Both the position numbers and the translations under genes were made by a program. A stretch of 45,523 nucleotides of DNA, the filler included, from Jimgerdemannia flammicorona (lineage: Eukaryota): NCBI GenBank assembly GCA_003990765.1. It is 2 parts of 2 records of this genome, joined end to end, with 100 filler letters (N's around TTAATTAATTAA, not from the genome) between each part and the next. Parts side by side here need not be neighbours in the genome. Positions count along the whole stretch, not along the records: positions 22,814 to 45,523 come from RBNJ01001221.1; 1 more part is not named here. One strand, given 5' to 3'. The notes under the pieces are model-generated. The model ran no database searches and was not told the DNA's origin. It was given only the letters and a program-made list of their open reading frames with translations. Shown piece after piece: positions 1 to 45,523 of this stretch (within the stretch, counting starts at the first letter, position 1; every line of letters starts with the position of its first letter).

Positions 1-18
1 AAAAAAAAAAAAAAAAAA
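1..18 (+). repeat. poly(A) run at window start, possibly the tail of an upstream LINE
   Basis: 18 A at the window edge; the other long A runs in this window are LINE tails. Confidence 0.35.
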
Positions 19-834
19 TTAGTATTTATAAAATATTTGACTAAATAATCTGAGGTTTTCTCAATAGAAATTACAGATATCTCAATCATTATAGGTCTCT
101 TCTATAGTCATATAGATCTTCAGAAGAACTTATCTCAGACTGAGAAATAGAATTTATTGATAAGTTGATTATAACTTATATATATATATAAATTTATAAG
201 ATCTATCTAAAAAGAACTATCTCCAAACTAATAGTATAATGGAGTGAATGAATCAGATTATCAAGGAAGGATTTATCTGAGTCAATTCTATTAACTGAGA
301 TCTCTATTTATTTGAGATTTTATGGAAAATTTGAAATATCTTTTTATTTTTATTTTTTATAAGTACTAGGCCTCTTTATTAACTAATCTATAATAAATAC
401 ATAGTCCTCATACCACAATAGTAGCTCCAATCTGACCCTATCTATCTCCACTCTAATATACTTCCTCCTCTCTATCCTCTTTCTCTTAAAAATAATTTAA
501 GCTAGAGCAGTTTATCTATTCTGCTGAAACTCTCATATTTGAAGAACTCAGGCAGATAGTAAATTAATACATACTCCTCCTACTGTTGGGTATAAGAATA
601 TATATAGTCAAACAACCAAGTACTCAGTTCTGGAATTCTGGTATTTGGTCTCTATTTATAATCTAGTATAATACTATGAATTGTTCAACCTCTTGTCCTT
701 ATAAGTAGGTACCTCATGTATACCCTATTTATACTTTTAGTATTATTCAGTCTGTTGGGGTTTAAGGAAATAGATAAAATAGTTTCAACAATATGGTAGG
801 ATTTTATCACAATATTACTAAAATCTCTTTAATA

Positions 835-1049
835 CAGTGAGAGATAAAATCTTATCAATGTTTTATTATTTTTAAATCTTAATCTATTGTAATCTAAATA
901 TATATGAATATTATTAAATTCATATTTTAACTAATAATAAAGAAGGTCTAGAATGAAACAGTATTTATTTTGCTAAATTTGTATAATTATTTCTAAAGTT
1001 ATGACTCTTTTAAGTAAACCACTCATTGGTAAGGTTTTGTCCCCCACTA
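835..1049 (+). repeat. left TIR of Tc1 element
   Basis: aligns as reverse complement to ~2236-2450. Confidence 0.88.
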
Positions 1050-1158
1050 TTTTTCCAATAGTTTTAATTCACTAACTCCAGCTCTGCACTTGCTCTATAT
1101 CTGAAACTTCACCCCTTTATTCTTTTTTGATATACTTTTTCCTTCCACATCTCTCATA

Positions 1159-2211
1159 ATGAAAAAAATCTCAATTAACTATTACAATTATATCATCAAT
1201 GCTCTGAAGTCCAGTATATCAGCAAGCAAGATTGTGAAACAAATGGGTGTCAGCACTATAACTGTTTCTCATATATGAAAAGATTTCTGCAGTGGTGAGG
1301 TTATACTGCCAAAAGGAGGTTGCTCATATACATTCTCAGCTTGAGATGAAGTATGAGTTGTTTACTAGATTATTATGGACAAGGCAGAAACTGCAACTGA
1401 GATTGCAAAAATACTCCAAGAAGCCAGAAAAACACTTCAAGATAGACTTCAAGATGAGAGCAAACCTTCTGTAAGTACAAAAATGGTATGGAGAATACTG
1501 AAGAGAGCTGGCCTAAAGGCAATTGTGAAGCAGAAGAGGTCCAGATTGCTCAAATGACATATTAAGACTTGTTATGAGTTTACCCTTAAATACAAGAACT
1601 AGACAATTGAGAACTAGAAACAGGTCATCCTCTCTGATGAAACAAAGATCAACCATCTTGGCTCTGACAGTCGAAAATGGGCATAGAAAAAGCTGAGAAC
1701 ACTATATAATGAGCATCATATGACCAGAATGGTAAAATTCAACAGCAGATCTCTGATAATCTGGAGATATATGATATATGAGAGAGTTGGTTATACCTAT
1801 CAGATTGATGGTCACATAGATGCAGAGCTGTACCAGAGTATTCTTGATGACAAATTGCTGAAAACAATTAAATATTACTATATGAATCAGAAAAGGTTGA
1901 TTTTTCAGCAAGATAACAACTTAAAATATATGTCAAAAAAAGTCTGCTAATAGTTTACTGATTACTTAATTTATTTATTAAGTTGGCCAGCACAATCTCT
2001 GGACCTGAATCCAATTGAACATTTATGATAGCAACTTAAAAAACAACTTAATACATATACAGAGCTCTCTAAGAGAATGCAGGATCTTTGAGAATATATA
2101 GAGTAGGAATAGAATAAGATTCCAAAGAATGTTTGTATTGGTTTAATTAAGAGTATGCCAAGGAGAGTTGCTGCTATATATAAGGCAAAAGGGGGCTATA
2201 CTAAATATTAA
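1159..2211 (+). pseudogene. Tc1 transposase pseudogene
   Basis: HTH-like N-terminus, VILSDETKIN (~1624), FQQDN (~1903), WPAQSLDLNPIEHL (~1984), 34 codons between second D and E, C-terminal AKGGYTKY*; several stops and a frameshift. Confidence 0.92.
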
Positions 2212-2235
2212 AATGATCAATAAACTGATTGGTGA

Positions 2236-2450
2236 CATATCAGAGACAAAATCTTACCAATGGTCAGTTTTCCTAAAAGAGTTATAACTTTAGAAATAAT
2301 TATTCATATTTAGCAAAATATATACTGTTTTAAAGCTCTAGACTTTCTTTATTATTGGTTAAAATATAGATTTAATAGCATTTATATTTAGACTACAATA
2401 GGTTAAGATTTAAAAATAATAAAACATTGGTAAGATTTTGTCCCTTACTA
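2236..2450 (-). repeat. right TIR of Tc1 element
   Basis: reverse complement of 835-1049. Confidence 0.88.
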
Positions 2451-2512
2451 TATAATGAGATAGCATATTTAGAAAAATCTCCACTTATATATATATATAT
2501 ATATTATGTTCT

Positions 2513-2748
2513 ATAAGGGGGCTTGTTTGAGCCCATAGGTCAATGGATATAAGAATGTCTTAAGTACTTAGGTCTTTAGCACTGTATGCCTTATCTCTAT
2601 TTTGAACTATATAGTATATATACATTTTCTTAATTGGTCTTTTTTGCTTAATGCTATCTATTTAGTACTCTATGTACTATATGCTACTCTTTATACTATA
2701 ATATATATTTATATTCACTTTTATATATATTTGTATTTACTTTTTCTA
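2513..2748 (+). repeat. Ngaro repeat A1
   Basis: 236-bp direct repeat of 7385-7620, differing mostly by transitions. Confidence 0.88.
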
Positions 2749-2777
2749 ATTATATTATATTCACTATATATACCTCA

Positions 2778-4220
2778 ATGGTACTCACTATTAACTTCTA
2801 CTCTCTATACTGATACAACTCCTCCAATATATTCAAAGGACAACATAACCTCAGTTCTATATCCTGCCCATTCTGCTATAATATCTCTTTTATTGAACAT
2901 ATGCTCTGCTTTTTGCAAGATGACCCCAATGATGAGAATAATCTCAATATTGATGCTCTGATTTTATATCTCAAAAATCTATCAGAAGAAGCAACTTCTG
3001 CTTCCCCTCAATACTCTTTATGACTCTCTATCTATGTGATGTCCAAGACTCCTGTTTGAGCATAGTCTCTCACTCTAGAGTAGTCTACATCAGTAGCTCT
3101 ACTGCTCTCTTCTGTTAGCTCCATCAAGACCAGTATCATTATACTATAAGAACATACTTCTATCCAAAACTACTGTATTGATAAGCTACTTCACCTACTT
3201 TATGTATATCTAACTATGACTATTATTAATACCCCAGTCTTGATCCAGATAATCAAGATCCATCCTTCCAGCAATTCTACCATCTCTGTCATAAATTAAT
3301 TATTTGTAGACCATGCCACCACATCTCTATCAGTGGCTATCATCTCTGTGCCTTCTCTTTCAACAGTAATTTCTGCCTCCACCCCCCCTAGCTCTTTACA
3401 GTCTACTTGGTAATCCACAGAGTAAGTTCTTTCCTCTATCTGCTATCCTCATTACTACTACCTCCCATACTATCATTTGCAGCATCAACCTCTTATTCAA
3501 GTATACTCATATCAACCAATGCCTCTTAGCAGCAGTCATTGACAACTTCTTCTCTGTCATTTCTCTTGACCAATTTCTAGAGCATAATGTCATATCTTCT
3601 AGCTCTTCTCTTGAGGCTCAATTTGTCAAAATAATTGATGACTCTAGTACAAGAGTCATTCTATAGAGGCCTCCATCTATCATTAAGGATCTTTCAGATA
3701 TTCTGGCATTTCTCACCACACTTCTTAGTTATTTTAGCATCCTCCAGGATGCTTATCCTGAGCTCACTGAACCTATCTCATTCTTTACCTATATTGCTAA
3801 CTTTATTCTACTCTCTACATCATTCTTCTAGTCAACACTTCTTGACTATCACATCTTTTTTCATACTAAGTACTTAGTAGAAATTATGAATAACAATATC
3901 TCTCTAATCTGGTATCACTTATGGACTTGCCATGACCCTTATTTATTCATAGTACTTAGTCTACATTAATGTCTCTGAATGCTGATTACTACTCTCAAAC
4001 CATCTAGACTTCATGGTTCTCTACAGCTCTCTCATTCTGCTGAAGGCTTGATCTCCTATATAGAGAATAGCATGGTGAGCTATCCCATATACTGTGCCTA
4101 CAATAGTATTACTAGTAATAAAGGATCTAGACTATCAGCAGCTGAACTATTCCTATGCTCATATCTGTATATGGTGTGGTAAAGATCATTTGTGGTCTCA
4201 CTGTTTACATAATCTACTTT
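2778..4220 (+). pseudogene. Ngaro gag-like ORF1 remnant (boundaries approximate)
   Basis: lies between A1 and RT; Cys/His knuckle YAHICIWCGKDHLWSHC at ~4154-4204. Confidence 0.5.
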
Positions 4221-4389
4221 TTTGACCTTAGAAATTTGCTCTCACCCCACTTACCTACATTCCTCCACCTGTCTCACTTACCTATATTCCTCCACCTGCT
4301 CTGCTCACCTGTATTTCTCTATCTGCCCTACCTGCCTATAATCCACCACCTACCCCCAATACATTTCTCCAATGATCAATCATACTTCT

Positions 4390-5970
4390 ATCTAATGATA
4401 CCACTCAGACTATTCTATAGAGATTTCTACTATTATCTACTACTTTTTACTCTGCTATATGGATATGAAAACTCTAATATTATCCTGATCAGTCTGTCTC
4501 TCTATCTGCCATCACTGCTATCACTCAAGGCATACTTCTTAGTTTTGACAGCCCTCAGTATCACCTCTTAGCTCACAACTACTATTCTGCTCTAGACTAT
4601 CTAGATATCATTACCTCAGATATTACACAGAAGCTCATGGTGGGTCAGATCTGCAGTCCATTTTCAGTCTCTCTATTTGCCAACTTCTGCTCATCCCCCC
4701 TCAGTACTGTGACTAAGAAAAATTCCACCACTGCTTAGTGATATATTCATGACTTGTCCTAGCCTCACAGTAGTAGATCAGTAAATACAAGTATTGATTA
4801 TGATATCTTTATACTGTCCTACATTCATTTTGATGATACATTGACCCTAATCTGCCAGTTTGGCCAAGATTGTCTACTATTGAAGATTGATCTCACTAAT
4901 ATCTATTATTATATACTTATTCACTCTACTAATTAGGAGCTGTATGATTTTGAATAGTCAGATCTGTTCTATTTCAACTGCTTCACTCCTTTTAGTATGT
5001 CTTCCTTATCATTTCTCTTTAACTTCTTCACTGAGCTCCTCATATAGATGATACTTCAGTATAGTCTTCAGGTTCTCATATATTATATAAATAACTTTCT
5101 GCTAATCTCTATACTAGTTATTAGGGCAGTATCTACCAATCTCTAATTATTCCTGTCCCTTAGCCAAGACCTCAGCTGGTCTATTTAAGAGCAGAAGGTT
5201 GAGGGGCCATTGATATCTCTGGTTTTCCTAGGTATTGAGCTCAATTCAGTTGTAATGGAAGCTCATCTTCTCATAGGTAAACTCAATGCTATCATAATGC
5301 TTCTTCATCAGTAGTCTATGTGGATATCTTATATGAGGCCTCAACTTCAATCTCTTATTGACTCCTTAGCCTTTACCAGTAAAATTATTCTACCAGAACA
5401 GCCCTTTCTCTGGCATTTCATTGATCTACTCTCTAGCAACTCTAACTTCCACATCTCTTTACCTGATGTATTCTATGCCAATATTCAGTGATAGCTTACT
5501 TTTCTACTACTTTGGAATGGCATTTTGGTCATTTACCCAGTCAAGTGGTCTAGTTTGCCTAATGTCCATCTAAGGACCAATGCCAGCAGTGATCTAGGCT
5601 TTGGAGTATATTATGAAAAATTGTGGTTCTTGGCCCTATGGCCCCCTACCCTAATGCTATATAATATTCAATTAAAAGAGCTCTATATTATTGTGGTGAC
5701 CACTACTACTTGGGATATTCAGTAGACTTTTCACTAGATCCTTCTTTATGTAGATAACTAAGCAGTCATTGCTATTATTAACTCAGGCACTATATATAAC
5801 TCTCTTCTACTTAAGCTTCTTTGCTAACTTTATTTCCTCATGATATCATATGTCTTCCAACTTTACACTATATATATCTCTATCTCTGATAATGGTATTG
5901 CTGATGCTTTGTCCCACTCTGACCTCCCTTGCTTCCACTGTCTTGCCCCCTATATATAGACATATCCAAC
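4390..5970 (+). pseudogene. Ngaro reverse transcriptase / RNase H remnant
   Basis: SPF..LFANFCSSPLSTVTKK, IHDLS, LLKIDL, YINNFL (decayed YLDDFL), FLGIEL, TNASSDLGFG, IQLKELY, YVDN, NGIADALS. Confidence 0.85.
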
Positions 5971-5979
5971 AATGATTAG

Positions 5980-6960
5980 TATCATCTGTATACTGCACTT
6001 TCACCCATTATTACCTTCTTTTTGTAGTTCAGACTAGCAAAATCTACATATCACTCATATTCTTCAGAATAACACAGCTTTCTCCAATTCTATATCCTCT
6101 ACAGTAATTGTAGTTCCAGCAGCACCCTACCTATATCTGAGCTGGTACTGATGTATTGGATCTGTTATCTTACCTTATAACATCTGCAACTCACTACTAT
6201 CAAGTAGTATCTCTCAGCTATTTGGTCTCTTCACATTGACTCTGGTCTTGCCAATCCTTTCATAGGCCTTCAACAGCTGCCCTGAGTTATGTATGATATC
6301 AAATGATGGCTGGGCATACAGCCAGCCCATCCTTGGCTCCTAATCACCATTTGTATCTTATGGTAGCTTCTGGCCCTTCTGTGCCTATAAGATCATAATG
6401 ACCTCAATCTGGTGATAGTAATATCTCTGGCCTATATCAGGTTCCTGAGGTCAGATGAGTTTACATAGGATTGTCCATTTGATTTCTCCTTCCAGATTTC
6501 TTAAGACTGTGTAGTCTTTCACCCTCATATTATAGATCCTATATATATCACTCTGACTCTATCTGCCTCAAAAATGGACCTCTTCTGACAGAGCTATGCT
6601 CTATTTATCATCAAAATAGTACTAAATATACTCTGCATTGTATCTCTACTTCATCTTCTATTCCTTACTGCCCTCAACCCAGCAAGTGCTCCTCTATTCA
6701 TATACTCTGCAAGCTGCTCCTTCTTCTGCTCCTACCTCATTCACCATCTCTGGTCTCTGCTTCCATATATTGGACTTAATCTGGCTCTCTATGCCAGTCA
6801 TAGTTTTCAGATTAGTACTATGTCAGATGCCACTACAGCAGATCTATTGGACTATAAAATTCAAATACTTGGGCACTGGTCAAATATAGTATTCCAAGGA
6901 TATATTTACATACCTATATCTCACATCTATAATCTTCAGGCCTTTCTCACTTAGTCATTT
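5980..6960 (+). pseudogene. Ngaro tyrosine recombinase remnant
   Basis: LAYIRFLRSDEFT (box I Arg), SKMD (SKTD), YASHSFQI (HSFRxG), IQILGHWSN..FQGYI (GRWxS...Y). Confidence 0.85.
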
Positions 6961-7251
6961 TCCTCAGCCACTGACATTTCTAACCATATGTCCATGATAT
7001 CAGTTAATCAGTAAAGTATATCTTGCTGTATATGGGTCCATGATATCAGCTATTAATGCAGAGCACTGTGTGCTCTCCACATCATTCTGGTATCACATTG
7101 CTCATGATACCAACCTATCTTCTCTGCCTACACTTCTCTACTTTCCTTTAGGTATTGGTCCTTCCTCATTCTCACTTCCCCCACATTAGGTCATACAACA
7201 CTTCCTTCCTTATTCTTGCTTCCCCTACATCAGATCACACAATACTTATTT

Positions 7252-7382
7252 GGGCCAGTTTTTCTACCATCTGTTTCTTTTCTTTTCACCCAAATACATA
7301 TTCCTTGAATTAAAAATCTTTTCCAGAGTTCTTTCTTCCCCCTTTGAACTTGTTGTACCTCTTGACATTATTGCAAAAGATT
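7252..7382 (+). repeat. Ngaro repeat B1
   Basis: 131-bp direct repeat of 7651-7781. Confidence 0.9.
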
Positions 7383-7384
7383 AA

Positions 7385-7620
7385 ATGAGGGGGCTCATTT
7401 AAGCCCACAGATCAATGGATGCAGAAATGTCTTGGGTGCTTAGATCTTTGGTACCATATGTCTTGTCTCTGTTTTGGGCTGCATAGTGGGTGTACATTTC
7501 CTTTTTTGGTCTCCTTCACTTAATGCTATCTATTCAGCACTCCATGTACTATATACTACTCTTTGTGCCATAACATACATTTGCATTTGCTTTCATGTAC
7601 ATTTGTGCTTGCTTTTTCTA
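7385..7620 (+). repeat. Ngaro repeat A2
   Basis: direct repeat of 2513-2748. Confidence 0.88.
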
Positions 7621-7650
7621 CCACTCTCCCTCCCCACACATATATATAAG

Positions 7651-7781
7651 GGGCTGGTTTTTCTATCATATGTTTCTTTTCTTTTCACCCAAATATATAT
7701 TCCTTAAATCAAAAATCTTTTCTGGGGTTCTTTCTTCCCCCTTTGAACTCATCATACCTCTTGACATTATCGCAAAAGATT
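7651..7781 (+). repeat. Ngaro repeat B2
   Basis: direct repeat of 7252-7382. Confidence 0.9.
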
Positions 7782-7865
7782 GATACATATCAACCCACCA
7801 AGTCAGACATTTGTTTGCCTCATTTGCAATGTGCACAGTTTCCCATTTGTGGACTGTAATCTAGG

Positions 7866-9022
7866 TTGGACACAATCAGTACATTTCTCATCCCTGGATT
7901 AATCCTCACCCATAAACACACTCTCCAAGAATTCTTCCAAGAACTTCTTGACTTCACCATTGTACATATGGAGACCATTCTTGAGTCTACCACTATGCTT
8001 GCTACATTCTTCGATGAAATTCCTCCTACACTTTTCAAGCAGATCCTCACTTCCCCTTACTTGAATTTGTAGTGTGGAATTTGGCTTTGAACTGGGCGTG
8101 TCACCACACCAAGGTCTTGAAACCTATGGTCAAATCACAAGTGAAGATGAACCTTGCCAGTGAAATACACGAAGACACACACTCGGAGATAGTGCCAAGC
8201 AATGTGGCTTCCGATATAGATGCAGGTGTGATTGATCAACTACTCATTTCATCTCAGCAGCTCATGGTGCTGAATGCCACTCTTAGACTACTAACTCTGG
8301 CGATCTATTTCACCCTTTTTGAACTGGAGCAGTTTGCCAATTCTGTCAAAACTCTTACATTCTTCCTATCGATACGTCAATCTATTGATAGAGGTTCTTT
8401 TCTCAGCCAAACAATACATCGACTGAGACCCTGAGAATAAAGAGCAAGGATAAGAGTGCTTTTTCTTCAGACATAGCCAATTATGAGTCATTGATGCTTT
8501 TGAAACATGGATTGTAGAGGTAAAAGAGATTGCTAGCTGTAATACGCTAGCAAATTTGCAGTTCAACAAGCTATACCAAGCTTCCGTTCATGGCTTCCAA
8601 GCCTCTACCTTTCATCAAAGGTACGACAATCAAGGACCCACACTCATGCTCATAAAAATTTCTGATGGATATCTGTTTGGCAGTATCAATTTCAACTCCT
8701 GGCAATCAGGCATTGGCAACTTTGTTAAGTGCAGCACAAATTTTCTGTTTGCTTTGAAAGATAGACTGCACTAACAACAACCAGTGAAATTTGGCATCAC
8801 CAATCATGAATATGGAAGCTACAACATAACAAGTCAAGGGCCTACATTCGGATATGGGTATGACATATGTATTTATGATCAGCCAAATAGTACATTGTTA
8901 TTCCACAGCAAATTACCAAACAGTTATTCAGTACTGGTACATTGTACACGGCCAGAAATTTCACCATTACAGATTATGAGGTGTTCTATTTCGAAGGAGT
9001 GATGACCTTTGATAATATTTAA
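7866..9022 (+). pseudogene. BACK + TLDc domain protein pseudogene (BTB-BACK-TLDc type; N-terminal BTB not seen)
   Basis: BACK-like LFKQILTSPYLNL..VWNLALNW; TLDc motifs FNKLYQASVHGFQASTFHQRYDNQGPTLMLIK..GYLFG, NFLF, GPTFGYGYDICI, FTITDYEVF; stops and frameshifts. Confidence 0.82.
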
Positions 9023-9378
9023 GATTGATGGAGTGCTGAAGAACGGTGCATAAACATTCATTTGTTTATAGGGCATTGGTACCCTTATTTGTCCTGAAAG
9101 GATTGCATATTAGTGAATTCTTCTCAAATGAATCCCAGACAAGCATCTTATTTGTTACATTCCTTTATATAGTGTGATGTATGTAATTGACAATGGAGTA
9201 CTGGTGATTGCTAAGATCAGATGACATAATGGCATGATAATCAAATAGACAGCCTGACCAATTAGGTGATCACCCCAAAAGGAGTAATGATAATCTGAGC
9301 CAAAAGGAAGACTACATTATTTAAAGAACCATACTCCACCTCAGGAATCAGCACCAAAGAACAAGTACCCACCACACA

Positions 9379-10309
9379 ATGTCTCCTATCCACCGCCCCA
9401 ACCAGACCTCCCGCCGCTCTTCCCCCCTGCCTGGCCCAAAGACTCTAATCCTTGAAGCTATCAAGAAGGCTATTTGGTGCCCAGACACCTCTGAATATCT
9501 GAACTTCTATACCGAGGACCTTGGATACTTCATCAATTACCAGTATATGTATAATGACCCAACAGCTCAAAGATACCACTGAACGAATGACCCTCTAGTA
9601 TGATTACGAAATTGGACACCACCTTCATAATGAAACCCAAGAAGGCGACCAGGAAGACCTCATTGCCAAAATGTTAACCACCAGCCAGCTAATCAAGAGA
9701 GCCCTCTGTGTCCACCAAATCTTCCGCCATATTCTCTAGGCTATAGCACACTTACAAGGAGTGACTGCTGGAAGTCTTGCCTGCCTCTCAACTGAAGATG
9801 CAGACTGAATAGAATCAGAAGTAGCTGACTCTATTGGTAGTAACCAGGTTGCTGTAGGAAGCCAACAAACCGAGTCCACTCAACCAGGCTTTCACACTAC
9901 TCCACTCCGAGACAACCATCAAGATCACCTAATGAGTCTCATGGAAATCTTCGAAGGACCACCCATTACCATTACAACACGTGTTGGAGCAACCCCAATT
10001 ACTCACCACCCTGTCAGCTATAATTTACACCTCATCATTTGGGAACCAAATCAAGAAGTCCCAGAAGTCCCTACCAATATAGAAACTGGAGGATCTGAGG
10101 AAGAAGAAAAGGAGGAACAAAGAATCTACCAATCCTCTGTTCACCTTCAAGCAGTCCAAGGGTTGGAGAATGTCATCGAAGATGATTGGCCACAATTCTA
10201 CCCCCTCACCTCCTGGCCAGCGCTCCCACCCTTTGAAGAACGGAATGAAGAAGTTATAATCCAGCAAGATGATTGGTTCACTGATGAAGGGTACTTTACC
10301 ATTCAGTGA
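9379..10309 (+). pseudogene. unknown ~310-codon ORF within the probable LTR (one frameshift near 9580, several stops)
   Basis: ORF pieces 9379-9582 and 9932-10309 joined by protein-like sequence in the second frame; acidic/aromatic C-terminus. Confidence 0.55.
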
Positions 10310-10552
10310 TCCAACATCCATTTCCTTAGTCCAGTCAGCCAACGTTTGTCAGTGAGTCAGTAACATCCATTTCCAGTGATATTACCCCCAACAACTGAAT
10401 CCGGTACTAGCACTTGCCTTATCTCAATTCAGTGATCCAACATCCGTTTCCTCAGTCTGGTCAGCCAACATTTGTCAGCAAGTCAGTAACATCTGTTTTC
10501 AGCGATACCACCCACAACATCCATATCCAACACTAGCACTCATCTTATCTCA
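10301..10552 (+). repeat. 126-bp tandem duplication in the U3-like region
   Basis: ATTCAGTGATCCAACATCC...TTATCTCA at 10301-10426 and 10427-10552. Confidence 0.9.
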
Positions 10553-11406
10553 ATTCAGCACAAACAACTGCCACATCTATATTCAGCAATTAACCACCAC
10601 AATGTAGTATACCTTAGCCCCCCCCCATAGCTAGCAAAATTGTATAAATAACCCTATATCTTAGAGTGAATAAACCTCAGTCAGTTTGTGTTTAAAAGTA
10701 AAAAGAATTACAGAGAAACCTCACTGCCTCCAAGAGACCAGATAAATTTTGAGAACAAGATAACTAGAGCAATAATTGCTCAAGGTTTGAGTTAAAGAAT
10801 TTTCTCTTGCCATGGAAAATGTTAAAGACCCACCACTAAAGGAAAGCTGCACAAAAACTGCCAACTGCCACCAAGATCCCACCAGCCCAACCGTCATGCA
10901 TTTGACCCAACTGTCATGCATTTGGAACCAACCACCATTCGAGGTTCAAGACTGTGTATTCAAGACCTGCCATTCAAGTGTTAAGACCCCAGCCAAGGAA
11001 CCCAAGAATACTAGAACAAGACCACTAGTAAACGACCAACCACCAGAACCCACCCTTAAGTTAAGAACGAATGTTCAACCGAACCGTTGACCCAAACAAT
11101 TCCCTACTGCACCATGAACCACTTAAAGTCAAGACCATCATCCGCTTCAAATCAACCGCTTTAAATTCAAGTCCACCATCAAGATACCTGCCAGTATTAT
11201 AAATAATCGCCACCTTTACCATTGAACAATTGAGCCAACGAACAATCGAACTCCCACTATCAATTATCATACAAATCAAATGCACTGATCATATGACTAT
11301 CAACCCGTAACCATTGCAAATGCACTCATATCTATTGCGCGCTTCACCAAGTGGCACATTGAGCCATGCTTGAAGCAACTAGAGATACAAACTGCATGCC
11401 ACATTT

Positions 11407-11424
11407 TGGGGGCTCAACTGGGAA
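11407..11424 (+). promoter_or_regulatory. primer-binding site, tRNA-Pro type
   Basis: TGGGGGCTCAACTGGGAA versus the MLV tRNA-Pro PBS TGGGGGCTCGTCCGGGAT; 3 nt after the LTR-terminal CA. Confidence 0.75.
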
Positions 11425-11472
11425 AGTTTTCAAAAGACTTGACCATTTGGCTCAAGAACCCAGCTATCTACA

Positions 11473-14400
11473 GTGGAGAACTTAGCAGGACCAAGTCAGC
11501 AACCAAACCAGGGTCAGCAACAGCCCTCCTCAGCAGAAAAGAAAGCCCACACTCTTGTCAGAACAGTAGCCAGGACCCTATTCAACACCAGTAGCCAGAA
11601 AACTGAATCAGAAGAAAGAAGTGACCCAGATTATGGTTTGACTTCAAGAGAAAGGAGACAACTCAGAGGACAACCAGAACTGCCCTTTCAGATCCAAGAC
11701 TTAGGCCAAGAAGAAGAAGAGGATATCTCTGAGGAGTATCAGACCCTTATCCATAGGAAGAACTCAGACAGAAGTAACTACATAACTACTGTCATTACTC
11801 AAGTTACTCCACTGGACTAGGTATACTTTGAAACATCAGAAGGAGAAGAGGACTACCATCCATATCAACCAGAGCAAGACGACAATTGGGGATCAGACTA
11901 TCAAAGGGACAAATTCAACCTATATTATTATCCAAACAGCGACACAAACCCACAACAAGGTGAACAAGACCTCACTACTTCACAACAGCAAGGGGCAGAC
12001 GAACTCACTATCAGTTATATCAGTCCACTCCCACCATCAGTTGCTCGAACTTCAGTACCCTGGTCACTTACACCTCACCACTATCATCAGTCAATCAGAA
12101 GATCTCCACTACTACCCAGGACTTCAACCCCAGCATTAATTAGAAGAATCAGATTACCCTTACCCTCACTAAGATACCACCCTCTGCCAGCACCACTAGT
12201 TCATCAAGTACTAGCACCACTACCTTCCCCATCACCCCAAGGATCTGCCAGATCCCCTACCCCTGAACAATACTCAGATAGTGAAGACAAGCCAGACATG
12301 AGCTACCTTCAGAAGTTCCATGGTGCAGACAATGAAGATATTGAGGAATTCTTTGGAGAAATTGAAGTTCAAGCAGCCGCCAAACAATGGGATGCTGTAA
12401 GAAAACTCAGAATTATGGAGTCACTCCTGAGAGGATAAGCCCTACAGAGATATAATTAAGCCAAGCAAGCTGGAGGAGGAATCCATGCAGAGGAACTGAA
12501 TGACGGCCTTCAACCTGATAGGAACCATGTAGCAAGGTACATGATTCACAAAGCCTGGCTCCATGCCCAGTTCAATGGATTCGAGTGCCAACAAGAAGCA
12601 CAGGAGGCTTTGACCTATATGAGCCAAGCTGCCAATGAAACTCCCAAGAGTTTCTACTATCGGATTCAAGCTCAAATGATCAAGGTGAACCTTCAACCAG
12701 CAGTCCAACTGGCTCTAGCCTCAACTACCTTCCTCAATGGCTTATACCCAGAACTCTGAAGGCAAGTTATCAGGATGGGATATCAAAACATTGAACAGCA
12801 AGTTGCTGGAGCACAAGGATGTTGGGAAGCAGATTATAGATCAGTATAACAAGTACAAGGCTATCATGAGCCAATCTGAGCTGAAACCCCAAGGACTCAA
12901 GAAACAACTATGGAGCAAGAGAATGCCTTCCTCAGAGCCCAGATAGCCAACTATGAGAACAGACCAGCACCCACAAATCTGACTCCATTCAGGCAACCAC
13001 AGCAGCAGCCACCATCAAGAGTCCAAGAAGATCCCATGACAATGCTCACCAAGCAAATGAAGGACCTGGCCATCACGGTTGCCCAGCTGAAGAACCAAGG
13101 TAGAAGACAACAAGACTATCATCATGATAACAGACCAGACTACCGGCAACAAGACAACAGAGGTCCTGCTCCCGCACTACCAGCTGCAACTATAGTCTCA
13201 TCAGCGACTAGTTCCTATGGTCTCACCTGCTTCAACTGCGGAAATCAAGGCCACATCCAGAGGAATTGTCCAAGGAACCAATCCACCCAGTCCAATGACA
13301 GAAATGTCAATCTCTTTCAGGTAGATGAAGAGACTCAGGAAATGGAAGAAGAAGCAGCCTGGCTCTATGGTCAAGAAGATGACATCTACCTATACTTCGA
13401 GGCTTTTTCATCCAAGGTGACATGGGAAGCTGCCCCTGCAGAGACCAGAGGATGAGGAAGACCACAAAGGAACCCCCCACCTCAACTGCCAGTAACAATA
13501 TCCACAGGCAAGCATCCACGACATGGCCATTCTTCTTCAGACACTCCACAAGAACAGGAGAAGCGAGTTAGAAGAGATACTCCTGAACCAGAAGCTGGAC
13601 CATCTAGGACAACCCCCAGCTCTTCCCCCCTGCCAGACCTTAAAGAAGATGAGCATATGAGTATAGAATCTTCAGCTGACGAAATGCCCATCAGGAATGA
13701 GAGACTACACCCCAAGGTACTAAGACACCAAAGAAGCAGCAAGCCCCATACAGCAGTCTCACTTTGGGAATATATCCACCTACAGAATGCTGGTCTTACA
13801 GTTGAGCAGGTCCTCAAGAATGTACCAGAGGTCAGGCGAAAATTCCTGAAAGAAGCCAAGGAAGATACCAAGAGACTTCCAGTCCAAGGGCCATACACTC
13901 AAGAACCTAGCACTATCCACACAGCCCATGAGAGCCAGCGACATGAACATCAATCTACAAGACTTGCCAATGGAAAAGTGCATGGTGAAAATGCCAGAAT
14001 TCTTGTTGATACTGGAGCAGTAGTATACATCATCACCCAAAGGATGTTGGAGTGAATTGGATGGGGAATAGATGAAGAAACCAAAGCAAGAGTTATCATG
14101 GCCAACGGATCAGCTTCCACACCCCTTGGACTTGTCAGAGACATCTCCATTCAAGTCAGAAAGGCCTGCCTCAATGTACCCAAAGCTGTCATGACTCCCG
14201 CAACCTCCTATGACCTGATCCTGGGAACTGACTGGTTAAGCTGAGTTGGAGCCAATGTAGATATCAAGAAACAACTCCCGGTCTTCTCCATTCATGGACA
14301 GAAGCACAAGGTGCCCATTGACTCGAAAGGATTATCCAAAAGGATGAATCAAGCCTCAGAAACAGAATGGCAAGGACATGGCAACACTCCCACTACTACT

Positions 14401-17050
14401 GAGGATGAAAGTGAGGCCAATTTCCTGCAAGAACTAGGAAGTAATTTTGATGCCCCAAGGGACCAAGAAAGCGAACAAGAAGACTCTTTCATTGGAGTTA
14501 ATGGTGTTGAAGGTCTGGAAGAAAGTATTGATAGAGCCATTAATGCAAGGGCAGCACTTGAGTTCGCAGGACCATCTGCTCAACCACCACTACCACTGGT
14601 AGAAAATCGGATCATGTGAGCCTTTTGTCAAGGCATATGTGAACATTTCATCAGCTTCCACTCACCAAGAGATGATTGCAGCAATTGCCGAATCCTGGAT
14701 CTCAAGAAGGTTCCAATGCTAGAAATTGATGACAAGGACAAATTGAAGCAAGCACTATCCCACAGCCGAATACAACCTCCAACCCCAAAGACCTTCAAGA
14801 AGACCTATAAGGGAGGACAGAAGATCCTCGCCCACCAAACATTCAAGTCCCTTACTATCGAAGGAGAAAGCAGCAGCTCTTACACAATCACCCAGGCCCT
14901 CCAGATCACACAGCCCACCTATAACAAGTATCAGAAGAGATTCCCTACCAGTAGGGAAGTCAAACAGTGAAATGAAAACTTTGTCAAGAAGGGACATTGT
15001 GATTGTGGAAAGACCTTTACCTGCCACTGGTGTGAACATTGAGATGTTCACCTTAGTGAAGATGTCTACAAGAGTTGAGTCAAGAGAAAGGATCCCACCC
15101 TGCAAGAACCTCAAATTCACTGGGCCTGTCAGAAGTACAAAGAAATCAACCATGAAGGAGATTGCAAGTTCAAGAGCAAGATCTCTATCTGGGACCTACC
15201 ATTGGAAGTTCTTGCCATCATTCGCTGGTACTGCTGCCCTCATCAAGGAAAAGAAGGTATCAATCTTGCCTTTATCCTTATAGAAGCTCTGGACCCTCTA
15301 GGAAAGACTGGATTCAATTACACAAGAAACTCAAAGACAGGAGCTTACTGGCCTTTCTTCAAACTGGAGCACATGGACTTCTCACCTACAATGGCAACAG
15401 CTGAAGCGCCATTTCTCAAAGCTCAACCAATTATCCAGGTCAAGCTGCTTTCACCCTGGGCACAGCCTCCTCTTGCACAAATAGAAGGATCAGTTGGTTA
15501 TGACCTCTGCCTCCCCTACCAAGCAAGAATCTGACCCAGAAGTACCAGGATTTTTGACCTACAGATTGCACTCACTATACCACCTGGGTATTATGGACAA
15601 TTGGCCTCAAGATCCTCATTGGCAACCAAAGGAGTCACAGTAGAAGGAGGAGTCATCGATCAGGACTACTGAGGTCCCTTGAAGGCCATTATCCACAATT
15701 CTAGTAGAACCAGCCAATTCTTCAGTCCTATAGAAGCCATCTGCCAAATCCTGTTTATCAAGACATCACAGCTGACCATCCAAGAGGTAGACCAACTAGA
15801 AGATATCAACAGAGGACAAGAAGGCTTTGGAAGCACCAATAGAAATCTACGGACACCACCTATCGAGGTTCATTTAGCAACAGTTGCTCAATTCTGACAA
15901 ATGAGACCCCACATCTGTCCCCCAATCCGAGCAAGAGAAGACATCCTCCTGCAGCCCTACCAGCAAAAAGGCCTAGATGTGCACCTACTAGTAGAAGCAA
16001 ACAACTTGATATTTGCACCATCACTGGAGCTTCAAAAGGAATACCACATCCTCCTGGCTGAAGAACGAATTCATAACCAGATGTCACCAATCCACATCCC
16101 TATCAGAAACTTGGGCTTCAAAGTGATAACTATCCCCAAGGGAACAACACTGGGATATTTTGAACCACTGATAGACACCTATGAGGAAGAAGTCTTCAAA
16201 TTCTTGGGAAATGGTAAGCCCTCTCCGGTGAGACTGACGGTACCAGGGAGGAAGACTTAGCAAATTCAGCAATCAAAGCTGTCGATATCGAGACAACTCT
16301 AATCAAGGACCAGCAACAACAGATACAGGAGTTGATAGAGGAGTACAAAGATATATTTACCACCACATATGATAACTTCCCACCATATCAATATGGAGAA
16401 CACCCTATATATCTGGAGATGCAAGACCAATCTGACAATGACCCTACCGAACACCACATCATCTGATTGAATTCGAACAACAACACATAGATGAAATGCT
16501 ACGAAATAGAGTCATCAGACCATCATCAAGCCCCTGGGCTTCACCAGCAATCATAGTACCAAAGAAAGGAGGATGGAGATTAGTTGTGGATTTCAGAAAA
16601 CTCAACAAAGTCACTACAGAAGATGCCTACCTACTGCCAAGAATTGATGACCTCATCAATGCTCTCGAAAAAGCCAAGTACATGACCACTACTGACCAGT
16701 TCCAAGGATTCCAAGTAATACCCATTGCCAAAGAAGATATCTGCAAGATGGCCTTTATCACCAGATGAGGACAGTATGAATACCTACGAATGCCCTTTAG
16801 ACTCTGCAATGTACCTGCCTCATTCCAATGAATGATGAACTATGTCTACCGGGACCTCATTGGAAGAAATGTAGAGTATATATAGATGATGTAATCATCT
16901 ACTCTGAGACATTCAAGCAGCATTTGCAAGACCTCCGTGAAGTATTCAATACCATTTGAAATTCAGGACTCAGACTCAATGCCAAGAAGTACTTCTTTGG
17001 AAAACATCAAGTCGAATATCTAGGATATATTGTCTCAGCTCAAGGACGAC
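11473..17050 (+). pseudogene. gag-pol: Gypsy gag-pol polyprotein pseudogene (single frame from gag to ~16260)
   Basis: ORF fragments at 11473, 12541, 12910, 13657, 14311, 14716, 15202, 15679 and 15901 share one frame; capsid-like KFHG..NEDIEEF (~12313), CFNCGNQGHIQRNC (~13228), ILVDTGA (~14000), RT SSSPWASP, DFRKLN, LPRIDD, YIDD (16879-16890), YLGY. Confidence 0.9.
15433..15840 (+). pseudogene. dut: trimeric dUTPase domain within Gypsy pol
   Basis: all five motifs: VGYDL, ASRSS, GVIDQDY*G, ICQI, RGQEGFGST; two internal TGA stops, the one in DY*G at the conserved Arg. Confidence 0.92.
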
Positions 17051-17129
17051 CTTTCACCAGTAACATTCGGGTGACACAAGACTCAGACAACACTTTTTAC
17101 AATGTTTTTGGTGTCCGACAACTAATAAC

Positions 17130-19044
17130 ATAGATGGCAATGATCGATCTGGTGAGCATACTGGCCAGGGGGGTGATGGCGCCTTTGGCTGGCAGCAGGT
17201 GGGGAGGAGGGGAGATGGTTTGGGGATGCCAGGGGCCTCGATGGCTAGCCGAGGCCCCAGCGGTGGAGGGAGGGGAGGTCTGCGGCAGAGAGGAGGGGAG
17301 CAGTCGACCTTTGCTGACAAGGTCAGGATGGGGAAGATAGCTTCTGGGCTGGATAGTTGGCTGGGCCTGGGGAAGGCATCAATGGCTACTGCTGGAGGTC
17401 AGGGAGGTACACCCCAGGGTACTTCTGGTGGTAGGGAAGGGGCCGGAGTAGGGGCTGGAGATGTGACTGTTGATGGGGCTGTGACTGGGGATCTGGAAAA
17501 AAATCCAGATGTGACAGCGGTTGGCAATTCGGGACTTGGAGTGGGCACGAGGCCCAGGGACCTGGTGGATGGGGTGACGGGCATGGTGTTGGCCCTGTTA
17601 CTCAAGAAGTCGAGGTCCGAATTCATGGTCACGATGTGCTTCCGGGGCTTGGCAGTGACGGTGAGGATGATTTTGGGGCTGGTGGTACAGGAGGCTAAGG
17701 GAGCGGCATCGGTGAAGTTCTTGAGGGGAAAGGAAGGGGTTGAGGTGGGGTTTGAGGAGGAGGATGCCTTATTGGCAGCCATGGAGAAGGGGGTGATGGT
17801 TGGCGGGGTTGTGGTCCCTATGGCCCGGTGTATGCGCTGGGACCCCCGGGTGGTACAGTTGACGGTGTTGGACTTCCCTATGGTGTCGAAGGAAAGGACC
17901 AGGGAGTTGGTTGTGGAGGCGATCAAGGAGTATGGCGAGATTGTGGATGTTGAGTTCAAGGTCTGGGAGGGCACGGAGCTTAGAACTGGAGACGTCGATG
18001 TCAGGGTGAGGCTGGCTGGAAAGGAGAATATGGGGAAGTCGAGGGACTGGCCAGCAGTGCTGAGGTGGGGACCGGTGGAGTATAATGGAGTATAAGGTCA
18101 CTAGGGTGAAGGGGACTCCGGAGGAGGAGGAGGACCTGTTGGAGGCTCTGGAGGATCTGGAAGGGGCAGTTGCAAGGAGGAGATTAGCCTGGACAGAGTT
18201 TGAGACTAGGACAGTGGTGGGGGAGGTGGATGGGAAGAGGGTTCAGATGGAGAAGGGGGCCTGGGAGAAGTTGCAGGGGAGGAGGATTCAGAAGGAGTTG
18301 TTGGCGAAGTTGGGCAGGGGTGGGGTTGGTGGAAGCTCCAGGGCAGGGGCTGCAGGGTTGCAGGAGAGTGCCTGGGCTGAAGGGGGAGAAATGGCCCAGG
18401 GCAGGGCTCAGATTGGAGTCGGGGAGGGGAGGGAGGATAACTTGGAGGTGGATGCTGAAATGGGAGAAGGTGGGTGCTCTCAGTATAGTGTTCTGAATGG
18501 GGCAGGAGGCGAGGATGTACCGGATGAGGAGTGGGATGAGTCAGTGAGGAGGAGCGCGCTGGTGGACCCCGAGGTGGATGGGGGATAGATTGCTCAGGGG
18601 GCGGCAGAGGCAGTAGATGAGGAGAAGTGGATGTGGAAGACCCTGGAAGGGGTAGTGGCTGAGGAGCTGGGGGGTGAGGACTTCAGGGTGATGGAGGAGA
18701 GGCATTGGGAGGAGATTCTATATGGGGAAGAGGTGCCAAGGAAGATGAGGAATGAGATCCTAGCTGTCCTCCTAGAGTCGGTTGAGTATTAGGTTGATGA
18801 TCAGCGAGAGGAGGAGCTTAGAAGGATTGTGAGTGATAGGGCACTTGTCTTGTGGAACTCGAGGAAGGGACTAGAGAAGTGGCGAGCAGTCTGCTTGGAT
18901 TACAGGGTAGATATGGAGGAGGTGGACAGGGTGGAGTGTCAGGAAATCTTGGGGGCACTGGATGCTCGGGATATTGCAGAGGGTGAATTGGAAGCTGAGT
19001 AGCTCTTGGACTTGGCAAGGGATGAGATGAGCATGGAATTATAG
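17130..19044 (+). pseudogene. LINE ORF1 (RRM-like), disrupted
   Basis: colinear with 43337-45271; start codon reads ATA; 10-bp duplication frameshift at 18076-18095; stops. Confidence 0.88.
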
Positions 19045-19075
19045 GTTGAGGTCTCTTCTACAATATCTATTCAAT

Positions 19076-22000
19076 ATGAACAGTACAACTAGGATATTCT
19101 CATTGAACATTAATGGGTTACGGGGGGAGGCTAGGAGGAAGTACATCTTTGGTTGGCTTCGGGGTCTGGATGCGGACCTCTTCTTCTTACAGGATGTTCG
19201 GTATGATGCAGATGTGGATTTACAGGACTGGACTAAGAAAAGGGGGGGTGCAGCAGTTTGGAGGGGGAAAGTGGGTATTCTTGTTTGGAAAGGGATGGGG
19301 GACATTGGGGATATTGGACATTGGGGGTCGCGGGTGGTGTGGGGAGTATGGAAGAGGCCTGGATGGGGCTTGCTGATGGTTGGGTCTTGTTACTGCCCAG
19401 CTGAGAGAGGGGAGAGAGTGGATTGGATTCACAGATTGAAAGAGGTTGGTTTATTGGGAGAAGTTGGGTTTGACTGTATGGGGGGGGACTTCAACATGGT
19501 ATGGGATAAGGAGTTGGACAGAACTGATGGAGGGAGAGGCATGCGAGGTGAAAGTAGTGGGTTGGCGGACTGGTTGGAGACAGAAAGGTTGTGTTCTTTA
19601 GTGGACTCAGAGAGATATTTTTGGGCTGATCAGCGGGTGTACACCCATTGGGCAGCAGGACTGGGCTCTAGGATTGACTGGGTTCTAACAGCAGAGTGTT
19701 GGGGAGCAGATATCTGAATGGTGCTGGGAGTTATATAGTGTCCATGGTCTGATCACTGGGGGTTGCTTGGAGGGGGGAGGTTTGGGGGAAATGAGGATGG
19801 GCCCAGACATTGGCAGCTAAATTCTTCCTTGTTGGAGGATAGGGCATTGTGGGAGGGTTGGGAAACAGAGGTGGTTGGTATTATTAGCAGGTGGCGGGAT
19901 CAAGGACTGGTGATTGGGGACCACTGGAGAAGGTTGAAGGTGAAGGCTCAGGGGTATTGGAGGGAAGCAGGGAAAGGAAAGTGTGCTCAGCAAAGGGGGC
20001 AGGTGATGTGGGCCTCACGGCATTTGGCAGTACTCATGGAGAGATGGGTGGGTGTGCTGGAGGATAGGGCCAAGACTGATTGGCATATTGCGAGGATCCG
20101 GCAGGAGGTGGAGGAGCTCAAAGGAGTGTTACAGAGGGAGGAAGAGGAGCAGTTGCAGGGGATGGTGGCCTGCTTACGCTGGCAGGGGCTTGAGGAAGGG
20201 GAGAGACCTACCAGGTTCTTGTTACGGTTATTACAAGCACGACGAACAAGGCAGCAGTGGGAGGGAGTTTTGGATGAGAATGACGAGCTGGTGGTGGGGA
20301 CTCTGGCGATTTTGGGCCTATTGTGATCCCAGTGGGGGAACCTTTGGAGTGAGGATGAAGGGGGACTGGATGCTCAGGACATTGACAGGCAGCTGGGGGA
20401 TTGGCATCCGGACCCTGTCATGGGACTGGGGGCATTGGGGGACCTGGTGAGTGGCGAGGAGATTTGCAAGGTAGTGGCTTCTACGAGTAAAGGGACAGCT
20501 CCAGGAGAGGATGGACTCCCCTGGAATTTTTGGCAGAAGATGACAGGGGTGCATGAGGTACTAGAGGAAATGATGGCCATGTGTGATGAAGTTCTTTGGT
20601 CTGGTGTCTGGATTGGGGGACAGCACTTGGGGCTGGTCGCCTTACTATATAAGAACAAGAGCAGGAGGGAGGATTGAAAGAACTGGCAGCCGATCATGCT
20701 TCTGGACATGGACCGCAAACTGGTGACGAAGATCTTGGTGCTGCAGTTGCAAGGGATTGTGCAGCAAGTGCTTGGTTTGGAGCAACGTGGGTTTGTCAGT
20801 GGTCAGTTGATTCGCGATGGGACAGCCTGGGTTCATGGAGTGATTGAAGGTGCCCGGGCTACAGGGGTGGATGGCAGATTGGTATTTCTGGACCAGGAGA
20901 AGGCTTATGATAGAGTGCGGAGAATATGGCTGGAAGGAGTGCTGAAGCAGATTGGTATCCCCCTGGGGTTCCGAGGTTCATTGATCAGACTCTTGGAGGA
21001 CAGTCAGGTGGCATTGGTCATCAATGGCCACTGGGGGGTGACCTTCCCCCTGGGCCATGGGGTGCCACAAGGGGACCCCTTGTCACCCATATTGTATGCC
21101 CTTTCCCTAGAGCTACTACTGGACAGGATTCAGCGTAAGATTGGAGGTTTGGACATTTTAGAGGTGAACTGGAAGGTGGGGGCCTTTGCTGATGACATGG
21201 TGGTCAGACTGGGTTCCTTGGGGGATATTGGGGAGTTGCAGAGGATGGTGAAATGGTATGAGCGGGGTTCTGGTGCTAAACTGAACTGGCACAAATGTGA
21301 GACGCTGGTGCTGGGCGCTGGGATTGTAGGTGGTGATGTTGTTGGGATGGTGGTTCCAGCTGGTGAACCAGTGCGCTACTTGGGGATCTACTTCTCGGTA
21401 TTCGGATCTCTTCTTCTCCGGGCATGGTGGGACCGTAAACTGCTGGAGTGGAGCGATGTCTTGATACAATGGGGAGGCCGGCATATGTCCCTTGCCGGAA
21501 GGGTGATGGTGTTGAATGTGTACTGGATGCCAAAGCTGTGGTATGTTGGATATCATTTGGATTTCCCACTGTGGGTGGTTAAGGGGTTGTTGAAGATGGC
21601 GAGGTCATGGATTTGGGGAGGGCAGTGGAGCCAGGTTGGTTGGGAGGTGCTCAAACTGCCCTTGGAAAGAGGTGGACTGGGCTTAGTGAACTTTACTAAG
21701 CGGCTTTTATGTCTGAGGGCCTGGTGACTAAGGAGGGCGAGTGAGCTTAGAGGTCGGGAGTGAGTGCCACTCATGCAGAGGTTGTGGGAGGTTCAATACT
21801 CCCCACGTAGTGGCTCCAGCGACCTGCTTGCAATGGTGGCCATGGAAGGGAGCCGGAGGATGCGGTTTACAGGCTTTTGGTGGGGAGTGGTGGATGGAGC
21901 TAGGAAAATCGGCCTTCGGTGGCGAGGTGATGAGGCTGAGGAGGTTTGGGGACTGCAGATGTGGAGATGGGATAGGCTTCTATTGGGTGGTGCTCTGGTG

Positions 22001-22713
22001 GAGGACTTTCAGCTTGGCAAGGGTCTGGAGTGCCTGCGAGGCCTAGGTGGAGACCTGTGGCCTGAAGCCTGGCAGAGGGTTGGAATCGGGGAAGAGTGGG
22101 ATTGGAATGGACTCTGGCTTTGGAGCAAAAGGGTGAGGCAGTGGCTGTCCCCAAGTTCTGGTTGGTGTAGTGGTAGATCCTATGGCGGAATGTGATGTTG
22201 AACTATTGGTCTGGTCACTTGGTGGATGGTGGGGTATTCGAGTGCGAGGATTGCTTCAATGTTGGTCAGGAGGGAGGAGTGGTACAAATACCTGAACATT
22301 GGCTTAGCAAGTGCGAGGTTTTGGGGGAGTTTTGGAGATGTATAATGGACAAGCTAGGGTTGGGGGCTGGGGGAGGGAAGGGAGGGGGGAGATGGGGAGA
22401 GCTTCACCTGTGATTAGTGGGTGGGGTCAGGGATGAATGGCTGACCCTTGGTTGGGCCTTGGCTATGTAGGTTGGATTGGCGGAGCATTGGGTGCATGTA
22501 TTTGAGGACGGGCGTCGGGTTGGGGTTAGTGAAAAGGTGGCATGGTGGGAATAGTTGCTATTGGACATTTTAAATAGCTGGTGGCAGGGTTGGGGTATGG
22601 GTGGGGGGTTCCGCAGGGGTTTGGTGCAGTGTATCTCCCAGAAGAGTGGGGGGAGGGTTCGAGTAGTGGGTGGTCAGTTGGTGCTTGGGCAGGGGGAGGT
22701 AGAGGGAGAGGGG
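19076..22713 (+). pseudogene. LINE ORF2: APE endonuclease + reverse transcriptase + C-terminal Cys/His motif, disrupted
   Basis: SLNINGL, GGDFN, SRIDW, SDH; APGEDG, QRGF, FLDQEKAYDRV, GVPQGDPLSP, FADD, YLG, GGLG; CEDC...EHWLSKC. Confidence 0.93.
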
Positions 22714-22813
22714 NNNNNNNNNNNNNNNNNNNNNNNNNNNNNNNNNNNNNNNNNNNNTTAATTAATTAANNNNNNNNNNNNNNNNNNNNNNNNNNNNNNN
22801 NNNNNNNNNNNNN
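22714..22813. other. artificial assembly gap/linker
   Basis: 44 N + TTAATTAATTAA (stops in all six frames) + 44 N = 100 nt. Confidence 0.95.
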
Positions 22814-22917
22814 AGACAAAAAAAAAGAGAGGGCAGTACTTGATGGGTGGTGGGGGAGGGGTTTGGCCTATATAGTCTAAGATCTCTTCCAATAAAAATC
22901 CACAGGACATTGAGTCC

Positions 22918-22995
<78 letters not shown>
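22814..22995 (+). mobile_element. probable LINE 3' UTR and poly(A) tail
   Basis: G-rich stretch, AATAAA at ~22890, long A run 22922-22995. Confidence 0.6.
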
Positions 22996-23000
<5 letters not shown>

Positions 23001-24996
23001 ATTTATAAAAGATATGTTTTTTTTTTAAAAAAATAAATAAATAAATAAATAAACTTTATAAATTTAATATTTTATAATTATTAAAATTATAAATAAGATA
23101 TTAAATATTAATTTAAATAAAATAATTTTTTTTAATTATAATTTTTTATAATTTAAAATATAATTATATTTATAATATTTTTTAGTAATTCTATTAATTA
23201 TTAATTAGCTTTACTTATTAGTTTTATAATTTTATAATTTATAAAATTATTTTAATATAATAGTTTTATTAATAAACTATTATGAAAAAATTATTTAGTT
23301 TTAAGTATGTTTATCAAAGATCTACAAATTCTAGTATATGTTTACAATAGTATATTATAAACTCAAATATATTTTATAAATAGAAATATATATATATTTG
23401 AATATTTGCTATAGATATGAACTTTTTTTATTAATGATAAATATGAACTCTTTAATATGAGTATAAGCTTATATTTTATAAATATAAATAGCTTATAAAT
23501 AATGAGTAAATATAAGATAAAATTTTCAAAAAAAGACTATTTTATTTCTTTTTTTATTTTCTTCTTTTGTAAATAGTTTCTTCTACTATATATCTTTCTC
23601 TATATTCTGCTCATCTCTCTCTTAGATTAGATTATTCTTATTCAATGAAAGAGAAATATCAGAGATATCGATCATCTTATCATTTTCATCTGAGTCAATA
23701 TCTTTGTTTAGATCATGAACTGTTTTTTCAATCTTAAGTAGATTGATATAGTTGTAAATCTTATTGATTATTCTAAATTATTTTATATATATTTTCTTAT
23801 ACTCTCTTTTATTGAAAGTTCTTAGTAAGGCATCAGATCAGATAATATAATTTAGCTATAATTATATAAGGAATAAATATATACTAAATAAGTATATACT
23901 AGTAAATATAAATCTACAAACTTGATAATATACCTACAAATATATAAATAATAGCAACTATATGATAATTAATATGTTTATCTTTTTGAAATATATTTGC
24001 AAACTGAGGTTTCTATTTGAAGAATATGAAATAAAGTAGTTACTTTATATCCCTTTGTCTGTAAATAAGATCGTCTTTTAAAATTATTTAGCAGACAAAT
24101 TAAAGTTTGAAAAAAATGATTTTTTGAAACATTGTTTTTCTGTTAAAAATATATCTCAATTTGTTTAAAAAAAAAAAATTTTTTTTTTATAAAATTTTTA
24201 CCAAAGGTAGAATTATTATATAAAATATTATTGGTAAAATTATTTTTAAAAGCTATTATGATTTTAAAAGTTATAAACTTTTAAAATCTTGCCTCTAAAT
24301 ATAGATGCAAAACAGTCAAAGAGATAGTTGTTATAGAATAGCTTACTAAGCTCACTCTTATCATCTTTTAGATAAATGAAATTATTCTGGACTTACAAAT
24401 ATTATACCACTTGTTGGCAAGTATGAGCAAGATCTTTTGGAGCTATAGATTTTAGCTATTCTATATTGGAGAAGATTTGATTGAAATTTTTGTCAAGACT
24501 TTGTGAATATGAAAATAATAGACTGTAATCTGATAGTATAGTTATTATTTTAATAAAAATGAAAATGGTTGAGTTTATAAACTACTAAATAAATATATAA
24601 ACAGAATATAAATAAAACACTCACTATAGCATAAATTGAACCATTACTATCTTTGGTCTTTAAGTCCATATCCTTCAAAATTTTAATATAATATCTATTT
24701 TTAAATTACCATTATACTTTGAAAAAAGATTTTCAAGAAAAAGATAATGAAGAAGTATGTCTATTGCAAGCTTCCAAATTACTTCATTAATCTTATATTT
24801 CTAGCAGAAGTCACTAATGTCTATGAATTTGCTAAATTATAATAAGAAAATTCAATTCATATTTATAAATAAACTATAATATATAAACTATAATTTATAA
24901 ACTTATTTTCAAAAACAACTTACTCATTTCTTTTTCTACTTTACTTAACTATCTATTCTATATATATAACCAAATGAGCCTCTACATTATTATTCA

Positions 24997-25086
24997 GAAG
25001 TATCTTATTATCTGAAAGTACCTCATCATTTGGAAGCACCTCATTATCCAAAAGTACCTCTTCATCTAGAAGTATCTCATTGTCTG
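24997..25086 (+). repeat. five degenerate 18-bp tandem repeats
   Basis: GAAGTATCTTATTATCTG / AAAGTACCTCATCATTTG / GAAGCACCTCATTATCCA / AAAGTACCTCTTCATCTA / GAAGTATCTCATTGTCTG. Confidence 0.75.
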
Positions 25087-25137
25087 AACTATATAGAAAC
25101 ACCTTGTTATTCTGAATTATAAGCTTAAATTATTCAT

Positions 25138-26084
25138 TTTTTTTTTTTTTTTTTTTTTTATAGTTACTTGGACTCTGTTCCTTTATTAATACCCATCTAT
25201 CCCATATAAATACAGTGATCCCACCCCCTATCCAATCTCCCTAGGGGGACTCCTCCCCTCTACCTCTTCCCAATGAAAGACCACCTTGTCTAACACCATC
25301 GCCACCCTTCCACCACTCTGCTCACAGATCCTTACCACCAAACCACAATACTGACCCCCCTGAGGGCCCCAACCCACCCACCATCCAGTCAGCAGATCCC
25401 CCAACAGCTCCTCCCACCTTAATACCTTCTCTTGCAGCCCCAACCGCTGCCCCTCCTCAAATACAAAAAGCCAATGTCCAGTTAATCCCACCCATACTGC
25501 TAGTACCCACCCTACAGTGAGCCAACTATCACCCACCCCACCCACAAGCCAAGTCCTCAAGTCCCCCCAGCGGCCCCCCTCCCCCCCCAGCCTCCTCCCT
25601 ACACCCAATCTATCCCCTATTTCAGCCCAAAACTCCTCCAAAACCTCACACTCCCCCAGCCAATGTTCTGGCATCTGTACATGACCCTCAGCTCACCCAA
25701 CATCGTAACACTCTTCACAGTCGAATCATCCACCCTCTACCAAATGCCCCATGTGGAAATTCAGCATGACATTTCTCCTCAACATTCTCTACCATACCAC
25801 CCAGAACTTAGGAGGCAGCCACTGCCATACCTCTGCACTCCAAGACCAGATACCTGCCCAGTCCCACTCCTCGCTGATCCCAGCTGCCTGCCAGCCACCT
25901 GGCCAAAGATCCTGGCCAAGCCCCTGCTGATACTCCACTCTCTCCCCAATATCGAACATAGCCAGTGAAGTATCCCCCAGGAGCAGCCTATCCCAACACC
26001 ACATATTAGGCCCCCACACTGCTTCTCCCTCATTGCCTTGCCATCGCAGGCCAATCTGGTGAGCTCCATCCGCCACTCCCCACC
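25138..26084 (-). mobile_element. 5'-truncated LINE, copy 2, subfamily B
   Basis: poly(T) at ~25137-25158; ORF2 C-terminus ...EHWLGEC...PPREIG*; 16-bp TSD AGCTT(A/G)AATTATTCAT at 25122-25137 and 26085-26100. Confidence 0.92.
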
Positions 26085-27522
26085 AGCTTGAATTATTCAT
26101 TATCTCTGCCTAATTTACTACTTTTATCTTATTCACCAACTCTGCCTTCATCTTAATCTTATATAGTCTTTTGCTATTTAACTGCTCTCTCATTGAAGTT
26201 AGAAGTTACAAACTTACTGATACATATTGACCTTATTTAGGCATAATATAGTCTGCTTGATTTTGTATACCTTCATAGTCTAGTATAGTCTATCTGTAGT
26301 CTGCTCCTGATTTTGTACACCTTTATGGTCTACAGTCTGTCTGTAGTTTGCTACTCCTTAGTTTTATAGAACTGAGGAAATTTATTTACAGCTTGATATA
26401 TATTACTCATGACTTGGTACTTATTGTTCATACTGAGACATATTTTGTTTATCTTAGAATATAATCTGTTATCTTTAGATATGAAGAGATTATGGTAAAG
26501 GAGAGTAAAAAAAGACATAATTCTTCTAGATAAAGATCTCTTTTTATATCTGCAATGTTCATAATAGACATATATATACAGATGTTAAAAAGTCTAATAA
26601 GTGAATATAAAGCTTACTTACTTATATTTAGTTAATATGATAAAGTACAAGTATATTAAACAAGTATATATTAAATAAGTATATATTAAGCAAGCATATT
26701 AAGCAAGCACATTAAGAGAAAAAGTGTAAAGCCAATCAGATAAAGAATTTAAAGAATTCTATTTTAGACTAGTATGTTTCATATTTATGAACTTACTGTT
26801 AAAATTCATATTATCCTTTAAATTCTTCCCTACTTCAAATCTAATATCAATATAAAGCTTTTTTGCTCATATTGTAATCTAAAGTACAAATCTGCCTCAG
26901 GATTAACTTGACATATCTATAAGATGCATGATATACTTATATAATATTAGAATGACAAATCAATCCTTGAATTTCCAGTTTATCAAGATTTTAGTAACTT
27001 TAATATTATACTATTATTATTAATAAATTTATCTATAGTTTATAAGTTAACCTTAAATTCTACATATATTTCAAGTTGGAGTAATTTATATAAATGAACT
27101 TGAAAGATTTCAGATAATTATACTAAACATATATATAATTTAAGATAATATCAGTATGATAGTCTATTTTCAATTCAAGAATAGAAAAGTTTATTGTTTA
27201 GCAAAAATGACAATTTAATTTAAAATTAGAGAAGCCCATCTACTATATTGGAGTTTGGTAAGGATTATATTATTCACAAACCAATTGGTGATCAGATTAT
27301 CAATAGCAAGAAAGTACTTATATAATATAACAAATTTATTTCTAAACTCAGATAGATACCTATATATAACTGATATGAATAATCCTTTATATTCTTGAAA
27401 GAATGATAGAGAAATTTGGTTTATAAATCTATTATTCACCTTTCTCCTATAAAATTCATATTACACCAACTTCAAGTAATGGTTTTGACATAACTCAGAG
27501 AAAAGATACTATAAAAATATTA

Positions 27523-28418
27523 TTGAGCAAGAGTTCCAAGGAGTATACTGGGTTGGGTGGATCTGGAGTATTTGGCTGGCAGCAGGTGGGGAGAGATTAT
27601 AGTCTGGAGTTGGGGAATTTTGGAGGGTTGAAGGGTGAAGAAGGCTCTGGAGGAGGTTCAGTGTCAGATAGAACTAAGGGTAGGCCAGAACCCTCCAGCT
27701 TTGTGGACAAGGTAAAGGTGAGTAGATGGCCAGCTGGAACTAGAGCTGGTGCTGCTGAGGGGAAGAGCAAGGCTAGCATTAGGAGGGGGAGTAGTACTCA
27801 GGTGGGGGAGGTGAGCATAGGTGCTGAAGATACTATGGCTGGGGAAGTGACTGTTGATGAGAGTGTGATGGGGAATCAAGAAAAAAAAAAAGATATAATG
27901 GCTAATAGCAAGGTAGGGCAGGGGTTCCCAATGTGGAAGGGAGACCTGGTAGATAGTGTGGCAGAGCTGGCAGTAGCACTATTGCTCAAGAAGTTAATCT
28001 TGGAGTTTACAGCTATCTTGTGCTTCTGGGGCTTAGTAGTAATGGTGAGGATAGTCCTGGGGCTTATCTCAAAACAGGTAGCTGGGGCAGCCTCAGTGAA
28101 GTTCCTAAAGGGCCTAGAGGGGGTTGAGGTGGGCTTTGAGGAGGTGGGCCCACTGGACAAGGCTCTGAAGACTGGAGTGGTGGTCAGAGAGATAGTGGTC
28201 CCTATGATATAGTGCTTGAGGTAGGACCCCAGAGTAGTGCAGTTACTAGTGAAGGGGGTACCTATGGTGACAAAAGATGAAACTAGGAGGAGGGTGAAGG
28301 AGGTAATGGCAGAGTATGGTGATGTAGTAGATATAGGCTTCTAGATGTAGGAGGGGACCACCTTCAGAATGGGAGACATAGATGTCAGGATTCAACTGGC
28401 TGGGAGAGAGGCCACAGG
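27523..28418 (+). pseudogene. LINE copy 3 ORF1, 5' part
   Basis: homologous to 43337-44260 (FGWQQV, FVDKV, AASVKFL, VEVGFEE). Confidence 0.85.
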
Positions 28419-29280
28419 TAGTGCTCTGAACAAATGGAGTTGATCCAGATGAGATTCGATTCAGGTTTATCATATGATGGATTCGAATCAACTCAGATTG
28501 GTCTCGTGATCTGATCCGGATTGAAATCTTTAGTGACATCACCCTTTCTTTTATTCATTTCGCTCTTGTTTTTTTTTTCCTACCATACTTTGGTAATATC
28601 ACCCTTTTCTTTGTTCCCTCTCTTTTCTTTGTTCTTTTTCTTTGTTCTTTCCTGCCACATCATGAGCAAACAAAACAGCAGCTCTTAATTCGTATATTGG
28701 TCCAGTCTACTCATTTTTCACCCTACAATGATCATCAAAAGAGAGAGTATTCAAAGTGGAAATGCACTCTCTGCTGATAATGTTAGATTCTTTCTCATAT
28801 AGGCAGCACATAAGCTGCTCATCAAGAGCCAAAGGGGCGACAGTGGTGGTAATAGCAATGGTGATGACAATGGTGGAGATGAGGGTGAATTCCGGTAACA
28901 ACTCATAGTGGCCCTTCAGACCTCAGAATTCACAGACCTCATAGATATATATGGCAGCCTTTTTGGAGCAGCCGGTAATAGATATAGGTTGCTCTTTTCT
29001 GCCACTACTTTTTACTTGTTTAAATTCCCCCAGTACGATCTGATTCACCTTGTGCTCTTCTTAGGGTCTACAGCTCTATGGTGAGATCTGCCGACTTTAT
29101 TCGCAACATCTGGTCAAGATGAAGAAAGATTGGAGGATATTGCAGAGCATGCCTTTGGTGGCTGAGCTGTTGAGTCAATGTATCGCATGGCAGAGGTCTC
29201 AAAAGAAACAGAAGCCAGCCTTTGTGAGCAATCTTGTGCAACTCATGCAACTCGTCAATGTGCAACTCATCAGTATGCAG

Positions 29281-29313
29281 CTCACTCACTCACTCACTCA
29301 CTCACTCACTCAC
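29281..29313 (+). repeat. (CTCA)n microsatellite
   Basis: about 8 perfect units. Confidence 0.9.
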
Positions 29314-29393
29314 GCTCTTTTCTGAAATACCCATCTCCATATTTTATTAAATTTCATTTTTTACATGGTCTCCCCCTAAAAAACACCCATACC

Positions 29394-29505
29394 TGCATGC
29401 AACCCGCCTGCATACAACTCGTCCGCACACAATCTATCTGCATGCAACCTGTCTGCATACAACCCGTCTGCACACAACCCATCCACATGCAACCCATCCG
29501 CACAC
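29394..29505 (+). repeat. 15-bp minisatellite
   Basis: TGCATGCAACCCGCC-type unit, about 7 copies. Confidence 0.85.
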
Positions 29506-31092
29506 TTATCTCAATCCCTCAGATCAGGGCTCAGTTCCATTGGAAAGGAGAGTTCAAAGTTACCCGAGTTCAACCATGTCCGGCATCTGATCAAATAGAG
29601 AAGTTCGAGGGCAAGATATTTAGTATGAGCAGTATCAGTATCATCATCAAGGCTTGGGGATCTACATTCGAATCAGAGCCAATCGTTCTCGACCAAGGGG
29701 TCCATTGATCAGTAGGAGTAACTAACAATGAAGAGAACCATATCTTTATTAATGAATGTAGAGAGATGGTTGCAATGGTGGTAAGAAACCTCTATAGTAA
29801 CAAGCTTTGCTACCACATCAACAAGATTTGCAAGGATTGTGTCAAATACCGGGTAGCAGGAAAGAGGGGGTGAAAAAAGCAAGAAGGGGAGGTTTGGATG
29901 GGAATTGGGTATACCACAACACTGGCGAAGGGTGGGTTCCAAAATTCCCTGCACTTGTCTCCCTTTTTTTTTACTCCTCTTCAGATAAATCACACTCTTT
30001 GCCAATATACTCTTTTTGATACAAATCCAGAGATGCATAAGATTCTGTACCCCTACTGGAACTTTAGAAGTGCTGTCGAAGAGTAAACTACACATGAGCA
30101 TGACACAGCCTGTATAGCAATGGCAGCTATGATCTGGGGTTCTTTGAGCAGATTGGTAGAGCATATGGTAGGCCTGCTTGGTGGTGATCTCAGTGCAGCT
30201 ATATATACATTCTTGGTGCAATTTAGTATATCATATGAGGTAAGGAGCTCCACTTTTTTGAGGTGCTGCAGCCTGGGGGATTTCTGTGGCCCAGGGGGTT
30301 TCTGCCCCCCTGTACACAAAAAGGACTAACTGGTTGCTGTCTGTTTTGGTAGGTTTCCAAGCTGGGGCTCCCGGGGCTGGACCAAGGGCAGGCATCTACT
30401 AGCACAGCCTGGCAGTATGAGGTCCTGGGCCAAGGGTTCACCCAACCATATACTCACATCACATCAGGATATATTGGGTGCAACCATTCTCTGCCCACAC
30501 ATACAGACAACAATGTCACCTCAGTAATGTTTTATATCTCGGAAAGGAAGGGCCCAACCTGGAAGAATAGCAGTAGAGTCTGGTATGACCTCACCTATAG
30601 TTTCAGGGTCCCATTTGTGGTCAATACGACTATTCTCTTCCAACCACATAACCACCATAGCACCGTTACCTTTGAGGAGAGCTTGGATATAACAGTTATC
30701 ATACTTACAATAGATGATAGGCTCATCAAGGCCTGGGACTGACAGGTGGAGCAGTTTTTGTGAGGGTAAGGTAATCTTTTGCAAGGGATAGGCAGTCTTT
30801 TGTGAGGGTTAGGTAGTCATTTTGTGCAGGTTGGGCAGTCTTATGTAGGGGGTTGGGCCGGGTGCCTCTTCTGTAGCACTAGCTTAGCCATTATGCAGAG
30901 CCCTACTGGCCCCTTGACCCTACTCTGCAGTACTGCCAGTGCAGTACTATGGTGTAAGGCCAGGGCACCCATGGGACCCGAACCGGTGATAAGGCCCGAA
31001 TCTGTAGTGGACTTCGACCACTAGAAACGCCCTCTGACCACCAGAAGCACCCTTCAACCACTAGAAGCACTCTTCACCCTGGACTTCTTGGT

Positions 31093-31750
31093 GGCTTGGG
31101 GCTGCCCCCTATGCTACTGGCAGAGGGCCGCAAATTTTGCGTACTCCCTCTGTCTGCCCTGCCCATCCTGGATACTTGTGGCTTGGGGCTTCCCCTTGCT
31201 GCCAGCAGAGGGCTACAAATTTTGCATACTCTCTCGCTGACCCTGCACCCATCAACCCTGCCAACTGACCCTGTCCACTGACTCAGGTGCTGACAGCTTG
31301 GGGCTGCCCCTCACTGCTGGTAGAGGGCCGCAAATTTTGCACACTCCCTCTACCTGTCCTGTCCATCTCAGACACTTATGGCTCAGGGCTGCCCCTTGCT
31401 GCTGGCAGAGGGCCACAAATTTTATGTGCTCCCTTTGCTGACCCTGCACCCACCAACCCCACTGACTGACCCTGCCTACTGACCTGGACACTGATAGCTC
31501 AGGGCTGCCCCTCGCTGCTGGCGGAGGACCACAAGTTTTGCATGTTCCCTCTACCAACCCCCCTGACTGGGACACTTGCAGCTTGGGGCTGCCCCTCACT
31601 GCCGGTAGAGGGCTGCAAATTTTGTACACTCCCTCTGCCAACCTGCCCACTGACCTGGGTACTGACAGCTTGGGGCTGCCCCTTACTGCTGGCAGAGGGC
31701 CACAAACACTATGCACTCCCTCCACTATCACCGCCAACCCTGCCGACTAC
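31093..31750 (+). repeat. GC-rich minisatellite with alternating ~85/115-bp units
   Basis: core GCTTGGGGCTGCCCC...GGCAGAGGGCC(G/A)CAAATTTTG recurs at ~31093, 31180, 31295, 31380, 31496, 31580, 31667. Confidence 0.88.
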
Positions 31751-31879
31751 TGCCCACTTGGGCCACAAACTCCAGGCCGAGTCCTCAGGGTTTTTTACCT
31801 TTTTTATTATTTTTGAAAGGTATTAAATATTCCACAAGGCCAACCAACTTATCTGTAAACCCCCAGGACCTGCCGAATT

Positions 31880-34517
31880 TTAGTGGCCCAAACTCCACCA
31901 AGACTTCAGACACATACATGCCCAGATTGTCTCAGTATTCAATACACACCTCTTTGGAGCAATGAGGTCCACCCCATCTGAGAACACCCACTCGATGGGA
32001 GCACTGGAGGCAGGAATCGCCAGGTAGTCCTGAGCCATGCCACATAGGCTGGGGAAGTCCATTTGATATAGCTGCATACTCTGGTGGATAGAGTGGTAGT
32101 TAGATTGATGGATTAAGTTAGCCTAATGCCCACCTGACAATGCCCACCTGACAACCCACCTTCCACCAGTTGAGTACCTCCATGCCCTCCAGCAGGATCA
32201 CATGGTCACTGGCAAGGTAAATGGTAAGTTCATCTATTGATGGCAGCTCTTCCACTGATGGCTCCCTCTTCCTCTTTCTGCTGAAGTAAATGTGGGACAG
32301 GAGGGATTTCTCAGTATATTTGTCTGGACTTCAGCCAGAACCTTGCAGTGGTGCATAGTTTTTCCAGTACACTTCGATTACAGCCTGCTTGATTCTCTCA
32401 ATGAAGTGCTGCTCCCAGTCCTGATCTTTATGGTATTGTAGTTTTAAGCATAGGTCCAGTACTGTTCAAAGAAGAGAAGAGAGTGAGCTTTTGCAGGGGT
32501 TTCTCTGTTTTGGAAGGGACAATGGCCACACACCAACATTGACATATCTGTACTGATTGAGTATATAGTAGTATCTGTTTGGGAGTAGTACTTTCTGAGC
32601 TTGCTAAGAGCAACCTCTATAGTGTCTCTCTGATCTAGGCTCAACCATAAATTACCACAATCCTCTAGCCTGTCCTCAAGCTTGTCCTCTAGCCAGTCAA
32701 TCAGAAGGTTATATATATACTAGTATTGCTGAGCTTATTGTTGGGGTCATTTGTTTGACTATATCCTTTGTACAATCATCAAAACACTGGCAGTTATATG
32801 TGGTGAGGTGTTGCATTGTGCAGAGGCAGACAAAATGAGTATAGAGGCTGATAAAATGAGTGTAGAGCTAGAGCAATCACCACTTACTTCCAAAACTCTG
32901 ACAACATTCCTAAGTACGTCCCACTTGCTTTCACCTAGAGCCTCGGCCTATATTTCCTTGTCAGCAGCCACTGTTGAATCTATTGGCTTTTTTTGTTTTT
33001 TTTTTAAAATAAATTATCTGAAACAAGTTGCTTCAGCTGACTGAAGAAAAAAAGGATGTATACCACAGCAAACTCCAGCACATGCTGGATCATTGCAAAT
33101 ATTGAGTTCCAATGCATACAGACGTCCAATATAAGCTCTTTCAGGGCTAAACTGATTGCCCTACACTATGTAGCAAATTTGTCTCATCATTGTGGGGATG
33201 ATTGGACTGATACAATCAGATTATGCAGCTTGGAAATTATACTCAGGGCCCCTCCTCTCTCGGATATTTTGTCTATGTGTGTAAGATAGTCCTGAATAGC
33301 GAGGTTCAGTACATGGGCCTGGTATCGTATACAGCAGCTTTCTGTACCAAAGGCTACATTTTCCTATTTGAGGCTGGCTGCTAAAACTTTGAAAAATGTT
33401 GAGTTGTTTGTGGCATTGTCCATCATAATGACCAAAATCTGTACTTGAAATATTTAGTTGGTGAATTTATGCAAAAATAAATAATTAATAAAATCTGGTT
33501 TGTTTTAGGACCTCTCTCAAAATGCCAACCTGATGACAAGCCCCCCTTTTTTACCTTAGTTGTGATCCCAAGCTCCTGGATACAACTAATAAAAGCATCT
33601 GTGATGTTGTCTCCAGAATGAGGGCCAGCAAGTTTGATGAAGTCAAGGGTAAGAGATTTAAGCTACCAATTGAAGTCAATCCAATGACCAGTAATGCCCA
33701 GAAATGAAATTGCATTAGGGAATGTCTATGTGTTGATCATAAACAAAATTTTGCCTGCCAAATTCTGCTTATTAAATGTGAGGTTAAATTGGTGTACTCT
33801 TTTATATAATTCAGCTTGCAAAGGTCACAGTGCTGCCCTTATTTTACTTGAAGTGTCTGGTGAAGATTGTTATACTCCTTCCTATAGGCCTCCAGGACAT
33901 CTTTGCGAATAGTATCGACACTTGGCAAATATAAATCATGCTTGAGAAGGCCAAAGATGCTATGCAATTGATCACTCTTGATGGTTATGAATGGTTGATC
34001 TGTACATACAATCTAGCGAATGAGCCAATTTCGAAATTCTGCTGAAGAGTATGACTAAATATTTTTGATTAAATGGCATTGTTGGTACAGAAATGGTTGG
34101 GCAATCAGATAAATGTATCCACCATAGCTTGGATGTCAATTTTATTTGTCTCCGTGTTCTTTTTGATTTTGTCAGAGTGCTTGTCTTTTATGTATCAATT
34201 TATATTTGAAGTCATACCCCTAAGCATTTTGAACTTCTGGCTGGTGCAGTTTATGGGGGTGGATGAAATAATATCATGTGTGTGTCAAAACAAACAAAAG
34301 GTATCAATAGGTGTGTCTTAATTTTTTACCTACAATAATTACAAACAATATCATCTCCTATCTTAGCACAATGTTGCCAGATTTCAGAGCAAGGATTGCA
34401 TGGAAGATGTGGAACTATCAGGGATGTTTGACTTGAAGCATTATTGGTACTGTGAACTATTGAAGACTGATCTGTTGACATATGTGTTTGTGTGTTTGTA
34501 TATACATGTGTATGCAT
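31880..34517 (-). pseudogene. intron-containing hAT transposase pseudogene (BED finger, DDE core, dimerisation domain)
   Basis: IWQHC....VCNYC; decayed D1 region (..PNAISFLGITGHWID), GPHSGDNI, DNATNN, AHVLNLA, DVCMHWNS, FPSLCGMAQDYLAIPASSAPIEWVFS...CMCLKSW. Confidence 0.88.
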
Positions 34518-34579
34518 GTATGTGTATTGTGTATATATGTATGTGTATTATGTTGTGGATGTATCCGGCATATGAGTCA

Positions 34580-34900
34580 TGTGGAGGATTTGGATTGGAG
34601 GATTTAGTTGAAGGATTCAGATGAGGATTCAGATTGAAGAATTCGAATTGGAGGATTTAAATTAGAGGATTCAAATTGGAGGATTTAGATTGAGTGATTC
34701 GGATTGAGTGATTCGGATTGAGTGATTTGGATTGAGTGATTTGGATTGAGTAATTTGGATTGGGGTAGTTTGGATGGGTGATTCGGATGGAGCAATTCAG
34801 ATGGGGCAATTCGGATTAATCCAAGTTGATTTGGATGGCTTTGGATTTGAGATTCAGATCAAACTGTTATGTGATGAATCGAATCCAGATTTGATTCGAA
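34580..34900. repeat. hAT subterminal short repeats
   Basis: many GGATTGAGTGATT(C/T)-like ~14-bp units. Confidence 0.8.
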
Positions 34901-35881
34901 TTGACTTGTTTGGAGCACTACTCAGTGGGTATACTTTGGGGTTTCTGATATGATAAAAGGTGGACAGGTGATGGCAGTTGGCGAGGATGAGCTGGTGGAT
35001 GTCCCAGAGGAGGGGTGAGATGAGATAGCTAGTGTAGAGACTGATACCATGATGATTGATGCAGGAAGGCCAGGAATGCTGGGAGAGAAGAAGGTGGAGA
35101 ACCTGTTGTAGATGAGCAAGATAATGAATAACTTCATGGCTGAGGAGCTGAGGGAAGTGGACCTGTGTGTGATGCCTGAGGAGAACTGGACATGGATTCT
35201 GTATAAAAATAGAGTGGTGGAGGCACTGAAGACAGAGATACTTGCAATTTTCCTAGAGAAGAAGGGTTATGAGATTGATAAGGTGAGGGAGACTGAGCTG
35301 GCAGTCATGGCTGGTGAGCAAGCTACCTACTGTTGGGCAGAGCATTATGGGTTACAACTCTGGCAGAAGGCTTACCTGGAATATTATAAGGATCTTGAGG
35401 AAAAAGAGGATGGGGAGATGGCTGAACTTCTGGTAGGGTTGGAGATATAGGCAGCTGAAGAGAAGGCACTGGTTGCAGAACATAACTTGGACTTAGCATA
35501 GGAGGAGTTAAATGTGAATTTGTAGAGAATGTGATTGATAATCAATATTTATTCCTTATGAATAGTACAACTAACATTTTCTCTCTAAATGTGAATGGGT
35601 TACAGGGATCTGGACAGCATAAGAACATTTTTACTTGGCTTAAGGAATTGGAGGCTGATCTCTTTTTACTATAGGATGTACAGTGTGAGGGTGAGAAGGA
35701 TCAGATAGAGTGGACTAGAGAATGGGGTAGAGCTACTGCTTAGATTAGTAAAGTGGCGATTCTGGTGAGAAAGGGTAGAGGAGATTTAGGGGGCATTAGG
35801 AGCTAGGGTGACTGTTTGGTCTAGAGAGACTGGCATTGGCCTGGGTGGGAGTCAGTGAGGGTTGGCTCCTGCTATTGCCCT

Positions 35882-37919
35882 TGTAAGTGCACAACCTCCA
35901 AGCTACTGAAATCACATATCACCCACTGAACAAGCCACTGAAATCACACACAACCTCCAAACAAATCTGGAAATCACCTGTATGATCACAAAGCTGAGTC
36001 AATACAAAGTCATGGAGCACAAGATTTATATAAACAGAATCTTACCAATTAGGACCAAATATATATATACTGAGCACTAAGACATGTCAAAACAGAGAAC
36101 CAAAACAAACAACAACTACAACTTCTGAACATATACAAATATGACCACCAAGATCTATAACTACATCCGTGCTGACATTTGGAATGCTATTGTTAACCAA
36201 GCCACACCCTCTCTGCCCCTCATGAATATCCATAGTCTAGCACCCCTCTACTTCATAGAAGCCTAATGGAATGCTCTGAATATGCTTAATGAAGTCCACT
36301 GGATCAGACAAATCTCAAGCTACTACTAGATTGGCTGCCTCCTAGAAGATATGGTCAAACACCACCATGATATGGACATTACTCAGATATCTCAACACCA
36401 GAAGCTCATCACCTACAAACATCAAGAACTCTTCTATGAGTACAGCATCTTTATTCTCCATCTCCAAGTTACTACCAGTGAAATGGTCACTATTCTGTTC
36501 TATGGCCAAATTGATGACATGATCCAAGAACTCAACCACAAGTACCTCAAATACATTCAGACTACAGACAGAACCTTTCTGCACCCCAATGACCATATCC
36601 TGCAAATGCCTCAAGTCAGATATACTATGAAAGATGTCTATGATATAATCTACTTCAATGAAGATGAAGTAGAAGACAATGATCCCTCTGACACCAATAT
36701 GACCTCAAGCCAAGGATCTCTGCCAACTCTGATCATACCACCAACCTTGCTAATAAACTTACAACAGTTCATAACCACATACAAGACTTATTGGGACAAT
36801 GACCACTGGTATGAATACCAACTTACATTCACCACCAATTACTTCAACTATAATGAAGAGACCAGAGAACACAATCTGTATCTTCAGACAACCCTCGAGA
36901 TCGAACCAATCACTCCACCACCCAAGTATGAGTGACATGAACTACAGCCACTAGCTTACTACAACCCCATGACTCATAGCACTGTAACTTATAGAAGGTA
37001 TGCAGACAGTAAATCTGATGAAAGCAAAGATGATGTATCCCTCCTTCACCCACCAACTCTATATCCAGCATATGAGACAGATGATGCTATCTTGTAAGAT
37101 GGTGACCAAGTCCCAATATATTACTATCTCAGCGAATAAGGAGAATTAATCCACGAACAACTTTTCCTAGATAACTACTTTATTAGAAATGATATCATCA
37201 ATGGTGATGTCATCGAAGACTACTCAGACAGTATCTAAATCTATAGATAGCCTAGCAGTCATAGTATAGTTAGATTAACCTTGTATGATATGACTGTGAA
37301 CTGACTCAGCAGTCAGATGATCTCTCAACATATCAGATCACACTTGTACTATTATATTTCGACTCAGCAAGGTACTTAGTGCTATATTCATATTCAGCAT
37401 AGTCCAGATAGCCCCTCACTAGTATAAATACCCCCTCTCCCAGACCTCAGAATCTCAGACTTGCATAGACTTGAATACACAAGAACATTCCTGAATACTT
37501 CCCCACAATATCCCTTCACATAACTACTCCTAGTATAGCAATATCATGAATAGTGAATAACCCTATTTAATAACCCATAAACTACTCTTAAATAAATCTG
37601 CTCCCTGTTAGATCCCACTTCTAACCCCATCACAAAATTTCCTAATTGGGTATTGTCTGCAGCGATATGCCAATTCAACTAAGCTGGTCTTAGTTTCTTG
37701 TACTTCCTGAAATATGGAAAATCCTGAACATCCAGAACTAGTCTGAAAAAGGACTTTGGTTGAGACGTCAACTCAATCTTGAAATCAATAAGCATAGAGG
37801 ATGTACTCTATATGAAATTGATCTTGACCTTAAGAAAACAGTCTTCCAGAATATCCAGAACTTCTAAGAAACCCTTCCAGAACTACATAATGGTTATCTT
37901 AATAAGTAATCCTCTTACA
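35882..37919 (+). mobile_element. solo LTR (2038 bp) of a second LTR retrotransposon family
   Basis: TGTAAG...CTTACA termini; exact 5-bp TSD GCCCT (35877-35881, 37920-37924); LINE APE sequence resumes on the far side; TATAAATA at ~37423. Confidence 0.88.
36141..37238 (+). pseudogene. unknown 365-codon ORF inside the solo LTR
   Basis: one frame from ATG 36141 to TAA 37238 (includes ORF 36351-36935); no frameshifts; five internal stops, each one C>T change from CAA/CAG/CGA. Confidence 0.7.
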
Positions 37920-40900
37920 GCCCTACAGTTAGGAGTGAGAGGATTGCATGGATTAGGGATCTGCTGAAGGGGAATATTCTCTTGAAGGAAGGAGTAGATG
38001 TTCTGGATGATGATTTTAATATAGTACAGGACCTACAGTTGGATAGAACTGATGGAGGGAGATATGCCAGCAGAAGGAGTGGTGGTCTGGATGCATGGGA
38101 GGAGGTGGAGAACCTTAGTTCCTTAGGGGATATGGGCAGAATATGGTGGGGTGACATGAGAGTCTACACACATTGGGTGAATGGATTGGGTATAAGGATT
38201 GACTAGATTCTGACAGCTGAATGTTGGGGTGTTGATGTTTAAAAGACTTTAGAGATAGTGTGGTGTCCATGGTCCAATCACTGAGGGCTATTAAGGTAGA
38301 AGCAGTTTGAGGGGAGTGGAGATAGACCCAGATATTGGTACCTTAACTCCTCCCTACTGGCTGAGAAGGTGTTGTGAGACCTGTGGGTAGAGGATATTTA
38401 AGTGAAGATTAATAACTGGATATATGAGAGTTTTTCTGTGGGTGTCCATTAGATGAGGTTGAAGGAGGTTATGAGGATTTATTGAGGAAAAGCTAGTAGG
38501 GAGGCTGAGAGGCAGTGAAGGAAGAGAGTATGGTATGCTTCCAATAGGCTGATTAGATTGTAGATAAAATGAACTGATTTGCTTTCTTTGGCAGAGATGG
38601 AGGATTGGAGGTTGGAGTGGGCAAAATTGGAGGTAGTAGAGCTGTAACTGATATTGAGAGAGGAGGAGGAGACTTGAATGAAAGGAATGGCTGCCAGACT
38701 ACAGTGGCAGGGGCTTGAGGAGAGAGAGCAGCCTACTAGGTACTTGTCTAGGCTCCTTCAAGCTAGGAGGGTGTGACATCAATGGGATGGGGTCTTGAAT
38801 ACAGAGGGAGAAATAGTATATAGCACATAATAGATCTTGAAGGTACTGAAGGAGAGATGGAGGAGTATATAGAGTGAGGAGAAATGGGGTGCAGATGAAG
38901 TGGTGATTGGCAACATACTGGAGGAGTGGGAACTGCTACAAGTAGAGAGACTGGGTGACCTGATCATACTAGTCCAGGAGAAGGAGATCCAGAAAGTCCT
39001 TGTGACAATAAAGGTTGGGACAGTGCCAGGAGAGGATGGGTTATCTTGAGACTTCTGGAAGAAGATGGCGAAGGTCCCTGGAGTATTAAGAGAGATGGCT
39101 GCTCTCTGTGACTATGTTCTTCTGAATGACAAGTGGGTTGGAGAGCAGAACTTAGGGCTGGTGGCCTTATTATACAAAGATAAGGAGAGAAGGGAGGACT
39201 GGAAGAACTGGAGACTAATCATGCTTCTGGATATGGACAGAAAGATGGTGACTAAGGTGATTGTTGCAAGACTACAGAAGGTTGCCCAACAGGTGCTGGG
39301 TGAGGAGCAGTGAGGCTTTGTTGGAGGCAGACTTATCAGAGATGAGACTGCCTGGGTGCACAGCATCATTAAAGGGGTACAGACTTGTAGACTGGATGGA
39401 AGACTAGTCTTTTTGGATCAGGAGAAGGCCTATGACCATGTTCAGTAGGTATGGCTGGAAAAGGTACTGGATAGAATAGGTGTTCTCCCACAATTTCGAG
39501 CTGCTATGTTGAATCTGTTGGAGGGCAGTAGGGCTGTACTGATGTATAATAGTTACCAAGGTTTGGCATTTCTCCTGAGAAGAGGAGTTCCTCAGAGAGA
39601 CCTGCTGTCTCTTATCCTTTATACCCTTTCATTGGAACCTTTGATGGATAGGATACAATGGAAGGTAGTGGGGCTCTCTATATATAGTGTGGTGTGGAAG
39701 GTGGGGGCCTTTGCAGATAATATAGTAGTTGAACTTGGATCAGTGGCAGATGTTGAGGCACTTAAGGATACAGTAGAATAGTATGAGGCACACTCTAGAG
39801 TAAAAATCAACTGGTATAAGTGTGAGACAATGGTTTTGGGGAATGGGCTTATGAGAGGGGACATTATTGGAACAATTGTCCCTACAGACAAGGTGGTGTA
39901 ATATCTGGGTATCTTCTTTTCTGTATATGGATCTGTTTTGCTATATATATAGTGGGAAAGGAGGGTGGCCATGTGGGGGGAAGCCCTTCAAGGTTGGAGA
40001 GGTTGTCACATCTCTCTAGTGGGTCAGATATTGATTTTGAATGTCTACTGATTCCCCAAGCTATGGTATGTGGCCTATTACTTAGACTTCTTAGCTTGGG
40101 TAGTAAAGAGACTGACAAAGCTGATCAGAGATTGAATTTGAGCAGGGAGGAGGTCCCAGATCAGTTGGGATACTCTTGTGACACTAGTGACTTGAGAAGG
40201 TCTAGGCCTTGTGGACTTTCCTAAGAGGCTGTACTGCCTATGAGCTTGGTGGCTGAAAAGGGCTGCTGAACTACAAGGGGGGGGTTGGGTACTGCTGATA
40301 CAGAAGGTGTAAGAGATGAGATTCTCTCCTTGAGGGTTATTGGGAGATTTGCTATCTTTAGTGGGCCTGGATGGTAGCCACTGACTGTAGTATAAGAGCT
40401 TCTGGTGGGGGGTGGTAGATGGAGTACACTACATTGACCTGTACTGGAGGAGTAATGAGGAGGAGATGCTATAGAGACCAGCTATATAGAGATGAGACAG
40501 GCTACTTCTGGGGGATATTCTGCTTGCTGAGTTTGATATTGGAGATAGAGTAGAGTGTCAGCAGGGTCTTGGTCAGGATATTTGGCCAAGTAGTTGATAG
40601 GTAGTGAGGATTGGTGAGAAGTGGAACTAGGCAGGAGTCTGGTCATAGAGTACTGAAGTAAGGAGATAGTTGCCTCCCAAGTTCTGAGTGGTATGATGGA
40701 GGATACTGTGGAGGAATATAATGTTGAATTTCTATGCTGGTCATCTGGTAGATGGTGGCTAGTTGGACTGTGAGGAGTGTTATAATGTGGGGCAAGTTGG
40801 GAGTTTTGTACAGATATCAGAATATTGGCTAGGAGAATGTGAGGTTCTGGGGGACTTTTGGATAGTAGTGGGAGATCAGCTGGATGTGGAGAAGAGGCTG

Positions 40901-41329
40901 GATGGGGAGCATGGGCATTGGGAGGATTTGAAATCTTGGCTAGTAGAGAGTATAGAAAATGATTGGCTCACTATAGAGTGGGTGTTAGCTATTTGGGTAG
41001 AGCTGGCTGGGCACTAGCTCTTCATATTTGAGGAGGGGAAACAGTTAGGTCTGCAAGAGAAGTTGCTAAGGTGGGAGGGATTGATGGGTGATTTATTGAC
41101 AGGATGGTGGGTGGGCTGGGGTCCCCAGGGTGGGCAGTGTCACTGTCTGGTGGAAGGGGTATGTAAACAGAGTGGTGGACAGGTTGCAATAATTAATAAT
41201 CTTATAGTCTTTAATTGTGAAGAGATAGAGATAAGAGGGCCCCCTAGGGAGATTGGATAGGAGTGGGCTTATTGTATTTATATGGGATATAATGGTGTAT
41301 TAATAAAGGAAGGAGTCTAAGTGACTATA

Positions 41330-41397
<68 letters not shown>

Positions 41398-41639
41398 TAT
41401 TATTTTGAAGTGGAAATATATCCTAAAAGATTGCAGATAAACTTCTTAATATATTTGCAGATAGAAGAATTTTAATGGCAAACAGGCCCCTTCAGTTTAC
41501 AAACTCAAGAGAGATGATAAAACTTTTAGATATAGTAGCCAAAAATGAAGTAGTACATAATTAAACAGTTAATATTTCTGTTAAATTGATGAACATTTAG
41601 TAATTCTCTTATTCAAATTAGTTCTTCAATCACAAAGTT

Positions 41640-42760
41640 TTTAACATCACTTATATATCCAAACTTGAATTAGTAAATATATACTATTCTATTGAGATCT
41701 ACTTATTGTTCTATATAAGCTAATATCAAATACTTTGTTTAAGAATAATATGAAATTTAAAGTAGAAAAACACTATATGGCAGATAATATACAAAAGTAC
41801 TTTGAGTGATTTTTGATAATAAATACAAGTAAAATAATAATTAATTTTAAGTTCACAGATAATCAGTCAGTATACTTACTATTTGTAGACTATAATTCCT
41901 TTTTCAAACTATAGGAGAAACTCTCACTTAGTATAATAATAATCTCAGTATTACTTGGAATTGACCAAATATATTATGATTTACTTAGATATATCAAAAT
42001 ATATCTACTATATATTTCTATTGATAATCTTCCTAAATATATTCAGTAAACATACTTACAAAATGTATTCTCAGTAATTATATATTTTCTGATTATTGAA
42101 GAAACTTTTAAGAAGATCAAAAAAGACTTTTCTGTAAAGTAAAAGTAGTTCTATATTATAGATGTATATTATGGGTACTTTGCAGACTATTTGTAGTAGA
42201 AAAAGGTAATAATTATAATTATAAAATTGTTTAGATAAAAATTTTATTATTTAATAGCTGATTATGAACATATTTTATAGTGATATTATTATGTATAAAT
42301 TAGATGGCAAACTTTATAATTGCTATCCAGTAGTTATATTCTTCATAATTGATTATCCAGAGATATGTTTAATCTGCCTAATCTGTATGAATCAAGCTTA
42401 TCCAAAATATATAGCCCTTTACTTGCAATTTTTATGTCTTGATAAGATATATCCTTTACAAACAATTTTTGGGATGCAGAGAGCAGTTGTAAATACATAA
42501 ATTTACAATTTGAAAGGCAAATATAAAATAGCTAAGAGGAGTCTTCAAGAGTATAGATTTTAGAAACTAACTGTACATATTAATTGTACTTATTTTCAAA
42601 TAAATATTTTTTACTAACAATTATATCATCTGTTAACCAAACTCCAGAATATACTATAGGAACTACTTCTTATAAATATTTATTCAATAATTATATCTGA
42701 TATACTTCATCAAGTAAAAAAAGATATCTGGGAACATCTGGTTAATTTAACTCTTAATCT
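41640..42760 (+). pseudogene. Plavaka (CACTA/EnSpm-like) transposase relic
   Basis: YLLYISIDNLPKYI (YPVYLTIGNIPK-like), DGKLYNCYPVV..FIIDYPEICL....QAYPKY (ADYPEQCL..CPKC-like), SDILHQVKKDIWEHLV (DxLHQxxKG-like); very AT-eroded. Confidence 0.7.
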
Positions 42761-43336
42761 TATTAAGAGTTTATTTGATGCACATATGGCAAACCTACTT
42801 ATACTGAAGCTATATCTCTAAAACTCATCAAGGATATTAGACTGAAAAAGATCTAATAGATCAGATATATATATTAATATTTATTTATATATTTATTTTT
42901 AGATTAAAATAAAGCAATTCTAATTTTTGAAGCTATTCATCCTAACTATATAATAGTATTTATATTTGATATAGTTATAGACATTTAATATATATATACT
43001 TTAGATACTCTAGTTACTTATAAAATGAATTTTAAACTAGATGGAAAATAACTATTAATAAAAGTTATAAAGTTTAATAATATTAATTAAGAAATGATAT
43101 TTTTATCAAAATATCATAATATCAAACTTTATAGCAAAGCAAAAGACTTAAAGAAAGTACTTGAAGAAAGAGAACTTTAGTTAAAAGAAGGATTTAAAAA
43201 ATATATATATAAAAAAAGATGCAAAAAGAATAATTACTATACATTCAAATTTTCAGGAGACACGCGCCTTTTTCACCAGTAACATTCGGGTGACACAAGA
43301 CTCAGACAATACTTTTCACAATGTTTTTGGTATCCG

Positions 43337-45271
43337 ATGACTAGCAACATGGACAGCAACGATCAAACTGGTGGGTGTACTGGCCAGGGGGGTGACAGTG
43401 CCTTTGGCTGGCAGCAGGTGGAGAGGAGGGGCGATGGTTTGGGGATGCCAAGGGCCTCGATGATAGGTGGAGGCACTGGCAGTGGTGGAAGGGGTGGTCT
43501 GAGGCAGAGAGGAGGAGAGAGGTCAACCTTTGCGGACAAGGTCAGAATGGGGCAGATAGCTTCTGGGTTGGATGGTTGGCTGGGCTTGGGGAAGGCGTCG
43601 ACGGCAGCTGCTGGGGGACAGGGAGGTATGCCCAGGGGAGCCTCTGGTGGTAAGGTTGGAGCCAGAGTAGGGGCTGGAGATGGTGCTGTAACTGCTGATG
43701 GGGTTGTGACTGGGGATCTGGCAAAAAATCCAGATGTAACGGTGGTTGGCAATTCAGGGCTGGGAGCGGGCACGAGACCCGGGGACCTGGCAGATGGCGT
43801 GACGGGCATGGTATCGGCCCCGTTACTCAAGAAGTTGAGGTCAGAATTTGTAGTCATGATGTGCTTCAGGGGCTTGGCAGTGACAGTGAGGATGATTTTG
43901 GGGCTGGTGGCACAGGAGGCCAAGGGAGCGGCGTCGGTGAAGTTCTTGAGGAGAAAGAAAGGAGTTGAGGTGGGGTTTGAGGAGGAGGACGCCTTGCTGG
44001 CAGCCATGGAGAAGGGGGTGAGGGTTGGCGGAGTTGTGGTCCCTATGGCCCGGTGCATGTATTGGGACCCCCGAGTGGTGCAGTTGACAGTGTTGGACCT
44101 CCCAACTGTGTCGAAGGAAAGGACCAGGGAGTTGGTTGTAGAGGCAGTCAAGGAGTATGGTGAGATAGTGGATGTTGGGTTCAAGGTCTGGGAGGGCACG
44201 GAGCTCAGAACTGGTGATGTCGATGTCAGGGTGAGGCTGGCTGGGAAGGAAAATACGGGAAAGTTGAGGGACTGGCCGGCAATGCTGAGGTGGGGACTGG
44301 TGGAGTGTAAGGTCACCAGGGTGAAGGGGACGCTGGAGGAGAAGGAGGACCTGTTAGAGGTGCTGGAGGACCTGGAAGGGGCAGTGGCGAGGAGGAGATT
44401 GGCCTGGAAGGAGTTTGAGGCCAAGACGGTGGTGGGGGAGGTGGATGGGAAGTGGATTCAGATGGAGAAGGGGGCCTGGGAAAAAATGCAGGAGAGGAGG
44501 ATCCAGAAGGAGCTGTTGGCAAAGTTGGACAGGAGTGGGGCTGGTGGAAGCGCAGGGGAAGGAGTGGTTGGGTCACGGGAGAGCGCCTGGGCTGAGGGGG
44601 GTGCGATGGCCCAGGGTGGTGGTCAGATCGGAAGTGGGGAGGAGAGGGGGGGCGATTTGGAGGAGGACACCGCAATGGGTGAGGGGGTGCACCCTCAGTA
44701 TAGTGTTCTGGAAGGGGCAGAGGGAGAGGAGGAGCTGATGGATGTGCCGGATGAGGAGTGGGATGAGTCAGTGAGAAGGAGCATGCTGATGGACCCCGAA
44801 GTGGATGGAGGGCAAATTGCTCAGGGAGCGGCAGAGGCAGTGGATGAGGAAAAGTGGATGTGGAAGACCTTGGAAGGGGTGGCAGCTGAAGAGCTGGGGG
44901 GTGAGGACTTCAGAGTGCTAGAGGAGAAGCATTGGGAGGAGATCCTATGGGGGGAGGAGGTGCCAAGGAAGATGAGGAATGAGATTCTGGCGGTCCTCCT
45001 GGAGTCGGTTGAGTATCAGGTTGATGATCAGTGGGAGGAGGAACTTAGGAGGATTGCGAGTGACAGAGCTACTTTCTTGTGGAATTCGAGGAAGGGACTG
45101 AAGAAGTGGCGCGCTGTCTGCTTGGACTATAGGGCTGATATGGAGGAAGTGGACAGAGTGGAATGTCAGGAAATCTTGGGAGCACTGGATGCTCAGGATA
45201 ATGTGGAAGGTAAATTAGAAGCTGAGCGATGCTTGGATCTGGCCGGAGATGGGATGAGCATGGAATTATAG
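43337..45271 (+). CDS. LINE ORF1 protein (Gly-rich N-terminus, RRM-like core, acidic C-terminus); true start probably ATG 43349
   Basis: 644-aa open frame directly upstream of the APE ORF; VQLTVLDLP...EYGEIVDV...RTGDVDVRVRL resembles the L1/Tx1 ORF1 RRM region. Confidence 0.85.
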   Translation: MTSNMDSNDQTGGCTGQGGDSAFGWQQVERRGDGLGMPRASMIGGGTGSGGRGGLRQRGGERSTFADKVRMGQIASGLDGWLGLGKASTAAAGGQGGMPRGASGGKVGARVGAGDGAVTADGVVTGDLAKNPDVTVVGNSGLGAGTRPGDLADGVTGMVSAPLLKKLRSEFVVMMCFRGLAVTVRMILGLVAQEAKGAASVKFLRRKKGVEVGFEEEDALLAAMEKGVRVGGVVVPMARCMYWDPRVVQLTVLDLPTVSKERTRELVVEAVKEYGEIVDVGFKVWEGTELRTGDVDVRVRLAGKENTGKLRDWPAMLRWGLVECKVTRVKGTLEEKEDLLEVLEDLEGAVARRRLAWKEFEAKTVVGEVDGKWIQMEKGAWEKMQERRIQKELLAKLDRSGAGGSAGEGVVGSRESAWAEGGAMAQGGGQIGSGEERGGDLEEDTAMGEGVHPQYSVLEGAEGEEELMDVPDEEWDESVRRSMLMDPEVDGGQIAQGAAEAVDEEKWMWKTLEGVAAEELGGEDFRVLEEKHWEEILWGEEVPRKMRNEILAVLLESVEYQVDDQWEEELRRIASDRATFLWNSRKGLKKWRAVCLDYRADMEEVDRVECQEILGALDAQDNVEGKLEAERCLDLAGDGMSMEL

Positions 45272-45302
45272 GTTGGGGTCTCTATTACAACATTTCTTCA
45301 AT

Positions 45303-45523
45303 ATGAACAGTACAACTAGGATTTTTTCATTAAATGTTAATGGGCTCTGGGGGGCGGCTAGGAGGAAGTATTTATTTGGTTGGCTTAAGGGACTGGATGC
45401 AGACCTATTCTTATTACAGGATGTTCGTTATGAGGCAGATGTGGACTTTCAGGATTGAACTAAGGAATGGGGGGGCACAGCAGTTTGGAGGGGGAAAGTG
45501 TGTATTCTCATTCGGAAAGGGAT
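45303..45523 (+). pseudogene. LINE copy 4 ORF2 start (APE endonuclease) with premature stop
   Basis: MNSTTRIFSLNVNGL...LFLLQDV; TGA at 45456-45458 where copy 1 has TGG. Confidence 0.85.

Follow-up and report, generated by a model that had tools for sequence, protein, structure and literature searches.

Does the DNA that precedes the primer-binding site (PBS) of a decayed Gypsy retrotransposon in the fungus Jimgerdemannia flammicorona form a single long terminal repeat (LTR) with a gene of its own, and if so, is that gene shared with a second ORF-carrying LTR and what might it do for the element? Both LTRs lie in a window of 45,523 nucleotides, the whole stretch of DNA analysed here, which joins two records of the genome end to end. 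The features on which the argument turns are listed below.

9169..9172 (+): left target-site duplication (TSD), ATAG; 4-bp TSDs are typical of Gypsy family A, with ATAT strongly preferred.
9173..11403 (+): 2231-bp 5' LTR, TG...CA, of a Gypsy family A element, delimited by copy search, flank comparison and paired LTRs.
9318..9325 (+): TATA-like box TATTTAAA, lying 61 nt ahead of the start of the ORF; a putative internal promoter.
9379..10309 (+): U3 ORF, of 308 codons in open copies, with a helical core at about residues 20-150 and a tail that is acidic and rich in proline and aromatics; in the present copy the frame is broken.
10301..10552 (+): a tandem pair of 126-bp units (81% identity) lying past the ORF stop and ahead of the main TATA box; a putatively enhancer-like position.
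10643..10674 (+): main TATA box at 10643-10650, AATAAA poly(A) signal at 10669-10674; the presumptive U3/R region.
11407..11424 (+): PBS complementary to tRNA-Pro; tRNA-Pro(CGG) agrees at its 3' end with 15 of the 16 nt at 11409-11424.
11425..17046 (+): decayed gag (CCHC)-protease-dUTPase-RT of family A, 93% to the full-length copy L031; its domains were identified on sister copies.
35882..37919 (+): a family B (chromovirus) solo LTR within a LINE, with a 5-bp TSD, GCCCT; its ORF, 36141-37238, has five internal stops.

The first-pass annotation had placed the start of the LTR at 9173 on its terminal bases alone, with a start downstream of the ORF, at about 10603 (TGTAGT), as the case that would sever the two. 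The window LTR opens with TGTGA at 9173 and closes with CCACA at 11403, followed by TTTTGGGGGCTC. When the DNA of the same genome was searched with it (40 scored places out of 2009 candidates), most matches were found to start at query positions 1-13, many with a piece ending at 2229-2231, and across 30 family-A loci the ends of the copies are conserved while their flanks are unrelated. No examined copy begins near 10603, and the downstream start was rejected. The window element itself is interrupted in its RT by a LINE that begins at about 17047, and its 3' half, 3' LTR and right-hand TSD lie outside the window (the contig ends at 22713), but the 3' duplication is present in the full-length elements G000:C1912 and C669, which carry the LTR at both ends with 92.3% and 93.0% identity, C669 being flanked by ATAG on either side. 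Among the 30 loci, 11 have the PBS downstream, nine have a purine tract upstream and ten were initially classed as solo LTRs, of which L005 (an altered purine tract) and L020 (cut by an insertion) were later struck out; the true solo LTRs have a 4-bp TSD in eight of eight cases, ATAT in six. The PBS and polypurine tract (PPT) adjoin the LTRs as expected, with the tRNA-Pro match on one side, the purine tract before the 3' LTRs on the other, and two tRNA-Pro(CGG) genes of this genome (G000) that match the PBS. Copy ends, TSDs, PBS and paired LTRs thus agree that 9173-11403 is an LTR that starts at 9173. At 2.1-2.4 kb such LTRs are long for a fungal element, though not giant by plant standards.

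Two observations may be set beside these. About 200 bp upstream of the LTR, at 8601-8960, lies the remnant of a TLDc domain (PF07534, E 6e-11), and AT-rich, mitochondrial-looking tRNA genes, some of them clustered, were seen at L115, L125 (G000:C12139), L116, L118 and L131.

The differences between paired LTRs are almost all transitions (163 of 169 in G000:C1912, 157 of 160 in C669 and 139 of 143 in C1687), including, in counts not normalised for composition, many C/T changes that precede A and not only G. This pattern suggests methylation-driven or RIP-like mutation, because of which LTR identity would overstate the age of the insertions.

The decayed ORF of about 310 codons that had been reported at 9379-10309 is present there, ends in EEVIIQQDDWFTDEGYFTIQ and is broken by a frame change near 9550 and by stops at 9596, 9737 and 9806. 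It is part of the LTR, since the family copies span both and none starts after the ORF. The 308-codon frame is open in four of the 30 family-A loci, two of these being solo LTRs. Selection was counted on 47 aligned family-A copies, 44 of which were assigned to groups (28 to G1 and 10 to G2). Between G1 and G2 the net pN/pS is 0.17 (95% CI 0.11-0.24), falling to 0.06 over the first 175 codons, while shifted frames over the same DNA give 1.2-1.8; within groups the ratio is higher, about 0.55 in G1, as decay after insertion would lead one to expect. Indels common to at least three copies measure 57, 30 and 6 nt within the ORF, every one a multiple of three, whereas many of those outside it are not. 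Low pN/pS and frame-keeping indels together argue that the ORF was a selected gene while the element was active, and we regard it as almost certain that the U3 of family A carries a selected accessory gene. Other subfamilies (G2/G3) have longer frames of 353-358 aa with an in-frame upstream extension, as read from 20 stretches picked from search matches in a way that favours open frames; the pN/pS of this extension is 0.16-0.21, with intervals reaching 1. It probably does not hold the true start, as 28 G1 copies have a 1-nt deletion there and the homologs begin MP.

Whether the second LTR belongs to the same kind of element is answered by the internal regions. Family A has the order gag(CCHC)-PR-dUTPase-RT-RH-INT and a Ty3-like RT (best PDB match Ty3 RT, E 2e-69). 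The chromodomain and Tf2-type SH3 found at the integrase C-terminus of families B and C are absent from families A and E, so that A is a non-chromodomain Ty3/Gypsy element. Family B has its dUTPase before the protease, an integrase with both Tf2-type SH3 and chromodomain, a 5-bp TSD and a PBS starting TGGTAGCAG, which we take to be of the tRNA-Met type; PBS, TSD length and dUTPase position thus all set it apart from family A. RT identity between the two families is 37%, and a tree of 24 RT rows, drawn solely from this genome, places a 100/100 branch between them. The earlier supposition that both LTRs stem from one Gypsy clade has to be abandoned, as the RTs fall on opposite sides of the chromovirus divide; because the solo LTR at 35882 belongs to a chromovirus, carrying an ORF in the LTR is not the trait of one clade. 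The dUTPase of family A lies between protease and RT, at about 15450-16260 of the window as read on L080, and is followed by a second segment that resembles a degenerate dUTPase repeat and has no Pfam match.

Both elements are entangled with LINEs. Related G-rich copies with poly(A) tails, in which endonuclease and RT are found, occupy 17047-22990, 25200-26100, 27400-28300, 35500-41390 and 43270-45523; one interrupts the Gypsy RT and another hosts the solo LTR. A LINE ORF1 at 43283-45271 is open over 662 codons and has no Pfam match. The window also contains inverted repeats of about 200 bp (85-89%) at 832-1041 and 2245-2453, 1.2 kb apart and likely a DNA transposon or MITE, and tandem arrays at 29390-29509, 31114-31726 and 34623-34720 with units of 15, about 85-200 and 14 bp.

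Kinship of the two LTRs had also been suggested from three short DNA motifs occurring in both in the same order. The motifs are where they were said to be, yet they carry no signal of descent. The 42 9-mers common to the two LTRs compare with 36.6 +/- 7.7 in 200 shuffles, 51 of which reach 42. The first motif, CCAATTAGG, occurs at its LTR position in one of the 47 aligned family-A copies, where GACCCATTAGGTG is found in 30, and the CCAAT box that the first-pass annotation had seen is private to the window copy; at the matching place family B has CCAATCAGGA in 19 and CCAATTAGGA in 5 of 25 copies. The other two are generic: GTATAAATA is the main TATA box, and AGTGAATAA overlaps the AATAAA signal in A and probably also in B, at a different spacing (TATA to AATAAA is 26 nt in 28 of 29 A copies, and 122-168 nt, mostly 122-137, or 309-319 nt in B). 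With one motif private, the rest generic TATA and poly(A) signals and 9-mer sharing at chance level, shared DNA motifs were dropped as evidence of kinship.

The proteins tell of a relationship that the DNA does not. The ORF family is found in at least five Gypsy families, inside U3 in A, B and D and upstream of the PPT in C and E. A profile of family-A proteins, run against 1.84 billion representatives, gave eight matches altogether, among them P0011, P0012, P0014 and P0017 at E 4e-25 to 1e-5; a scan of metagenome contigs for the DNA context of P0003-P0029 found nothing, and these are known as proteins only. Family C, reached via P0011, is a chromovirus with an ORF of 269-275 aa between integrase and PPT, the stop of which abuts the PPT, outside an LTR of about 780 bp. 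In family D the LTR, of about 1.5 kb, encloses the ORF, and the integrase is of the non-chromodomain type and 56-68% identical to that of family E; as a side observation, the flanks of D insertions resemble the ATAT-type targets of family A. Family E, first seen among the own-genome loci examined as a weak match to an HMM of A, C and D, has a core-only ORF of 153 aa where pol ends, with an LTR of about 420 bp that does not contain it, and matches the A+C+D profile with an hhalign probability of 95%.

It is through these intermediates that family B is connected. Compared directly, the A and B proteins show no significant similarity (BLASTP E 0.27; hhalign probability 0.3%). The HMM of A, C, D and E scores three B proteins at 24-27 bits, a level that 0 of 1000 local shuffles of each attains (maximum 11), and the best profile comparison of this set with B gives an hhalign E of 2.8e-4 (probability 41%), against 0.021 when family E is left out; that family had been added for matching A+C+D, not for matching B. 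A common pattern runs Y-x-[IL]-G/R-x-x-L, then A-x-[KR]-x-H-x-x-F, then I-x-x-L-x-x-V. B-type ORF pairs likewise show pN/pS of 0.20-0.47 with a third-position excess in most (pairwise counts over 14 HSPs). On these profile scores, a remote homology links the A ORF to that of the solo LTR at 35882, one seen only through intermediate families. The proposed relationship of the two LTR proteins is thereby borne out, and the first-pass interpretation stands in part: the ORFs are homologous and have diverged more than the RTs, but the clades differ and in C and E the gene lies outside the LTR. More divergent B-type fragments (46-62% identity) at L005, L120, L152, L217 and L218 indicate that further families of this gene exist in the genome. 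The gene-carrying families are high-copy, with at least 118-150 scored places per search.

How did one gene come to sit in elements so far apart? The ORF core and the RT do not diverge in step: identities are 45% against 41% for C-D, 14% against 65% for D-E, 21% against 49% for B-C, 28% against 40% for A-C and 18% against 37% for A-B, the last pair agreeing with the earlier view of a fast-evolving product. That ORF divergence does not follow the RT suggests module exchange, which from these comparisons we consider likely but not proven; the ORF tree, in which long branches meet, leaves a B+C clade unrejected (p-AU 0.139). Just past the integrase stop, families A and C have in common a 258-bp segment (L034:1954-2210, L140:981-1236) that is 79-85% identical, while blastn finds no match between their pol DNA; the segment was not found in the examined loci of B, D or E, and an Rfam search of the 3' regions gave no match. 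Two of its predicted base pairs, columns 35:134 and 93:101, are changed on both sides between A and C, each change being a single event, and the covariation term is -1.75 kcal/mol. Its 3' half contains a 44-codon frame in which A and C differ at codon position 3 (7), position 1 (5) and never at position 2. The segment may be an RNA element, a small ORF or the product of recent exchange. Overall, the gene is probably a 3' module exchanged by recombination among co-resident Gypsy lineages. The trait is best described as a mobile 3' accessory gene, in or out of the LTR according to the position of the PPT, and a PPT upstream of the gene would have brought it into U3.

Searches with the protein itself brought no relatives outside this family. 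Scans of Pfam, PHROGs, NCBIfam and PDB sequences gave no credible match for the ORF proteins. An apparent match to a designed armadillo protein was set aside as a summed repeat score with no single significant stretch, and so was a presumed likeness to DUF3102 (PF11300), which has no match in G000 or in the Pfam scans. In the ESM Atlas P0001 had no usable match, and the family-C core hit only unnamed or unrelated clusters at 0.91-0.94. Structure prediction from a shallow alignment gave too poor a model (pLDDT 35); with 14 sequences, AlphaFold reached a mean pLDDT of 59, with residues 11-160 at 60-90 and all helical, and a low-confidence tail. Against the PDB and BFVD this model of mean pLDDT 59 had no Foldseek match at E<=0.001 (best VIA Z 3.9), an absence that does not make the predicted fold new. 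The tails of A, B, D and P0011 are rich in proline and aromatic residues and contain 16-24% D+E and 3-6% K+R; the core is not basic (K+R 9-13% against D+E 10-15%). The proteins of A, B, D and E lack any predicted membrane segment (maximum 19-residue hydropathy 0.03-1.21). An acidic composition rich in proline and aromatic residues is the make-up of acidic activation regions. The tail would be dispensable, because family E has the core without it.

A promoter-like box ahead of the ORF, as the first-pass annotation had proposed, recurs across families: TTATTTAA, 61 nt before the ATG, is present in 47 of 47 aligned A copies and in all subfamilies, GTATAAAT about 65-75 nt before the ATG in 16 of 16 copies of C, a TATATA-like run in 22 of 25 copies of B, and ATATAAAA in both of the D copies that were read. 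These boxes are sequence likenesses and putative promoters. The LTR could thus be a self-contained accessory gene, made up of a TATA-like box, the selected ORF, the main LTR promoter and a poly(A) signal; and as the ORF is wholly within the LTR in A, B and D, a copy of it is present in every 5', 3' and solo LTR. Transcription would start from the gene's own promoter and end at the LTR poly(A) signal, which is the weakest step of the scheme together with the supposition that the product is a soluble nuclear regulator. Its helical core might bind DNA or chromatin and its acidic tail might serve as an activator of the LTR promoter, on the model of foamy-virus Tas, a protein with an acidic activation tail. 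No recognisable DNA-binding motif emerged from the Pfam, PHROGs, NCBIfam, PDB and fold searches. From composition and layout we tentatively favour a transcriptional activator, at somewhat less than an even chance, and the whole chain, from selected U3 gene through exchanged module and own promoter to LTR activator, is held just as tentatively.

Other roles have to be weighed against this. The protein could be an anti-silencing or counter-defence factor that protects the DNA or RNA of the element against host methylation, RNAi or RIP-like mutation, its tail binding or decoying host proteins: the nearly exclusive transitions between paired LTRs speak of strong host pressure, rapid divergence between families and exchange across lineages fit a gene in conflict, and a gene copy in each solo LTR would raise dosage. 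Such a gene sits less easily with strong purifying selection on the core within a family and no positive selection in the regions tested, nor was any similarity to a known family found in the searched libraries, and we think this role unlikely, though less so than the other rivals. A post-transcriptional role, as in Rev/Rem-like export, packaging or assistance to reverse transcription, would have the protein bind RNA, for instance the 258-nt segment, which between A and C is far better conserved than the ORF or pol and has the two pairs that differ on both sides. The restriction of that segment to A and C among the examined loci, the lack of an Rfam match, a small covariation term built on single-event changes and a protein with no basic RNA-binding stretch make this distinctly improbable.

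Somewhat less probable again is negative regulation, either by read-through from upstream that occludes the main LTR promoter or by a protein that limits copy number. The upstream TATA-like box does aim at the main TATA 1.3 kb downstream, and the tail-less core of family E is what a repressor might look like, but the carrier families are high-copy and pure interference leaves codon-level selection unexplained. Many of the sense ORFs found from pol to the 3' LTR are env-like, according to one review (PMC7264820), which would commend an env-like gene were it not for the missing transmembrane segment in A, B, D and E; and the breaks in 26 of 30 loci would suit a neutral captured fragment without function had neutrality not been refuted by the net pN/pS and the frame-keeping indels, the breaks being the usual decay after insertion. 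Both of these we consider very improbable. Our preferred reading stays, tentatively, with an activator of the LTR promoter.

Several known systems share parts of this arrangement. Extra ORFs of unknown function occur within the internal part of plant and some fungal Gypsy elements, examples being the sense ORFs of Athila/Bagy2, Grande gene23, which has its own promoter and a nuclear product, and Boty (PMC7264820). They resemble our gene in being conserved extra ORFs at the Ty3/Gypsy 3' end that belong to no known protein family, and families C and E share their sense orientation and position between pol and PPT; the gene described here differs in lying wholly inside the LTR in three families, in being sense yet not env-like and in spanning chromovirus and non-chromovirus lineages. 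In MMTV, sag is a complete U3 ORF present in both LTRs (PMC12789967), a duplicated layout that our gene repeats (as in part does HIV nef). Sag is made from spliced RNA in a vertebrate retrovirus and is a type II membrane superantigen, whereas ours is a fungal-element protein without a membrane segment; no sequence link was found, and the likeness is one of layout only. Foamy-virus Tas is a transactivator driven by an internal promoter (PMC12789967), and so likewise a 3' accessory gene with its own promoter upstream, putative in our case, and the LTR promoter downstream; its promoter lies in env rather than in the LTR, and no sequence or fold match to it came up here in PDB or BFVD. The ORF3s of bdelloid rotifers are accessory ORFs common to unrelated retroelements (PMC5408684), a distribution that the paper reads as modular exchange; they are recognisable enzymes or env-like proteins and form a third ORF besides gag and pol, while our gene has no recognisable domain and enters the LTR. 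Searches of the open-licence PMC and bioRxiv literature turned up no description of a gene within U3 in fungal Gypsy elements.

What the accessory ORFs of retrotransposons do has yet to be settled (PMC7264820), and the present family offers small natural open-frame proteins for assay, including the core-only form of 153 residues. LTRs pass for non-coding, and solo LTRs for inert remains or at most promoters, yet here they carry a selected gene, held at hundreds of scored places in one genome, and five families with the gene on either side of the PPT provide a natural series for the entry of a gene into U3, comparable to MMTV sag. It is possible, if doubtful, that the Gypsy elements of this fungus have in common a so far undescribed family of regulatory proteins, carried on a 3' cassette that can be swapped across the divide between chromoviruses and non-chromoviruses, and that each solo LTR whose U3 has received the cassette is an autonomous promoter-gene-poly(A) unit able to activate or shield related elements in trans. 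If true, regulation in the style of complex retroviruses would have arisen independently in fungal retrotransposons.

Follow-up and report, generated by a model that had tools for sequence, protein, structure and literature searches.

Retrotransposon LTRs are treated as non-coding control regions, and long ORFs within U3 are textbook matter only in a few retroviruses, chiefly MMTV. The MMTV gene sag is a long ORF that lies wholly inside the U3 of an unusually long LTR and is carried by every LTR copy; its product in this vertebrate retrovirus, Sag, is a type II membrane glycoprotein. The genes tas and bet of foamy viruses and nef of HIV are 3'-terminal accessory genes overlapping the LTR, and the foamy virus protein Tas binds DNA through its N-terminal part and has an acidic C-terminal part that activates. 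Solo LTRs outnumber full elements in most genomes, and they are routinely masked before gene calling.

Among retrotransposons, the rice elements Retrosat2, RIRE3 and RIRE8, which belong to Ty3/gypsy and have LTRs of more than 3 kb, carry ORF0, an orphan and fast-evolving frame for which the available text gives no outside homologue (PMC3485330). The fungal LTR family crapaud of Podospora is described, in the available part of the report, as varying mainly in the 5' half of its LTR (PMC10787394), and LTR retrotransposons of bdelloid rotifers are said in an abstract to have captured additional ORFs besides gag and pol (PMC5408684). The 'LTR ORF' of two other reports (PMC6673714, PMC12037069) was considered as a precedent and set aside, as the term denotes ORFs of whole elements rather than genes internal to an LTR. 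A wording-based literature search, with most subscription journals outside its coverage, returned no case of a gene inside a non-retroviral LTR, and most of the papers listed for such wording concern MMTV.

Here we describe a 2,038-bp insertion in Jimgerdemannia flammicorona, which we interpret, with a probability of roughly 0.6, as a solo LTR from a multi-copy family of LTR retrotransposons, with a complete gene in U3. It lies in a window of 45,523 nucleotides, the whole stretch of DNA that was analysed, and had been the subject of an earlier note made by inspection of the letters.

An insertion unit in a degraded LINE copy

The unit and its surroundings comprise the following features.

34400 (approximate)..35881, + strand: degraded LINE, left part, with the endonuclease region; 35543-35880 aligns with 19061-19398
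35877..35881, strand not applicable: left copy of the target site duplication (TSD), GCCCT; the LINE copy at 17052-22990 has a single GCCCA
35882..37919, + strand: inserted unit, a probable solo LTR, with TGTAAG/CTTACA ends and a sharp depth change at both borders
37920..37924, strand not applicable: right TSD copy, GCCCT, placed by local alignment to the LINE copy
37920..41390, + strand: degraded LINE, right part, at a constant offset of 18525 to the better LINE copy

The unit begins with TGTAAG and ends with CTTACA, which makes 6-bp inverted ends, and it is flanked by an exact direct duplication of GCCCT. Both flanks were identified as halves of one degraded LINE copy by alignment to the better copy of the window (17052-22990), which has endonuclease and RT domains (Pfam Exo_endo_phos at 19031-19717) and a poly(A) tail. 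The left flank is alignable up to 35880, corresponding to 19398, and the right flank from 37932, corresponding to 19411, with the right junction taken from local alignment; a poly(A) run of ~55 nt at ~41335-41390 closes the right LINE part. In the better copy the target site is uninterrupted and reads GCCCA once, at 19395-19399, which represents a paralogous empty site. The unit is a cleanly bounded insertion of integrase type that entered as a single piece and duplicated 5 bp. The inverted ends and the exact duplication by which the earlier note had delimited it are confirmed, and the paralogous LINE copy supplies the site in its intact form. One contig of run X2 bridges 35872 to 37916 and omits 2043 bases, but it is weak evidence for an empty site because the LINE itself is repeated. 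The composition of the unit (A 726, T 531, C 504, G 277) also sets it apart, its + strand being A- and C-rich and both flanks G-rich.

The window contains a third LINE copy, starting at 43271. Named relatives of the LINE RT come mostly from Mucoromycota, Zoopagomycota and Basidiomycota, with a few from plants, at 25-38% identity, and its close relatives (62-71% identity) are metagenome proteins. A TLDc fragment elsewhere in the window has relatives throughout the eukaryotes.

The unit belongs to a dispersed multi-copy family. In the read data, consisting of four runs of two studies (three soil metagenome runs come from one study), contig pieces that match it at 80-100% likeness number 3027 in run X1 (identity classes 230/679/1306/812), 470 in X2, 479 in X3 and 38 in the fourth run, and read depth shifts sharply at 35882 and at 37919. 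Depth is also uneven inside the unit, the 5' two thirds having 3- to 10-fold less of it than 37218-37931 in three runs. This step is partly a threshold effect, because pieces from the ORF part differ more from the window copy (21-29 differences per ~150-175 letters, against 7-21 per ~150 near the 3' end), and the rest of it fits LTR subfamilies that share the promoter, R and U5 and differ in U3. Alternatively, the last 700 bp could be deeper because the ORF part is missing from most family members.

Searches for further copies in assembled DNA were negative within their scope. In the window, blastn (word size 7) and tblastn matched only the unit itself. Related DNA was found neither in metagenome contigs, queried with the three-row protein alignment A2 and the protein fragment P0003 (see below), nor in viral contigs and genome contigs, both queried with the fragment P0002, and a 28-letter pattern taken from the 3' part, which is well conserved, had no match in genome contigs or viral contigs. 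Copies of the unit arranged as direct repeats around gag-pol were absent from the window and from the public contig collections searched.

The unit is likely an LTR. It is unlikely to be a complete small non-autonomous element, a cassette of one gene whose inverted ends are processed in trans, with 5-bp duplications, by a retroviral-type integrase or by a DDE transposase (Ginger/IS3EU-like). Integrase-related DNA transposons can likewise have TG..CA ends, inverted repeats of small size and a short duplication, but the inverted ends of this unit are merely 6 bp. It is self-contained, with TATA-like runs, an ORF and then a poly(A)-like signal, and yet holds neither internal direct repeats nor a transposase. 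The same searches of window and contig collections gave no paired copy, which would suit such an element, whereas a variable 5' part joined to a better-conserved 3' part fits LTR subfamilies, and the same layout recurs in the window directly 5' of a Ty3/gypsy gag.

The reading frame and its product

The unit contains one long frame.

36141..37238, + strand: decayed 365-codon ORF for an orphan protein, with stops at codons 42, 63, 265, 319 and 333

The five internal stops (TAA, TAG, TGA, TAA and TAA) precede a terminal TAA, and an in-frame TGA at 36126-36128 lies 12 nt ahead of the ATG; the remaining five frames have 20, 36, 12, 31 and 34 stops. Exactly two relatives of the encoded protein were found among 5.8 billion clustered proteins and 1.84 billion representatives. 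Both are metagenome protein fragments: P0003, of 128 aa from a 1,180-nt JGI contig, is 79% identical and has the same first Met, and P0002, of 247 aa from a 998-nt ENA contig, is 60% identical (151/251 identities, 195/251 positives), fully open, and ends at the same last residue. The two are in the databases as open frames of a gene caller and are therefore ascertained for openness. Their alignment to the window frame requires no frameshift, with two in-frame gaps of 2 residues each in the case of P0002, in agreement with the frame free of frameshifts that had been proposed for 36141-37238. When neutral drift of the window codons to 60% identity was simulated (2,000 runs per setting), 4.9-6.0 stops were expected per 248 codons and the probability of no stop was 0.001-0.0055; P0002 has 0. 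The frame thus appears to be a genuine gene of the repeat family, because its open relatives keep the start and the stop and align with in-frame gaps only, and it is quite likely to be functional in active family copies.

The window copy itself is dead, its five stops and many replacements being attributable to C>T/G>A decay. Among 27 mismatches to P0003, 25 can be explained by C>T or G>A changes that yield the window codon, and 1 by changes in the opposite direction; relative to the more distant P0002, 36 differences lead toward the window by C>T/G>A, 20 are the reverse and 40 are neither. At three of the five internal stops the relatives have Arg, Gln and Trp, from which the stop can be reached by C>T/G>A alone, and the other two cannot be so reached from the relatives' residues. 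Other copies in the reads mostly have G or C where the window has A or T, and the X1 differences, counted from the window to other copies, are A>G 123 and T>C 143 versus C>T 84 and G>A 59. The unit has a CpG o/e of 0.13 and a TpG o/e of 1.59, and the CpG depletion extends across the whole window. Neither RIP nor CpG decay could be assigned as a single process, as the 36 listed transition differences lie in mixed contexts (CpG, CpA/TpG and others). The earlier statement that every internal stop is one C>T away from a sense codon is true, but it carries no information because all three stop codons satisfy it, CAA, CAG and CGA leading between them to any stop. The idea that the present solo copy might still express the protein is not supported, given its five stops.

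The encoded protein resembles no characterised family in the searches made. Pfam gave 0 families for a 201-aa open piece at default thresholds, and at E <= 10 nothing credible for P0001-P0003 (only a 16-residue stretch of TMEM51, E 0.16), while the same library detected zf-CCHC, protease, dUTPase and RVT_1 in neighbouring elements. A gag, pol or env identity is ruled out on this ground, as the earlier failure to recognise such motifs had indicated. A profile search of the PDB returned no relative of the frame protein, and an Atlas search with P0002 returned no usable feature match and structure matches of TM <= 0.30. The Atlas model of P0002 has a pLDDT of 0.39, and AlphaFold2 on alignment A2 reached a mean pLDDT of 30.9; in this low-confidence model, helices occupy residues 1-141, beyond which regular structure is scarce. 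In composition, P0002 is acidic (pI 4.05, Asp+Glu 18.6%) and contains 9.3% Tyr and 9.7% Pro; the pI of P0003 is 6.3. The maximum 19-residue Kyte-Doolittle mean is 1.42, so that a membrane segment is absent, and a Sag-like membrane protein is ruled out by this value together with the lack of a sequence match.

Two motifs had been singled out in the product before. The PPxY motif is present in the window copy as PPPKY but is not conserved, the corresponding residues of P0002 being PLSEY, whereas the acidic/aromatic C-terminal tail is kept in P0002. The product is thus an orphan whose N-terminal part is probably helical and whose C-terminal part is acidic, rich in Tyr and Pro and probably disordered; given the absence of a confident fold, it could be weakly constrained. 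A soluble acidic protein with such a helical head and a disordered, acidic and aromatic tail would be more in keeping with a regulator or adaptor acting in trans than with a structural role. A role in the regulation of transcription or silencing is nevertheless doubtful, and the previously proposed 'transactivator or anti-silencing factor' is a guess, with which only the acidic/aromatic C-terminal part and the lack of a membrane segment agree.

These data also bear on a reading in which the LTR is real and its frame a passenger without a role for the element, either a captured host fragment or a relic kept open by the youth of the copies, which we consider improbable. An orphan sequence of biased composition, with no domain and no confident fold, is what a passenger might look like; a host-gene homologue, however, was not found among the 1.84 billion protein representatives. 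There are two relatives only, both ascertained as open frames, and P0003 is near-identical once the decay of the window copy is set aside and says little on long-term constraint. P0002, in contrast, is 40% different, yet its 247 codons contain 0 stops against the 5-6 that drift would give (P <= 0.006), both of its gaps are in frame, its substitutions are conservative (as the 195 positives indicate), and start and stop positions are kept in the relatives. The lower depth of the ORF-bearing part compared with the 3' part remains a point in favour of a passenger.

Candidate control signals and the probable place of the gene in the LTR

Three features outside the frame are relevant to its expression.

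35900..36030, + strand: 5' part with short motifs of copy-variable number (repeated ACTGAAATCACA / CAACCTCCAA), putatively U3-enhancer-like
37422..37430, + strand: TATA box GTATAAATA, candidate promoter of the genomic RNA, 184 bp past the ORF stop
37591..37596, + strand: poly(A)-like signal AATAAA; other copies have G at 37592 and read AGTAAA

The order of elements in the unit is accordingly repeats, ORF, GTATAAATA and poly(A)-like signal. Copy variation in the 5' part was seen in three runs as joints 35928>35960 and as backward joints near 35987-36012. The CCAAT (36045) and TATA-like cues that the earlier note had placed ahead of the ORF, including the TATATATATA run at 36060-36069, 72-81 bp ahead of the ATG, are present in the window, but CCAAT and one TATA-like run are not common to the other copies: six X1 contigs have TCAAT in place of CCAAT, and the TATA-like run at 36026-36032 is a decay product of the window copy, C standing at 36027, 36029 and 36031 in most of the others. 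The second TATA-like run reported 3' of the frame was found as described, with TATAAATA at 37423. Nothing relevant came from scanning the unit for Rfam families, tRNAs and tandem repeats.

A Ty3/gypsy element in the same window offers a comparison. It has a gag zinc knuckle, protease, dUTPase and RT, and the LINE interrupts it at 17052; the available part of one report discusses gypsy elements with a dUTPase in connection with fungi (PMC2864245). Upstream of its gag frame, which starts at ~11443, lies a decayed frame at 9302-10309 (~335 codons) with 6 stops versus 15-24 in the other frames. This frame ends in acidic and aromatic residues and is followed at 10642 by GTATAAATA, the same 9-mer as at 37422. 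Homology between this region and the unit frame was not detected, the best matches, of 15 residues, having E values of 0.088 and 1.5. The pre-gag region parallels the unit in layout alone, which may hint that the unit is an LTR.

The preferred reading, a solo LTR with a gene in U3, can be set out as follows. The unit would have inserted into a LINE copy as part of a full element and later been left alone through LTR-LTR recombination. Its long U3 would hold a complete 365-codon gene, with the short 5' repeats on one side and the TATA box on the other, and U3 would contain the whole of this gene if the genomic RNA is transcribed from GTATAAATA. A full element would then carry the gene downstream of pol, within the 3' LTR, and the gene would be 3'-terminal in the genomic RNA; its expression would call for a transcript that is subgenomic, spliced or internal to the LTR and presumably ends at the LTR poly(A) site. 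In active members the gene would be open, and its product, predicted to be soluble, acidic and Tyr/Pro-rich with a helical N-terminal third, might serve the element in trans, in a regulatory or adaptor role and not as a structural or membrane protein.

It is very unlikely that the frame lies in R instead, as an ORF0-type leader gene and the first ORF of the genomic RNA, in a very long R with transcription starting near the 36060 run: the distance of TATATATATA from the ATG, the in-frame stop just 5' of it and the orphan ORF0 upstream of gag-pol in rice elements with long LTRs (as far as the available text of PMC3485330 goes) would suit this, but the adjacent run at 36026-36032 is a decay product and the 36060 run may be likewise, GTATAAATA is common to the unit and the pre-gag region of the neighbouring element, and with a 1.5-kb R and a poly(A) signal far from the cap most transcripts would be expected to end in the 5' LTR.

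Relation to described accessory genes

If a conserved gene does lie in the LTR of this non-retroviral element, accessory genes could ride in the duplicated part of an element, with two copies per element, and such LTR-borne genes would survive in solo LTRs. Annotation practice for solo LTRs would change, and a handle would be gained on how such elements cope with host silencing. We tentatively raise the possibility of an LTR retrotransposon family with an accessory gene in its LTR, whose solo LTRs are free-standing promoter-gene-terminator units for a trans-acting factor. The second, unrelated family of the window may match it, which would make this a recurring strategy in the genome and not a retroviral oddity.

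The retrotransposon systems named at the outset differ from the unit in the placement of their extra frames. ORF0 of rice lies in the internal region upstream of gag-pol of plant elements, according to the available text, whereas the frame of the unit is inside the LTR (PMC3485330). For the additional ORFs of bdelloid rotifer elements, the abstract gives no placement inside the LTR (PMC5408684). The crapaud family is comparable in another respect, as LTR variation focused on the 5' half would explain the lower 5' depth of the unit, by 3- to 10-fold; the available part of its description assigns ORFs to gag and pol and not to the crapaud LTR (PMC10787394).

Among retroviral genes, tas/bet and nef start in the internal region and merely overlap U3, and no homology of theirs to the unit gene was found, although the encoded protein, in a low-confidence model, resembles the layout of foamy virus Tas in outline. 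The closest layout to the unit is that of MMTV sag, an ORF inside U3, while the unit protein differs from Sag in having neither a hydrophobic segment nor a sequence match to it. The layout of the unit is known from a few retroviruses and apparently not from ordinary LTR retrotransposons.

The neighbouring Ty3/gypsy element and its pre-gag frame

A neighbour of the probable solo LTR (35882-37919) is a Ty3/gypsy-type element, with a gag frame that starts at ~11443 on the plus strand.

Features of the Ty3/gypsy-type element
9302-10309, plus: decayed pre-gag frame of ~335 codons, upstream of gag
~11443-17051, plus: Ty3/gypsy-type element
~13225, plus: gag zinc knuckle
~13970-14240, plus: aspartic protease
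15472-15837, plus: dUTPase domain, between protease and RT
~16557-17035, plus: RT

The element is truncated by a LINE insertion at 17052. At its other side, TGTAATTG at 9182 is a possible candidate for the LTR start, and is similar to the TGTAAGTG of the solo LTR.

The pre-gag frame contains six stops, where the other frames have 15-24, and its terminal part is acidic and aromatic. Behind it, at 10642, stands the TATA 9-mer GTATAAATA, which is identical to the 9-mer located behind the decayed 365-codon frame of the solo LTR. This pre-gag frame may represent a second LTR-borne ORF, unrelated to the one in the solo LTR.

LINE copies and the join between assembly pieces

One LINE family is represented by at least four copies or fragments within the window, including the copy that harbours the probable solo LTR (~34400-41390).

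LINE copies and fragments
17052-22990, plus: better-kept copy
25130-26086, minus: copy or fragment
~34400-41390, plus: copy containing the solo LTR
43271-45523, plus: copy or fragment

Tails of this family are pure poly(A) of ~55-70 nt. The sense strand is much richer in G than in C (GC skew +0.4 to +0.59) at a GC content of 51-57%, and the adjoining spacers have 14-25% GC. The interval 22714-22813, composed of TTAATTAATTAA between two runs of 44 N, looks like an artificial six-frame-stop spacer between two assembly pieces; therefore, the sequences flanking it are not necessarily neighbours in the genome.

Other remnants and base composition

Further repeats and coding remnants
2513-2748 and 7385-7620, plus: direct repeat pair, 236 nt each, 77% alike, spaced 4,872 bp
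8487-9002, plus: TLDc-domain coding remnant (Pfam E 1.3e-14)
31898-32068, minus: hAT transposase remnant, C-terminal dimerisation domain, in a read-through frame (Pfam E 3.1e-10)

The TLDc remnant adjoins the Ty3/gypsy element. A stop codon lies in its frame at 8772-8774, and it probably represents either a pseudogene or two exons of a host gene. The 236-nt repeats enclose a C/T-rich stretch without a Pfam match in the three minus-strand frames tested; an ancient non-autonomous element may have had them as its LTRs.

CpG is depleted at all places measured in the window, AT-rich spacers included (observed/expected 0.0-0.40), and TpG/CpA is in excess in the repeats. This composition suggests that cytosines in this genome have long been methylated or subject to a related C>T process.
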